The notes under the pieces: generated by a model
The model's database searches: none
Seen by the model: the letters and a program-made list of their open reading frames with translations, nothing else
Told to the model about the DNA's origin: nothing
Assembly (NCBI GenBank): GCA_950097015.1
Contig: CATNEN010000007.1
Coordinates: 12,400,001-12,464,000, forward strand
Direction of reading: 5' to 3'
DNA from: Macrostomum hystrix
Taxonomy: Eukaryota > Animalia > Platyhelminthes
DNA: 64,000 nucleotides
In this document: in pieces, positions 1 through 64,000 of the stretch
Layout: each line of letters opens with the position of its first letter
Position numbering within the stretch: the stretch's first letter is position 1
Translations under genes and position numbers: made by a program

Positions 1-403
1 CGGGGTCCACAGCTTCGCCCTGCAGTGGTCCAGTCCCGCACAGCCGGCTGAGCGCACGGAGACGCTGGCGCATCAAGAGCGCTCCTGTCTGCTGCAGAAC
101 CTGCTGCCAGGCACCGTGTACTCCCTGCGCCTCAGCTCACTTGACTCCGGCCGCGCCGTGGTGGAGAAAAGCCGCGCCCTTCGTGTCCAGACCTGCGCGC
201 CTATCGACACCCCCGTGCTGAACCTGCGGGCCTGCAACTTCTCCTACATCGCAGTGAACTGGAACACCCCGAAGCACTACGGCGACGCGCCGGTGGCCGG
301 CTACAAGGTCTTCATCAACGGCGTCGTGGAGGAGACCCTGGGAGCCGGCGAGACCAGCTTCACCTACTGCAAAGGCCGCTGGTGCCAGGACTACAGCTTC
401 CAG
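1..403 (+). CDS. FN3-repeat/thioredoxin-like protein, first visible exon (5' partial; FN3 domains)
   Basis: Open frame from position 2 with FN3 motifs (LLQNLLPGTVYSLRL; IAVNWNTP..PVAGYKVFINGV). Donor CAG|GTACTC at 404, phase 0. Confidence 0.85.
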
Positions 404-491
404 GTACTCAGCAGCACTCTTGATCCCCAAACTGTACTCAGAAATCCCACTGGATCATTAATTTGAGCATAACCAAATCGCACACTGCCAG

Positions 492-1046
492 GTGCAAGCT
501 GTGAGCAGCAACCCGCGCTTCAACAGCAAACCCAGCGACAGCCTGCTGGTCACGTGGCCTGGCTGCCTGCCCGGCGAGCTGCGGCCGCTGGTGGCCACCG
601 TCAGCGGCGCCGCCAGGGTCGGCTGGCAGGCGCCCTACCTGACGGAGGGCGTCAAGTTGAAGCAGTTCCGGCTGATCTGCAAGCTGGCGGACACCGGCCA
701 GGTGGTGCGGGTGGTCGGGCCGCTGCACCCGGAGACGCGGGAGGCGGAGGTGACTGGCCTGCGGTCCGGCACCTACCACCTGCAGCTGGAGGTGCAGCTG
801 CACGGCACCCAGATGGCGGTGCTGTCCGCGGCCTTGACAGTGCAGCCGACGCTGACGCCGGACCCGCCGACAGTGTCGGTGACGGTGGTCGGCCTGGAGC
901 AGCGCAGGCAGCTGGAGGCAGCGGTCTGCCGGCTGGTGAACAAGCGGGACAGGCATGTGCGGCTGATCCACAACATCCACATGCTGCCCACCAAGACGCT
1001 GGAGGAGACCCAGCTGCTGGCCCGCTTCACCGAGGCATACAACCAG
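492..1046 (+). CDS. FN3-repeat/thioredoxin-like protein, exon 2
   Basis: Acceptor ccag at 490-491; FN3 motifs (VGWQAP, AEVTGLRSGTYHLQLEV). Donor CAG|GTGGGC at 1047; phase 0 at both ends. Confidence 0.85.
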
Positions 1047-1584
1047 GTGGGCGGCGCGGAGTGGAACGGAATAGAATGGAATAGAATAGAGAAGAATAGA
1101 TGGGAATAGAATTTAATAGTGGAGAATAGAAAAGAAAACAATAGAATGGAATAAAATGGATTATGTCATAAAAGAACTGCGCTTGCTACTTGCAGTGTCA
1201 GTAGAGAGGCGGGCATGTGAGTTGCTCTTTGAGAAGAAAGCCATCGAGAAATGAAATGGTGAAATTACGGAATGCTTTAATGAGCCTCTTCACTGCTCTC
1301 AGCCTCTGAGGGTACCCCGCCGGCTGAGTCTGAGACACAGTTTGTGAATGAGTTAAACGCCTGGCTGCCTTTCAATAGTTGCATTCCAGGTGCTGTCACT
1401 GTTGGCGCCAGCCTTCTCTCTTCGAGTCCCTTGATTTCATGGCGCATTCATTTTTCTAGCACTTTCGCTTCTAACAATGTCAAGCGACAAAGGCCGAGTT
1501 AGATCCTTTGTTCTACTCTTTGCACTAACTTTTATCCGACAAACACATATAGGCAATGAACTTAGCTTAAAATGAATAAATAAA

Positions 1585-1690
1585 TGGATTGCTAGTCTAT
1601 CCAGTGAGGAACAGAGTGGATTGCTAGTCTATCCAGTGAGGAACAGAGTGGATTGCTAGTCTATCCAGTGAGGAACAGAGCAGATTGCTA
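1585..1690. repeat. 32-bp tandem repeat, about 3 copies
   Basis: Unit GGATTGCTAGTCTATCCAGTGAGGAACAGAGT. Confidence 0.9.
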
Positions 1691-2196
1691 GCATAGTTTA
1701 CAGAAGCCTTTGAAAGTGTATTCCATCTGCTTTGAATACTCCAAGCACTGTAATTCTCGCAGTTCATTGCTCAATAATCCGTTATCAAAGTCGCCGCAGA
1801 TGAGCAGAAAAGTATAATGAAAGCCACCTTAAAAATGCCTGATGAAAAAGCGGGGATCGCATTGTTGCTGAGTACGGCGAATCTAAAGATTCCCGGAAAA
1901 ATTTCCCCGTTGAAATTAAGCATCGATGTCATCTGCAGGCAGGAGGAGGAGGTTGCGGGGACACGCATCCACTGTCTCTTCAGCTTCTAAAAATAGCTTT
2001 AGGATTTTGCTACTTAGCAATAGTAATTTGCTCCGATTGAACAGCAACTATTATTTCTAATAGCGTTTTGGAGCAAATCACTAAGAGCCATCAGGTGCAG
2101 CAATCATTTGAAATAAACATTTTTAGATCATTGTTTGTGAGCCGAACTATTCTACTAATTTCCTGCATTGTTCTTAACTAATCTGATAATTATCCT

Positions 2197-2655
2197 TATC
2201 TGTTTGGTCCCATACTTGATCCCTCACTGGTCCCATCCCTGATCCCTCAGCTGTCTGGTCCCATCCCTGATCCCTCATCTGTCTGGTCCCATCCCTGATC
2301 CCTCATCTGTCTAGTCCCATCCCTGATCCCTCATCTGTCTAGTCCCATCCCTGATCCCTCAGCTGTCTGGTCATCCCTGATCCCTCATCTGTCTAGTCCC
2401 ATCCCTGATCCCTCATCTGTCTAGTCTCATCCCTGATCCCTCATTTGTCTGATCCCATTCCTAATCCCTCATTTGTCTGGTCCCATCCCTGATCTCTCAT
2501 TTGTCTGGTCCCATCCCTGATCCCTCATTTGTCTGGTCCCATCCCTGATCCCTCCTTTGTCTGGTCCCATCCCTGATCCCTCAGCTGTCTGGTCCCATCC
2601 CTGATCCCTCCTTTGTCTGGTCCCATCCCTGATCTCTCAGCTGTCTGGTCCCATG
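2197..2655. repeat. 28-bp intronic minisatellite
   Basis: Unit CTGTCTGGTCCCATCCCTGATCCCTCAT. Confidence 0.95.
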
Positions 2656-2690
2656 AAACCAAAGCCTCCTGGGCGCCTCCTGCATCGCAG

Positions 2691-3031
2691 ATCATGGACT
2701 CTCTGGAGGACTGCTTCAAGTCGCTGGAGACCTACACCGGCGAGTTCGTGCTGCAGGTGTCCTGGGCCTGTCCGCAGTCCAACCAGGAGGTGCCGCTGTC
2801 AGGCTACCGGGTGCTGGTGGACGGCCGGCAGTATGGCTCCGCGCTGCACCAGGGCATGTCCTGCGTGCGCATCAAGCTGAGCACTGAGCGGCCGAGCCAC
2901 ACCGTCAGCATGGTCGCCCTGTGCGAGTCCCAGGGCACCCAGTCCGCTGAGAGCAACTTGGTGGAAGTGCTCACGGAACCCTTCCTGCCCATGGCTTTCT
3001 ACTGCATCCACGAGGTCCACTGCGGGGAGAA
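2691..3031 (+). CDS. FN3-repeat/thioredoxin-like protein, exon 3
   Basis: Acceptor cgcag at 2689-2690; VLQVSWACP..PLSGYRVLVDGRQY FN3 core. Donor AA|GTGAGT at 3032, phase 2. Confidence 0.85.
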
Positions 3032-3050
3032 GTGAGTCTGGGTGCTGCCT

Positions 3051-3722
3051 ATGGATTGCTAGACTGACCCGTGTGCTATGGTGGATTGCTAGACTGACCC
3101 GTGTGCTATGGTGGATTGCTAGACTAACCCGTGTGCTATGCCGGATTGCTAGACTAACCCGTGTGCTATGGTGGATTGCTAGACTAACCCGTGTGCTATG
3201 GTGGATTGCTAGACTAACCCGTGTGCTATGGTGGATTGCTAGACTGACCCGTGTGCTATGGTGGATTGCTAGACTGACCCGTGTGCTATGCCGGATTGCT
3301 AGACTAACCCGTGTGCTATGGTGGATTGCTAGACTAACCCGTGTGCTATGGTGGATTGCTAGACTAACCCGTGTGCTATGCCGGATTGCTAGACCGACCC
3401 GTGTGCTATGGTGGATTGCTAGACTGACCCGTGTGCTATGCCGGATTGCTAGACTAACCCGTGTGCTATGCCGGATTGCTAGACTAACCCGTGTGCTATG
3501 GTGGATTGCTAGACTAACCCGTGTGCTATGGTGGATTGCTAGACTAACCCGTGTGCTATGCCGGATTGCTAGACCGACCCGTGTGCTATGGTGGATTGCT
3601 AGACTGACCCGTGTGCTATGCCGGATTGCTAGACTAACCCGTGTGCTATGCCGGATTGCTAGACTAACCCGTGTGCTATGGTGGATTGCTAGACTGACCC
3701 GTGTGCTGTGCTGGATCACTAG
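3051..3722. repeat. 30-bp intronic minisatellite
   Basis: Unit GGATTGCTAGACTAACCCGTGTGCTATGGT, about 22 copies. Confidence 0.95.
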
Positions 3723-4707
3723 ATTATTCAGTTGGCAAAGTAAAATTGTCTTGGACCTTGGAGGATTGTTAGCGAGAATTATAATTGCGTTTTAAAGTGC
3801 AGCAAAACAACGCAATAAATTTTCTAACTCTATTCAAACGGCAACGAAAGGATTGGGGAGCGGGGAATCTTGAGCAAAGGAAAAAATTCTGCTGGGCGGG
3901 TGGGGGGCAGCCGTGGAGGCTTCTGGTGCGTGCAAAAGAAATTAGCGCACCGCGCTTCGCCCCCGGCACACAGCTGGTTCAATCAGGGACCAAAGGATTA
4001 CGGAGGGCCGGCTGTATCCCCAGCCCACTCGCCTGGCCAATATGGGACTGAAGTGTTGAGTCTCCATGGGGCTGCTCACCCGGAGCCAGATGTCGCAGCC
4101 TGCAGCGGATTATCCCCATAGACAATGAGCTGGGCTGCTCAAGCTGGGAGTGAGTGTGACCGGGATCCGCGCTCTCCGGCCCTGAAACTGCTCAATCAGC
4201 CAGCCAGGCCGTTTCGCCTGCCCCCGCCCCACTTAGCTGCAGTCAGCCCGCATTACGGTTGCGCCCTTCTATTGGGATAAGATCCCCCAAGCGTTGCCGG
4301 GACAGAGCCGCGAGTTGCCTCCTGCACCCAAGAGGTGCGGGGAACACGGCCAGGCTGCCACCGACTCCATCCCGCTGGGAGGCTGGGCTTGGGGGGGGGA
4401 GTAGCAGGCCTTCTCACCTGGCTCCGCACTCTGCCATGCCGCCGCATCGCCAGCAGCTGATTCTCATTGATGTGAAGCCAGGCGTGGCTGCAATGGCCCA
4501 CCTTTTTTTAAAGCAAATCGGCTTGGGAAGAGCCGCCTCATCCCAATGGGACACCGAGATCCACCCTGCAGCCTTCAACCTCGGCTCCGCTTGCAGCGCT
4601 GAAGACCTTTTTTATCTCTAGCTAACTGTTCTTATCGGTGCGCGGGACTGTGCGGGCCATGGGGCGGCAGTAAAGGGAGGATCCTGCGGGAACCGACTGT
4701 CCTCACG

Positions 4708-5172
4708 TTATGGCTTCAATTGTCTATGGTATGGTTTCAACAGTCTATGGCATGGTTTCAATTGTCTATGGTATGGTTTCAACAGTCTATGGCATGGTTT
4801 CAATTGTTTATGGTATGGTTTCAACAGTCTATGGCATGGTTTCAACAGTCTATGGCATGGTTTCAATTGTTTATGGTATGGTTTCAATTGTCTATGGTAT
4901 GGTTTCAACAGTCTATGGCATGGTTTCAATTGTCTTTGGTATGGTTTCAATAGTCTATGGTATGGTTTCAACTGTCTATGGTATGGTTTCAATTGTCTTT
5001 GGTATGGTTTCAATTATCTTTGGTATGGTTTCAATAGTCTATGGTATGGTTTCAACTGTCTATGGTATGGTTTCAATTGTCTTTGGTATGGTTTCAATAG
5101 TCTATGGTATGGTTTCAACTGTCTATGGTATGGTTTCAATTGTCTATGGTATGGTTTCAACTGGCTATGGTA
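4708..5172. repeat. 21-bp intronic minisatellite
   Basis: Unit TATGGTATGGTTTCAATTGTC. Confidence 0.95.
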
Positions 5173-5224
5173 AAACCCGACTGCCTCAACACAATAATCT
5201 GCCACCCTTGCCAATCGCCCGCAG

Positions 5225-5634
5225 GTGGCCAAGGAAGGGCTGCTGCCTGTACCAGGAGACGCTGGTGGTGGAGCGGCGCAACTTCCTGAACTATTACAAC
5301 CCGGGCTTCCTCAACCAGTTCGTGCCGGCTCCGGCCGCTCACGTGCAGCTGCTGCCGAGCGGAGAGCGGCAGCGGCTGTTCCCGCCGGGCGGGCCGAAGA
5401 GCGTCACCCTGCTGTGCTTCTGGACCCGCTGGTGCGTGGCCTCCGTGCGCTACATAAAATTCTTCGTTCGTCTGGCCTCCGGCCTGCGCAACCAGTTTGA
5501 CTTTGTTGCCATAGCAACGCAGCGATTCGACAATGCTCACGAGAGGAGCGCACTGCAGCACTGCATCAAGGAGCTGGCGCTCGAGACCCAGGGCTTGACT
5601 CACGTTTACGCCGTTGACCGGATCAAGGGGTCAA
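5225..5634 (+). CDS. FN3-repeat/thioredoxin-like protein, exon 4 (thioredoxin/TlpA-like domain N-half, WCVAS)
   Basis: Acceptor gcag at 5223-5224 matches phase 2; VTLLCFWTRWCVAS and FDFVAIA. Donor A|GTGAGT at 5635, phase 1. Confidence 0.8.
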
Positions 5635-5751
5635 GTGAGTCAGGGAACTTTCCCATAGACATGCTTGTGAGGAGCTCTCCCTGCCCGTGACTTCCCTATC
5701 GATCACTGCACCATCAGCGGGTTAGTGCGGATTCTACTACTGAGCGATGGA

Positions 5752-6095
5752 GCAGTGGGTCAGTGGGTCAGTGGGTCAGTGGATCAGGTGGGTCAGTGGG
5801 TCAGTTGGTGAGTTGTAGCATCAGTGGGTCAGTGGGTCAGTGGGTCAGTGGGTCAGTGGGTCAGTGGGTCAGTGGTCAGTGGGTCAGTGGGTCAGTGGGT
5901 CAGTGGGTCATTGGGTCAGTGGATCAGGTGGGTCAGTGGATCAGTGGGTCAGTGGGTCAGTGGATCAGTGGGTCAGTGGGTCAGTGGGTCAGTGGTCAGT
6001 GGGTCAGTGGGTCAGTGGGTCAGTGGGTCATTGGGTCAGTGGATCAGGTGGGTCAGTGGATCAGTGGGTCAGTGGGCAGTGGTCAGTGGGTCAGT
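5752..6095. repeat. 8-bp repeat (GTGGGTCA)n
   Basis: Direct inspection. Confidence 0.95.
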
Positions 6096-6760
6096 GCAGA
6101 TTAAGACTCATCTGCTGCTGAGCAGTGTTTCACTGAGTAGAATTCATGGATTGCAAGACTGACCTGTGAGCTATCAACCCGAGCATTTCGGCCACCCTTG
6201 ACTCTGAACTGTTGAACTGCCTGACCTTTTCAGTGCCCAGAAAGTCTCACTCAAGAGCTGGTGAGTGACAGTGAGGCCCGCAGGAAGCGCAGTTTTGCCC
6301 CACAGATTCTTGCCTTTTGCCTCCTCATTCTTGTCGTGAATCCTTTGGCATTCGTTGTTCCGCTGTTGTTCGTGTACTAATTTAATAATAATATTGTGTG
6401 CTGGAGGCCACTGACATATTCAATGACAGCAGATCTGCCAGCAAGTGAGGCAATTCTGCCGATTCCGATGACTCCTGAACACACGGGCACAGATCCCTCA
6501 CGCAGGCACTGTGTGAATCGTGGTTTCCCGACTCCACTGGAAAGATTTGGTCCTTTAGCAAGACCAACCAGCTACGAGCATTATTAAAGTTATAATTAAT
6601 AGCGTATTGTCATCAAAATGTTGTGATTTCCTAGCTAAACTTTCTAGCGTATTCTCTTTGTTGTTACAACTGTTGTGTCTTGGACATCGTTTGTTGCCAT
6701 GGCAATAAGACTGACTAGCACCCACTGACTGACATCTCCGCCTCTCGCCCCTCGCCCCAG

Positions 6761-6835
6761 ACGACGAGCCGATGTCCACCGCCGAGGCCTTCCACATTGT
6801 CGGCGTGCCGTTCTTCGTCGCCGTCCACTCGGAAG
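6761..6835 (+). CDS. FN3-repeat/thioredoxin-like protein, exon 5
   Basis: Acceptor ccccag, phase 1; AEAFHIVGVPFFVAVHSEG is the thioredoxin cis-Pro loop motif. Donor at 6836. Confidence 0.8.
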
Positions 6836-6918
6836 GTAGAATATTCGGGTTCCCGGGGGGACGGGCTCCCACGGCAGGGTTGCTCAGCCGCGGCTCCCCC
6901 CGCCTCCTCATCCCGCAG

Positions 6919-7059
6919 GCAACGTGGCTTGGCGCGGCCGGCACTGCGCCCCGGACTATAGCAGCTTCGAGGCCGAGATGAGCCAGGTGCTGCGCGCAGT
7001 GAAGGACAAGACTCGACTAGACGATCAGCTCAGCGTGGACAACGGCCACCAGGCTGTCG
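6919..7059 (+). CDS. FN3-repeat/thioredoxin-like protein, exon 6
   Basis: Acceptor cccgcag, phase 1; continues GNVAWRGRH..FEAEMSQVLRAV (TlpA-like C-terminus). Donor G|GTGAGT at 7060. Confidence 0.8.
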
Positions 7060-7242
7060 GTGAGTGCGCGGCTAAAAGTGCATCCTAAAAGTAAAATTAC
7101 ATCCTCTGAGATATACACCCACAATGGTACAGACAAAATAATTTAAAAGTACATGCACATAGCGATAGTAACCAAATATAACTACTTTTACGAAAGCACC
7201 TAAAAGTACATGCACAAAAATACACCCCGCAATCCCTGCCAG

Positions 7243-7339
7243 ATCACTCGCACGCTAGGCGCGCCTTCGAGGAGGCCAACGTGGCGCTGCATCCGGCGAA
7301 CGCCTACGCGGGCGGCGGTGCGGCTTCGGGCTCGAAGAA
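7243..7339 (+). CDS. FN3-repeat/thioredoxin-like protein, exon 7
   Basis: Acceptor ctgccag (phase 1), GC-rich open frame, donor AA|GTGAGA (phase 2). Compatible with both neighbouring exons. Confidence 0.6.
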
Positions 7340-7782
7340 GTGAGATATAATTAATCCCTGCTTTGTTTACAGTGCAAGCTGGGAGCCATTGGGAGTGTCG
7401 GATTTCCAGTTTGGATATTCCACCCAGTGGGCTCGCTGCCCCTACCTGCGGATTCGGAGCCAATTTTATGCCTTCAGCTGCAGCTCTTTCACGCCGCAGA
7501 CGCGGCACTTGATCGCGGGTTTGAACAATAAAGAGCAGACTCCCAACAGGCATTCGATTTCATTGCAGCATTTTGCCAATTAATGGGATTAATGGGAGCG
7601 GATATTGAAAACCCTGTAAGTGTTTTCCGCCATTGAGCCGTTTCGCCTCGCTGGATCATTGTGCTTTAAAAATAAATCATGACATGCGAGACAGTCTCTG
7701 CGGGGGAATTCAGACTGGATTCTGGAACAGTGAATGAGTGTCTGTCAGTGAAGTGTCCGTCAATCAAATAAGAAACTATCAG

Positions 7783-8375
7783 TAGAGTGACTTTCAGTAA
7801 AGTGGCTGTCAGTAGAGTGGCTTTCAGGAGAGTGGCTGTCAGGAGAGTGGCTGTCAGGAGAGTGGCTGTCAGGAGAGTGGCTGTCAGGGGAGTGTGACTG
7901 TCAGGAGAGTGGCTGTCAGGAGAGTGGCTGTCAGGGGAGTGTGACTGTCAGGAGAGTGGCTGTCAGGGGAGTGTGACTGTCAGGAGAGTGGCTGTCAGGG
8001 GAGTGTGACTGTCAGGAGAGTGGCTGTCAGGGGAGTGTGACTGTCAGGAGAGTGGCTGTCAGGGGAGTGGCTGTCAGGAGAGTGGCTGTCAGGAGAGTGG
8101 CTGTCAGGAGAGTGGCTGTCAGGGGAGTGTGACTGTCAGGAGAGTGGCTGTCAGGAGAGTGGCTGTCAGGAGAGTGGCTGTCAGGAGAGTGGCTGTCAGT
8201 AGAGTGGCTGTCAGGAGAGTGGCTGTCAGGAGTGTGGCTGTCAGGAGAGTGGCTGTCAGGAGAGTGGCTGTCAGGAGAGTGGCTGTCAGGGGAGTGTGAC
8301 TGTTAGGAGAGTGGCTGTCAGGGGAGTGTGACTGTCAGGAGAGTGGCTGTCAGGAAAGTGGCTGTCAGGAGAGTG
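7783..8375. repeat. 15/17-bp intronic minisatellite
   Basis: Unit AGGAGAGTGGCTGTC with variant AGGGGAGTGTGACTGTC. Confidence 0.95.
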
Positions 8376-8400
8376 ACAGTCTGGACGCCCCTACCCGCAG

Positions 8401-8551
8401 GCCGCAGTCGAAGCAGTCGCCGGCCAAGCTGAGCATCAGCACGCGGCCATACAGCGGCCGGCCGAGCTCGGCTTCCGTCACCGGTGCGGACGGCGGCGGC
8501 TCCCAGCAGCAGCGGCGGAGGCGCTCCGGATCCGCGGCCAAGCGCGACTGA
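8401..8551 (+). CDS. FN3-repeat/thioredoxin-like protein, terminal exon (basic, Ser-rich tail)
   Basis: Acceptor cccgcag at 8399-8400, phase 2; reads PQSKQSPAKLSISTRP...AKRD then TGA at 8549-8551. Confidence 0.6.
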
Positions 8552-8857
8552 CCTCCGGGCGAGTCAGCAAATCTCAGACTGCGCTGTGCATCCGCAGCTG
8601 CTTGTTTACTGTCTGGCCGACACTTCCCTTCACCGCTGATACGCAGCCAACTGATAAACACTCTGCTACTCAGCACTACTCAACCGACCTGTTATGCTCC
8701 GCTTGTAGGCCGATTCCAATATTAGTGCTTGACGAGTATTCCCGCTGCTTAACAGATTAGCTGCCTTGCATGCTGCTTTGATTGCTTGTCTGTAACCTCA
8801 AACACCTCAGAACCCTCACTGCCCTCGGCATTGATCTGTGATAGCACCCGTTTTCCT

Positions 8858-9150
8858 TAATCTCAACTTTATCTTCCCGTAATCTCACTGTAATCTCACC
8901 TTTACGGCTCGTATCTTCCCGTAATCTCACTGTAATCTCACCTTCATCTTCCCGTAATCTCACTGTAATCTCACCTTTATCTTCCCGTAATCTCACTGTA
9001 ATCTCACCTTTATCTTCCCGTAATCTCACTGTAATCTCACCTTCATCTTCCCGTAATCTCACTGTAATCTCACCTTTATCTTCCCGTAATCTCACTGTAA
9101 GCTCACCTTTATCTCCCCGTGACCTCCCTGCGATCTCACCTTTATCTCCC
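8858..9150. repeat. 33-bp minisatellite
   Basis: Unit AATCTCACCTTTATCTTCCCGTAATCTCACTGT. Confidence 0.9.
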
Positions 9151-9840
9151 GATTGCCACCCAGTAATCTCAGAGTTTCAGTCAATGCCACTGTCCACCTG
9201 TCCGGCTCCAAGCTGTCCTCTTCCAATTTTTCTCTCCCAACCCAGCCAACAGCGGGACACCGATAGGACACATTCCGCACACATTCCAAACCGTGAAATG
9301 TCCCCAGAAAAGTTGCAGCAGGAATTTCCCGGACTAATTTTCCATTAGAAAATGCATTAGTTAAATTCTTCGAACCTCTCCGCCGACCGGAGCAAAACTG
9401 TTAGGAGGCCGGCAACACCTCACGATGTCACCTGCTTTTCCTACTTCCAAAGCAAAGCTTCTCAGTTCTCAAGCTTTGCTAGATGCTTATCTCTCCCTCT
9501 GCTTTTGAATCTCCTAACTTTTTTGGTATTTCGATTTCTGTTTTAGAATTTTTTATTTGCTGCTTTTTTCAAGACAAGAATTTGTTGACTTTTTTGCTTT
9601 GAAATAACAATTATTTGAGTAAGCAAATTGTTCACTTAATCTACAGGTAGAAATCTCACTCGATTTCAACAGATATACAATGGCCAATAGCGGAGTAACT
9701 CGATTCAGCCCAGCGTCTCCGATGCAGCTGCTTTCAATTTATTATTTTTCTAAATTCTTCCGTCACAGCCAATTTGGAACTTTCTGAGGCCTTCTCGGAC
9801 TTGCTGACTTTCAGAATAGAATTTTAGTATGCGTCACGTG

Positions 9841-10915
9841 ACTGAGGAGGGATCTGCGAGTGATAATCCCCTGGCTGGGGAGGGATCTGCGAGTGATTAT
9901 CCCATGGCTGGGGAGGGATATGCGAGTGATAATCCCCTGGCTGGGGAGGGATCTGCGAATGATAATCCCATGGCTGGGGAGGGATATGCGAGTGATAATC
10001 CCCTGGCTCGGGAGGGATCTGCGAATGATAATCCCATGGCTGGGGAGGGATCTGCGAGTGATTATCCCATGGCTGGGGAGGGATATGCGAGTGATAATCC
10101 CCTGGCTGGGGAGGGATCTGCGAATGATAATCCCATGGCTGGGGAGGGATCTGCGAGTGATTATCCCATGGCTGGGGAGGGATATGCGAGTGATAATCCC
10201 CTGGCTCGGGAGGGATCTGCGAATGATAATCCCATGGCTGGGGAGGGATCTGCGTGTGATTATCCCATAGCTGAGGAGTGATCTGCGAGTGATAATCCCA
10301 TGGCTTAGGAGGGATCTGCGAGTGATAATCCCCTGGTTGAGGAGGGATCTGCGAGTGATTATCCCATGGCTGAGGAGGGATATGCGAGTGATAATCCCCT
10401 GGCTGAGGAGGGATCTGCGAGTGATTATCCCATGGCTGGGGAGGGATATGCGAGTGATTATCCCATGGCTGAGGAGTGATATGCGAGTGATTATCCTATG
10501 GCTGAGGAGTGATATGCGAGTGATTATCCCATGGCTGGGGAGGGATATGCGAGTGATTATCCCATGGCTGAGGAGTGATATGCGAGTGATTATCCTATGG
10601 CTGAGGAGTGATATGCGAGTGATTATCCCATGGCTGAGGAGGGATCTGCGAGTGATTATCCCCTGGCTGAGGAGGGATCTGCGAGTGATTATCCCCTGGC
10701 TGAGGAGGGATCTGCGAGTGATTATCCCATGGCTGGGGAGGGATATGCGAGTGATTATCCCATGGCTGAGGAGTGATATGCGAGTGATTATCCTATGGCT
10801 GAGGAGTGATATGCGAGTGATAATCCCCTGGCTGAGGAGTGATATGCGAGTGATAATCCCCTGGCTGAGGAGTGATATGCGAGTGATTATCCCCTGGCTG
10901 AGGAGGGATCTGCGT
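9841..10915. repeat. 33-bp minisatellite
   Basis: Unit GAGGGATCTGCGAGTGATAATCCCCTGGCTGGG with variants. Confidence 0.95.
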
Positions 10916-11467
10916 ATTTATCATATATCATAAGTTCAGAAATGATTCTGCGGTCTTATTTGTTCCAAATGGTTCTCCCAAGGCGGCGTGGAGTCCGGGA
11001 ATCCACGATGATTATCCCATTGGGATGTGTCGCTCTGATTATCTGGCTCAGCGGAGCCCATGGCCAGCGGGCCAGGATTTGGACCCGCTGTTTCTTGGAA
11101 ACTGCATTCCCGCCCGCCTGAATTGGCCGTTTTTTTGCACCCGCGGGCGGGCGGAGGTGGCTGGCGGGGTGGCGGCGCCCACCTCCTCCGCACCCGCCGC
11201 CTCGACTGGCAAGCGGCGAAGTGCAGAAAGTCTGACTTGGTAGGGGGTGCAGGGTCAAAATGTTTATTGACTCGCTGCCTCCGGGAGAGCTACAGGGTGT
11301 CTTCCCCCCTCCCCCGACAAGTGGCTGGCTGGGCCAAGGCTCTCGTTGCGCCCGGTTCATTTTTATCGACTTTTGATGCGCTGCTTAATGGCTGCCGGGG
11401 TTGGGGCTTTGGGATATTTTTAGCTGCGTGAACTTTATAGCCGGGTTGGCCAGCCCAGTGGTCCCTT

Positions 11468-12112
11468 ATGACTGTGGGCATCAACAATGAGCAATGAGCA
11501 CAGGGGATCACTGATGGCTGTGGGCATCAACAATGAGCACAGGGGATCACTGATGACTGTGGGCATCAACAATGAGCACAGGGGATCACTGATGGCTGTG
11601 GGCATCAACAATGAGCACAGGGATCACTGATGGCTGTGGGCATCAACAATGAGCACAGGGGATCACTGATGGCTGTGGGCATCAACAATGAGCACAGGGG
11701 ATCACTGATGGCTGTGGGCATCAACAATGAGCAATGAGCACGGGGATCACTGATGGCTGTGGGCATCAACAATGAGCACAGGGGATCACTGATGACTGTG
11801 GTCATCAACAATGAGCACAGGGGATCACTGATGGCTGTGGGCACCAACAATGAGCACAGGGGATCACTGATGGCTGTGGGCATCAACAATGAGCACAGGG
11901 GATCACTGATGGCTGTGGGCATCAACGATGAGCACAGGGGATCACTGATGGCTGTGGGCATCAACAATGAGCAAAGAGCACGGGGATCACTGATGGCTGT
12001 GGGCATCAACAATGAGCACAGGGGATCACTGATGACTGTGGGCATCAACAATGAGCACAGGGGATCACTGATGGCTGTGGGCATCAACAATGAGCAATGA
12101 GCACAGGGATCA
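11468..12112. repeat. 39-bp minisatellite
   Basis: Unit GATGGCTGTGGGCATCAACAATGAGCACAGGGGATCACT. Confidence 0.95.
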
Positions 12113-13073
12113 CAGGAGACGGCCAAGCGGGTGTAGTTTTGGATCTGCGGTTTCCAGTAAAGTTCGCGGCACTGAAAGTTCATCCTGAACCAAGCGGAGC
12201 CGCCAGTCTGCACCGCAGGGGAAGTCGTCTGCCCGTGGCTCGAGAATTCCGTCAGCTGCTGCTGCTGCTGCTGCTGGGTCACCATCTACACGGGTACCTC
12301 TGATCCCCGTAGTCCAAGAATCCCCTGAGAGGGAAAAGAGGCGGGGAAATGAAGGACGCGGGAAATAATGGGATCTGACGGGGCTGAAAGCCGACTGCCC
12401 TCCTTGCCAATAATAAAGTCGCTGCCGCTGCCTCAGTCCTTTCAATTTCTCGCCCAATCACTCAAATCGCAGGCTTCATTTTCTTCCCAGCAGGCAGAAG
12501 GTCAGGCAGATTGAGGGCGGGCAGCGAACTGTAAACAGCGCCACCCTGAGCAGAGGCCCCCAGTTCGGCAGCCCCCGACTCTCCAGGCCGGGGAAAATGC
12601 CAGGGTGCGATAAGGCCGGGCAGTTGCGGGCCGAGCAGCACCGCTGGCACCTGTCACTTGGCTGGCCCGGCCCGCAATGGATTCCCCTGTTCAGAATTGG
12701 CATCGAACAGAAACCTGGCCGCCTCCTTTATCGCCCTCTTTATGACGCTTCAAACTGCGATTCCAGCGCAGAATTGTTATTTTCCCTGCCTCTTCCCCAC
12801 CCTCCGGATGTACTTTCCCGCTGGCCGATTTCTCGACTCCCTCCGCGGTCACGATTTCGCGCTAGGAACTCACGCAACCCGCGACACGGACGGCTTCGGG
12901 CCTCCCCCAGTCAACAGGGGCAAAAACAGCGCCTGAATCACAGCCCACTGCTGTCACATGCACGGCCTGCCGGGCCTGCCCGAATTCGCTTGTGGGCTGT
13001 AAATCTTGCCTTGGAGACAGCTGGTCCTTTGGGGATGGGCCAGCGGAGCACTGCTGCTGACGGGTGGATAGGA

Positions 13074-13780
13074 GGTGTCTGTGCTGGGTGTCAGTCTGTC
13101 TGTCTGTGCTGGGTGTCTGTCTGTCTGTGCTGGGTGTCAGTCTGTCTGTCTGTGCTGGGTGTCTGTCTGTCTGTGCTGGGTGTCAGTCTGTCTGTCTGTG
13201 CTGGGTGTCTGTCTGTCTGTGTTGGGTGTCTGTCTGTCTGTGCTGGGTGTCTGTCTGTCTGTGCTGGGTGTCTGTCTGTCTGTGCTGGGTGTCAGTCTGT
13301 CTGTCTGTGCTGGGTGTCTGTCTGTCTGTGCTGGGTGTCTGTCTGTCTGTGCTGGGTGTCTGTCTGTCTGTCTGTGCTGGGTGTCTGTCTGTCTGTGCTG
13401 GGTGTCTGTCTGTCTGTGCTGGGTGTCTGTCTGTCTGTCTGTGCTGGGTGTCTGTCTGTCTGTGCTGGGTGTCTGTCTGTCTGTGCTGGGTGTCTGTCTG
13501 TCTGTGCTGGGTGTCTGTCTGTCTGTGCTGGGTGTCAGTCTGTCTGTCTGTGCTGGGTGTCTGTCTGTCTGTGCTGGGTGTCTGTCTGTCTGTGCTGGGT
13601 GTCTGTCTGTCTGTGTTGGGTGTCTGTCTGTCTGTGCTGGGTGTCTGTCTGTCTGTGCTGGGTGTCTGTCTGTCTGTGCTGAGTGTCTGTCTGTCTGTGC
13701 TGGGTGTCTGTCTGTCTGTCTGTCTGTCTGTGCTGGGTGTCTGTCTGTCTGTCTGTCTGTGCTGGGTGTCTGTCTGTCTG
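13074..13780. repeat. Compound 20-24-bp repeat GTGCTGGGT(GTCT)n
   Basis: Direct inspection. Confidence 0.95.
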
Positions 13781-15043
13781 GTCTCCCCTGACGGCTCGTT
13801 GAGCTGCAGTCTCAGCCCTCACGCCACGCCAAGGGCTGCTCAGCTGTCAGTCGCCACTCCACAGCCCAACGGCCGGCCAATGCTTTGCGATGTCTGCTCG
13901 CGACAGCTGATACAATGCGCCAGCTCTCGCTGAGTGGTTCGACGCTCTCAAAAAGGTGCGGGAGAAGAGAAAGGGAAAGGGAAGGGAAGCGCAGGAAGGG
14001 GAGATAGCAGGGAACGGGCGCGACAGCAGCTGAGGTTCCCGGCAAGAAGTTGCGCTCGAGTTTGGGAGTTCGGAGAAGAGCAGAATTGAGTGAAGGGAGA
14101 TTAGGTGTCGATTTGAATTGACTCAGCTTGAGCTGTGCTGACAGCTCCACCGAGCAGTTGCCGGTGGTCCCAAAGCAGCCGTGAATCAAAAGCGAAGGTC
14201 GGGGATGAGCGCGGATTAGAGGAAAATGATTCTATGAAAGGCCGCGGCGGCAACAGTGCACTGATTAAAAGCTGAGCCGCAATCTATCTTTACACGGCAA
14301 AGGCAGATAAGGCGGAGCCGAGGACACTTTTATCTCCCAGCCAGTTGATGCCCATGGCGGAAATAAGGAGGAGCCACTTCCAGGCGCTTTAAGGATGCGC
14401 GGACACTCGGGGGGCTCCGCGAGCCAAACAGCTTATTAGGCCGGATGCTTATCGTATTCCAGCGCAACTCCCAGGCCCGGGCGGGATGAAGACGGAATGC
14501 CGTGGCGGCCCCGGCTCCCTGGAGGCAGCTGGCGCGGGGATTTGGGATGAGGTCCGGCAAGTCTATTTTTAGCCGCCGCGGGGAAGGTGTGGGGGCAGAT
14601 GGGCGGCGGCGGCGGCGGCGTGACGCCTTCTGGGAGGGCTCAGTTCTCTGACGGCAATTATGAAAGCAGCGAATGCGGGACAGTCTTTCAGTGTCTTGCG
14701 GTCCCTGGCGAATGCGCCTGTTTGTATTTACAGCAGCGGTTAAAATCTGTCAGCGAGAAACTGTTTCAGCGTTAGAAAGTCTATGCAAGTCTGCGAGTGA
14801 GTAAACAACACGCTGTCCGGAGGAGGGCTCCGTGGGGTGTCTGCTATCCGGGTGGTGGACACCCGGCGAATGTGAGCTTGGCACCTGGCGATGCGAGTTG
14901 CCGGGAGGGGAGGCTGCTCATTGGCTGCGAGTGCAGTCGGTGACGGCCTGTTGAGCAGTTCTCAGGTGAGCGAGTGGCTATTTGACACGGGATTCAGGCC
15001 CAGAGTAGGCCGGGGCTGCCTCACAAAGCTGCTGAGCTAGGAG

Positions 15044-15500
15044 TCTGGTCCCAGAGTGTCTGATCCCAGAGTGTCTGATCCCAGAGTGTCTGATCCCAGA
15101 GTGTCTGATCCCAGAGTGTCTGATCCCAGAGTGTCTGATCCCAGAGTGTCTGATCCCAGAGTGTCTGATCCCAGAGTGTCTGATCCCAGAGTGTCTGATC
15201 CCAGAGTGTCTGATCCCAGAGTGTCTGATCCCAGAGTGTCTGATCCCAGAGTGTCTGATCCCAGAGTGTCTGATCCCAGAGTGTCTGATCGCAGAGTGTC
15301 TGATCCCAGAGTGTCTGATCCCAGAGTGTCTGATCCCAGAGTGTCTGATCCCAGAGTGTCTGATCCCAGTGTCTGATCCCAGAGTGTCTGATCCCAGAGT
15401 GTCTGATCCCAGAGTGTCTGATCCCAGAGTGACTGATCCCAGAGTGTCTGATCCCAGAGTGTCTGATCCCAGAGTGTCTGATCCCAGAGTGTCTGATCCC
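15044..15500. repeat. 15-bp minisatellite just 3' of the Kv stop codon
   Basis: Unit TGATCCCAGAGTGTC, about 30 copies. Confidence 0.95.
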
Positions 15501-15535
15501 GAGCTCAGCAGCTCCCTCGGGGAAGGCGCAGCCAT

Positions 15536-17059
15536 TCAGTGCCTGCCCCGGCCAGTCTTGTGGGTGTAGAACTTGTTGAAGTTCTCGGTGATGATGGGCA
15601 CTGGGATGGCCAGCGTCAGGACGCCGGCGATGGCGCAGACGGAGCCGACCACCATGCCCAGCGGGCCCTTCGGCACCTTGTCGCCGTAGCCGACGGTGCA
15701 CATGGTGATGACCGCCCACCAGAACGCGTCCGGGATGCTCTCGATCTGCGAGCCCTTGACCTCGCTCTCCACGTAGTAGATGGTGGAGGAGAACAGCAGG
15801 ATGCACACGACCAGCGCCACCAGGAACAGCCCGAGGCCCTCGATGCTGGCCCGGAAGGTCAGCACCAGCACCTGCAGGCCGTCGAAGTGCTTGGTGAGCT
15901 TGAACACCCGGATGAGCCGCACAACACGGAGGAAGGCGAGGGAGGCGCTGGACTTGGCGCCCTCGCAGCTCATTGTGATGAGGACATTGGTGAGTGTCAC
16001 GTAGTACGGCACGATGGCAGAGAAGTCCACCGCGTTCTTGATGTCTTTGATGAAAGCCTTCTTCGACGGGCAGACGGCGAAGCGGACGAGGAGCTCCAGG
16101 GTGAACCAGGCGGTGCAGGCGGACTCGATGATGAAGAAGGGGTCGAGGAAGTTGGGCAGCTCGTGGGCCACGCAGTGCGAGTCCTTGAACTCCTTGAGCG
16201 TCTCCACACAGAACAGGATGATGGAGATGACGGTGAAGAGCACGGAGATGATGGCCACCAGGAAGGCGGGTGTGCTGGTCTCCGGGTACTCGAACAGCAT
16301 CCAGATCTTGCGCTTGACCGGGTGCTCCGGCAGCACGACGGTCTCGGAGATGTAGCCCTCGTCCTTCTTGTAGGCCTCGACCACTTCGCGCTCGATCTCG
16401 TAGAACTCCAGCTCGGACAGGAAGATGTCATCGGTGACGTTGGGCGGCCGTTTGAGCTTGCCGCCGTACTGGTAGTAGTTGAAGATGGCCTCGAAAGTGG
16501 GCCGGTGCCGGTCGAAGAAGTACTCGTGGTGTCGCCTGTCGAAGTACTTCGCTCGCTTCTGCGGGTTGCCCAGCAAGGTGCGTGGGTGCTGGTTGAGGAC
16601 GCCCAGGCGGGTCTCGAAGTACATACCGGAGACGTTCAGGCGGACGCGCTCGCAGCCCAGGAAGTGGCAGTCGTGGAAGGAGCCCGCGAGGGCCTGCGGC
16701 TGCGCGCGGAAGTGGCGTGGCGATGAGGGCGCCGAGTTCGATTGAGGCGAGTCGTCGAGCCGGGATCTCGTACGCTGCTGCTGCTGCTGCTGCCGCTGAT
16801 GCTGAGGTCTCTCGGTCTCGGCCTCGTCCGTGGACCCCTCCGAGTTGTCGGAGTCGCGGCTGAGGCGTCGCTGGTACAGATGCAGATGCGAGGTCCTGGG
16901 TTCGAATCTCACTAGCTTGTTGTGCGACTTGTAGCTGCTGGTCCGCTCAATGTGGGACTGGGCCTGGTAGGTGATCATGCTCAGGTCCTCCTTGGAGTGG
17001 TTCGGGACCCCGCCGCCTCCATAGGAGCTGGGGCTCATGTAGGAGGGCACGTACAGCAT
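15536..17059 (-). CDS. Shaker (Kv1/KCNA)-family voltage-gated potassium channel, intronless CDS, 507 aa
   Basis: T1 domain (RVRLNVSGMYFET..TLLGNP..EYFFDRHRPTFEAIFNYYQYGGKLKRP), WMLFEYPETS, S1-S6, pore SIPDAFWWAVITMCTVGYGD, S6 LAIPVPII. Confidence 0.96.
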   Translation of the reverse strand: MLYVPSYMSPSSYGGGGVPNHSKEDLSMITYQAQSHIERTSSYKSHNKLVRFEPRTSHLHLYQRRLSRDSDNSEGSTDEAETERPQHQRQQQQQQRTRSRLDDSPQSNSAPSSPRHFRAQPQALAGSFHDCHFLGCERVRLNVSGMYFETRLGVLNQHPRTLLGNPQKRAKYFDRRHHEYFFDRHRPTFEAIFNYYQYGGKLKRPPNVTDDIFLSELEFYEIEREVVEAYKKDEGYISETVVLPEHPVKRKIWMLFEYPETSTPAFLVAIISVLFTVISIILFCVETLKEFKDSHCVAHELPNFLDPFFIIESACTAWFTLELLVRFAVCPSKKAFIKDIKNAVDFSAIVPYYVTLTNVLITMSCEGAKSSASLAFLRVVRLIRVFKLTKHFDGLQVLVLTFRASIEGLGLFLVALVVCILLFSSTIYYVESEVKGSQIESIPDAFWWAVITMCTVGYGDKVPKGPLGMVVGSVCAIAGVLTLAIPVPIITENFNKFYTHKTGRGRH

Positions 17060-17707
17060 GGCCGCACCGCGCCTTTTCTCTCCTCTGCTCCGGCGTGGGC
17101 GGCTGCGATTGACGACCTCCTATTGGCTGCTGCTGCTGCTGCTGCTACAGGCCACGGCCATAGGAGCTGGCGGAGTGCCTTTGCAATCCAGTCTGCCTGC
17201 AAGAGGCGGTTGCGTTGGGGTGGTGTGAGCCAGGGAAAAACTGCAGGAGCAAATCGAAAATTGTTTTTTTTCAGAGGGCCCTGGCCGGCCTGGCCTCAAT
17301 CTCGGCTGAACTTGGCGCGGCTGAGAGCCTGGCCGAGAGCTCAATCTAATTTGCCTGCCCGCAGGCCAGGCTGCAGTCCGCAGCTTCCGCAGGCCGGAGC
17401 TGGCTGGATGATCCCCGTGTCTGGAAGGGGGCTATCTATAACCAGCGAGGGCTGCGCAGCCGCTCTCGTGACCTTCGAACCAGTCAACAAGGAAGCCGCA
17501 GCCCGCACTGGGCCTGCACTGGTCCCATCTCTGGATCTCTGCTCGATAGTGTTTGGATTGAGCTCGGCTGGTCTGCACAGCAGGACTTGGACTGCTCACC
17601 GCCAGCCTGCCAGAGCAGGCTGCTCACAGAGCTCACGGCTAGAAGCCTTTTACAATTTATTCGGGTACAGCCTCACAGGAGTGTACATATAGCTCTCATA
17701 GGATATT

Positions 17708-19125
17708 AACAGGCTTACACTGGTGTGTACAACAGGCTTACACTGGTGTGTACAACAGGCTTACACTGGTGTGTACAACAGGCTTACACTGGTGTGTACA
17801 ACAGGCTCAGACAGGTGTGTACAACAGGCTTACACTGGTGTGTACAACAGGCTCAGACAGGTATGTACAACAGGCTTACACTGGTGTGTACAACAGGCTT
17901 ACACTGGTGTGTACAACAGGCTCAGACAGGTGTGTACAACAGGCTTACACTGGTGTGTACAACAGGCTCAGACAGGTATCTACAACAGGCTCAGACAGGT
18001 GTGTACAACAGGCTCAGACAGGTGTGTACAACAGGCTCAGACAGGTATGTACAACAGGCTCAGACAGGTGTGTACAACAGGCTCAGACAGGTGTGTACAA
18101 CAGGCTCAGACAGGTGTGTACAACAGGCTCAGACAGGTATGTACAACAGGCTCAGGCAGGTGTGTACAACAGGCTCAGGCAGGTGTGTACAACAGGCTCA
18201 GGCAGGTGTGTACAACAGGCTCAGACAGGTGTGTACAACAGGCTCACACAGGTGTGTGCAACAGGCCCACACAAGTGTGTACAACAGGCCCACACAAGTG
18301 TGTACAACAGGCCCACACAAGTGTGTACAACAGGCTCACACAGGTATGTGCAACAGGCTCACACAGGTATGTGCAACAGGCTCACACAGGTATGTGCAAC
18401 AGGCTCACACAGGTATGTACAACAGGCTCAGACAGGTGTGTACAACAGGCTCACACAGGTGTGTGCAACAGGCCCACACAAGTGTGTACAACAGGCTCAC
18501 ACAGGTGTGTGCAACAGGCTCAGACAGGTATGTACAACAGGCTCAGACAGGTGTGTACAACAGGCTCAGACAGGTGTGTACAACAGGCTCAGACAGGTAT
18601 GTACAACAGGCTCAGGCAGGTGTGTACAACAGGCTCAGGCAGGTGTGTACAACAGGCTCAGACAGGTGTGTACAACAGGCTCACACAGGTATGTGCAACA
18701 GGCCCACACAAGTGTGTACAACAGGCCCACACAAGTGTGTACAACAGGCTCACACAGGTATGTGCAACAGGCCCACACAAGTGTGTACAACAGGCCCACA
18801 CAAGTGTGTACAACAGGCTCACACAGGTATGTGCAACAGGCTCACACAGGTATGTACAACAGGCTCACACAGGTATGTGCAACAGGCTCACACAGGTATG
18901 TGCAACAGGCTCACACAGGTATGTGCAACAGGCTCACACAGGTATGTGCAACAGGCTCACACAGGTATGTACAACAGGCTCACACAGGGGTGTACAACAG
19001 GCTCACACAGGGGTGTACAACAGGCTCACACAGGGGTGTACAACAGGCTCACACAGGGGTGTACAACAGGCTCACACAGGTATGTGCAACAGGCCCACAC
19101 AGGTGTGTACAACAGGCTCAGGCAG
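17708..19125. repeat. 21-23-bp minisatellite with polarised variants
   Basis: Unit ACAACAGGCTCAGACAGGTGTGT and variants. Confidence 0.95.
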
Positions 19126-19674
19126 TTATGCAGGGCAGCGCACTCTTACAAGGAATTGAAGAGCTGGTCAAGTTATTTACTTTTCGCTCACTAAAAAACT
19201 CTCATCTCGCTACTGGCAGTAGCGCAGTTCGGCTGGCCCGGCCCGCAATTCGCGGCTCAGTGCCGGGACGCTGGGGCAAACGAAAATCCGCGGCTAAGCT
19301 GAGCTGCCGCACTGGCCGGCACGGAGACGCGGCTCGGATGGCCCACCGGCCGTCATTCTTTTTTAGACAAGGCCTTCTAAAACGGCTCGCTGCTCAAACT
19401 GCAAACAGAGCAGCCTGAGGGGGGGGGCTGCAGCGCTTGAAGTGCAAACAGGCGGTTGGCTTGCTCAGCGTGAGCACTGCTGCTCAGAGCTTGTTGGCTG
19501 GCTCGTTAAGGAGCGGAAGAAGCCGCCTGGGCAAACTCAGCGACACAGCGGTGCAGCCGGGACTTGATGGGGGAGCTGCTGCTGGGATAAATGTAACACT
19601 TCTTTGTCCCAATACACACAGAAACACTTCTTGTTTGAATAGACATTGAAAGCAGTTGTTAGTCTCCAGTTGGC

Positions 19675-20180
19675 ACACTCAGTCCACAATCCCCACACAC
19701 TCAGGCTGTACAATCCCCCACACACTCAGGCTGTACAATCCCCCACACACTCAGGCTGTACAATCCCCCACACACTCAGGCTGTACAATCCCCCACACAC
19801 TCAGGCTGTACAATCCCCCACACACTCAGGCTGTACAATCCCCCACACACTCAGGCTGTAAAATCCCCCACACACTCAGGCTGTACAATCCCCCACACAC
19901 TCAGGCTGTACAATCCCCCACACACTCAGGCTGTACAATCCCCCACACACTCAGGCTGTACAATCCCCCACACACTCAGGCTGTACAATCCCTCACACAC
20001 TCAGGCTGTACAATCCCCCACACACTCAGGCTGTACAACCCCACACACACTCAGGCTGTACAATCCCCCACACACTCAGACTCTGTACAATCCCACACAC
20101 ACTCAGGCTGTACAATCCCCCACACACTCAGACTCTGTACAATCCCACACACACAGGCTGTAAAATCTTTACACACAGGC
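19675..20180. repeat. 25-bp minisatellite
   Basis: Unit CACACTCAGGCTGTACAATCCCCCA. Confidence 0.95.
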
Positions 20181-20719
20181 TGAAATTGACAAAAGCACGA
20201 GCCGCAAAAGTACATGGCCTAAAAATATAAAAAACGGCTGCACGCTGGCTATTTAGTGCTGTCTGAAGTCCCCCCCAGTTCTGGCATGTTTCGCCAGACA
20301 GAGGAAAATAAGTAAAACTTCAGCAGCCTCCTGCGCCCGAGGACTCGAGACGGCGGAGGGAGCGCAGCTGACACGGCGGTCCAATTGATTTCTGCCGCCA
20401 AGAGTGACCAGCTGTCAGCGAATAACAGCAAAATGTCAGCGGGAGGCATTCAAAGATTCAACACTGACAAGGGCCCCTGGGCTGACTTGCAACAGGAGCG
20501 GTCTGGAGAAACACGACTAACCGTTTCACAGAAAGCTCATCACAAGGATTCAGGGCTGAAAAACAGCACAAAAATATACGAGGGAAGAAGACAGTCTTAT
20601 GAAGAGTACATGGTACGAATCCTCCATACGCATTCGGCTGACACAACACACACCTCACTCAAAAATCACCTCACCCCAGCACGGCGTCACCTCACACCAA
20701 CCTCGCTCTAGATCCACGT

Positions 20720-20970
20720 CACTCGACACTCGCCTCCCTCCACTCTAAGCTCGATCCTACCTCACCCAAGCTTATTTGACTGGACACCCACCTCCTCCAC
20801 TCTCGGCCCGCACCCACCTCACTCCAATCTTTGTTCACTGGACACCCACCTCCGTCCACCCTCAGCCCGCACCCACCTCACTCCAATCTTAGTTCATTGG
20901 ACACCCACCTCCCTCTACTCTCAGCTCTCACCCACCTCACTCCAAACTCATCACTTGACACCCGCCTTCC
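20720..20970. repeat. Diverged tandem repeat, unit about 58 bp, about 4 copies
   Basis: Recurrent GACACCCACCTC...CCCACCTCACTCCAA. Confidence 0.7.
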
Positions 20971-21565
20971 TAGAGCAGACCAGGCGCGCAGCATATTAAT
21001 GCTTTCCTACAAATTTGTTTATCCCATTCGGCAGCTTTCAGGGCCCAAAGCAACAGCAACATGCTTGACCTGAGCCTCGAGCATCGACCGACCAGTTTCA
21101 AAAATATAACTCAAACCGAGAGAAAAAATACTCCACTCGTCAGACGGATTGATTCCTTAGGAAGGCCGGCGGCTGATCGATGGGCCGATTAGCTCCCAGC
21201 TAGTTTTCCTAAACTTCCAGGCGGCTTCCCTCGCTATCTCCGCCCGCTGACCAGCGCACTTTGTTCTGGCAACAAGTTTGACAGGACTGCAACGTGGGGG
21301 CGGGCGGGTGGGCCCGGAGCCGCTAATGAGCTGTTCGGGCCGAGCTGAGCAGTTCGGGCTAACTTCGTTGCAGCTGCTCAGGCCCCGCCGCCTTATTCAC
21401 TGAGCATCGAGAGCCTTCGACTGCACGCACGACTGCTCCGGAGGCAGGCGGCGAAGCCATTATTTGGGCCGACAGCGGCGCCCACTTTTCGGTTAGTCCG
21501 ACCCACTTGAGGCTCGCTTGGCAACAAAACTCGAGACTCCTTGATCGGCTGGGAACTGGGACCTC

Positions 21566-23314
<1,749 letters not shown>

Positions 23315-23736
23315 ACTAAGTAGGCACAATGCGAATCCCAGGAGATTCTAAACAAATGAGGGGCCTGCAGCCCGGCCAGCGACTTCAAATGTCAATCTGG
23401 CAGTGCTTTCACACCCGGCCGGCCGTGCTCCACTCCCAAGGCCGTGAAATCCCGTGTCGCCTGCGAGTCTGAGCCACCCGGATGTCCTCCAGCTTTTCAG
23501 TCTCGTAAATTTTTGTGAAGCTCACCTTACTTTTCACTCCCCTGCTTTTTTACTTTTCTACTCTCAATGGGATCTTAAAATCAGAGCCGATCACACTGGC
23601 CCCTGACCCCAGTCAGTGAGGCCGGCCTAACAGAACAATGTACTTCTAACATCTGCAGTCTGACTGCGTCTACATGTGAACTTGGGACAAGCTAAGCAAA
23701 AACTTCTCGATGGAAGATAAAAAAATTTAATCCCTA

Positions 23737-24750
23737 GACACCCGGATCAGACTAGCTAAGGACAGTCAGAACAGGACAGTGGACACCTGGACTAGCTAAG
23801 GACAGTCAGAACAGGACAGTGGACACCTGGACTAGCTAAGGACAGTCAGAACAGGACAGTGGACACCTGGACAAGCTAAGGACAGTCAGAACAGGACAGT
23901 GGACACCCGGACTAGCTAAGGACAGTCAGAACAGGACAGTGGACACCCGGATCAGACTAGCTAAGGACAGTCAGAACAGGACAGTGGACACCCGGATCAG
24001 ACTAGCTAAGGACAGTCAGAACAGGACAGTGGACACCCGGACTAGCTAAGGACAGTCAGAACAGGACAGTGGACACCTGGACTAGCTAAGGACAGTCAGA
24101 ACAGGACAGTGGACACCTGGACTAGCTAAGGACAGTCAGAACAGGACAGTGGACACCTGGACAAGCTAAGGACAGTCAGAACAGGACAGTGGACACCCGG
24201 ACTAGCTAAGGACAGTCAGAACAGGACAGTGGACACCCGGATCAGACTAGCTAAGGACAGTCAGAACAGGACAGTGGACACCCGGATCAGACTAGCAAAG
24301 GACAGTCAGAACAGGACAGTGGACACCTGGACTAGCTAAGGACAGTCAGAACAAGACAGTGGACACCCGGACTAGCTAAGGACAGTCAGAACAGGACAGT
24401 GGACACCCGGACTAGCTAAGGACAGTCAGAACAGGACAGTGGACACCTGGACTAGCTAAGGACAGTCAGAACAGGACAGTGGACACCCGGATCAGACTAG
24501 CTAAGGACAGTCAGAACAGGACAGTGGACACCCGGACTAGCTAAGGACAGTCAGAACAGGACAGTGGACACCCGGACTAGCTAAGGACAGTCAGAACAGG
24601 ACAGTGGACACCCGGACTAGCTAAGGACAGTCAGAACAGGACAGTGGACACTCGGACTAGCTAAGGACAGTCAAAACAGGACAGTGGACACCCGGACTAG
24701 CTAAGGACAGTCAGAACAGGACAGTGGACACCCGGACTAGCTAAGGACAG
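23737..24750. repeat. 40/45-bp minisatellite
   Basis: Unit ACTAGCTAAGGACAGTCAGAACAGGACAGTGGACACCCGG, plus an ATCAG insertion variant. Confidence 0.95.
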
Positions 24751-25544
24751 TAATATGCCCAAAACGGATTCACAGTCGGAACGGAACAGCAAATTAGTAC
24801 ATTTCGGCATATCTCTAAGTAAATCTGCAAGGGCAATCAGCGGTGCCAACAGTTATGCATTTCGTAGCCCGCTGTGAGTTTCAAAAGGTCGCGGGCTGCT
24901 TTTCGCATCTTGAAAGCTTCTCAGAAAAAGAAGATTAATCCGGTAAAAGCCACTCGCTCCTGCCACCTGGTCATTATCCAGAGCGGAATTTGCCGCATCC
25001 GCTGCTTCCGCACCGCTCTCAATTCCATTTGCGGCCTCAGAAAAAGCTCCTCTACACGCGCTTCCCCTTTTCCAGGAAACCATTCCAGGAAATCTGGCAG
25101 GCTCCGCTAATAGCCACCTTGCAGCAGCAGCTGCGCCTTTCTAGGCCGGGCAAAGCGGACAACAGCAAAAGTACAAACATTTGCTCACCAACTTTTCTTT
25201 CCTGAGAAAACGCAGCTGGACGTCCCGAGTTCGAGTCTGGTACTATCCCAGCAAGTCCAAGAAGCCACTGCTCAACTGCCCTGTGCTCTGCGCTCCTGAC
25301 TCCAGTCCACCCCGGCTCTCCTGAGCTGCACGGGTCTTGTCTTCCCCCACAGCTCTCCAGGCGCTCTCGCCTCCCCAACTCCCAAATCCGACGTTTTGTC
25401 GGCCTCCCATTGGCTCGCCGCTGCCAACCTACAAAAATAGGCCAGTAGAGGCCCGCGAATTGGAATAAGCCTCCCAAGTCCGCTTATTATAAGTTCCGTT
25501 AACTTAGCCTCCTTAACTCGACAAACTCTCGCTAAGAGGCTAGA

Positions 25545-26200
25545 GAGGGTGGGAGGGGAGGCTAGCGAGAGTGGGAAGGGGAGGCTAGCGAGAGTGGGAA
25601 GGGGAGGCTAGCGAGAGTTGGAAGGGGAGGCTAGCGAGAGTTGGAAGGTGAGGCTAGCGAGAGTGGGAAGGGGAGGCTAGCGAAAGTTGGAAGGGGAGGC
25701 TAGCGACAGTGGGAAGTGGAGGCTAGCGAGAGTGGGAAGGGGAGGCTAGCGAGAGTGGGAAGGGGAGGCTAGCGAGAGTTGGAAGGGGAGGCTAGCGAGA
25801 GTTGGAAGTGGAAGCTAGCGAGAGTGGGAAGGGGAGGCTAGCGAGAGTTGGAAGTGGAAGCTAGCGAGAGTGGGAAGGGGAGGCTAGCGAAAGTGGGACG
25901 GGGAGGCTAGCGAGAGTTGGAAGGGGAGGCTAGCGAAAGTGGGACGGGGAGGCTAGCGAGAGTTGGAAGGGGAGGCTAGCGAGAGTTGGAAGGGGAAGCT
26001 AGCGAGAGTGGGAAGGGGAGGCTAGCGAGAGTTGGAAGTGGAAGCTAGCGAGAGTGGGAAGGGGAGGCTAGCGAGAGTTGGAAGTGGAAGCTAGCGAGAG
26101 TGGGAAGGGGAGGCTAGCGAGAGTTGGAAGGGGAGGCTAGCGAGAGTTGGAAGGGGAGGCTAGCGAGAGTTGGAAGGGGAGGCAAGCGAGAGTGAGAAGG
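25545..26200. repeat. 23-bp purine-rich minisatellite
   Basis: Unit GAGGCTAGCGAGAGTGGGAAGGG. Confidence 0.95.
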
Positions 26201-26254
26201 GGAGAAGGGGAGCTGAGTTCACCCAGCAGCGAGCAGGTCAGGCAACTGAAGGAA

Positions 26255-26780
26255 AATTCCTGGGAAATATGAGGCGGTGAATTCCTGGCGAAGATGAGGC
26301 GTTGAATTCCTGGCGAAGATGAGGCGGTGAATTCCTGGCGAAGATGAGGCGTTGAATTCCTGGCGAAGATGAGGCGGTGAATTCCTGGCGAAGATGAGGC
26401 GTTGAATTCCTGGCGAAGATGAGGCGGTGAATTCCTGGCGAAGATGAGGCGTTGAATTCCTGGCGAAGATGAGGCGGTGAATTCCTGGCGAAGATGAGGC
26501 GTTGAATTCCTGGCGAAGATGAGGCGGTGAATTCCTGGCGAAGATGAGGCGTTGAATTCCTGGCGAAGATGAGGCGGTGAATTCCTGGCGAAGATGAGGC
26601 GGTGAATTCCTGGCGAAGATGAGGCGGTGAATTCCTGGCGAAGATGAGGCGGTGAATTCCTGGCGAAGATGAGGCGGTGAATTCCTGGCGAAGATGAGGC
26701 GGTGAATTCCTGGCGAAGATGAGGCGGTGAATTCCTGGCGAAGATGAGGCGGTGAATTCCTGGCGAAGATGAGGCGGTGA
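26255..26780. repeat. 25-bp minisatellite with an EcoRI site per unit and a 50-bp higher-order dimer in the left half
   Basis: Unit GAATTCCTGGCGAAGATGAGGCG(G/T)T; G and T variants alternate. Confidence 0.95.
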
Positions 26781-28747
26781 AGGATTGCTTCACTTCCATT
26801 AGTATTGGCTCAATGGAAGGAAAATAGCTGGGCGAGCGTCTGGGCCAGCGCAGACTACAAATGATGGAGAGATCTGCCACGTACACCAGTAACACACTGA
26901 CCGCTAATCATTTGCTAACAACACTCACACGCACACACAACAATCTCTGCTCGAAGCAAGAACATGCGTTAGCCGCGCAGGCAGGGTCGGCCGCCCAGTG
27001 CATTGTGAGAAACTGGCTGGCCCGCATCCCACGGGTTCGGGTGACTGATGGCAGCGCTGCTTCGGCAGCCGCAGACAGGCAGGGCGGAGCCGCTGCTGGT
27101 CTGAAGCAAAGTGCGAATCCCCACCGCGCGCAGGCGGAGGGGAGGAGCCGTCCGCGGCAGCTGATGGTGTTCCCGGCGCTGATGGCGAGTGATTGGGTCC
27201 CGCACTGGTGCTGGAGGGCGCAGCTGAAAGTGCAAAACGGACAGGCCGCATGGAGTAAATCCATTTTGCTGCGGGGATGAGGCCGCGTAGAGGCTGGGCG
27301 GGGCTCATGCCCGGCTGGCTCCCAACAGCCGGCCGGAGGTCGGGAAGAAATCGAGGATGGCGAGACGCGCTTCTTTGTAGGGAGAGGAATCCAATTTCCC
27401 GGCGAGGCGCTAGTGGGCGAGGCGTCACGGGGCCCTGGGGCTTAATTAATTTCCCAATCATTCCGCTCAACTCGCCGAGTTCTGAGCCGGCAGCTTCAGT
27501 GGTTCCGCTGATCAGCGCTAACGACGGCCGCAGAACTGCTGGCGTCTTCCGCTTCGCTGCTCCCGCGTCAAAGCAGCTCGGTCCGCAGCTTTCAAACGCA
27601 TTTCCACCCTCCAGATGACGTCTCCACCTCGATTTTAAAGTACAATCGGTGTCGCGGGCCACGATTAGCTCAGCGGCCACCCAGACAGCTGCTATGGAAA
27701 AGCCCATTGTCAGTGACTGCAGGCAGGGGAAGGCATTTTCAAACTGGTTGATCCAAGAGACGACATTCTCAGAGAGTCTCACACGCTGTACTCAAGTGTA
27801 TATTTGAGCAGCGCCTCTGTTTGTGGGTCCAGGTGTAGCTGCTGCTGCTGCTGCTGCTCACTGTGTGTCAGACCGGCCCAGCTGCTCAGCAGTCAAGGCT
27901 GAAAAGGCATCGCTGAGCAGTGAATTCAACCAGGCAATAAATCAATCACGCGGCACCTCACAAATGTAAGAAAATGACCAGCGATCAATTCTGGTGCAGC
28001 CTTCCATTAGCGAGCTTCTTTGACTGCGGCCTCCCCCCTGCGTGGCGCATCAGAAAGACTCTGACGGGGTCCGGGATGTTCAGTGTCGCAGCAGCTGCTC
28101 TGAGATCGAACGCCTGTCGCTAAAAATAGCCGCCCCCTCCCCCGATCGCATCGGCGAGCTCAGACTATGCTCACACAGACGGGCTCAGATATGGAGTCAC
28201 TGCTCAAGGTGGACAAGGGACAGGTAGGGCGCCCCGACTGCTCTGCAGCTGGGAAGTGGAGTCCAGGGACTCAAGACGGTGGGCCCCTGCCAGACAAAGC
28301 CTGAGTGGGGTTGAGGCTCTCTTCCCATTCCAGGAAGGACTTTCTCGCGCGGCCGAGTGCGGGAGGCAGCGAGAGTGACAGGAACAGCGGGGAGGCCGCG
28401 CCGCCTCAAGCCTCTCCTGGGGGTGCGGGTGAGGGATTGGAATCCCCAAATGACTTTGGGCTTGCCGCTTCCAACTCACACAGCACACTGTCGCGCGGGC
28501 GCTCTTGACAAGTTGCGACTCAAGCTGAGAGAGGAGAGGAACCGCCCCCCGCCCGGTCTAGGCTGGCCGGTGCACCGCGAAGGATTTGAGACTGCGGGTC
28601 GCAATCACAACTGCTGGGCCCCGCGCTGAGTGACTCCGAGCTCTCTGAATTTCTGATCAGGCGGACCGCAACTGGCGGACCTGCGAAATCTGCTTTTGCT
28701 GGACTTGCTGTGGGACTTTGCTGGACTCGATTCTCACAGAAAATTTT

Positions 28748-28955
28748 CCGTCAGGTTTCAGTCATGTCAGTCAGTTTCAGTCTTGTCAGTCAGGTTTCAG
28801 TCTTGTCCGTCAGGTTTCAGTCATGTCAGTCAGGATTCAGTCATATCAGTCAGGTTTCAGTCATGTCAGTCAGGATTCAGTCATGTCAATCAGGATTCAG
28901 TCATGTCAGTCAGGGTTCAGTCAGGATTCAGTCATGTCAGTCAGGATTCAGTCAT
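28748..28955. repeat. 20-bp minisatellite
   Basis: Unit GTCAGGATTCAGTCATGTCA. Confidence 0.9.
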
Positions 28956-29774
28956 ATAAATCTGACTGAACAGTACAGCACAGAGCAGTTTGTGTTTGAG
29001 TTTTAGTGCTGAAGAGGGCTTGCAGTCTGCCCGATTCCTTGACTTTCTGCTGAGCAGTGCCACCCTCTGCTGGCAAATATCTACGCGCATCTCCGTCAGC
29101 AACCCTGGGGTCCGTCGGGCGTCCCTTGCCTCCCTGAGCCGTCTCCGCTTCCGCACTGAAACGGCTCGCGTCAATCAGGAAGGTCGGCACAGGCCCGCAC
29201 GCCCAGAGGTTAATGAGAATGTGGCATTTCACCTGGCAAGGCAGGAGTGAGTTCACCATGGCCATTGTTGCGGCTTCCGGCACTGGCTGTGTGCCTTGCC
29301 GCTTCGCTCCCTCCTGAGTTTCTCATAAGCAGTTCAGGTTGGCGAAGGCCGATCTGAGTCCCAGGATAAGGGAAGTCGGGCGGCAAAATCTGGCAACGCG
29401 GAGCTTAAGGAAGAAAGAGGTGATGCCTGCTCAAGGCATGCGCAAATCAAACTGTTAATAGCCACCGCTATCATGGCTCTCAAACCCAGGGCGGTGGGGC
29501 ATTGCACCGATCGCATCTGCCAAAAAAATGTGCCATGAAGCTGGCATTAAAATCCACTTTTCATTCAAGCAGTAGACTGAGGATTCTGCTGTTCCCTCAT
29601 ACCCAGATCCCAGTGTGGATTCAGCAGAACATAAAATGCTCCGTGGACATTCCAGCAAGCTGCTGTCAGTAGACTATTGAGGATTGCTTATCAGACTTTG
29701 TGGGCACTTTTCGAACAAGAATTCGTCTAAGCAAGGTGTCAATAATAATTATATAGAAAAGATGAAATTTGATA

Positions 29775-30103
29775 TAGTAATATATTTGCAGTAGGGCTGC
29801 GGGCACTGGCGCATTATTTAGTGACACTAGACCCGAAGCCAGCGAGGGCAGCCCATTCAGCTGATTCCTGAGCACACACAGATACCGTACGCAGGCTCAC
29901 ACTCACACAGGTGTGCGCATCTGCCTGAATTTCTCTTCATCAGGCAGTGTACACTCTCAGTTTGCCTCGTGGTTGGCCCTCAAGAGCGTAAATTGCACAA
30001 CAAGCCCGAGCCTTCTCTCTGCGGATGCGCCCCAAATGAATGTGGTTTCCACGCGGATTCGAGCTCACGGACAGTCGAGCAAGAGTCAGCCGCTCCCGCC
30101 GTG
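29775..30103 (-). mobile_element. tRNA-derived SINE, copy 1 (diverged, A-box region partly deleted)
   Basis: Reverse complement aligns end to end with 36232-36601 (CACGGCGGG start, GAGCTCGAATCC B-box-like motif, shared body, AT-rich tail). Confidence 0.8.
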
Positions 30104-31079
30104 ATCAACCCGACCTTGACTGAGATGGCTGGACAGCCAGATCACGTGCCTCGCCAGCCGATCGGTGATTGGTTTGGAGGGCAGTGGGGTGGGTGCGGGA
30201 AAGGAAATTATTTATTGTGGGTGCGCGATTACACAACCTGAGTTATCATCAAGATAGAAAAGAAGGGAGGGAGGTGGGTGGATGTGCGATCTAAAAAGAA
30301 GGGATAATTTATGAATAAATGAGACAAAAAAGATGATTTACGATCGGATAATATTTTGACAGGTCAAGAGGTCACACAGGGTGTCATCGGGGAAAGGAAG
30401 GGAAGGGACGAGGGAAGGGCATGGGACTATTCTAAAAATATTATTAAACCCTCAAGTCGCTGCTACCTCATACATTAAAAAGCAGAAACCAAATTTCAAT
30501 GTTCAGCTAATTCACAATGGTGCGGGCTATTTCCTCAAGGGATTCTAATTGAAGGCATAAACCATATCAGTGTACTCGCATCTCCTAGTAATCTCCATGC
30601 TTTGCTCATTCACTTAGGATATTCTGCCCCTGATCTGCCCTTTGGCTGTACAGTTAGCGCTTGTTCTCTTTTTTAAGTACTCGTATTTATGCGTGTGTGA
30701 CGGACCGAAACGCGTTTGAATCTACTAAACAATCTACAATGTTATGTTTATTTTTTCATGAATCTAAATGACCTAATTTAGCTTGTTGAAACGCTTTTCA
30801 CCCATCCGAAAAAATATTATGATAAACTTGACAAGAAACTTTGAAAGTAAACATGACATATTTGAATAATTACTGCAAAGTATTGTTACAAGCTTGGCAA
30901 GTTTGGGATGTTGATTTTGAATTTAAAGTTACTTTCAAGTACAGATACCAAATATAGCAGGTTTTCTTGCCGCCTGCTACCTTCTGCCGACACTAACCGA
31001 AAGACTTGAACTCGTACTGACCACAGAGGCCAACACGAGCCTCGGACGTGACATCGCTGGGCACGTCGAAACGGGTGAT

Positions 31080-32165
31080 TCAACCGGCGATGAAGGCGGA
31101 CGCGCAGGAGGCAGCGTAAGTGTCGGCCTCCGGCCAGCGAGAGAACCTGTCGACGACGGTTAGCAGGTGCGTGAAACCGTGGGACTGCAACAGCGGTCCG
31201 ACAAGGTCAATGTGGACGTGCGCGAAACGACTACTGGGCACCGGGATGCTGGCGGGCGGGGCGATCACGTGGCGCTGCACCTTGGCCGTCTGGAGGGCGA
31301 TGCAGCTGCGAGTCCATTGGCCGACGTCTCTGTTGATGCCCGGCCACACGAAATTCTGGGACACTAGGCGCCGTGTACTGCGTACGGACGGTTGCGCCAG
31401 GCTGTGGACGGCATTAAAAACGCCGCGGTGGAAGTCGGCGGGCACCAGCTGGCGTGGGCGGCCGGTCACGGTGTCGCAGATGACCCCCAGGCCGGGACGC
31501 AGCGCCACGCGTTCGAACCGCAGGCCGGTGCCGGCAAGCGCGGGATCGTCGACCCTCTGGGCGCGTGCCATGGCCGCGTAGTCGATGCCGGGAGCAGCGG
31601 GGGATCGGCCACCAGATTGTCCTTGCCCGCCACGTGCCGGATGTCGGTGGTGAACTGCAACACGTATGCGAGATGCTGCTGCTTGCGCGCTGACCAGGGG
31701 TCCGATAACTTGGCCATGGCCGCGACCAGGGGTTTGTGGTCGGTGTAGGCGGTGAAGATGCGGCCTTCCAAAAAGTAGCGGAAATCCCGCATGGCCAGAT
31801 AAGTGCGAGTAACTCACGGTCGAAGGCGCTGTACTTTCGTTCAGCAGGTCGCAGTTGGCGGCTAAAGAAAGCCGCCGGGCCTCGCCGGCACGCTGCTCCA
31901 GGACCGCCTTGATGGCGGGCGGGCGGTGCAAATCGGACGATGGCTTCGACTTTGTCTGGTAGCGGCACGGCGCCCCGGCTGTTGATGCAGTGGCCCAGAA
32001 AGTCGATTTCGCTGCGGCCAAACTGGCACTTGGCGGGATTGACGAGGAGGCCGTTGTCTGCCAGGAGCTGAAACAGCGTGCGCAGGTGCTCCAGATGCCG
32101 CTGCTCGCCACTAGGAAATCGTCAATATAGGCGAACACGAAGTGCAGGCCCTGGCAGACCGTGTC
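31080..32165 (-). pseudogene. Degenerate Ty3/Gypsy pol fragment (RT-RNase H-integrase), frameshifted and internally deleted
   Basis: FAYIDDFLVAS, ERKYSAFDRELLA, YTDHKPL, HVHIDLVGPL and VVDRFSRWPEA are spread over different frames; no LTRs seen. Confidence 0.9.
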
Positions 32166-32186
32166 AATCAGCCTTTTGTGGCGAGC

Positions 32187-32930
32187 ACATATTTTTACAT
32201 GTGTTTACAGATGAGTTCATATGTTTACATGAGTTCATTTGTTTACATGTGTTTACAGATGAGTTCATATTTTTACACGTGTTTACAGATGAGTTCATAT
32301 GTTTACATGTGTTTACAGATGAGTTCATATTTTTACACGTGTTTACAGATGAGTTCATATGTTTACATGTGTTTACAGATGAGTTCATATGTTTACATGT
32401 GTTTACAGATGAGTTCATATGTTTACATGTGTTTACAGATGAGTTACTATGTTTACATGTGTTTACAGATGAGTTACTATGTTTACATGTGCTTACAGAT
32501 GAGTTACTATGTTTACATGTGTTTACAGATGAGTTCATATGTTTACATGTGTTTACAGATGAGTTACTATGTTTACATGTGTTTACAGATGAGTTACTAT
32601 GTTTACATGTGTTTACAGATGAGTTCATATGTTTACATGTGTTTACAGATGAGTTACTATGTTTACATGTGTTTACAGATGAGTTCATATGTTTACATGT
32701 GTTTACAGATGAGTTACTATGTTTACATGTGTTTACAGATGAGTTCATATGTTTACATGTGTTTACAGATGAGTTACTATGTTTACATGTGTTTACAGAT
32801 GAGTTCATATGTTTACATGTGTTTACAGATGAGTTACTATGTTTACATGTGTTTACAGATGAGTTCATATGTTTACATGTGTTTACAGATGAGTTACTAT
32901 GTTTACATGTGCTTACAGATGAGTTTATGT
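32187..32930. repeat. 30-bp minisatellite abutting the Gypsy fragment
   Basis: Unit GTTTACAGATGAGTTCATATGTTTACATGT. Confidence 0.95.
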
Positions 32931-33207
32931 TTGCAAAAGTGAAATAAACTTTAGTGTATACTATTGATGCTTTTTTTCTTGCTTTAGAGTTTCTTTATTT
33001 TCTGCTTGCTAAGCACTTTCATAATAACAAAGGAAAATGATTAAAGCTTCCGACTCTTACTCAAGAGGCCGCCTAAAATTGAAATCTCACCCCAGAGTAG
33101 CTCTGCTCTTCAGCAAGACTACTCAAGACTCAACAATTTTCCTCTAATTGCTGTAATTATGTATCTCCCAGCTATATTATGGGTTAAACAATTCTGTAAA
33201 ATGAGTA

Positions 33208-33397
33208 CCAGCCTGCTACCCACCACACATTCACCCACAGCAGCCTGCTACCCACCACACATTCACCCACAGCAGCCTGCTACCCAACACACATTCACCC
33301 ACAGCAGCCTGCTACCCAACACACATTCACCCACAGCAGCCTGCTACCCAACACACATTCACCCACAGCAGCCTGCTACCCAACACACATTCACCCA
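33208..33397. repeat. 32-bp minisatellite
   Basis: Unit CAGCAGCCTGCTACCCAACACACATTCACCCA. Confidence 0.9.
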
Positions 33398-33448
33398 CTC
33401 CATTCCATGGTTCTTTAGCAGTCAAGGTAAATTGCTTTTATCTTGCAG

Positions 33449-34342
33449 CAGCAGCCAGAGGTACAGCCAAGCCAGGTGGTGACTTCCACACCACAGGTGG
33501 TGGCAGTGACGTCGACGCCAACGCCGGCTCCTGGGAGCTACGCGAGCCGCGTTCCGGCCTGGGTGCTGCGTGGCCACCGCATCATGGGCATCATGCAGCT
33601 GCTGCTCGGAGTGCTGGTCATCTTAGTCAACATAATCGGCCTCGTCGTCATCAGCATATCCAGCATGCTCTTTGGCGGCTTCTGGTGCGGTCCGTTCTTT
33701 ATTGCTGCTGGCATCGCCGGCATCATGGCGGGCCGCCCGCTCGGCAGCTGCACCCTGGGCTGCGTGGTCACCTGTCTGGTGTTCTCCATCTTCTCCTCCA
33801 CAATCGCCTTCTCGGCCATGATCACTGGGGCTATATTCGCTTCCAGGGACGCTGCCGCCATCGTCTGCGTGCTGCTCCTAGCCTTCGAGTCCGTGTTGGC
33901 CATCGTGCACTCCGCCTACGCCTGCCGCGCCTCCTGCTGCTGCGTGGCATCGGCTGCTACCAGCTACCAGCACCAGCAACAGCAGGTGTTCCTGGCCGGC
34001 CAGCCCGGGCCCTACACTGGCCAGCTGGTGGCCTATCCCGGCCAGCAAGTCATCTTCTTCACAGGTGGTGGCGGACACCCGCCGCCACCCGGATATCCTG
34101 TGTCCCAAGCTGGTTATCCGGCTGCTCAGGCTGATTATCCGGGTGCTCAGGCTGGTTATCCGGGTGCTCAGGCTGGATACCCGGGTCCTCAGGCCGGATA
34201 CCCGGGTCCTCAGGCCGGATTCCCGGGTCCTCAGGCCGGATACCCGGGTCCTCAGGCCGGATACCCGGGTCCTCAGGTCGGATACCCGGGTCCTCAGGCC
34301 GGAAAAAGTTCAGGAGATCCATCGGATTTGCCAACGGACTGA
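33449..34342 (+). CDS. MS4A/CD20-like four-transmembrane protein with a GYPGPQA-repeat tail (start codon not in this exon)
   Basis: Four hydrophobic segments with CD20-family pattern (GIMQLLLGV; GFWCGPFFIAAG; SAYACRASCC); acceptor tcttgcag at 33447-33448; in-frame 21-bp coding repeat. Confidence 0.8.
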   Translation, partial: QQPEVQPSQVVTSTPQVVAVTSTPTPAPGSYASRVPAWVLRGHRIMGIMQLLLGVLVILVNIIGLVVISISSMLFGGFWCGPFFIAAGIAGIMAGRPLGSCTLGCVVTCLVFSIFSSTIAFSAMITGAIFASRDAAAIVCVLLLAFESVLAIVHSAYACRASCCCVASAATSYQHQQQQVFLAGQPGPYTGQLVAYPGQQVIFFTGGGGHPPPPGYPVSQAGYPAAQADYPGAQAGYPGAQAGYPGPQAGYPGPQAGFPGPQAGYPGPQAGYPGPQVGYPGPQAGKSSGDPSDLPTD

Positions 34343-34590
34343 ATGCGCGACACTCACTATGAGTGGAAACTGTCGGCTGACTGATATTTTACAACTGTTT
34401 CAGCTTCTTGTCACAGATAATTACGTAGTTTAGGAGAAACCAGTTGGTTTAGAGTTTGGCTGAGTCTTGTGACAAGAAGCTTTCTGAACATACCTGCACT
34501 GTTCCTTCTGCTATTAGAGCCAAATTTTTCAGATCTCTTCTATAAGAATCTCTAACATATGCAGCTTGTTTTATGCTTACAGAATTTTGT

Positions 34591-35105
34591 TTACAGTTTT
34601 ACCTGTTCTAACTCTATCTGTAAGTACTTGCCGGACTGGCAGTTCTAACATATTTTACAGTTGAACTACCAAGGGGGGGATTCCCCCAGTTTTTTACAGT
34701 TTTACCTGTTCTAACTCTATCTGTAAGTACTTGCCGGACTGGCAGTTCTAACATATTTTACAGTTGAACTACCAAGGGGGGAATTCCCCCAGTTTTTTTA
34801 CAGTTTTACCTGTTCTAACTCTATCTGTAAGTACTTGCCGGACTGGCAGTTCTAACATATTTTACAGTTGAACTACCAAGGGGGGGAATTCCCCCAGTTT
34901 TTTACAGTTTTACCTGTTCTAACTCTATCTGTAAGTACTTGCCGGACTGGCAGTTCTAACATATTTTACAGTTGAACTACCAAGGGGGGGAATTCCCCCA
35001 GTTTTTACAGTTTTACCTGTTTTAACTCTATCTGTAAGTACTTGCCGGACTGGCAGTTCTAACATATTTTAACAGTAGAACTACCTAGGGGGAATTCCCT
35101 TAATT
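34591..35105. repeat. 103-104-bp tandem repeat, 5 copies, each with a GGGGGAATTCCCCC-type palindrome
   Basis: Units start near 34591, 34694, 34798, 34902 and 35005. Confidence 0.95.
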
Positions 35106-36029
35106 TTTCCACCTGTTTTTTGTGCTGCACCTGAACTGAGCAAAGCAAGCACATGAAACTCTAGAACTTGGGCCAAATTTTTGTTGCGCATCTTCTGAAA
35201 TAAGAATCAAGTCGCAGCTATTCAGACCGTCGAGATATTCAATAGCTCTGTCCGAAGGTCGGATTTTTCCCATATGCACTAGTGTATTTCATACACCACT
35301 ATACATGAATTAGCACTGCGCCTCAGTGCGGCCTCGCCAAGCCTTTAAAATTGATCAGCATGTCACCCGAATGTGACTTCATCATCTCCGTGTTCGGTGG
35401 TCACCTATCTAGACGGACTGCTGGATGTTCAAGGGCTACAACAGGTGGAACTTGGCCACTACGGACACCCAGACGCGAATTTCACAACTTTCACTGACCA
35501 AGCCTAAATAGCAGCTCAACCACAGGACACCCTCGCCTAGTCTCCCCTTTGTATAAAAACGGGCGGCAAGATGGCTTGGTAGTTCTACTGTTGACATGAA
35601 TCACCTTCTCTATAAATAGGATATTTAATTCTGCAGACTGCTAAAGTGTTTACCAATGTACTCGGTGTGCAGTCTGCAGACTGATTTTGTTTCCTATCGA
35701 CTGCACCCTCATCCCAGCTTTAAGCAAGTATTTATTTGTTTTGCGAGCTATCTCAGACGCCCCTGTGTGGCAGATATCGCGCACCGCATCCTACTCTATA
35801 ATATTTTCAGTCAACCCACCTGCCTAATCTCCATTTCTTATTCCGGTCTTTGCTCTGCTTGTTACTCCAGACAGGCTGTGACTTTACCTGTGCAAACATT
35901 TACTGTTCAGCCGCTATTTTCATAGAACAACAGCCCTACAAATTCACTAAAACATTGCTGGAATGCTCCAGCTGAGATACTCGCATTTTCTCATTTACTT
36001 AATTGAAATCAAGAACAGAATTAAAGGCT

Positions 36030-36190
36030 TACAATGTCTGCAGGAAATAATGGTCTGATTGCATGCTCACAATGTCTGCAGGAACTCAGGGTGCAATTGA
36101 ATGCTCACAATGTCTGCAGGAACTCATGGTTTAATTGCATGCTCACGATGTCTTTAGGAACTCAGTGTGAATTCGCGTGCTCAGAATATC
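36030..36190. repeat. Diverged tandem repeat, unit about 38 bp, about 4 copies
   Basis: Recurrent TGCTCACAATGTCTGCAGGAACTCA. Confidence 0.75.
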
Positions 36191-36231
36191 TCAATTAACC
36201 CAGTACGAGGTACAAGTGCACTGACCCCTTG

Positions 36232-36601
36232 CACGGCGGGTCGGTGGCAGAGCGGTTAACGCGTTTGCCTCTCGCGCCAACGTCCCTGAGCTCGATTCCA
36301 CGGCGAGGCCACATTAATTTGGGGCGCAGCCGCGGAGAGAAGGCTTGAGGGCTTGCCGTGCAATTTACTCCATTGAGGGCCAACCTCCTAGGCACAGTGA
36401 AGTGTACACTGCCTGACGATGAGAAAGTCAGGGCAGAGGTACACACCTGTGGGAGCGTGTGCCTGCGTACGGTATCTGTGTGCGTGTGTGCTCAGGAGTC
36501 AGCGAAATGGGCAGAATTGCCTCCTAGCTGGCTGTGGGTCTAGTGTCACCAAATGATGTACCATTGCCCGCAGCCCTCCTGCAATTATTATTATTATTAT
36601 T
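36232..36601 (+). mobile_element. tRNA-derived SINE, copy 2 (full length, (TTA)n tail, TSD)
   Basis: A-box TGGCAGAGCGG (36245-36255), B-box-like GAGCTCGATTCC (36288-36299), (ATT)n tail, flanking direct repeat ACCCCTTG(CA) at 36224 and 36602. Confidence 0.85.
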
Positions 36602-36612
36602 ACCCCTTGCAG

Positions 36613-37100
36613 CAGCTACAAAGACGGCCGCCGCCGCAGATCCTGGCGGCATCTCTCGGGATCTCTTGGCAGTGGCACGGTGCTGGTTGTCTCAAGTGAA
36701 AGGAGTTTTATCATGTGGAAATTCCTGCTTGTTGGTGGTGGTGTCTTGTCCGGCCCGTTTATCGCCGCCGGCATTTCCGGCCTGCTGGCGGGCCGGCCCG
36801 GATGCTGCTGCACCCTCACCTGCCTGGTGCTGTCAGTCCTTGCCTCGATCTTCGCCTTCTCAGCCATGATCAGCGAGGCCACTGCTGCGGCTTTTAACAC
36901 CTACGTTTTCCAGGAGTTTTCCAAAATGAACCCGCAGTCGCCACCAGCGCAGAAGGACACCTTCATCGCTGTCTTCGGATTTGGCGTCGCCTGCTCGCTC
37001 CTCTGTGCCATCGAGTTCGTGCTGGCCATCGTATACTCCGCCTTCGCCTGCCGCACCTCCTGCTGCTGCGTGCCCGACGCAACTGCTGGGTTTAATGAGC
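36613..37100 (+). pseudogene. Second MS4A/CD20-like paralogue, N-terminally aberrant (possible pseudogene or internal exon)
   Basis: GPFIAAGISGLLAGRP, TCLVLSVLASIFAFSAMI and EFVLAIVYSAFACRTSCCC are clearly paralogous to 33449-34342, but TM1 and the Pro/Gly tail are missing. Confidence 0.6.
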
Positions 37101-37577
37101 TATGGTGGCCTTTTCATATAGAATATAAAATCAATACTAGAAAATACACAGTGGACACAATAAAGCTTATTGTTATTATTACATTTTTAAAAGCACCTTT
37201 CACGTTAATTAGCTGTCGAAGCTCTGAAGTAGCTTTAGGATGATAAAGCAGCAAAACTTTGCTTTCCCTGTCTTTTATTTCTCTTTTCAATGTCTTCTTC
37301 CATGGAGAAACGTTTGAATGGTAATGGCTCATACTCTCTATGCTCGTGAGTTCCTATGCCTCTTACAAAGACAACAAATTAGTGAGCGTGAAACTCTGCC
37401 GTACTTCTTTTGTGGAGGTGGCCGGCAACCGGCAACGCATCAAGCTGCAAAATAGCTTGCCAGTAGACAGGCATAGGGTGTGTCAGATGGAACTGTGAGA
37501 GATGTAGCTGCACATTGGGTGCTAGTTAGGCCTGTTCTATAAAGCTTGCGTACCCTAAGATGACGGAGACTGCCGAA

Positions 37578-40035
37578 ATACTGAGATCTATACTGCTGAG
37601 ATACTGAGATCTACACTGCTGAGATACTGAGATCTACACTGCTGAGATACTGAGATCTATACTGCTGAGATACTGAGATCTACACTGCTGAGATACTGAG
37701 ATCTACACTGCTGAGATACTGAGATCTATACTGCTGAAATACTGAGATCTACACTGCTGAGATACTGAGATCTACACTGCTGAGATACTGAGATCTACAC
37801 TGCTGAAATACTGAGATCTATACTGCTGAGATACTGAGATCTACACTGCTGAGATACTGAGATCTACACTGCTGAGATACTGAGATCTATACTGCTGAGA
37901 TACTGAGATCTACACTGCTGAGATACTGAGATCTACACTGCTGAGATACTGAGATCTACACTGCTGAGATACTGAGATCTACACTGCTGAGATACTGAGA
38001 TCTACACTGCTGAGATACTGAGATCTACACTGCTGAGATACTGAGATCTACACTGCTGAGATACTGAGATCTACACTGCTGAGATACTGAGATCTATACT
38101 GCTGAGATACTGAGATCTACACTGCTGAGATACTGAGATCTACACTGCTGAGATACTGAGATCTACACTGCTGAGATACTGAGATCTACACTGCTGAGAT
38201 ACTGAGATCTATACTGCTGAGATACTGAGATCTACACTGCTGAGATACTGAGATCTACACTGCTGAGATACTGAGATCTATACTGCTGAAATACTGAGAT
38301 CTACACTGCTGAGATACTGAGATCTACACTGCTGAGATACTGAGATCTACACTGCTGAAATACTGAGATCTATACTGCTGAGATACTGAGATCTACACTG
38401 CTGAGATACTGAGATCTACACTGCTGAGATACTGAGATCTATACTGCTGAGATACTGAGATCTACACTGCTGAGATACTGAGATCTACACTGCTGAGATA
38501 CTGAGATCTACACTGCTGAGATACTGAGATCTACACTGCTGAGATACTGAGATCTACACTGCTGAGATACTGAGATCTACACTGCTGAGATACTGAGATC
38601 TACACTGCCGAGATACTGAGATCTACACTGCCGAGATACTGAGATCTACACTGCTGAGATACTGAGATCTACACTGCTGAGATACTGAGATCTACACTGC
38701 TGAGATACTGAGATCTACACTGCTGAGATACTGAGATCTACACTGCTGAGATACTGAGATCTACACTGCCGAGATACTGAGATCTACACTGCTGAGATAC
38801 TGAGATCTACACTGCCGAGATACTGAGATCTACACTGCTGAGATACTGAGATCTACACTGCCGAGATACTGAGATCTACACTGCTGAGATACTGAGATCT
38901 ACACTGCTGAAATACTGAGATCTATACTGCTGAGATACTGAGATCTACACTGCCGAGATACTGAGATCTACACTGCTGAGATACTGAGATCTACACTGCT
39001 GAGATACTGAGATCTATACTGCTGAGATACTGAGATCTACACTGCTGAGATACTGAGATCTACACTGCCGAGATACTGAGATCTACACTGCTGAGATACT
39101 GAGATCTACACTGCTGAGATACTGAGATCTACACTGCTGAGATACTGAGATCTACACTGCTGAAATACTGAGATCTATACTGCTGAGATACTGAGATCTA
39201 CACTGCCGAGATACTGAGATCTACACTGCTGAGATACTGAGATCTACACTGCTGAGATACTGAGATCTACACTGCTGAGATACTGAGATCTACACTGCTG
39301 AGATACTGAGATCTACACTGCTGAGATACTGAGATCTACACTGCTGAGATACTGAGATCTATACTGCTGAGATACTGAGATCTACACTGCTGAGATACTG
39401 AGATCTATACTGCTGAGATACTGAGATCTACACTGCTGAGATACTGAGATCTACACTGCTGAAATACTGAGATCTATACTGCTGAGATACTGAGATCTAC
39501 ACTGCTGAAATACTGAGATCTACACTGCTGAGATACTGAGATCTACACTGCTGAGATACTGAGATCTACACTGCTGAGATACTGAGATCTATACTGCTGA
39601 GATACTGAGATCTACACTGCTGAGATACTGAGATCTACACTGCTGAAATACTGAGATCTATACTGCTGAGATACTGAGATCTACACTGCTGAAATACTGA
39701 GATCTACACTGCTGAGATACTGAGATCTACACTGCTGAGATACTGAGATCTATACTGCTGAAATACTGAGATCTACACTGCTGAGATACTGAGATCTACA
39801 CTGCTGAGATACTGAGATCTACACTGCTGAAATACTGAGATCTATACTGCTGAGATACTGAGATCTACACTGCTGAGATACTGAGATCTACACTGCTGAG
39901 ATACTGAGATCTATACTGCTGAGATACTGAGATCTACACTGCTGAGATACTGAGATCTACACTGCTGAGATACTGAGATCTACACTGCTGAGATACTGAG
40001 ATCTACACTGCTGAGATACTGAGATCTACACTGCC
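37578..40035. repeat. 23-bp satellite, about 2.45 kb
   Basis: Unit ACTGCTGAGATACTGAGATCTAC. Confidence 0.98.
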
Positions 40036-40677
40036 GAGCCGAACTGAAAGTTAACCTACAAAACGTGCTTAGTGCCACCCTCCTCAGGCCTTCACCTATC
40101 AGCCTAATGCGACTTCTTGGAGAGATGAAGTCAATTACTACGAAAGTCTCGTAGTAATAGAATAATATTATTATATTATTAAATAGCGTGAAAGTACATG
40201 TAAGTACATGAAAGTACATGAATATGTACATTCACTCTACTGCTATATGCTCGTACTAACTGCAACCTCCACGGTATTCCGTTAGTCACAGTCCGCCTAT
40301 GTACACAATTTGCAGCTCAGCTGGAGCAGGTGACTCAGATGTCAGCTCCGAGAACTTTTGCGATTCGACTCAGCACAAATTTTTTTGTCGACCACAGAAC
40401 TCCGAAGTTGAACTGGAAAGAAATGTGAACGAGCACCTCTCACAGGCACGCAAGGAAGCCAGACGTGAATGCTAAGAAGCTGTTAATTGTCGGTCGAATT
40501 AGAAACAAAAGAAAGGTTTGAAATTTCCCAAACGTATAGTGCTGGAGCGTTTTGCTCTAGTTCTAGATCATAGTGTTAGTCCAGACTGCATTTATGCTAT
40601 TTTTTCGCGATGCTGATAAACGCTGATAAATATTATTCCTGCACGCTTAGTCAACAATGCGCAGTTGCATAGGCAAT

Positions 40678-42797
40678 GCAAACTCCTATGAGCAGCACGG
40701 CAGGAGCAGGACTATGGGAATGAGCAAACTCCTATGAGCAGCACGGCAGGAGCAGGACTATGGAAATGAGCAAACTCCTATGAGCAGCACGGCAGGAGCA
40801 GGACTATGGAAATGAGCAAACTCCTATGAGCAGCACGGCAGGAGCAGGACTATGGGAATGAGCAAACTCCTATGAGCAGCACGGCAGGAGCAGGACTATG
40901 GGAATGAGCAAACTCCTATGAGCAGCACGGCAGGAGCAGGACTATGGAAATGAGCAAACTCCTATGAGCAGCACGGCAGGAGCAGGACTATGGGAATGAG
41001 CAAACTCCTATGAGCAGCACGGCAGGAGCAGGACTATGGAAATGAGCAAACTCCTATGAGCAGCACGGCAGGAGCAGGACTATGGGAATGAGCAAACTCC
41101 TATGAGCAGCACGGCAGGAGCAGGACTATGGGAATGAGCAAACTCCTATGAGCAGCACGGCAGGAGCAGGACTATGGAAATGAGCAAACTCCTATGAGCA
41201 GCACGGCAGGAGCAGGACTATGGAAATGAGCAAACTCCTATGAGCAGCACGGCAGGAGCAGGACTATGGAAATGAGCAAACTCCTATGAGTAGCACGGCA
41301 GGAGCAGGACTATGGGAATGAGCAAACTCCTATGAGCAGCACGGCAGGAGCAGGACTATGGGAATGAGCAAACTCCTATGAGCAGCACGGCAGGAGCAGG
41401 ACTATGGAAATGAGCAAACTCCTATGAGCAGCACGGCAGGAGAAGGACTATGGGAATGAGCAAACTCCTATGAGTAGCACGGCAGCAGCAGGAGTATGGG
41501 AATGAGCAAACTCCTATGAGTAGCACGGCAGGAGCAGGACTATGGAAATGAGCAAACTCCTATGAGCAACACGGCAGGAGCAGGACTATGGAAATGAGCA
41601 AACTCCTATGAGCAGCACGGCAGGAGCAGGACTATGGAAATGAGCAAACTCCTATGAGTAGCACGGCAGGAGCAGGACTATGGGAATAAGCAAACTCCTA
41701 TGAGCAGCACGGCAGGAGCAGGACTATGGGAATGAGCAAACTCCTATGAGCAGCACGGCAGGAGCAGGACTATGGAAATGAGCAAACTCCTATGAGCAGC
41801 ACGGCAGGAGAAGGACTATGGGAATGAGCAAACTCCTATGAGTAGCACGGCAGCAGCAGGAGTATGGGAATGAGCAAACTCCTATGAGTAGCACGGCAGG
41901 AGCAGGACTATGGGAATGAGCAAACTCCTATGAGCAGCACGGCAGGAGCAGGACTATGGGAATGAGCAAACTCCTATGAGCAGCACGGCAGGAGCAGGAC
42001 TATGGAAATGAGCAAACTCCTATGAGCAGCACGGCAGGAGCAGGACTATGGAAATGAGCAAACTCCTATGAGCAGCACGGCAGGAGCAGGACTATGGAAA
42101 TGAGCAAACTCCTATGAGTAGCACGGCAGGAGCAGGACTATGGAAATGAGCAAACTCCTATGAGTAGCACGGCAGGAGCAGGACTATGGAAATGAGCAAA
42201 CTCCTATGAGCAACACGGCAGGAGCAGGACTATGGAAATGAGCAAACTCCTATGAGTAGCACGGCAGGAGCAGGACTATGGAAATGAGCAAACTCCTATG
42301 AGTAGCACGGCAGGAGCAGGACTATGGAAATGAGCAAACTCCTATGAGCAACACGGCAGGAGCAGGACTATGGAAATGAGCAAACTCCTATGAGCAGCAC
42401 GGCAGGAGCAGGACTATGGGAATGAGCAAACTCCTATGAGCAGCACGGCAGGAGCAGGACTATGGGAATGAGCAAACTCCTATGAGCAGCACGGCAGGAG
42501 CAGGACTATGGGAATGAGCAAACTCCTATGAGCAGCACGGCAGGAGCAGGACTATGGGAATGAGCAAACTCCTATGAGCAGCACGGCAGGAGCAGGACTA
42601 TGGGAATGAGCAAACTCCTATGAGCAGCACGGCAGGAGCAGGACTATGGGAATGAGCAAACTCCTATGAGCAGCACGGCAGGAGCAGGACTATGGGAATG
42701 AGCAAACTCCTATGAGCAGCACGGCAGGAGCAGGACTATGGGAATGAGCAAACTCCTATGAGTAGCACGGCAGCAGCAGGAGTATGGGAATGAGCAA
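40678..42797. repeat. 46-bp satellite, about 2.1 kb
   Basis: Unit GCAAACTCCTATGAGCAGCACGGCAGGAGCAGGACTATGGGAATGA. Confidence 0.98.
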
Positions 42798-43144
42798 GTC
42801 AAGTGAGTCTGGCGCAATTAGCAGCGGCTTGTCTATGGAAAAGCATCAACAAATAGCCGGCGTGTTCTGATTGGCCGAATTCTGTCTAATTATATATTAA
42901 AAACCAATGAGCAGCAAGCTGGCAGATAAGCATGGTTCGGTGGACTCTGCCGCAACAGATCATCGCTAATAGTACATTTCAGAACTGAAAGACCCGCAAG
43001 TTACTGCCAAGTCCGATGAAACTTTTAATATCAATCGATTTTAAACTGTGACCAGAACGCACAATGTTCTTTTAAAGAGCTGCTTCACCATAATAAGCAT
43101 CAGGCTGAAATCTTAGCACAGGACAGACAGTTTTAGAGGCCAAG

Positions 43145-43861
43145 TCAGTCCAGCCGCTGCAGCAGCTGGTCCAGTCGGGCAATGTGCAACTCCTCGGGGA
43201 CGTCGGCGCTCTCCCGGCCGGTCGGGTCCAGCAGCAGGGCTCGGAAGCCGCAGGCCCTGGCGGCGTCGAAGTCGGTGCGCCGGTCGTCGCCGACGTGGAG
43301 GATGGCGCCGGGCTCGACGCCGAGTCGCTGGGCGGCCAGCGCGAAGATGCGCGGGTCCGGCTTGACGAGGTCGGCCTCGAAGCTGGTGACGACGGTGGCG
43401 AACTTGTCAGCCACGCCCAGGCGGGCCAGGATGTCCGGCAGGCGTTCGTCAAAGTTGGAAAGGACGCCCAGCTTCAGGGAGCGGGCGGCCAGCGCTGCCA
43501 GGGTGTCCGCGCAGCCGTCAGTCAGCTCCACGGCACCAGGAGTCTTGTAGAAGTTCCTGAGGTTCTTGCACAGGATATCCGGCACGTCCTTCGGCTTCAG
43601 GGCGCCTTCAGAGGCGGCCACGAACAGGCGGCGGATGAACTCGCTCCACCAGGCCTCGGCGGTGGCGGCCCCGGAGGCGCGGCCGAAGTTGGGCTGCTCG
43701 GCCAGCATGGCGGACATTGTGGCAGGCACCGCAGCGTCCAGCCGCTCCTGGCTGACACTGTCGATGCCGTAGCTCTTCGCGTACTTCAGGTACTGGTAGC
43801 CGACGCTCTTGCGGGCGCGGACCAGCGTGCCCCAGGCATCGAATGTGACGGCCGCGAGCCT
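43145..43861 (-). CDS. HDHD3: HAD-superfamily hydrolase, HDHD3/Reg-2-like (start Met absent from this exon)
   Basis: Motif I VTFDAWGTL, SVGYQY, PNFG, motif II LGVLSNFDERL, KPDPRIF, motif IV HVGDD..DFDAARACG; acceptor ccttgcag at 43863-43862. Confidence 0.88.
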   Translation of the reverse strand, partial: RLAAVTFDAWGTLVRARKSVGYQYLKYAKSYGIDSVSQERLDAAVPATMSAMLAEQPNFGRASGAATAEAWWSEFIRRLFVAASEGALKPKDVPDILCKNLRNFYKTPGAVELTDGCADTLAALAARSLKLGVLSNFDERLPDILARLGVADKFATVVTSFEADLVKPDPRIFALAAQRLGVEPGAILHVGDDRRTDFDAARACGFRALLLDPTGRESADVPEELHIARLDQLLQRLD

Positions 43862-44371
43862 CTGCAAGGCACGGAAAATCGCCCCTATTACACTGGGGAA
43901 TGTGGACAAAGTGGCAAGCCAAAGGACTTCAGAATCCTGAATCGTTCGTGATAGAATATAAACAAATGAAAGTCGCAGGAAAATGAAGCGCGGTTCAGCG
44001 CGAGTTGAACACTGGAGACTATTTTATTGAATCATATTGCCAATTGAAGTTACTGAGAACTAGCCGGGACCATGGAAAGCACAACAGCAGCAATTATATG
44101 CGAACTAGAGATAAAGACTAACTGGCATCTCAGTGACCAGAGGAGGACTCTGGGGACTAGGAGCAGAGCAACTGGGGAGCACCAAAGTGGCATCTAGAAA
44201 ATGTAGAAACAAAATTCATTAAAATTATGAAATGCAACGCTAACAAGAATACATAGGATATTGTTCTCAGTACAGATCAACAACTGCTTCACCACCGGTA
44301 TGAGGCAACTATTATAATAATTTTACATGTAACAATAAGAAAACTATTCACTAATTGTTTTAGTAACTCAC

Positions 44372-45680
44372 AATCTCACACTCTTACAAACCGGATCTCA
44401 CACTCTCACAAACCGGATCTCACACTCTCACAAACCGGATCTCACACTCTCACAAACCAGATCTCACACTCTCACACACCGAATCTCACACTCTCACACA
44501 CCGAATCTCACACTCTCACACACCGAATCTCACACTCTCACACACCGAATCTCACACTCCAACACCGGATCTCACACTCTCACACACCGAATCTCACACT
44601 CCAACACCGGATCTCACACTCTCACACACCGAATCTCACACTCCAACACCGGATCTCACACTCTCACAAACCGAATCTCACACTCTCACACACCGAATCT
44701 CACACTCTCACACACCGAATCTCACACTCTCACACACCGAATCTCACACTCTCACACACCAGATCTCACACTCTCACACACCAGATCTCACACTCTCACA
44801 CACCGAATCTCACACTCTCACACACCGAATCTCACACTCTCACACACCGAATCTCACACTCTCACAAACCGAATCTCACACTCTCACACACCGAATCTCA
44901 CACTCTCACAAACCAGATCTCACACTCTTACACACCGAATCTCACACTCTCACACACCGAATCTCACACTCTCACACACCGAATCTCACACTCTCACACA
45001 CCAGATCTCACACTCTCACACACCAGATCTCACACTCTCACACACCAGATCTCACACTCTCACACACCAGATCTCACACTCACACACCGGTTCTCACACT
45101 CTCACACACCAGATCTCACACTCTCACACACCAGATCTCACACTCTCACACACCAGATCTCACACTCTCACACACCAGATCTCACACTCTCACACACCAG
45201 ATCTCACACTCTCACACACCAGATCTCACACTCTCACACACCAGATCTCACACTCTCACACACCAGATCTCACACTCTCACACACCAGATCTCACACTCT
45301 CACACACCAGATCTCACACTCTCACACACCAGATCTCACACTCTCACACACCGAATCTCACACTCTCACACACCAGATCTCACACTCTCACACACCAGAT
45401 CTCACACTCACACACCGGATCTCACACTCTCACACACCAGATCTCACACTCTCACACACCAGATCTCACACTCTCACACACCAGATCTCACACTCTCACA
45501 CACCAGATCTCACACTCTCACACACCAGATCTCACACTCTCACACACCAGATCTCACATTCTCACACACCAGATCTCACACTCTCACACCGGTTCCCACA
45601 CTCACACACCGGTTCCCACACTCACACACCGGTTCCCACACTCACACACCGGTTCCCACACTCACACACCGGTTCCCACA
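44372..45680. repeat. 22-bp minisatellite grading into a 20-bp unit that overlaps the zinc-finger stop codon
   Basis: Units CTCACACTCTCACACACCAGAT and CTCACACACCGGTTCCCACA. Confidence 0.95.
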
Positions 45681-46864
45681 CTGCCAGACGGTCCATTCCG
45701 TTGGTGAATCCTCGCGTGCCGGTATAGGCGGTCCTTCCTCTTGAAGCGCGAGTCGCACAGCCCGCACTGGAAGGGCCTGTCGGTGCTGTGAACCAGCAGG
45801 TGTCGTTTCAACAGGCTCGGTGCGCGGAAGGTCTTGCCGCAGTGCTCACATCCTTGCTCGCTCCTCAAGCTTTTGCGACGCTTCTTAGCTGCGCAGTTGA
45901 GATCCGAACCGACGTGCAGCTCGTGGCTGAACACGTGCTCAAAGAATTGCAGCGGGTGCGCCTGGCCGAGCTTCTCACCGCAGACGGGGCAGTCGGGACA
46001 GCTGCTCCAGCGCCGCCGTGGCTGCTCTCTGACCGAAGCCGGGTGTCGGGCCACCCGGTGCCTGTACAGGCTGAACTTGGATGAGTAGGAGCGGGGGCAG
46101 AGGCTGCAGGTGAAGGCCTGCTCACCATTGTGCGCCTTCATGTGCAGGCGAAGGCTCCGGTAGGTGGGGAACACCCGGCAGCACACCAGGCACTGGCTGG
46201 GGCTGCTGGACTCCGTGCCGAGTGGTGGGCCGTGGCAGCGCCCGGATTTGCAGTGTCCAAGTAGCAGGCGGCGCTCAGCGAAGCCTCTGCCGCAGCTGTC
46301 GCACTTGAAGGGCTTCTCTGCTCTGTGGACCAAGGCGTGCCTCTTCAGGTGCGTCGACTGGCTGAAGCCTTCGCCGCAATGGTCGCACCTGAATGGCCGC
46401 TCGCCGGTGTGAATTCTGACGTGGATGTCCAAGGTGGAGGACTGGCGGAAGCGCCTGCCGCATTGCTCGCAGGCGAAGGGCAGCTCGCCAGTGTGCACCA
46501 GCCAATGCCGCTTCAGGCTGGTCGAGTAGGCGAAGCGCTTGTCGCACTGCCCGCAGGCGAAGAGCTTCTCGCAAGACTTTGCTGCCAATCCGAGACCGAC
46601 TTCCTGAGCAGTCTGGCGCATCAGGGCGTCAGCAATGCCCTCAGCTCCCTGTGGTTCAACGAGCTGCTCATTGAGTTCCTCTTTCTGCTCCGCCTTAAGC
46701 TTCTGAGCAGCGCTCTGAGGATGAAGCTCAGCCAGCGGGGAGCTTTCCTTGGTGACGGGTGGAGCCATGGAAGGCCGCAGCACGCCTTTGATGTCGGAAA
46801 CGGCTCTGGGAACGACATTTCCGGAGCTCATCTGCCAGTCGCAGCAACTGCCAGGCTCTGCCAT
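45662..46864 (-). CDS. C2H2 zinc-finger protein (about 9 fingers), 400 aa
   Basis: CxxC...HxxxH fingers with HTGELPF, HTGERPF and HSTDRPF linkers. Confidence 0.92.
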   Translation of the reverse strand: MAEPGSCCDWQMSSGNVVPRAVSDIKGVLRPSMAPPVTKESSPLAELHPQSAAQKLKAEQKEELNEQLVEPQGAEGIADALMRQTAQEVGLGLAAKSCEKLFACGQCDKRFAYSTSLKRHWLVHTGELPFACEQCGRRFRQSSTLDIHVRIHTGERPFRCDHCGEGFSQSTHLKRHALVHRAEKPFKCDSCGRGFAERRLLLGHCKSGRCHGPPLGTESSSPSQCLVCCRVFPTYRSLRLHMKAHNGEQAFTCSLCPRSYSSKFSLYRHRVARHPASVREQPRRRWSSCPDCPVCGEKLGQAHPLQFFEHVFSHELHVGSDLNCAAKKRRKSLRSEQGCEHCGKTFRAPSLLKRHLLVHSTDRPFQCGLCDSRFKRKDRLYRHARIHQRNGPSGSVGTGV

Positions 46865-46921
46865 CTCCGCGTGCCGTCAGCACTGGAACAGTCATAAGCA
46901 GTCAACTAGTCACAATATATT

Positions 46922-47535
46922 ATAGATTTGGTCATCTGACTGGTCACGGGATAGATTTGCTAATCTGACTGGTCATGGGATAGATTTGCTAATCTGACTG
47001 GTCACGGGATAGATTTGCTAATCTGACTGGTCACGGAATAGATTTGCTAATCTGACTGGTCACGGGATAGATTTGCTAATCTGACTGGTCATGGGATAGA
47101 TTTGCTAATCTGACTGGTCACGGGATAGATTTGCTAATCTGACTGGTCACGGAATAGATTTGCTAATCTGACTGGTCACGGGATAGATTTGCTAATCTGA
47201 CTGGTCATGGGATAGATTTGCTAATCTGACTGGTCACGGGATAGATTTGCTAATCTGACTGGTCACGGAATAGATTTGCTAATCTGACTGGTCACGGGAT
47301 AGATTTGCTAATCTGACTGGTCATGGGATAGATTTGGTCATCTTACTGGTCATGGGATAGATTTGGTCATCTTACTGGCCATGGGATAGATTTGGTCATC
47401 TGACTGGTCATGGGATAGATTTGGTCATCTGACTGGTCATGGGATAGATTTGGTCATCTGACTGGTCATGGGATAGATGTGGTCATCTGACTGACTGGTT
47501 ACGTGATAGATTCGGTCATCTGACTGGTCACGGGA
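46922..47535. repeat. 29-bp minisatellite
   Basis: Unit GGGATAGATTTGCTAATCTGACTGGTCAC. Confidence 0.95.
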
Positions 47536-47887
47536 TATGATTTTTATGGATATATAAAACGAGCGACACTAAACGTCCGTTAGAAAGAAATTTCAGGAGA
47601 GTAACACGGATGTAAAAAAGTGGTCGGAAGTTTAATGTGCATTGCACATTGTACTTTTACGAGCGTAAGTTGCATGTTTAGTTTATGTAAAATCAGTTAG
47701 TATAAGGGAATGATGAAATGATAGGAGAAGCACAGCCTACAACATGATAGCAGCAGTGCCAGCATCTGCGTTATCTCGATTGGAATTCAGAACAAAAGTA
47801 CATTGTAAGCGTTACCGACGGCCAAAAATACTTGCTCAGTGATAGGCTATCAGCAGCAATCAGTTTTTCAGATAATCTGTGTGGCCG

Positions 47888-48895
47888 TCAGGACAGGAAG
47901 AACAGGTCCTCCAGCACACCCGAGTCGTCATCGCCGTCAGAGTTCTCGCCCTCCCCCGCATCGACGAAACCGCGAAATTCTTCTTCATCCTCGTACAACT
48001 GTGGCCCGTCGAGCGACTCCACAATGTCAAGCAGCGACTCCGGCCGGGGTGACGTCGAAGAGGGCGGCGGCTGTTGATGAGTGGCGGGCGGGCCGAGAAC
48101 CTCCGGCAGGACGTAGAATTCGTCCTCGGCTGAGTCGGCATTCGGTCCTCGCAGGATCCGGTTTCGTGTGCTGCCTGCGTTGTCCTTGCCGCGGCGGTTG
48201 CCACGCTCGTGAACGCCGCTGAGCTGCCGCAACTGACGGCAAAGATGCCGCTGGGTCCTGTCATTGAGCTGAAGCTGCTGTCGCAGCAAGGCCACGATCG
48301 CGTCATCGTCATCCGCCTGCGGCTTGGAGCTGGCAGAGTTGGGGGCGACGGAAGCGCCGATCTCGCGGTCGATTTGCTCCGTAAAGGCGCGGCGTCGGCT
48401 TTTTGTCGATGGCGCCGGCGGCAGAGGCGGCAGCGGCTGCGGCGGCGGCAGCGAATCACACTGGCTGGCAACGCTTTGAGGACCTCGACGCTCCCTGTCA
48501 GCGTCGGCTGAAAGGCGCGCCTCTAGCTCGGCGAGGGTGCGCCGCTGCCGCTCCAGGTCGGCGCGCAGTTCGTCAGCCTCACGACGGCGCAGCTGCCGCT
48601 CTTCGGCGAGGAGCCGCTCTGCGCGCGCCTTCGCTTCGTCCAGGCGACCGAGCTCCGACACCAGCTCAGCCAGGCGCTGCCGCTCCGCCGGGCCCAGATC
48701 AGCGAAGGTCCTCAGCTGCTGCTGCTGCGGTGGCGCTGGCGGCGGGTACTGCTGAGGCAGCGCAGCCTCGATCAGCTGCTGCTTTTTCTGAGGTCGCGGC
48801 CGCTTTTTAGCCGTGAGAGCGGGCGAGTCGGGCTCGCGCAGGCCGGACACCCAGGCCGCCTTGGGCCGAGTGTCCAGCCGCTGCTGCTGGTCCAT
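47888..48895 (-). CDS. KIAA1328: Hinderin (KIAA1328)-like coiled-coil protein
   Basis: FADLGPAERQRLAELVSELGRLDEAK matches the hinderin conserved coil as recalled; C-terminal VLEDLFFL motif; ATG at 48895 downstream of acceptor tttttttacag (48930). Confidence 0.75.
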   Translation of the reverse strand: MDQQQRLDTRPKAAWVSGLREPDSPALTAKKRPRPQKKQQLIEAALPQQYPPPAPPQQQQLRTFADLGPAERQRLAELVSELGRLDEAKARAERLLAEERQLRRREADELRADLERQRRTLAELEARLSADADRERRGPQSVASQCDSLPPPQPLPPLPPAPSTKSRRRAFTEQIDREIGASVAPNSASSKPQADDDDAIVALLRQQLQLNDRTQRHLCRQLRQLSGVHERGNRRGKDNAGSTRNRILRGPNADSAEDEFYVLPEVLGPPATHQQPPPSSTSPRPESLLDIVESLDGPQLYEDEEEFRGFVDAGEGENSDGDDDSGVLEDLFFLS

Positions 48896-49094
48896 TCGCT
48901 CACCGCTCGGCGGTTTCCTCGGCTGTTCGCTGTAAAAAAACGAGGCCAGAAGGCCTGTTACAGAACACATAAGCATTCTTCTCTTTTCATTCTGACCGAA
49001 ATAGCGAAAGAATAAACGAGGATGGCTAGGAAAAACGAGGACGGAGCGGAGAATCTAGGACGTAGGGGAAAAATGAGGAAGAAGATGAGAAACT

Positions 49095-49270
49095 AGAAGG
49101 GGAGAAACGAGGAAGGATTGGAGAAACATGGAGGGGAGAAACAAGGAGGGGAGAAACAAGGAGGGGAGAAACAAGGAGGGGAGAAAAAAGGAGGGGAGAA
49201 ACGAGGAGGGGAGAAACAAGGAGGGGAGAAACAAGGAGGGGAGAAACGAGGAGGGATGGGAGAAACAAAG
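49095..49270. repeat. 15-bp purine-rich repeat
   Basis: Unit GAGGGGAGAAACAAG. Confidence 0.9.
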
Positions 49271-49748
49271 GGGAACAATGAAGAATGCTAGAACTTTTCT
49301 TCCCTACGGGAGAGCCGGAGCAGGAGAAAAGCCGGAGAAACGAGGACGGAGGTGAGAAAAGAGAGAGGAGGGGAGAATCGAAGACTGAAGAAAAACAAGG
49401 ATGGATGAGAAAAACGAAACGGTGGGGAGATACAAAAGAGTTCTGATTTCCGCAGCACTCAATAGTTAAAGAAGAGAATCAAGCAGCAGCTGAACTTGTG
49501 CAGAAGCAGACAGGCTACCGAGAGCATGAGTTTTATTTATATTTCATCTGAGCCATCGGACTCTAGTTTTTAGGCTGAAGCGGGCAGAACGTAGAGTTTA
49601 GGTTGTCTAGATTTCGCACTGAGAGGATATTATTAATTTGTTAGGAACTAAGCGATGTGGTTCTATGTTACAGAGTTCATTATTCTAACCCCAAACTACA
49701 GTGCAAGCTACATGGGCAGGTGAGTTAGTTAATAAGGGCGCAGCAGGC

Positions 49749-50015
49749 CTATTTCTCCGGCACTGCCTCCAGCGAGATGGTCTTGTAGATGGCCTTGTTG
49801 CCGGAAAGTTTGCCGCCGAAGAAGCCGCGGTGGCCGGCCTGCTCCACAATGCGCTGGTCGCGCGCGTACATGGGGAAATCGTAGGCGTCGTTGAGCACGG
49901 AGCGCTGGTACCAGCGCCGGTCGCGCAGCAGGTAGTTGGCCGCGAAGTGGACGCCGTGAAAGGCATTCATGCACACGAACACGATGGCCGCGGAGGGCAG
50001 GATTTCGTACCACAT
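49749..50015 (-). CDS. NDUFA1: NADH dehydrogenase (complex I) subunit NDUFA1 (MWFE), 88 aa
   Basis: Begins MWYEILP, one TM helix, conserved M..RD.RI and Y...LE; ATG at 50015. Confidence 0.92.
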   Translation of the reverse strand: MWYEILPSAAIVFVCMNAFHGVHFAANYLLRDRRWYQRSVLNDAYDFPMYARDQRIVEQAGHRGFFGGKLSGNKAIYKTISLEAVPEK

Positions 50016-51201
50016 TGCGCTTTCTAGTGCTACTACTTTTGTGAGTAGTTCGGTGCGGGCGGATGGGTCTGGAAGAGTCGAAGGCAAGATTGAAATTTGC
50101 TAGTTTACAAAACTTTCTAACCGATTAAAAATGTCGCTGCCCCACGCCTAACTGATATATTTGGCCTATATACTTCTTCTGGCCTACAGTAGCTTCAATG
50201 CGCACAAACTCAAATGCCAGGTGGGCCCGAGCTGTTAAAGCATGACCTAAATTGATTGTCTGGCACTGCTGAAATCGATACACCTGCTTTATACGGCCTC
50301 CTAAACCTAACAAAACTGCAATTCAGTTGAAAAAAATAACTCAAGTAGCGGAGAGTTTCACGCGCGGTCGAGGGCCGCCAGGATACACGCGACAACTCGA
50401 GCTCAGCATCGCGTGAGCACTGCTCAAGAAATCGTGCATATTTATTAGCTGCACGAGTTGCGGGCTCATGGCAGAAGCAGAAGCGCAGTGGAGGGGATTC
50501 TGAAGAGGAGAGGGAAAGTACAGCTCGGCTGCTACAGCAACGCTGGCTGGGGCGGTGGGCAGTAATGACTGGGACGGCAACGTTGATGAGGGATCCCGGC
50601 CCGGCCAGGTAGGGAACACCTGCTACTAGGGGCAGAAACTGCAAAGGCTAACAATGGTCTTCATAAATTAGTTATGACTGACAAGTTCCCGCGGGAGAGG
50701 CGAGGTGGGCGGGCCAGCCAGCCGGCGAAATCGTGGGAGGCGGTGAGGGGTCAAGCGGCGGGCCGGCAGTGCCTGAATAGCTGGATGCAGGAAGCGCATT
50801 CAGCAGCCTCCTCCCCCCCCCAGCCAAAGTACTGAGTTCCAGCATAGCAGCCAGGAGCAGTCGGGGCTGTTTTTGACAGCTCTGGCAGCAGCGGCAGAGC
50901 TTTAGAGCAGCCATGGGTCTCAGAGCACTTGAACAGGCGCTAATGGCATAGAGGCAAGCAGCAATGGCAAAGCAGGGCTTAAGCAATGTAATTGACACAT
51001 TAAAATGCAAAAATATGCACTGCGACTAGGCCATCGCTTGTAAGTACAATAAGTACTCTGTCTAGGATTAGAAGTGCATGCAATTTGCTCATTTGGCTTG
51101 GGCTAGTTATGTCAGAAGTGAAATTATTGAAGAAAGATCGGTTAAAGTCACTATCAAAACACGAAGGATCAGGCAACAATGGCTCCTGTGGCTGGCTGGG
51201 C

Positions 51202-51972
51202 TCAGCCCAGGCGCTTGCGCTGCAGAATAATGGCGATGCCCAGCAGCACAGTGAGGTTGTCCACCAGCAGGCGTGCGTGGCACCAGAAGTCCATGCCGAC
51301 CCGGTGCAGCCAGTAGTTCGGCCGCATGTCGTTGACGAGCGTGACGCCCAGCAGGATGCAGGCGAGCAGCTTGATGGCCGCGTAGAAGTTGAAGTTGGAC
51401 AGCAGCGCCAGGCCGGCCAGGCAGTACATGCAGGCAACGGCCCAGTGCAAGTGCGGCAAGGACTCGCCCACGTTGCGGCGAAGGGCCTCGGCCTCTTCCG
51501 GCACAGTGGCAAAAGCGTAGGCGGAACCGATGGCGTAGATGCCGAGTAGGGAGCGGGCGGCCTGGCGCAGCTGGCTGGAGGTGGAGGCCAGGGTGTCGCA
51601 GATGGCGGCGAAGTGCAGGAAGACGGCACAGCAGCCCAGGCTGGGCAGGGCCAGGCGGGCGCGCACCCAAGGCTTGTAGCGAAGGGCTGGCGCAGTGATG
51701 GTAAGGTAGGCCATGTACAGCAGCAGGCCGCAGTAGATCAGCAGCGCCTGCCGTCTGCGAATGTTCAGAGAGACGGCGAAGCCCAGGGCCACGCAGCTGA
51801 ACACCAGCACGTAGATGAGGCGAGGAGCCAGCGGTGGCTCAGACTCCCGTTTGGCTCGCTCGCTCAGCAGCATCAGTAGCGTCAGCGCGTTGGCAAATGG
51901 CACGCGGGTGAATAGCACCACCAGGAACTTAAAGGACATGCTGCCCGCCCCCTCCTGCTGTTGCTGTGCCAT
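51202..51972 (-). CDS. TMEM101: Transmembrane protein 101, 256 aa
   Basis: LFTRVPF..LMLLSERA, LGIYAI..AY and YW....DFW match TMEM101 as recalled; same length and multi-TM profile. Confidence 0.88.
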   Translation of the reverse strand: MAQQQQEGAGSMSFKFLVVLFTRVPFANALTLLMLLSERAKRESEPPLAPRLIYVLVFSCVALGFAVSLNIRRRQALLIYCGLLLYMAYLTITAPALRYKPWVRARLALPSLGCCAVFLHFAAICDTLASTSSQLRQAARSLLGIYAIGSAYAFATVPEEAEALRRNVGESLPHLHWAVACMYCLAGLALLSNFNFYAAIKLLACILLGVTLVNDMRPNYWLHRVGMDFWCHARLLVDNLTVLLGIAIILQRKRLG

Positions 51973-54582
51973 GTGTCTTGCTGCAAGATAGGGTGCTTCC
52001 CAATTGTTATTATTTTTATTAACGAAATCATTTTAAACACAAATGCGCTTATCCGTGCATCAACTGGGCAGCTAGATATGTTAATAGATGGCAATAGAAC
52101 TTTAAGGCTAACGTTACTCTGTAAATCTAGTGCACTCATTGAGTTACAAAGACAGAAAGCAGACAAAGGCTCTACAAGCGTGCAGACAAGGGGAAGCCCG
52201 GCGTATAAAAACAAATAGTAAATTATGAATCCCGAGCTTTATATTACTTGTACGAAAATTGGATACCTGGAAATCAATATCGTCAATGGAAACAGGTCTA
52301 GATTGCAGATCAAGAGACGCTAATAAGCTGATGCCCCAAATACGCTTGCGTGATCAGAACCTCCCTTCATTCCGTCTGTGCCCGTCTATCAGCAGCGCAT
52401 GCCTGACTGAGGCCTGGACCCGCCCGGCACATCGGTCCGATCTGGCAGCCACGCCCGCCAAGCGGAAATGATGGCTGGAAAAATTACAATGGCTACAGTG
52501 GACAGCACAGGTTTCATTTAATCTGCCCTTCTTCTTACAAGCAACCAAGCGCACAGTTAATAGAGCAACAAGTAAAGGACGCACAGATTTGCACAGCAAT
52601 TATGCGGCCTATGCGCGGGGTGCAGCCGCTGTCATTCGAGAAGCGGCGGTGAGCAGCACGGCGAAGCATCGGGTGGAGTATCAAATGTCTGGTGCCATCC
52701 ATCCGCACAGCCACTAGGAACTAGGATCTAAATGCTGGGTGCAGGCCTTAGTTATGAGCGCCCGATGTCTGACCTATATTTGTTTCGAAGGCGATGCAAG
52801 ATGGTGCACGCTGGGAGACTGGAAATTGGAGGCGCAGTCAGCTCCTGGCTACTGAGAGTCCTGAGCGGAGGGTCAGACAGAAAACATTTCTATTCTAATC
52901 AATTTGCCCCTTAAGATCCATCTTCCCATTGTTCCCATGCACTGCAGCTCAATACGGACATCGCTAACGAGCTAAACAGGAAGCCGCAAGTGCGCCATCT
53001 CAAAAGTAATCAGGTTGAGCAGCTTTTGGCAGCTGCACAAACCAGGCCTCCAGAGGGCCACGGAAAGAACTGGCAAATAAAGCTGGCGAATTACTCAGCA
53101 ATTCATTGGAAACTGAATCCGGTGTCGGGCGCTTGGGCCGCTATTATTGACACAATGCGCGGTCTATTTTTGCAAAAAATGATTGGCATTTAGCATCTAA
53201 TGACGAGCGGAGATGCGGCAGCGCAACAGGAGCTAACACAGATCCAGACTTAGCATGAGAAGGCAGGCGAGGCAGACGCGGGATGCCAATAGACGGGGGA
53301 GTACAGAGCGTTTGCTTGTTTGGAAGGATGACATTAAAATACCCGGAGAGGATGACGGTGGGATAGGAAAGAATGTTAATTACAAAAATCCCGAAATGAA
53401 ACAAGCAATGCCATTTTTGGACCACACAGGCAGCGCGTCAGCGCAGCCACGCAACGCTCATTAGGCAATATGAATCAAGGGAAGCGGTTGAGAGCGCAGT
53501 GAGGCCACAAAAGCGAAGCAGCTCAGGTTGAGCTTGAGGCCAAGCACTGAGCGGCAAGAGAAAACAACGATTTTATTGCGCAAAAAGCAATGAGCTCAAG
53601 CTGCATTTGACGTAGGAATATCCTGGGAATCTCGCTGACGGACTACGAGTACAAAAGTGCTATAATGCTTTAGGTAACCTAGGGAAGTGATTCTACTTAG
53701 AAGCCGCAACAACATAAGTCTGCAGACAAACTGCAAACCTGTCTTGGTGAAAAAGCCCGCAGTCCATTTTTCAGTTGCTTCATCCTCGGCTGCACACTAA
53801 CGTACCCGCTGTCGATTCCGAGGGTTTGGGAGCCCAGCTGCCAACTCCCAGCGGGCGGGCCTCTCACAGCCATTCCTATTCGATGGAAGGTAAAGAACGG
53901 AGAGGAGACAAGTCGGGACGGGCTTTCGATTGACAGGCATCGACCCGCTGTCGCCAAAGCGAAGTGAAATCTCGAGTGAGACAGACAGGGAGGTGTCGGC
54001 AACGAAGAGCTAGGACTAGGAAGAGGGGCGCCTGCCCACCTCTAGGATCAGTGTCGTCTTCCCGGCGCGCTTGTTATTGACCCAAGTGCGCGGGCGGAAT
54101 GGGAGCGCCAGTGCTGTCGCGAATCAATGCTGGGGAAATAACAGGCCAGCAGCACACCCCCTGCCGGGTTCGTCTGTCTGCGGCTCATATGCGTAGGGAA
54201 GGATGCATCAAAACAACTGCAGAAATTAGGCGCCAAAGAAAATGCCAGCCATATGGATTGTGGCGGGAGCAGAGAGTTGGGGGTGCAACTTCCAACTCTC
54301 AGGCGCACCTTCCTGGTGGGAGTGTGTAATTGTCACCAGGCACACATAAGACTTCAGGGGCGCACGTATTCCCTTTTACTCGCAAATTGCATAACCTCGC
54401 GTCCACATCTTTCCACAAACTCGAAGCGATTCAGGCGAACAAGATAAAGGAAAATGCGAAAAAGCCTCGCGCAGAAAATTACCCAGCGCAGGAAATGTAA
54501 ACGAACAGTAGTAGTGCACAGTTATTACGGAGCACGCACGGGGGAAAGCATGTCCATAAGCATCCTCAGCGAAAGAAGCACG

Positions 54583-56535
54583 CTACAACTGCGTTTCAGT
54601 CTCTGATAGCTGCGGTTGACCTCCAGCAACAGCTACGCCGCCGCTGCTGCTGCTGCCGTTGCGAAGACGGTTGCCAGATCGCCTTCGGTGGCCGCTCTGG
54701 TGCACAATGGCCGATGAAGTACAAACAGCGCTTGACGTGGATGCGGCAGAGTCCGATGCCGAAGCGAGCTGTTGGCGTGCGGCCAATAGGTAGTCGCGAA
54801 TAAGATGAGCCGCCTGGTTAGCCTGCCGGCAGTGGAGGGACAGACGGCCTTGGCCCCGCAGCTGAAGGGAGAGTTGCGCGCGGCTGTCCGAGCCGAAGCC
54901 GAGCAGGTCAGGGTAGACAAAGACGACTAGCGGTACTGTACGCCGCCAGTCAGCGTCGATAACATCGCCGTCATCATTGCAAGAGCTAGGAGTCTCGGGC
55001 AGAATCTGCAGACCAGCTTCACCGACAGCGAGTGCGCATGCATCCCCGATTGACGCAGTAGCTGCTGCCAGCGGGCTGTGAAGTCGAGCAGAGAAAACGG
55101 TGCAGCCGAACAGCGGAGATGCAGAACGGCAGGCGGCCAGAAGCTGCAGATCGAGAGCCCGATGGCGATCTCGACCTTCCTTTGGGGCGATGGCGGCCGC
55201 CTCGGCAGACGCAGTGCTGGCAGCAGTCAGGATGGCATCAAGGGGTACGCGGTCTCGCCAACGTCGGGGCAGGATTCGGCGCACTAGGGCGGGATCTGTG
55301 CCGGCGGTGGTGGCTTCGCGTGCTGATTGAATGCCGCAAAGAGCCTTCGCCAGTTCCAGCGTGAGCGGCAGGTGGCCCTCGAAGACATTAGTGAGGCATT
55401 GGTGGGCCATAAGAGACACCTCTATGTCGTCCGATTCATCCACATAGGGAGAAATAAAAAGGCGCTTCTTAAGCAGCAGTCGGACCAGATGCGGGCTACC
55501 ATTCAGCTGACCATGTTGCTCCCAACGGAACAAGGCGTCCCCGATAAACTCGGCAGGCCCTGTGCAGCGCTCGGGCGCGCCAGGGAACTGCTCAAACAGA
55601 GCCCAACCAGCTGCGCTGGGCTTCAATGGAACTTGGCTGATCACAGCAGCGGTAGCCTCAGCGCCAGTGAGGTGCGAGTGAAACTCCAGCTGGCGGCTCT
55701 CCCCATTCAGCAAGTTGACAAGCACCCGCGCGTTGGCGCATGCAAAGGCCGCCGAGAGCTCTGCGGCCGAAGGTGGGAATCGGCGTCTGGAGGGTCGGGC
55801 TGGTCGGGCAAGGCAAGCAAGACAAAACTGGGCGCAGCGCGCTGGCTCGCATGGTGGTTGTTGGCGGGATAAACGGGTGAGATGACAGCGCAGGAGACGC
55901 ATTGCGGGCTCCCAGGTGGGACGGATAAGAGAGCAGGCAGCGCAGAGCAACTGATGTGGTCTCGGTGCTGTTGCCGGAAGGCCGTCTGGCGAGTCGCAAT
56001 AGGTCTGGCGCACGAGCTGCAGGAAGAGCTCGCTTGTTAGTCGGTCGGATTCCAGGCATCGCTGCAGCACTGCTTGCACCGTCCGAACAACCGCAGGCTC
56101 GTCGAGACTGGTGGCTCGCTCGACAAGATGTATCGCAGCTGAAAATTTCACCGCAGCTGAGCGTGCAGAGTCGGTGGTGTGTATAAGCAGCGGCTGTTTT
56201 AACGGGGCAGCAGCCCGAATCCAGTAGGCGGCCTTGAAGCAGGCTGGGTCTGCGCAGCCAGCAGACGCTGGGGTCGGTGGCTTCGGCGCATCTGATGGCG
56301 ACTCGCCTCCATTGGGGCTTCCACAAGCTTTTGGTGCGTCGGCATTGCCGCCCCCACGCTGTCGGCGCTTGGCTCGGCTGAGGACCCGCAGGAACGCAGA
56401 TGCCGCGTCCTCCTGAGGCGGCCTGGCAAGGAGGCCAGAGACGATGATGGCTCTTCGGCAGTTTGCGAGTTCATCAGACAACGAAGCTACGGAGGAGCCA
56501 GCATCATCGGCAATCGCTGTCGTACCTTCTGCCAT
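54583..56535 (-). CDS. MyTH4-FERM domain protein (PLEKHH/myosin-tail-like), 650 aa, intronless CDS
   Basis: MyTH4 (LTSELFLQLVRQT; RRFPPSAAEL) followed by FERM (GWALFE; IGDALFRWE; LLLKKRLF; PLFGCTVF). Confidence 0.85.
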   Translation of the reverse strand: MAEGTTAIADDAGSSVASLSDELANCRRAIIVSGLLARPPQEDAASAFLRVLSRAKRRQRGGGNADAPKACGSPNGGESPSDAPKPPTPASAGCADPACFKAAYWIRAAAPLKQPLLIHTTDSARSAAVKFSAAIHLVERATSLDEPAVVRTVQAVLQRCLESDRLTSELFLQLVRQTYCDSPDGLPATAPRPHQLLCAACSLIRPTWEPAMRLLRCHLTRLSRQQPPCEPARCAQFCLACLARPARPSRRRFPPSAAELSAAFACANARVLVNLLNGESRQLEFHSHLTGAEATAAVISQVPLKPSAAGWALFEQFPGAPERCTGPAEFIGDALFRWEQHGQLNGSPHLVRLLLKKRLFISPYVDESDDIEVSLMAHQCLTNVFEGHLPLTLELAKALCGIQSAREATTAGTDPALVRRILPRRWRDRVPLDAILTAASTASAEAAAIAPKEGRDRHRALDLQLLAACRSASPLFGCTVFSARLHSPLAAATASIGDACALAVGEAGLQILPETPSSCNDDGDVIDADWRRTVPLVVFVYPDLLGFGSDSRAQLSLQLRGQGRLSLHCRQANQAAHLIRDYLLAARQQLASASDSAASTSSAVCTSSAIVHQSGHRRRSGNRLRNGSSSSGGVAVAGGQPQLSETETQL

Positions 56536-58232
56536 TTAGGGAGTTAAGCTAAAGGATTAAACCACATGGACGGGCTCCGGCAAACAGAGAAGAGGCAGCC
56601 TCTTTTTAAAAAGCCGAGGCTATTGAGCACTTTTGTTCTCCTCAGTCCATCTGTTCATAAGTAAAAAAATCCTTTTCAATATCAAAGTAATTTTGCGAGT
56701 TTTGCTTCTTTGGCGCTACCAAAAGCTTTGCCAAATGTGGAGCGGCACGAGAGTGGGGGCGAGCAAGCAACAGGAGCAACTGAGTTGGAGCAGACGCTGA
56801 GTGACTGAGCGAGGCTGAGGGATCGCCTTCTGCTCTGTCGTTGCGGCACAGCTATCCTAGACACGGCAGGCTTTGCGCCCGCCCCACAGTATGTAAATAC
56901 ACACAGTCCCGCTTGCCCCACCCCAGCCACCAGCCGCCCTTGCCCGGGCAGGGCCAATGCCAAGCCGTGCGGCAGGCAGAGCCGCATGGCCGGGCATCCT
57001 GCAGACAAGCACTGCAGCCAGAGGATATAAATTCGCGGACTACAAGGGGCAGGAAACCCGGTCGGAGTGAACACGAAGCAGCGCCTACTTAAAAAACAAT
57101 GCCGGTATGGAGCAGCGGAGCTACACAGAAATCCCATTGCATGGTCCCGAGACCGACTGATTCACCTGCTGCGTGCGCTAACATAACATGCGACTAGAAG
57201 TCGGTGCACAACACACACAGGGCAAGATCCGCGGACAGTCAAATAACTCGCAATAAAATTAAGTAGCCACCACAGTCTGGCACAGCGGCATAGTTTGAAT
57301 GTCAACAGAAAAGCGCGAATCCAATTACAGGCCTCTCCAAATTAGCGGCTTCGGCATGCGGAAGACACACACCCAACGCCAGCAAAGCAGACTTGCTAAT
57401 TGATAACTGGGTTCATAGTTACACACTGATAGTGTTAATCTGGATGAATTAGGGTCATTGGAATGTGTGAGCATCCCCAGTGAAGGTATGCACAGCAATC
57501 CATAGGAGTGCTTCGTGTGAGAGTCCACAACAGGCAGGCAGGAGTACATTACAATAGAGCGGAGCCCAGATAGACAATGCACAGCGCACAGCCTGGCAGC
57601 AACAGGGAGCCGTCAAGCAGTATGGGAGCGGGGCTAGGACAGGCGCAGAGAGCTCATGAATAATTAAGAACTCAGAGTGCCAATGGGAAGGCGACAATGT
57701 CATGGTCCGGTCCCAGCCCGCAGCTTATGGTGGCACAATGAAGTCAGGGCGATGTCTCGCACATTTAGTGCAATTACACAAGACCCAGTCTGAATAATTC
57801 AGTGCCACAGCGGGCCATGGAAGCTGCGCGTTGGACTCGGACAGGTTAGTAGGGGCGAATGCCCACCGGTGTTGATTACGCATGGCGGGCAACACGATAG
57901 CGCTGTGTCAACACCATATAAAAATTGCAGCTATCCTGGTCGGCAATTAGACAGGCAAAAGATTGATAAAAAGCAAGAGAAGACAGTAGCAAGCATGCAG
58001 GAGACTGGATCTTTAAAGAGACTGAAACCAGCTGCATGGAATTCGGTATTTAAATCCATGACAGCTACTAGAACGAGGGAAGTACCAAATGGAACACGTG
58101 AAGAGCACAATGCAGTATCCTTCATAAATCTTAAAATCTGCAGAAATGACTGCACCGATGCTAACCTGTGAGTCATCTGACAGACTGATGAGGATTAAAT
58201 CTAAAAAATAACTACTTTCTAAATATACTACT

Positions 58233-58417
58233 TGTAGTGTGCGTACGCACGTGAGCCAGGCCCAGGTGTACACCTGGGTCGTTTGATTGGTTGCGGAGCG
58301 GGGTGGGTGTCGCCACCCCAGTTCTAGCAAATAATATATGGACGCGCGCTCAGCGTGGCAGTAAAGATTGAGAGTTTTGTCTGCTCACTAAAAATAGCCT
58401 CGGCCTTAGTTATTATA
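58233..58417 (+). repeat. 5' LTR
   Basis: TGTAGTG...TTATTATA, identical to the 3' LTR except the penultimate base. Confidence 0.95.
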
Positions 58418-58418
58418 A

Positions 58419-58431
58419 TGGCATCGCAAGC
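58419..58431 (+). other. Primer-binding site (TGGCATCGCAAGC)
   Basis: TGG-initiated tract 1 nt after the 5' LTR; primer tRNA not identified. Confidence 0.7.
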
Positions 58432-58450
58432 ACCGAACCCCTAGTGCACC

Positions 58451-61400
58451 ATGACTGAGCAAATTTCTCTCGCGCCTCCCGGCCAGTTTGTTATCGATAG
58501 CGATTGCCACTCAACTGCACAGCGCTGGACTGCATGGGCTCGCCGGTTCGCCACATACATTAACGCAGCTGGGATCCATGACGCAAAGCGAGGGCAGCAC
58601 CTGCTGTTGTACGCCGCGGGAGAGGAGCTGCAGACCATCGTCGAAGAGAATGAAATTGACGCTGGGGAAGACTACAGCAGCCTCGCAAAGAATATCAAGG
58701 AATTCTGGGACGGCAAGAACAGCATCGTGTTCCTCCGCTTCAAGTTCGAGACCTGCAGACAACAGCAAGGCGAGACAATCGACCAGTGGTACCAGCGCCT
58801 GCGCAAGGCGGCGGAGCCGTGCGAGTTTGGAGCGATCAAGGATTCGCTGATCCGAGACAAAATCGTCGCCTACTGTGACTCCGAGAGGCTGAGGAGAGAC
58901 TTCCTACAGAGCAAAGACATCACCCTGACAGATGTGCTGAGGAAGGCGAGAGCCAAAGAAGCGGCGGAGCAGCAGGCCAGCGCGATGGAGAGCGGCAGGC
59001 CAGGTGAGCCGCAGCAGCAACTCGCAGCCATCCGGAGAGCCGAGCAGCCACCAGGGCCGCAGGTGCGCTGCAATCGGTGCGGCAGGCCAGGGCACTCCAC
59101 GTGCGCCGCGGCGCAAGGCAAGAGCTGCAGAAAGTGCGGAAAGCCAGGCCACTTCGCCCGAGCTTGCAGGTCCAGGCAGGAGGCGCCCCAAAGCAATTCG
59201 AATGCTGTCGCGATGCTGCAAGTTGAGACCAGCTACGAGAAGGTGGACGACCCGGACACTGGCATATTCAAGGTCGACCAGGAGCAGCAATCCGCCCACA
59301 CAGTAGCTGAGATCAACGGCACCAGACTGTCAGTGCTGATCGACAGCGGGGCGGCTCGCAATGTGATCAACCGCGCAACGTTTGAGAGCCTTAAACAGCG
59401 GCCGCGTCTGCAAGCAGCCTCTGACAGGTTGTTCGCGTACGGCTCGGACCGGCCGATGCAACTCATCGGCAAGGCGGCGATGTCCATCCGCTTATTCGGC
59501 CGACGGGCGGTCGCCACATTTCACGTTGTCGACGGCAGAGGCATCACCATCATCGGCAGGCAGACGGCCACTCAAATGGAAATCCTGCGGATCGGACCAC
59601 CACCGACGGTCGATCATCAGGTGCTGCAGGTCGCGGAAGCGGAGGCGGCTGTCGACAGCCTCCTCGGCAACACGAGATCCAGTGGAATGCCGCAAGATGC
59701 CCTTGAGAGCATCGGCAGGATACTGCGCAAGTACTCCAGCGTGCTCAGCGGCATCGGCTGCTTCACCGGGCCGCCAGTCAGCATCCACCTGACCGACAAC
59801 GCCCGACCGGTTTGTCACGCACCGTCTAAGGTACCGATTCACCTGGCCGAGGCAGTGGACAAGGAGCTGCAGCTACTGGAGCAGCTCGGAATCATCGAGC
59901 CCGTCGACGGACCAGTTCCGTGGGTCGCGCGGATGGTCGTTGTGCCCAAGAAGGAGCCAGGCGAAGTGCGGATCACACAGGACCTCCGCGATGTCAATCG
60001 CTATGTCATCCGCGAGCGTCACCAGATTCCGACTTTTGAAGAGGTGACGGGAGACATGGCCGGCAGCACCGTCTTCTCGGAACTGGACATCGCGAAGGCG
60101 TTCTACCAGGTGCCTGTAGCAGAAGAATGCCGCAATCTGCTGACATTCTCGACACCCCGAGGACTTCGGCGTCTCACTCGGCTGTGCATGGGCCTGTCCA
60201 CCTCACAGGAGATCCTACAGAGCGTGATGTGCAGAGTGCTGGCAGGCCTGCCCAACGTAAAATGGATCCACGACGACGTGGTCGTGTTCGGCCGCACGAT
60301 GGCGGAGCACAACAGCAGCCTCGAGACCTGCCTGGCCCGCCTGGCGCAACACGGCATCACGCTAAATGCTCGAAAATGCAGGTTGGCACGCAGCAGCATT
60401 GAGTTTATGGGAATGCGACTGACGGCCGAAGGAGTCCAAGCCACAGAAAGCAAGGTCGCCGCCGTTCAAGAATTCAAGGAGCCAGAGACGATAAGCCAAC
60501 TTCGATCGTTCTTGGGCCTCGTGAATTATCTCGCAGTATTCACGCCACAGCTGGCCAAGGTGGCGGAGCCGCTGCGACGCCTGACCCGGAAGAACACCGA
60601 CTGGCAGTGGGGCGCCGACCAGGCCAGCGCCTTTGCGCAGCTAAAGCGCAGCATTGCGGAGCCGACAACGCTGGCATTCTACGACAAGCGGCTACGGACA
60701 CAGCTGATTGTGGACGCGGGACCAACCGGACTCGGCGCAATCCTGGCGCAAGTACAGCACGACGGCAGTTCGCGGCCAGTCGCATACGCGAGCCGGACCC
60801 TCTCCGACGTAGAGCGGCGATATTCGCAGACCGAAAAAGAGGCGCTCGCCGTGAAGTTCGGCTGCCTGAAGTTTGAGTACTACTTGTATGGATCGCCCGA
60901 ATTCACGGTGATCTCCGACCACAAGCCGCTGACAGCCATGTATGCGCCAGGGTCACGGCCGCCTCCACGAGTCGAGCGTATGGCGCTGCGTATCCAGCAC
61001 CTGGTATTCAAGGTCGAATACCAGCCAGGAGCGTCCAATGCTGCAGACATACTCAGCAGGCAGCCTCTAAGCGCTGAAGGACGTAGGACCAGCGAGCAGC
61101 TGAGAGAGGCCTATATAAACGAGGTAGCGCAGGCGGCTGTCCCGAAGGCGCTCACGCTCGAAGACATCCGCAAGAGCTCAGCCAGCGACCCAGTTATCCG
61201 GGCAGCGATAGCAGCGATGCAAGGCGGCCAATGGGACCGCTCTAGCGCTGAGATGCGGTCACTCCACGCGCTGCGAGAGGAGCTGTCGGCGGTAGACGGA
61301 GTTCTTCTTCGGCATCAGCGGATTGTCGTGCCAGCAGCTCTACGACAGCAGATGCTCGAGCTGGCGCACCAAGGACACCAGTGCTCGCAGAAGACGACCG

Positions 61401-62443
61401 CAAGGCTCAGCAGCAAGGTCTGGTGGCCGAGAATGGCAACACAAGCGGAGGAGTTCGTCAGTCGGTGCCGCAGCTGTGCCATCACGTCTCACACGCCAGC
61501 CGTCCGGGCTACGCCTCTACAGCCGACGCCTATCCCTAAGGGCGCCTGGTTGTCGATTGGGGCTGACTTTGTAGGCCCGATCAACAACAACATGCTGCTG
61601 GTGTGCGTGGACAGATACTCGAGATTCCCAGAGGTGCAGCTCATGCAGACAACGACGGCCGAGGCACTGGTCCCGCGCCTGCGAGAAATGTTCGCGCGAT
61701 TTGGCATCCCGCAGGAGCTCGTAACTGACAACGGGCCGCCATTTTCATCCAAGGAGTTTGGCCGTTTCCTAGAAAGCTACGGCATCAAGCACCGCCTCAT
61801 CACGCCTTACTACCCAGCCGCCAACGGCATGACAGAGCGGCTGAACCGCTCAATCAACAAGGTCGTGCGGGCGGCAATCGAGGAGCGGCGCGACTGGAGG
61901 GCTGCTCTGGACGAGTGGCTGCTGGCCTACAGGAACACGCCGCACACAGCCACGGGCCGCGCGCCAGCCGAGCTGCTGATGGGCCGGCGACCAAATGATG
62001 TCATCCCCGCCGCCCGGCCATCCCAGCGCGTCCGCATCAACGAGCAGCGGCTGCGAGAGATGGATGCGAGCGCCAAGGCCGCGATGAAGCAGCGAGCGGA
62101 CGCCAGGAGGCGGCCACGGCGGCACGAAATCCAGGTCGGCGATTCGGTGCTGCGACGGCGAGTCGGTGCCAGCAAGACGCAAACGCCATTCGAGAGCGGC
62201 GCCTGGACAGTCCAGCGGGTGGCCGGCAACTCGCTGATGCTGCGTCGTGACGGCGCGGCCTGCTGGCGGCATTGCACGGCGGTCAAGGTCGTCACCCCAG
62301 AATCAGACGACGCTGGTGCCAGGCCGCAGGCTGCCGCGCCAGAAACTCCAGGCGAGGCGGCGCGGAACCCGGCCGAATCCCCGGTGGCGCTGCGCCCGCA
62401 CCCCCGCGCTGCACGGGGTGGCGTGAAGATCTACAAGGACTAA
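58451..62443 (+). CDS. Gag-Pol polyprotein (Gag, two zinc knuckles, protease, RT, RNase H, integrase), 1330 aa
   Basis: CRKCGKPGHFARAC, LIDSGA, WIHDDVVVFG, VDAGPTGLGA, YSQTEKEAL, SDHKPL, HQGH..CRSC, ADFVGP, TDNGPPF, NGMTER. Confidence 0.97.
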   Translation: MTEQISLAPPGQFVIDSDCHSTAQRWTAWARRFATYINAAGIHDAKRGQHLLLYAAGEELQTIVEENEIDAGEDYSSLAKNIKEFWDGKNSIVFLRFKFETCRQQQGETIDQWYQRLRKAAEPCEFGAIKDSLIRDKIVAYCDSERLRRDFLQSKDITLTDVLRKARAKEAAEQQASAMESGRPGEPQQQLAAIRRAEQPPGPQVRCNRCGRPGHSTCAAAQGKSCRKCGKPGHFARACRSRQEAPQSNSNAVAMLQVETSYEKVDDPDTGIFKVDQEQQSAHTVAEINGTRLSVLIDSGAARNVINRATFESLKQRPRLQAASDRLFAYGSDRPMQLIGKAAMSIRLFGRRAVATFHVVDGRGITIIGRQTATQMEILRIGPPPTVDHQVLQVAEAEAAVDSLLGNTRSSGMPQDALESIGRILRKYSSVLSGIGCFTGPPVSIHLTDNARPVCHAPSKVPIHLAEAVDKELQLLEQLGIIEPVDGPVPWVARMVVVPKKEPGEVRITQDLRDVNRYVIRERHQIPTFEEVTGDMAGSTVFSELDIAKAFYQVPVAEECRNLLTFSTPRGLRRLTRLCMGLSTSQEILQSVMCRVLAGLPNVKWIHDDVVVFGRTMAEHNSSLETCLARLAQHGITLNARKCRLARSSIEFMGMRLTAEGVQATESKVAAVQEFKEPETISQLRSFLGLVNYLAVFTPQLAKVAEPLRRLTRKNTDWQWGADQASAFAQLKRSIAEPTTLAFYDKRLRTQLIVDAGPTGLGAILAQVQHDGSSRPVAYASRTLSDVERRYSQTEKEALAVKFGCLKFEYYLYGSPEFTVISDHKPLTAMYAPGSRPPPRVERMALRIQHLVFKVEYQPGASNAADILSRQPLSAEGRRTSEQLREAYINEVAQAAVPKALTLEDIRKSSASDPVIRAAIAAMQGGQWDRSSAEMRSLHALREELSAVDGVLLRHQRIVVPAALRQQMLELAHQGHQCSQKTTARLSSKVWWPRMATQAEEFVSRCRSCAITSHTPAVRATPLQPTPIPKGAWLSIGADFVGPINNNMLLVCVDRYSRFPEVQLMQTTTAEALVPRLREMFARFGIPQELVTDNGPPFSSKEFGRFLESYGIKHRLITPYYPAANGMTERLNRSINKVVRAAIEERRDWRAALDEWLLAYRNTPHTATGRAPAELLMGRRPNDVIPAARPSQRVRINEQRLREMDASAKAAMKQRADARRRPRRHEIQVGDSVLRRRVGASKTQTPFESGAWTVQRVAGNSLMLRRDGAACWRHCTAVKVVTPESDDAGARPQAAAPETPGEAARNPAESPVALRPHPRAARGGVKIYKD

Positions 62444-62647
62444 ACCAAGGACTGAAAACGAACTGACTTTTCTACTGACATTAACAATCACAAGCACGCT
62501 TTTCTTTGCAAGTCCGATGCGACAATCAATTCAAGTGTTTTATTTCCTCCAATAGCTGCATATTTTTTTCGGTCGAGTTCTTTTTCGTTCTTTTCGACAT
62601 CTTGCTTCTCGAATTCGTTCTTTTTTGTCTCCCCACAGTTTCTGTTC

Positions 62648-62660
62648 GAAGGGGGAGAGA
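62648..62660 (+). other. Polypurine tract
   Basis: GAAGGGGGAGAGA immediately 5' of the 3' LTR. Confidence 0.9.
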
Positions 62661-62845
62661 TGTAGTGTGCGTACGCACGTGAGCCAGGCCCAGGTGTACA
62701 CCTGGGTCGTTTGATTGGTTGCGGAGCGGGGTGGGTGTCGCCACCCCAGTTCTAGCAAATAATATATGGACGCGCGCTCAGCGTGGCAGTAAAGATTGAG
62801 AGTTTTGTCTGCTCACTAAAAATAGCCTCGGCCTTAGTTATTACA
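62661..62845 (+). repeat. 3' LTR
   Basis: TG...CA termini, followed by TSD CTACT. Confidence 0.95.
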
Positions 62846-64000
62846 CTACTTAATTAGAAACAAGTAGTACTTCTGACTCAACTAGCTAAAACAGTTTCAA
62901 TATACTCTGTTTACTAAATGCATGGAAAACTAAAAACACAAGGACTCAAGTTGAGAGGCCAGTTTGCTTGCTCACACTGATCAACTTGTATCCATTTGAT
63001 TCTCATACCTTAATATACTCAGAGTAGTGGGGCATAATCGGTTTCAGATTGGGGTTTAAAATTACTCTTTAGGGATGAAAACAAAAGTAGTATACCTCAG
63101 ATATTCCTATCTAAAATTGAGTGTTTTGTGAAAGTTAAAAGCAATTGTTGCATATGTGTCTGAATAGCTATAGGGAAATGAAACACATCTTAACTTTAAG
63201 CTGTCCATTTCATTTTATTTAGTGAATCTTACAAAATTTATTGCACAGAAGTATGAAAGTGTTTTACTATCCTCAGCAACTAATATCATTAAATGTATTT
63301 TCCACTTGTACATTTTTGCCCAGTTTTCCAATGCACCTAACAAAATGGATTAGCTAGTTTTACTTCATCAATAGTATTGTTGATGCCAAGTCATGTCTAG
63401 AAGCCCATTGTTAACAGAGGCAATCAGCTAAAAATTATATTTGACGACTAAATCTGACACTTAATAAGACTAAAGGTACTAAGACAATGAAAAAGTTGCT
63501 AAACTTTTTTTCCTAAAGCAATCAAAAAAAGAAAAACATTGCTAATAAAAGTGAAACATACATATAATAACTAGTTTTTGTGAAATATTTATCTGAAGAC
63601 TTCTAATCCTACCCGAATCCTTACTGTACATAATTAGCACAAGTCAATTTTTATATACCATGTCATAATAATAAAAAACTAAGTTTCTTTTAAAAGGGCC
63701 AAATGATTCTTCAATGACAGAATTTTTAGAATTAAAACATGTGATCCTCAAACAGGAGAGTTAACTGCTAGTATTGCAAAATGAAGATATCTACTTGTTT
63801 GCTTGTCAATATGATCACAAAACATAGAAAATACTTAGAACTTAAATAATCTAACCTACTTTTTTCCCTAATCACTTAATTTATATTTGAAATTTTAGAA
63901 CAGTTTCATGAATTATAGGAAAATATTTTATATTAATTTATTTAAATAAAAAGTAAATAGTTGTAAATAATTTTATGTAATGCTATTTTGAATTTGTGCA

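What the first reader, a model, noticed from the sequence alone, without database searches (positions are those of the whole stretch)
43840..43910. HDHD3 has no start codon of its own; a spliced-leader AUG would supply it in frame
Seen: the minus strand reads ...ccgtgccttgcag|AGG CTC GCG GCC GTC ACA TTC GAT. The catalytic motif-I Asp is the 8th codon after the acceptor. No in-frame ATG exists between the upstream stop and the acceptor (the ORF track used a TTG), and the first ATG lies after motif I. Known: flatworm SL RNAs end in AUG, which can act as the initiator Met in schistosomes. Inference: SL-AUG plus this exon gives MRLAAVTFDAWGTL, a normal HAD N-terminus, so translation would depend strictly on trans-splicing.
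Basis: partly seen in the sequence, partly recalled or inferred. Interest (0 to 1): 0.8.

Follow-up and report, generated by a model that had tools for sequence, protein, structure and literature searches.

The report
Flatworm gene borrows its start codon
In a free-living Macrostomum flatworm, the HDHD3 hydrolase gene has no usable start codon of its own, and its RNA is joined to a spliced-leader RNA ending in AUG exactly in frame, so the leader likely starts the protein, a mechanism already known from parasitic flatworms.

Summary
Confirmed, now with transcript evidence. The minus-strand HDHD3-like frame (43861-43145) begins at a CAG acceptor. The motif-I Asp is codon 8; the first in-frame ATG is codon 49. 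Of 4 runs laid, 2 (two studies) have a contig reaching the acceptor, and both carry a leader ending in ATG joined in frame. One leader matches the published Macrostomum lignano spliced leader 25/25. The M. lignano relative (88% identical, annotated 'partial') starts at the same residue. Two neighbours also take the leader but have their own ATG, with the leader AUG out of frame. The gene is likely the last of an operon-like cluster. The mechanism is published for schistosomes and tapeworms, and this scan proposed it before on other genomes (unchecked notes). Side finding: run X2 holds two different leaders, whereas one is published for M. lignano.

The parts
43145..43861 (-). HDHD3/REG-2-like HAD hydrolase coding exon, 238 codons plus TGA, no intron, no ATG before codon 49
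   Evidence: covered by X5 contig 43000-43862 with 0 other letters
43862..43880 (-). Trans-splice acceptor (pyrimidine-rich tract and TGCAG); leader ending in ATG is joined here in frame
   Evidence: loose ends at 43862 in X2 and X5; fits the published [T/C]TNCAG acceptor motif (PMC8629364)
43838..43840 (-). HAD motif-I Asp codon (codon 8 after the joint, residue 9 with the leader Met)
   Evidence: Asp in 148 of 150 relatives at this column
43715..43717 (-). First in-frame ATG inside the gene; its 190-aa product lacks motif I
   Evidence: TIGR02252 score 120.4 against cut-off 155.2, versus 155.8 for the full frame
43862..44013 (-). 152-nt T-rich spacer (35% T), likely the intercistronic region removed by trans-splicing
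   Evidence: X5 upstream contig 43913-44390 at depth 10.9
44023..44028 (-). AATAAA, likely poly(A) signal of the upstream transcript
   Evidence: X1 and X2 contigs stop at 44014 and 44012 (same study, so a weak hint; X5 runs on to 43913)
44123..44128 (-). Rival cis mini-exon candidate: ATG CCA followed by gttagt, phase 0
   Evidence: no joint to 43861 listed in 4 runs
44373..45682 (.). 22-nt satellite, 60.5 copies, likely within the upstream gene's 3' UTR
   Evidence: X1 and X5 contigs run into it
45662..46864 (-). C2H2 zinc-finger gene, upstream neighbour, one open frame
47888..48976 (-). Open frame of 335-362 aa with no Pfam family, same strand
49749..50068 (-). NDUFA1 (MWFE) gene; leader joined at 50069|50068; own ATG at 50015; leader AUG out of frame (12-codon uORF)
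51202..51980 (-). TMEM101 gene; leader joined at 51981|51980; own ATG at 51972; leader AUG out of frame (33-codon overlapping uORF)

Best explanation
The HDHD3 exon is trans-spliced to the flatworm spliced leader, whose terminal AUG lands in frame with the first codon and likely serves as the start codon, because the gene has no ATG before its conserved motif-I Asp. The gene is likely the downstream member of an operon-like cluster: the upstream transcript would be cleaved near 44013, the 152-nt spacer removed, and the leader would supply both cap and Met, giving MRLAAVTFD. Shown: the junction, its frame, the missing ATG, and the same leader on two neighbours. Inferred: initiation at that AUG, one shared precursor, and the absence of minor cis isoforms.
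For:: loose ends at 43862 in X5 (25/25 identical to the 3' end of the published M. lignano leader) and X2 (26/29); no cis joint listed; the same leaders on NDUFA1 and TMEM101; no leader-like sequence in the window beyond chance (1 match with 2 mismatches, 2.6 expected). Asp in 148 of 150 relatives; among the 134 that start with Met and have it, the median position is 11 and 9 have it at position 9; the family cut-off is passed only with the first 48 codons. M. lignano PAA93799.1 (88%) is annotated 'partial' and begins at the same Arg. Literature: PMC3510090 (passage read) reports SL-AUG use in Echinococcus and cites in vivo proof by Cheng et al. 2006.
Against: Only contigs were available, one per run, and 2 of 4 runs do not cover the site. 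The runs' kind is not on record as RNA; it is inferred from the leader. No ribosome or protein data. The leader AUG must often be bypassed, since it is out of frame in both neighbours, and it has a pyrimidine at -3, so efficiency here is unknown. The frame stays open for 54 codons upstream of the acceptor and holds near-cognate codons. An X5 contig reads unspliced through the TMEM101 acceptor, so unspliced forms exist in this cluster.
Confidence: 0.9

Rival explanations
1. A cis-spliced exon supplies the start in some or most transcripts, best candidate ATG 44128 with the CCA|gttagt donor, which would give MPRLAAVTFD.
For: Phase-compatible on sequence; the stretch is transcribed in X1, X2 and X5; 113 GT[AG]AG motifs lie in the upstream satellite.
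Against: No joint listed in 4 runs, and the contigs that reach the acceptor carry the leader. The donor does not fit the top M. lignano motif GT[G/A]AG. The candidate lies upstream of AATAAA 44028, likely in another gene's 3' UTR, and behind an out-of-frame ATG at 44193.
Confidence: 0.05
2. The mRNA is trans-spliced, but the main protein starts at the internal ATG 43717 or at a near-cognate codon on an unspliced transcript, and the leader AUG is bypassed as in the neighbours.
For: The leader AUG is out of frame in NDUFA1 and TMEM101, so bypass must occur; the upstream frame is open for 54 codons.
Against: The 190-aa product lacks motif I and falls below the family cut-off. The first 48 codons are conserved in M. 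lignano. A ribosome skipping the leader AUG first meets an out-of-frame ATG at 43839.
Confidence: 0.04
3. The locus is a 5'-truncated pseudogene that is transcribed and trans-spliced as a passenger of the cluster.
For: No start codon of its own; the database relative is labelled partial.
Against: Intact 238-codon frame with all HAD motifs, 88% identity to M. lignano over full length with the same first residue, joint exactly in frame.
Confidence: 0.01

Closest known systems
[quoted passage not shown] 2006, seen only as cited in PMC3510090, PMC5832876, PMC9851317, PMC12582326; Echinococcus cases in PMC3510090)
   Same: Leader ends in AUG, joined in frame at the acceptor, needed to give the conserved N-terminus.
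   Different: Here in Macrostomum, a free-living lineage outside the Neodermata. PMC3510090 states conservation for Neodermata and cites planarian work I did not read. The Macrostomum passages I read show no gene-level case; PMC10468722 only labels the leader's ATG a translation start codon in a legend. HDHD/haloacid had 0 hits in PMC3510090.
M. lignano SL trans-splicing and operons (PMC8629364, parts 1-3 of 4 read; PMC5730564, passages)
   Same: X5 leader identical over 25 nt; acceptor motif fits; short spacer (152 nt; published peak about 100 bp, threshold 1 kb).
   Different: That paper says all trans-spliced genes carry the same 35-nt leader and sought SL genes by 100% matches only; run X2 shows a second leader differing at 3 of 29 letters.
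HDHD3 / REG-2-like HAD hydrolases (TIGR02252; human HDHD3 structure 3k1z)
   Same: Passes the TIGR02252 cut-off narrowly (155.8 vs 155.2); best solved-structure hit is human HDHD3 (E 4e-28); motifs I-IV present.
   Different: No genomic start codon. Substrate not established here; orthology rests on best hits, and the tree did not group it with the named animal HDHD3s.
Multiple spliced leaders in tapeworms and planarians (PMC7653826 passage; PMC12582326 section 7; planarian SL3 seen only as a cited title)
   Same: Several AUG-ended leaders in one sample, with one gene able to take more than one.
   Different: Not reported for Macrostomum in the texts I could read; the supplement of PMC10468722 with other species' leaders could not be opened.

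Membership tests
SL trans-spliced gene | A leader not encoded upstream in cis is joined at an AG acceptor | tested here: met
   (X2, X5); no leader match in the window beyond chance. The whole genome was not available, so this covers the window only.
SL trans-spliced gene | The same leader occurs on unrelated mRNAs | tested here: met
   NDUFA1 and TMEM101
SL trans-spliced gene | Leader derives from an SL RNA gene with donor, Sm site and trimethyl cap | not testable with these tools
   No genome held; genome index did not complete; published for M. lignano
SL-AUG-initiated gene (Cheng 2006 type) | Leader ends in AUG, in frame with the main ORF | tested here: met
SL-AUG-initiated gene (Cheng 2006 type) | No own in-frame AUG before conserved N-terminal residues | tested here: met
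SL-AUG-initiated gene (Cheng 2006 type) | Ribosomes initiate at the leader AUG | not testable with these tools
   Needs ribosome profiling, proteomics or a reporter
SL-AUG-initiated gene (Cheng 2006 type) | No alternative ATG-bearing cis isoform | tested here: inconclusive
   No joint in 4 runs, but contigs drop rare variants
Downstream operon gene (PMC8629364 criterion) | Same-strand upstream gene within 1 kb (repeat-adjusted) of a trans-spliced gene | tested here: met
   About 344 nt repeat-adjusted from the ZNF stop to AATAAA plus 152 nt spacer
Downstream operon gene (PMC8629364 criterion) | One precursor spans the genes | tested here: inconclusive
   X5 contig covers 43913-44390 across the putative poly(A) site, but nothing bridges the satellite or the acceptor
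HDHD3/REG-2-like HAD hydrolase | TIGR02252 above cut-off with motifs I-IV | tested here: met
HDHD3/REG-2-like HAD hydrolase | Catalytic activity and substrate | not testable with these tools
   No assay; catalytic role of the Asp is recalled HAD-family knowledge

The most novel reading that the evidence does not exclude
Macrostomum has a second, unreported spliced leader in the same animal, and it is preferentially added to a subset of genes such as HDHD3 and TMEM101, so that leader choice controls whether start-codon-less genes can be translated.
Probability: 0.12. Interest if true: 0.7.

Novelty: new member of a known kind. Interest (0 to 1): 0.36.

Why it matters
It gives a clean, transcript-supported case of a leader-supplied start codon in Macrostomum, where transgenesis exists (PMC5730564), so the mechanism could be tested in a whole animal. 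One cluster holds both situations, leader AUG needed (HDHD3) and leader AUG as a uORF (NDUFA1, TMEM101), which makes the rule for using or skipping this AUG testable. It also likely explains why the M. lignano protein is filed as 'partial': pipelines that trim the leader lose the start codon. With parasitic flatworms, it suggests the use is old within the phylum.

Tried and rejected
No whole genome was held and the genome index did not complete (6 tries), so genomic loci of other flatworms and SL RNA genes were not examined. One search listed no holder on record as RNA; 8 runs were listed, 4 laid on the HDHD3 stretch (X1, X2, X3, X5) and 4 on the neighbours (X1, X2, X4, X5); X6-X8 were never laid. 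X1 and X3 have no contig over the acceptor, which proves nothing. The X5 loose ends at 51396/51433 come from a 38-letter match of an unrelated contig and were dropped. Protein searches found no named flatworm HDHD3 other than M. lignano; 10 of the 150 hits were looked up, none named as a flatworm, so conservation beyond Macrostomum is open. I first read PAA93799.1 as a recent duplicate in the same genome, then rejected that: M. lignano paralogues differ by about 1.1% in coding DNA (PMC10733133 passage), so 88% protein identity points to another species or an older paralogue. Rfam found 0 families in the window. The Atlas gave only generic HAD clusters. A search for HDHD3 with pseudouridine gave nothing relevant. 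Cheng 2006 and Wasik 2015 are not held.

Full report
Observation. The sequence is as described. On the minus strand a CAG acceptor ends at 43862 and the frame AGG CTC GCG GCC GTC ACA TTC GAT starts at 43861, running 238 codons to a TGA ending at 43145. The Asp of TFDAWGT is codon 8. The stop-to-stop frame begins at 44023 and has no ATG until 43717, codon 49. The protein matches Pfam Hydrolase and HAD_2, passes the cut-off of TIGR02252 REG-2-like HAD hydrolases narrowly (155.8 vs 155.2), and its best solved-structure hit is human HDHD3, 3k1z (E 4e-28). The 190-aa product from 43717 scores 120.4 and lacks motif I. The HDHD3 name rests on best hits; a quick tree did not group it with the named animal HDHD3s.

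A scan for phase-compatible ATG and donor pairs up to 47000 listed 6 pairs from 5 ATGs. The nearest are ATG 44128 with CCA|gttagt (261-nt intron) and ATG 44193 with a weak gtgctt donor. Sequence alone therefore could not exclude cis-splicing, and transcripts were needed.

Transcript evidence. Eight runs from two studies hold the stretch, none on record as RNA. I laid 4 of them. Two have a contig that reaches the acceptor, and both leave the genome there. X5's loose 24 letters plus the shared G are identical, 25 of 25, to the 3' end of the 35-nt M. lignano spliced leader printed in PMC8629364. X2's are identical at 26 of 29. Both end in ATG, giving ATG|AGG CTC GCG in frame. X1 and X3 do not cover the site. 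No cis joint was listed. In X5 the leader-bearing contig has depth 201.9 and 0 other letters; the upstream contig has 10.9 (contig depth is only a rough figure). The leader has no match in the window beyond chance (1 match with 2 mismatches, 2.6 expected). These are assembled contigs, so they show presence and cannot exclude rare isoforms.

Organism and conservation. The leader and the best protein hit place the window in Macrostomum. M. lignano PAA93799.1 is 88% identical, 238 aa long, starts at the same Arg and is annotated 'partial'. M. lignano's recent paralogues differ by about 1.1% in coding DNA (PMC10733133, passage), so the window is likely another species or an older paralogue. The shared missing start is then likely conserved, though I could not read that genomic locus. 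Among the 150 best relatives, 148 have the Asp. Of the 134 that also start with Met, the median Asp position is 11 (quartiles 10-14), with 19 at position 8 and 9 at position 9. A Met added at the joint puts it at 9, a normal N-terminus.

Surroundings. Five single-frame genes lie on the minus strand: TMEM101 (51972-51202), NDUFA1 (50015-49749), an unnamed frame (48976-47888), a C2H2 zinc-finger gene (46864-45662) and HDHD3. Laying X1, X2, X4 and X5 on 49400-58000 showed leaders joined at 50069 (X2, X5) and 51981 (X2); an X5 contig reads unspliced through the latter. In both neighbours the leader AUG is out of frame with the gene's own ATG and would open uORFs of 12 and 33 codons. So 1 of the 3 observed joints is in frame, and it is the one gene that lacks a start. 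Upstream of HDHD3, AATAAA lies at 44028-44023; X1 and X2 contigs stop at 44014 and 44012 (same study, a weak hint; X5 runs on to 43913). That would leave a 152-nt T-rich spacer, close to the published intergenic peak of about 100 bp for M. lignano operons, and would put the rival ATG 44128 in the upstream 3' UTR. No contig bridges the satellite, so the operon is inferred.

How it most likely works. The precursor is cleaved near 44013, the spacer is removed by trans-splicing, and the leader gives cap and AUG. Ribosomes that start at the leader AUG make the full hydrolase. Those that skip it meet an out-of-frame ATG at 43839 and then the truncating 43717. The junction and frame are shown; initiation is inferred from schistosomes.

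Comparison with what is known. The terminal AUG is a conserved feature of flatworm leaders (PMC12582326, passages and section 7). Its use as initiator Met is credited to Cheng et al. 2006, which I saw only as cited (not held). PMC3510090 (passage) reports 143 of 187 leader-bearing Echinococcus clusters full-length from the leader ATG and calls its use conserved in Neodermata. For Macrostomum, PMC8629364 (parts 1-3 of 4, plus term search) does not discuss it, and PMC10468722 (passages) only labels the ATG a start codon in a legend. Searches listed no Macrostomum gene-level case, but subscription papers are not searched. Earlier scan notes proposed the same idea on other genomes (unchecked). Verdict: a new member of a known kind.

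Side finding. Run X2 carries the published leader on NDUFA1 and a variant, differing at 3 letters in the 8 before GCATG, on HDHD3 and TMEM101. The same variant on two genes argues against a sequencing error. PMC8629364 reports a single leader but searched for 100% matches only. The variant was not found among the 20 of 27 papers listed (its specific 15-letter term had 0 occurrences in them) nor. Against novelty: it rests on one run, which may mix species or strains; HDHD3 takes the published leader in X5, which argues against strict specialisation; several leaders without specialisation are known in tapeworms; and Fig. 2c and Supplementary Table 3 of PMC10468722, which hold other Macrostomum leaders, could not be seen.

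Score. Interest 0.36: well supported, but the mechanism has been in print since 2006.

Noticed in passing
window 43862 and 51981 versus 50069 (run X2): Two different spliced leaders in one run: the published M. lignano type on NDUFA1 and a variant (3 of 29 letters differ) on HDHD3 and TMEM101. By eye the variant could extend the leader's hairpin; not folded.
   Followed up: partly
window 44373-45682: The 22-nt satellite holds 113 GT[AG]AG donor-like motifs on the sense strand, 0.5-1.8 kb upstream of a trans-splice acceptor, yet no cis joint was listed.
   Followed up: no
window 49749-50068 and 51202-51980: The leader AUG opens uORFs (12 codons; 33 codons overlapping) ahead of NDUFA1 and TMEM101, so it must be bypassed or followed by re-initiation.
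   Followed up: partly
window 46864-46882: At the candidate acceptor 46882 of the zinc-finger gene, a leader AUG would be in frame but followed by one codon and a stop; not checked with reads.
   Followed up: no
window 47888-48976: Intronless 335-362 aa frame with no Pfam family in the middle of the cluster.
   Followed up: no
window 54583-56535 (-): 650-aa frame with MyTH4 and RA-like domains upstream of the cluster; little read cover.
   Followed up: no
window 58451-62443 (+) and 31080-31792 (-): A 1330-aa frame that reads by eye like a retrotransposon gag-pol polyprotein, and fragments of a similar element; not scanned.
   Followed up: no
window 15536-17059 (-): 507-aa single-frame gene that reads by eye like a voltage-gated potassium channel; not scanned.
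   Followed up: no
window 33584-34342 and 36713-37243 (+): Two similar cysteine-rich membrane-protein-like frames, likely tandem paralogues.
   Followed up: no

What the first reader, a model, noticed from the sequence alone, without database searches (positions are those of the whole stretch)
43145..56550. Candidate six-gene spliced-leader trans-spliced operon (MyTH4-FERM > TMEM101 > NDUFA1 > hinderin > zinc finger > HDHD3)
Seen: six unrelated genes lie head-to-tail on the minus strand with intronless CDSs, 0.85-2.6 kb apart, and three of the gaps are partly filled by minisatellite. Each has a pyrimidine-rich AG acceptor just 5' of its start: ttaatcctttag (56549, 13 nt before ATG), atcttgcag (51981, 8 nt), gactcttccag (50069, 53 nt), tttttttacag (48930, 34 nt), ctgttccag (about 46883, 18 nt) and ccttgcag (43862, directly at the CDS). 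AATAAA/ATTAAA signals lie in the gaps (about 52015, 49532, 47631, 44023). Known: flatworms resolve polycistronic pre-mRNAs by SL trans-splicing coupled to polyadenylation, and operons tend to hold conserved housekeeping and mitochondrial genes. Inference: one promoter upstream of 56.6 kb drives a polycistronic transcript.
Basis: partly seen in the sequence, partly recalled or inferred. Interest (0 to 1): 0.82.

Follow-up and report, generated by a model that had tools for sequence, protein, structure and literature searches.

The report
Flatworm spliced-leader operon candidate, six genes
Six ordinary single-exon genes lie head to tail in the flatworm Macrostomum hystrix, and the last five look trans-spliced (the last has no start codon and must take it from the leader), which fits an operon type already published for this genus; a shared transcript is not shown.

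Summary
Six minus-strand, single-ORF genes sit at the stated coordinates: MyTH4-FERM, TMEM101, NDUFA1/MWFE, an unassigned coiled-coil protein ("hinderin" not supported), a C2H2 zinc finger and an HDHD3-like HAD hydrolase.

The genome is the published M. hystrix assembly. Its spliced-leader (SL) gene ends ...TTGCATG|GTAAG.

The five downstream genes each have the published Macrostomum trans-splice acceptor YTNCAG 0-53 nt before the coding start. The decoy rate is 16%, so five of five gives p about 1e-4. The first gene has only CTTTAG.

The HAD gene has no ATG of its own. Its acceptor abuts the reading frame in phase. The M. lignano orthologue (PAA93799.1, "partial") begins at exactly that codon, so the SL very probably supplies the start codon.

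Distances from poly(A) hexamer to next acceptor, repeats subtracted, are 34 (or 536/1591), 372, 230, 126 and 161 nt. Gaps 2-5 fall below the published 1-kb operon criterion; gap 1 does only if MyTH4 uses one of the two distal hexamers.

No RNA data could be reached, so one promoter and one polycistronic transcript remain inferred.

This is a new member of a known kind. The scan has reported similar clusters elsewhere in this genome.

The parts
54583..56535 (-). Gene 1: MyTH4-FERM-type protein, 650 aa, single ORF; an in-frame TAA lies directly before the ATG
   Evidence: Pfam MyTH4 1e-13 and RA_2 9e-13. PDB myosin-X MyTH4-FERM cassette 9e-11. GC3 is 0.60, lower than the other five genes.
56549..56560 (-). 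Candidate acceptor ttaatcctttAG, 13 nt before the gene 1 ATG; does not fit YTNCAG
   Evidence: Sequence read. No YTNCAG within 200 nt upstream.
51202..51972 (-). Gene 2: TMEM101, 256 aa, single ORF
   Evidence: Pfam TMEM101 4e-26, covering profile positions 11-250 of 252. Single copy in the genome.
51981..51986 (-). Consensus SL acceptor CTTGCAG; the exon starts at 51980 and the 5' UTR is 8 nt
   Evidence: AATAAA at 52020-52015 ends 34 nt upstream of the exon start.
49749..50015 (-). Gene 3: NDUFA1 / MWFE subunit of complex I, 88 aa
   Evidence: Pfam MWFE 7e-08, 33 bits against a cut-off of 27.
50069..50074 (-). Consensus SL acceptor TTCCAG; the exon starts at 50068 and the 5' UTR is 53 nt
   Evidence: There is no GTRAG donor anywhere in the 1133-nt gap upstream.
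47888..48895 (-). Gene 4: coiled-coil protein, 335 aa counted from the first ATG after the acceptor; no family assigned ('hinderin' not supported)
   Evidence: No Pfam hit even at E <= 10 apart from noise. GC3 0.76. Single copy.
48930..48935 (-). Consensus SL acceptor TTACAG; the exon starts at 48929 and the 5' UTR is 34 nt
   Evidence: No GTRAG donor in the gap upstream.
45662..46864 (-). Gene 5: C2H2 zinc-finger protein, 400 aa; its last codons and stop codon lie in the first units of the 22-mer satellite
   Evidence: Pfam zf-C2H2 and zf-H2C2_2, about 5e-30 to 5e-31. TRF array begins at 45682. Sequence read.
46883..46888 (-). Consensus SL acceptor TTCCAG; the exon starts at 46882 and the 5' UTR is 18 nt
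43145..43861 (-). Gene 6: HDHD3-like HAD hydrolase, 238 codons, no start codon of its own; the first codon AGG follows the acceptor directly
   Evidence: Pfam Hydrolase 1e-21. M. lignano PAA93799.1 'partial' is 238 aa, 88% identical, and starts at the same residue, RLAAVTFDAWGTL. No upstream ATG reads through into the acceptor.
43862..43867 (-). Consensus SL acceptor TTGCAG, in phase with the HAD reading frame; an SL-terminal AUG would become codon 1
   Evidence: AATAAA at 44028-44023 ends 161 nt upstream of the exon start.
44373..45682 (.). 22-mer GT-rich minisatellite, about 60 units, filling most of gap 5; on the sense strand it carries more than 100 GTGAG donor-like motifs
   Evidence: TRF. 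More than 60 related arrays elsewhere in the genome. Donor list.
46922..47543 (.). 29-mer minisatellite, 21 units, in gap 4
   Evidence: TRF.
49014..49385 (.). Pyrimidine-rich (sense strand) 15/30-mer minisatellite in gap 3, ending about 85 nt before the gene 4 acceptor
   Evidence: TRF. Sequence read.
49532..49537 (-). AATAAA 211 nt after the NDUFA1 stop
47631..47636 (-). ATTAAA 251 nt after the gene 4 stop
50441..50446 (-). AATAAA 755 nt after the TMEM101 stop; it ends 372 nt before the NDUFA1 exon start
56551..58232 (-). Only space available for a promoter of gene 1 (1.7 kb), bounded upstream by an LTR retrotransposon on the opposite strand
   Evidence: No gene-like ORF in the 8 kb beyond the element.

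Best explanation
This is an ordinary Macrostomum-type cluster of spliced-leader trans-spliced genes in M. hystrix, and at least part of it is probably a polycistronic operon.

**Proposed mechanism.**
- RNA polymerase II starts upstream of gene 1, or for a five-gene version inside gap 1.
- It reads through several genes, including the minisatellites in the spacers.
- Each upstream message is cleaved and polyadenylated at an AATAAA/ATTAAA signal.
- Each downstream message gets its capped 5' end when the single Macrostomum SL is trans-spliced to a YTNCAG acceptor 0-53 nt before the coding sequence.
- For the last gene (HAD hydrolase) the SL's terminal AUG is also the initiator codon.

**Shown here.**
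- The genes, their order and their strand.
- The SL gene and its terminal ATG.
- The consensus acceptors and their enrichment over decoys.
- The lack of a start codon in the HAD gene.
- The identical N-terminal boundary in the M. lignano orthologue.
- The short repeat-adjusted spacers.

**Inferred.**
- Actual SL addition at genes 2-5.
- Co-transcription across the gaps.
- The position of the promoter.

**My odds.**
- HAD gene is SL trans-spliced and uses the SL AUG: about 0.85.
- At least one adjacent pair is co-transcribed: about 0.7.
- Five or six genes come from one promoter: about 0.3-0.35.
For: **SL gene.** There are twenty exact SL 3' ends followed by GT, sixteen of them in 11.6-kb arrays. 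The full exon reads ...CGGTCTCTTACTGCGAAGACTCAATTTATTGCATG|GTAAG. This is identical to the 35-nt M. lignano SL (PMC8629364).

**Acceptors.** YTNCAG is the published top motif at M. lignano trans-splice sites. It sits 0-53 nt before the start of all five downstream genes, against 16% of decoy ORFs, so p is about 1e-4.

**HAD gene.**
- No ATG in the 510 nt upstream reads into the acceptor.
- The acceptor is in phase with the reading frame.
- M. lignano PAA93799.1, from a transcript-based annotation cut at SL sites (PMC5730564), is flagged partial and starts at the same residue.
- SL-donated start codons are documented in flatworms (Cheng et al. 2006, as cited in PMC9851317).

**Spacers.**
- Poly(A) hexamer to next exon start, with tandem repeats subtracted, is 34/536/1591, 372, 230, 126 and 161 nt.
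- The published operon criterion is below 1 kb after repeat subtraction, with a mode near 100 nt. The same paper states that repeats inflate operon spacers.
- Gaps 2 and 3 contain no GTRAG donor that could feed the acceptors in cis.
- The gaps hold no further genes or known RNAs.
Against: - No RNA evidence of any kind was obtained for M. hystrix.
- Trans-splicing does not imply an operon. About 60% of trans-spliced M. lignano genes are not classed as operonic.
- Raw gaps of 0.8-2.6 kb are long enough to hold a 3' UTR plus a promoter plus an outron.
- The poly(A) sites are only hexamer predictions.
- Gap 1 is 2.6 kb without repeats, and the first gene lacks a consensus acceptor.
- Operons of more than three genes are a small minority in M. 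lignano: 75% have two genes, 18% have three, and the maximum is nine.
- At TMEM101 and the MyTH4 gene, an SL AUG would open an out-of-frame upstream ORF that overlaps the real start (32 and 14 codons). This is tolerated in flatworms but is not ideal.
- The 22-mer satellite places more than 100 donor-like GTGAG motifs upstream of the HAD acceptor on the sense strand.
Confidence: 0.6

Rival explanations
1. Six independent transcription units. Each gap holds the upstream gene's 3' UTR, then a promoter and a short outron for the next gene. Genes 2-6 are SL trans-spliced one by one (monocistronic trans-splicing), and the shared orientation is chance or local history.
For: - About 60% of trans-spliced M. 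lignano genes are not operonic.
- Raw gaps are 0.8-2.6 kb.
- Six co-oriented genes have only p = 1/32 by chance, and the scan has looked at thousands of windows.
- Gap 1 in particular has room for a promoter.
- Large operons are rare.
Against: - After repeat subtraction, only 126-372 nt remain between the predicted poly(A) signals and the acceptors in gaps 2-5. That leaves little room for a promoter plus outron, and it lies in the operon mode of the published bimodal distribution.
- All five gaps carry the same sense-strand T>A and C>G skew. This is weak evidence.
Confidence: 0.3
2. The AG sites are ordinary cis-splice acceptors. Each gene has a non-coding 5' exon (for the HAD gene, one carrying an ATG) further upstream in its gap, and no SL is added.
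For: - The cis-acceptor consensus in M. lignano is also CAG.
- In parasitic flatworms many acceptors are used both in cis and in trans (PMC12582326).
- Gaps 1, 4 and 5 contain GTRAG motifs.
Against: - Gaps 2 and 3 have no GTRAG donor.
- No ATG upstream of the HAD acceptor stays open up to a donor or to the acceptor.
- The M. lignano transcript-based model is 5'-partial and starts exactly at the acceptor codon. A cis exon carrying an ATG would have given a complete ORF.
- The fuller YTNCAG motif is the one reported as specific to trans-splice sites.
Confidence: 0.07
3. The six genes are processed retrocopies that happen to lie together. That would explain why none has an intron, and the apparent acceptors would be chance.
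For: All six are single-exon, whereas M. hystrix genes average five introns.
Against: - The genome holds no parent copies or any other copies.
- There are no poly(A) tails and no SL remnants at their ends.
- The M. lignano orthologue of the HAD gene has the same boundary.
- The acceptor enrichment has p about 1e-4.
Confidence: 0.03

Closest known systems
SL trans-spliced operons of Macrostomum lignano (Wudarski et al. 2017, PMC5730564; Ustyantsev & Berezikov 2021, PMC8629364)
   Same: - Same genus and an identical 35-nt SL ending in ATG.
- The same YTNCAG acceptor motif.
- Conserved, housekeeping-type genes.
- Spacers inflated by simple repeats but below 1 kb once repeats are removed.
- Operon sizes up to nine genes are reported.
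   Different: - The species is M. hystrix, whose genome paper maps SL sites but contains no operon analysis.
- Five or six genes would be at the large end of the published size range.
- All members here are intron-less.
- No RNA evidence was obtained here.
Flatworm SL 3'-terminal AUG used as initiator methionine (Cheng et al. 2006, J Biol Chem, cited in PMC9851317 and PMC12582326)
   Same: The SL ends in AUG. The recipient gene (HAD hydrolase) has no start codon of its own, and its acceptor is in phase with the reading frame.
   Different: That case was described experimentally in Schistosoma mansoni. Here it is inferred from sequence and from the orthologue's annotated 5' end.
Caenorhabditis elegans operons (Blumenthal & Gleason 2003; Allen et al. 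2011; my own knowledge)
   Same: - Co-oriented genes.
- Polyadenylation of the upstream message coupled to trans-splicing of the downstream one.
- A spacer mode near 100 nt and sizes of two to eight genes.
   Different: - Nematodes use a dedicated SL2 for downstream genes, whereas Macrostomum has a single SL type.
- The raw spacers here are 0.8-2.6 kb and partly minisatellite.
Operon candidates of parasitic flatworms (PMC12582326)
   Same: SL trans-splicing resolves the polycistrons, and cis-splicing is rare at downstream acceptors.
   Different: That study used a spacer threshold of 300 bp or less, and mostly found gene pairs. The raw spacers here would fail that threshold.

Membership tests
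SL trans-spliced metazoan operon (Macrostomum type) | The organism has an SL RNA gene with a donor site after the leader | tested here: met
   20 exact copies of the SL 3' end followed by GT, 16 of them in 11.6-kb arrays. The exon ends ...TTGCATG|GTAAG.
SL trans-spliced metazoan operon (Macrostomum type) | Adjacent genes on one strand with no opposite-strand gene between them | tested here: met
   Six minus-strand ORFs. The gaps have no coding-like ORFs, Pfam hits or Rfam hits.
SL trans-spliced metazoan operon (Macrostomum type) | Downstream genes carry an unpaired 3' splice acceptor just upstream of the coding sequence that receives the SL | tested here: inconclusive
   - At sequence level, YTNCAG lies 0-53 nt upstream in 5 of 5 downstream genes, p about 1e-4.
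- Gaps 2 and 3 have no GTRAG donor.
- Actual SL addition is supported only indirectly, and only for the HAD gene, through the M. lignano orthologue.
- No SL-bearing reads were available.
SL trans-spliced metazoan operon (Macrostomum type) | Short intercistronic distance: below 1 kb after repeat subtraction, with a mode near 100 nt (PMC8629364) | tested here: inconclusive
   From predicted poly(A) hexamers the distances are 372, 230, 126 and 161 nt for gaps 2-5, which meets the criterion. Gap 1 is 34, 536 or 1591 nt depending on the hexamer used. The true 3' ends are unknown.
SL trans-spliced metazoan operon (Macrostomum type) | One promoter and a polycistronic pre-mRNA that spans the gaps | not testable with these tools
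No RNA-seq, CAGE or long-read data were reachable.
SL-donated initiator AUG (flatworm slORF) | The SL ends in AUG, and the recipient ORF lacks its own start and is in phase with the acceptor | tested here: met
   - The SL ends in ATG.
- The exon starts at 43861 on a codon boundary.
- No usable upstream ATG exists.
- The orthologue's product starts at the same residue and is flagged partial.
SL-donated initiator AUG (flatworm slORF) | Translation actually starts at the SL AUG | not testable with these tools
   This needs ribosome profiling or N-terminal proteomics.
Hinderin (KIAA1328) family, for gene 4 | Significant match to the family profile | tested here: not met
   Pfam returned no hinderin match at E <= 10, only noise hits (Casc1_N at 0.041).

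The most novel reading that the evidence does not exclude
All six intron-less genes are made from one roughly 13.5-kb pre-mRNA in which the minisatellites are functional spacer elements, not neutral filler. For example, the 370-nt pyrimidine-rich array ahead of gene 4 could act as an extended polypyrimidine or U-rich element that couples 3'-end formation to SL addition. Operon membership would itself have driven the loss of all introns in the six genes.
Probability: 0.08. Interest if true: 0.45.

Novelty: new member of a known kind. Interest (0 to 1): 0.2.

Why it matters
**As an operon.** It adds one well-delimited five- or six-gene candidate to a class already described genome-wide in the sister species M. 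lignano. Operons have not been catalogued for M. hystrix.

**Practical value.**
- The HAD gene and similar genes will be annotated as 5'-partial or with a wrong start unless the SL's AUG is taken into account.
- The locus is compact, single-copy and intron-free. That makes it a convenient place to test, with RT-PCR or long reads, whether Macrostomum polymerase really reads through kilobase minisatellites between cistrons.

Neither point would surprise a specialist.

Tried and rejected

**Searches that gave nothing useful.**
- The word-based protein search found nothing for the MyTH4 protein or TMEM101. I therefore could not compare M. lignano locus tags or accession numbers across the cluster.
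- The single HMMER job, spent on the zinc-finger protein in the hope of finding its M. lignano orthologue and transcriptional-unit name, was swamped by giant poly-zinc-finger proteins. With hindsight it was a poor choice.
- The exact-sequence look-up found none of the five M. hystrix proteins.
- Supplements of the two M. lignano papers, and a full-text search for the locus tag, held nothing.

**Ideas tested and dropped.**
- I looked for 'fossil' RNA evidence, meaning SL-bearing retrocopies or a duplicated cluster in the same genome. The six genes are single-copy; only the 22-mer satellite is dispersed.
- Strand-skew analysis of the gaps fits sense-strand transcription. It does not separate 3' UTRs from intercistronic RNA, so I give it little weight.
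- The retrocopy idea and hidden genes or RNAs in the gaps were rejected.

Each exon was searched on its own, and reading-frame relations were computed from the exon starts only.

Full report
**What is in the sequence**

Pfam assigns five of them:
- MyTH4 plus an RA-like domain (54583-56535)
- TMEM101 (51202-51972)
- the MWFE/NDUFA1 subunit of complex I (ATG at 50015, stop at 49749)
- C2H2 zinc fingers (45662-46864)
- a HAD hydrolase (43145-43861)

The first protein also matches the solved MyTH4-FERM cassette of myosin-X at E = 9e-11, so that label is fair. The fourth ORF (47888-48895) is an Ala/Arg/Gln-rich coiled-coil protein. It has no Pfam family even at E <= 10, so 'hinderin' is not supported.

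Each protein is covered end to end by one ORF:
- TMEM101 covers profile positions 11-250 of 252.
- MWFE covers 1-53 of 55.
- The HAD protein aligns over 100% of its length to its orthologue.

The genes are therefore intron-less. M. hystrix genes average five introns (PMC10468722).

TRF confirms minisatellites in gaps 3, 4 and 5. The gaps contain no other coding-like ORFs, Pfam matches or Rfam RNAs.

**Which organism**

The window is contig C7:12,400,001-12,464,000 of a 220,453,370-bp, 42-contig assembly. Those figures, and the length of C7 (13,505,968, equal to the reported N50), are exactly those of the published Macrostomum hystrix assembly (PMC10468722).

The genome holds twenty exact copies of the SL 3' end followed by GT, sixteen of them in arrays of 11.6-kb period. 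The gene reads ...CGGTCTCTTACTGCGAAGACTCAATTTATTGCATG|GTAAG. This is identical to the 35-nt M. lignano leader (PMC8629364). The leader ends in ATG.

**Are the acceptors more than chance?**

The published top motif at M. lignano trans-splice sites is [T/C]TNCAG, placed right at the junction. All five downstream genes have it:

| Gene | Motif | Position of G | Distance to coding start |
|---|---|---|---|
| TMEM101 | CTTGCAG | 51981 | 8 nt |
| NDUFA1 | TTCCAG | 50069 | 53 nt |
| Coiled-coil gene | TTACAG | 48930 | 34 nt |
| Zinc finger | TTCCAG | 46883 | 18 nt |
| HAD hydrolase | TTGCAG | 43862 | 0 nt |

The motif occurs at 0.0027 per nt in the non-coding minus strand. It ends within 60 nt upstream of 16% of 81 decoy ATG-ORFs in the window. 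Five of five therefore has a probability near 1e-4.

The first gene has only CTTTAG, with no consensus motif within 200 nt. In M. lignano, 18% of operons start with a gene that is not trans-spliced.

**The start-less HAD gene**

The HAD reading frame has no ATG before residue 55 of the mature model. Every ATG in the 510 nt between the satellite and the acceptor runs into a stop after at most 47 codons. The exon begins at 43861 on a codon boundary, so a leader ending in AUG would give M-RLAAVTFDAWGTL. That places the catalytic Asp of HAD motif I nine residues from the N-terminus, as in HDHD3-like relatives (P0002).

The only close relative found is M. lignano PAA93799.1 (BOX15_Mlig023196g1). 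It is 238 aa long, 88% identical, flagged 'partial', and begins with exactly the same residue. That annotation was made from transcripts cut at experimentally mapped SL sites, with the leader trimmed off (PMC5730564). The shared boundary is therefore good indirect evidence that the orthologous acceptor receives the SL.

Use of the SL's terminal AUG as initiator is documented for flatworms (Cheng et al. 2006, as cited in PMC9851317). An unfollowed first-reader note on this window (s1-840592) made the same point.

**Operon or merely trans-spliced neighbours?**

This is the part that could not be tested directly.

The M. lignano study classes adjacent same-strand trans-spliced genes as operonic when their distance is below 1 kb after subtracting repeats. 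The distribution is bimodal with a main peak near 100 nt. The authors note explicitly that repeats inflate operon spacers.

Here the distance from the last AATAAA/ATTAAA hexamer to the next exon start, minus tandem repeats, is as follows:

| Gap | Distance (nt) |
|---|---|
| 1 | 34, or 536 or 1591 with the other hexamers |
| 2 | 372 |
| 3 | 230 |
| 4 | 126 |
| 5 | 161 |

Gaps 2 and 3 contain no GTRAG donor that could use the acceptors in cis. By the published operational rule, genes 2-6 form an operon candidate. Gene 1 belongs to it only if its 3' UTR runs about 2.1 to 2.6 kb, to one of the two distal hexamers.

Several points weigh against a single transcript:
- About 60% of trans-spliced M. 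lignano genes are not operonic.
- 93% of its operons have only two or three genes.
- The poly(A) sites here are predictions.
- The raw gaps are long enough for promoters.

I put at least one co-transcribed pair at about 0.7. I put a single five- or six-gene transcript at about 0.3-0.35.

**Surroundings**

Upstream of gene 1 lie 1.7 kb of unique sequence. Beyond that is an opposite-strand Ty3/gypsy element with an intact 1330-aa gag-pol ORF and identical 183-nt LTR segments (58233-62843). Beyond the element lie satellites, with no gene, for 8 kb. Downstream of the HAD gene an ATTAAA lies 115 nt after the stop, followed by a 2.1-kb 46-mer satellite. The run therefore really has six members.

All six genes are single-copy in the genome. 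No retrocopy or duplicated cluster exists that could serve as fossil RNA evidence.

**Limits**

- Two of the three word-based protein searches returned nothing.
- The one HMMER job was swamped by poly-zinc-finger proteins.
- I built no joined SL-exon sequence. Exons were searched separately, and frame relations were computed from the exon starts alone.

**Verdict**

The kind of system is already published for this genus, and other agents of this scan reached the same reading for similar clusters elsewhere in this genome. It is a new member of a known kind, of low interest.

Noticed in passing
window 58233-62843 (+): Ty3/gypsy LTR retrotransposon with one uninterrupted 1330-aa gag-pol ORF (zinc knuckle, protease, RT, RNase H, integrase) and two 183-nt LTR segments that are 100% identical. 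It looks like a young insertion, 1.7 kb upstream of the cluster and on the opposite strand.
   Followed up: partly
window 45662-45682 and 44373-45682: The last seven or so codons and the TGA stop of the zinc-finger gene lie inside the first units of the 22-mer GT-rich satellite. The satellite family has more than 60 other arrays across the genome at 66-78% identity. On the sense strand it carries more than 100 GTGAG donor-like motifs.
   Followed up: partly
window 40678-42797: A 46-mer minisatellite of 46 units at 97% identity lies directly downstream of the cluster.
   Followed up: no
G000:C7:8556421, C7:8561409, C8:629358, C24:365104, C38:27887531, C32:2125919 and others: SL 3' ends (...GACTCAATTTATTGCATG) are followed by GC, AA, AG, CA and so on instead of the GT donor. 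They are scattered outside the SL arrays. They could be SL-bearing retrocopies of trans-spliced mRNAs or SL-derived repeats.
   Followed up: no
window 15536-17059 (-): A single 507-aa ORF encodes a voltage-gated K+ channel (BTB_2 tetramerisation domain plus Ion_trans) with GC3 of 0.92. It is another intron-less gene in this window.
   Followed up: no
window 22001-24000: A sharp composition anomaly (GC 0.34, GC skew -0.50) overlaps long plus-strand ORFs at 21507-23315. It is probably a low-complexity repeat.
   Followed up: no
window 54583-56535: The MyTH4-FERM gene has GC3 of 0.60, against 0.76-0.90 for the other five genes. This hints at a different expression level or history from its neighbours.
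   Followed up: no
L022 8337-10000 (G000:C7:12470337-12472000): A further 16/32/80-mer CA-rich satellite of at least 1.6 kb lies upstream of the retrotransposon.
   Followed up: no
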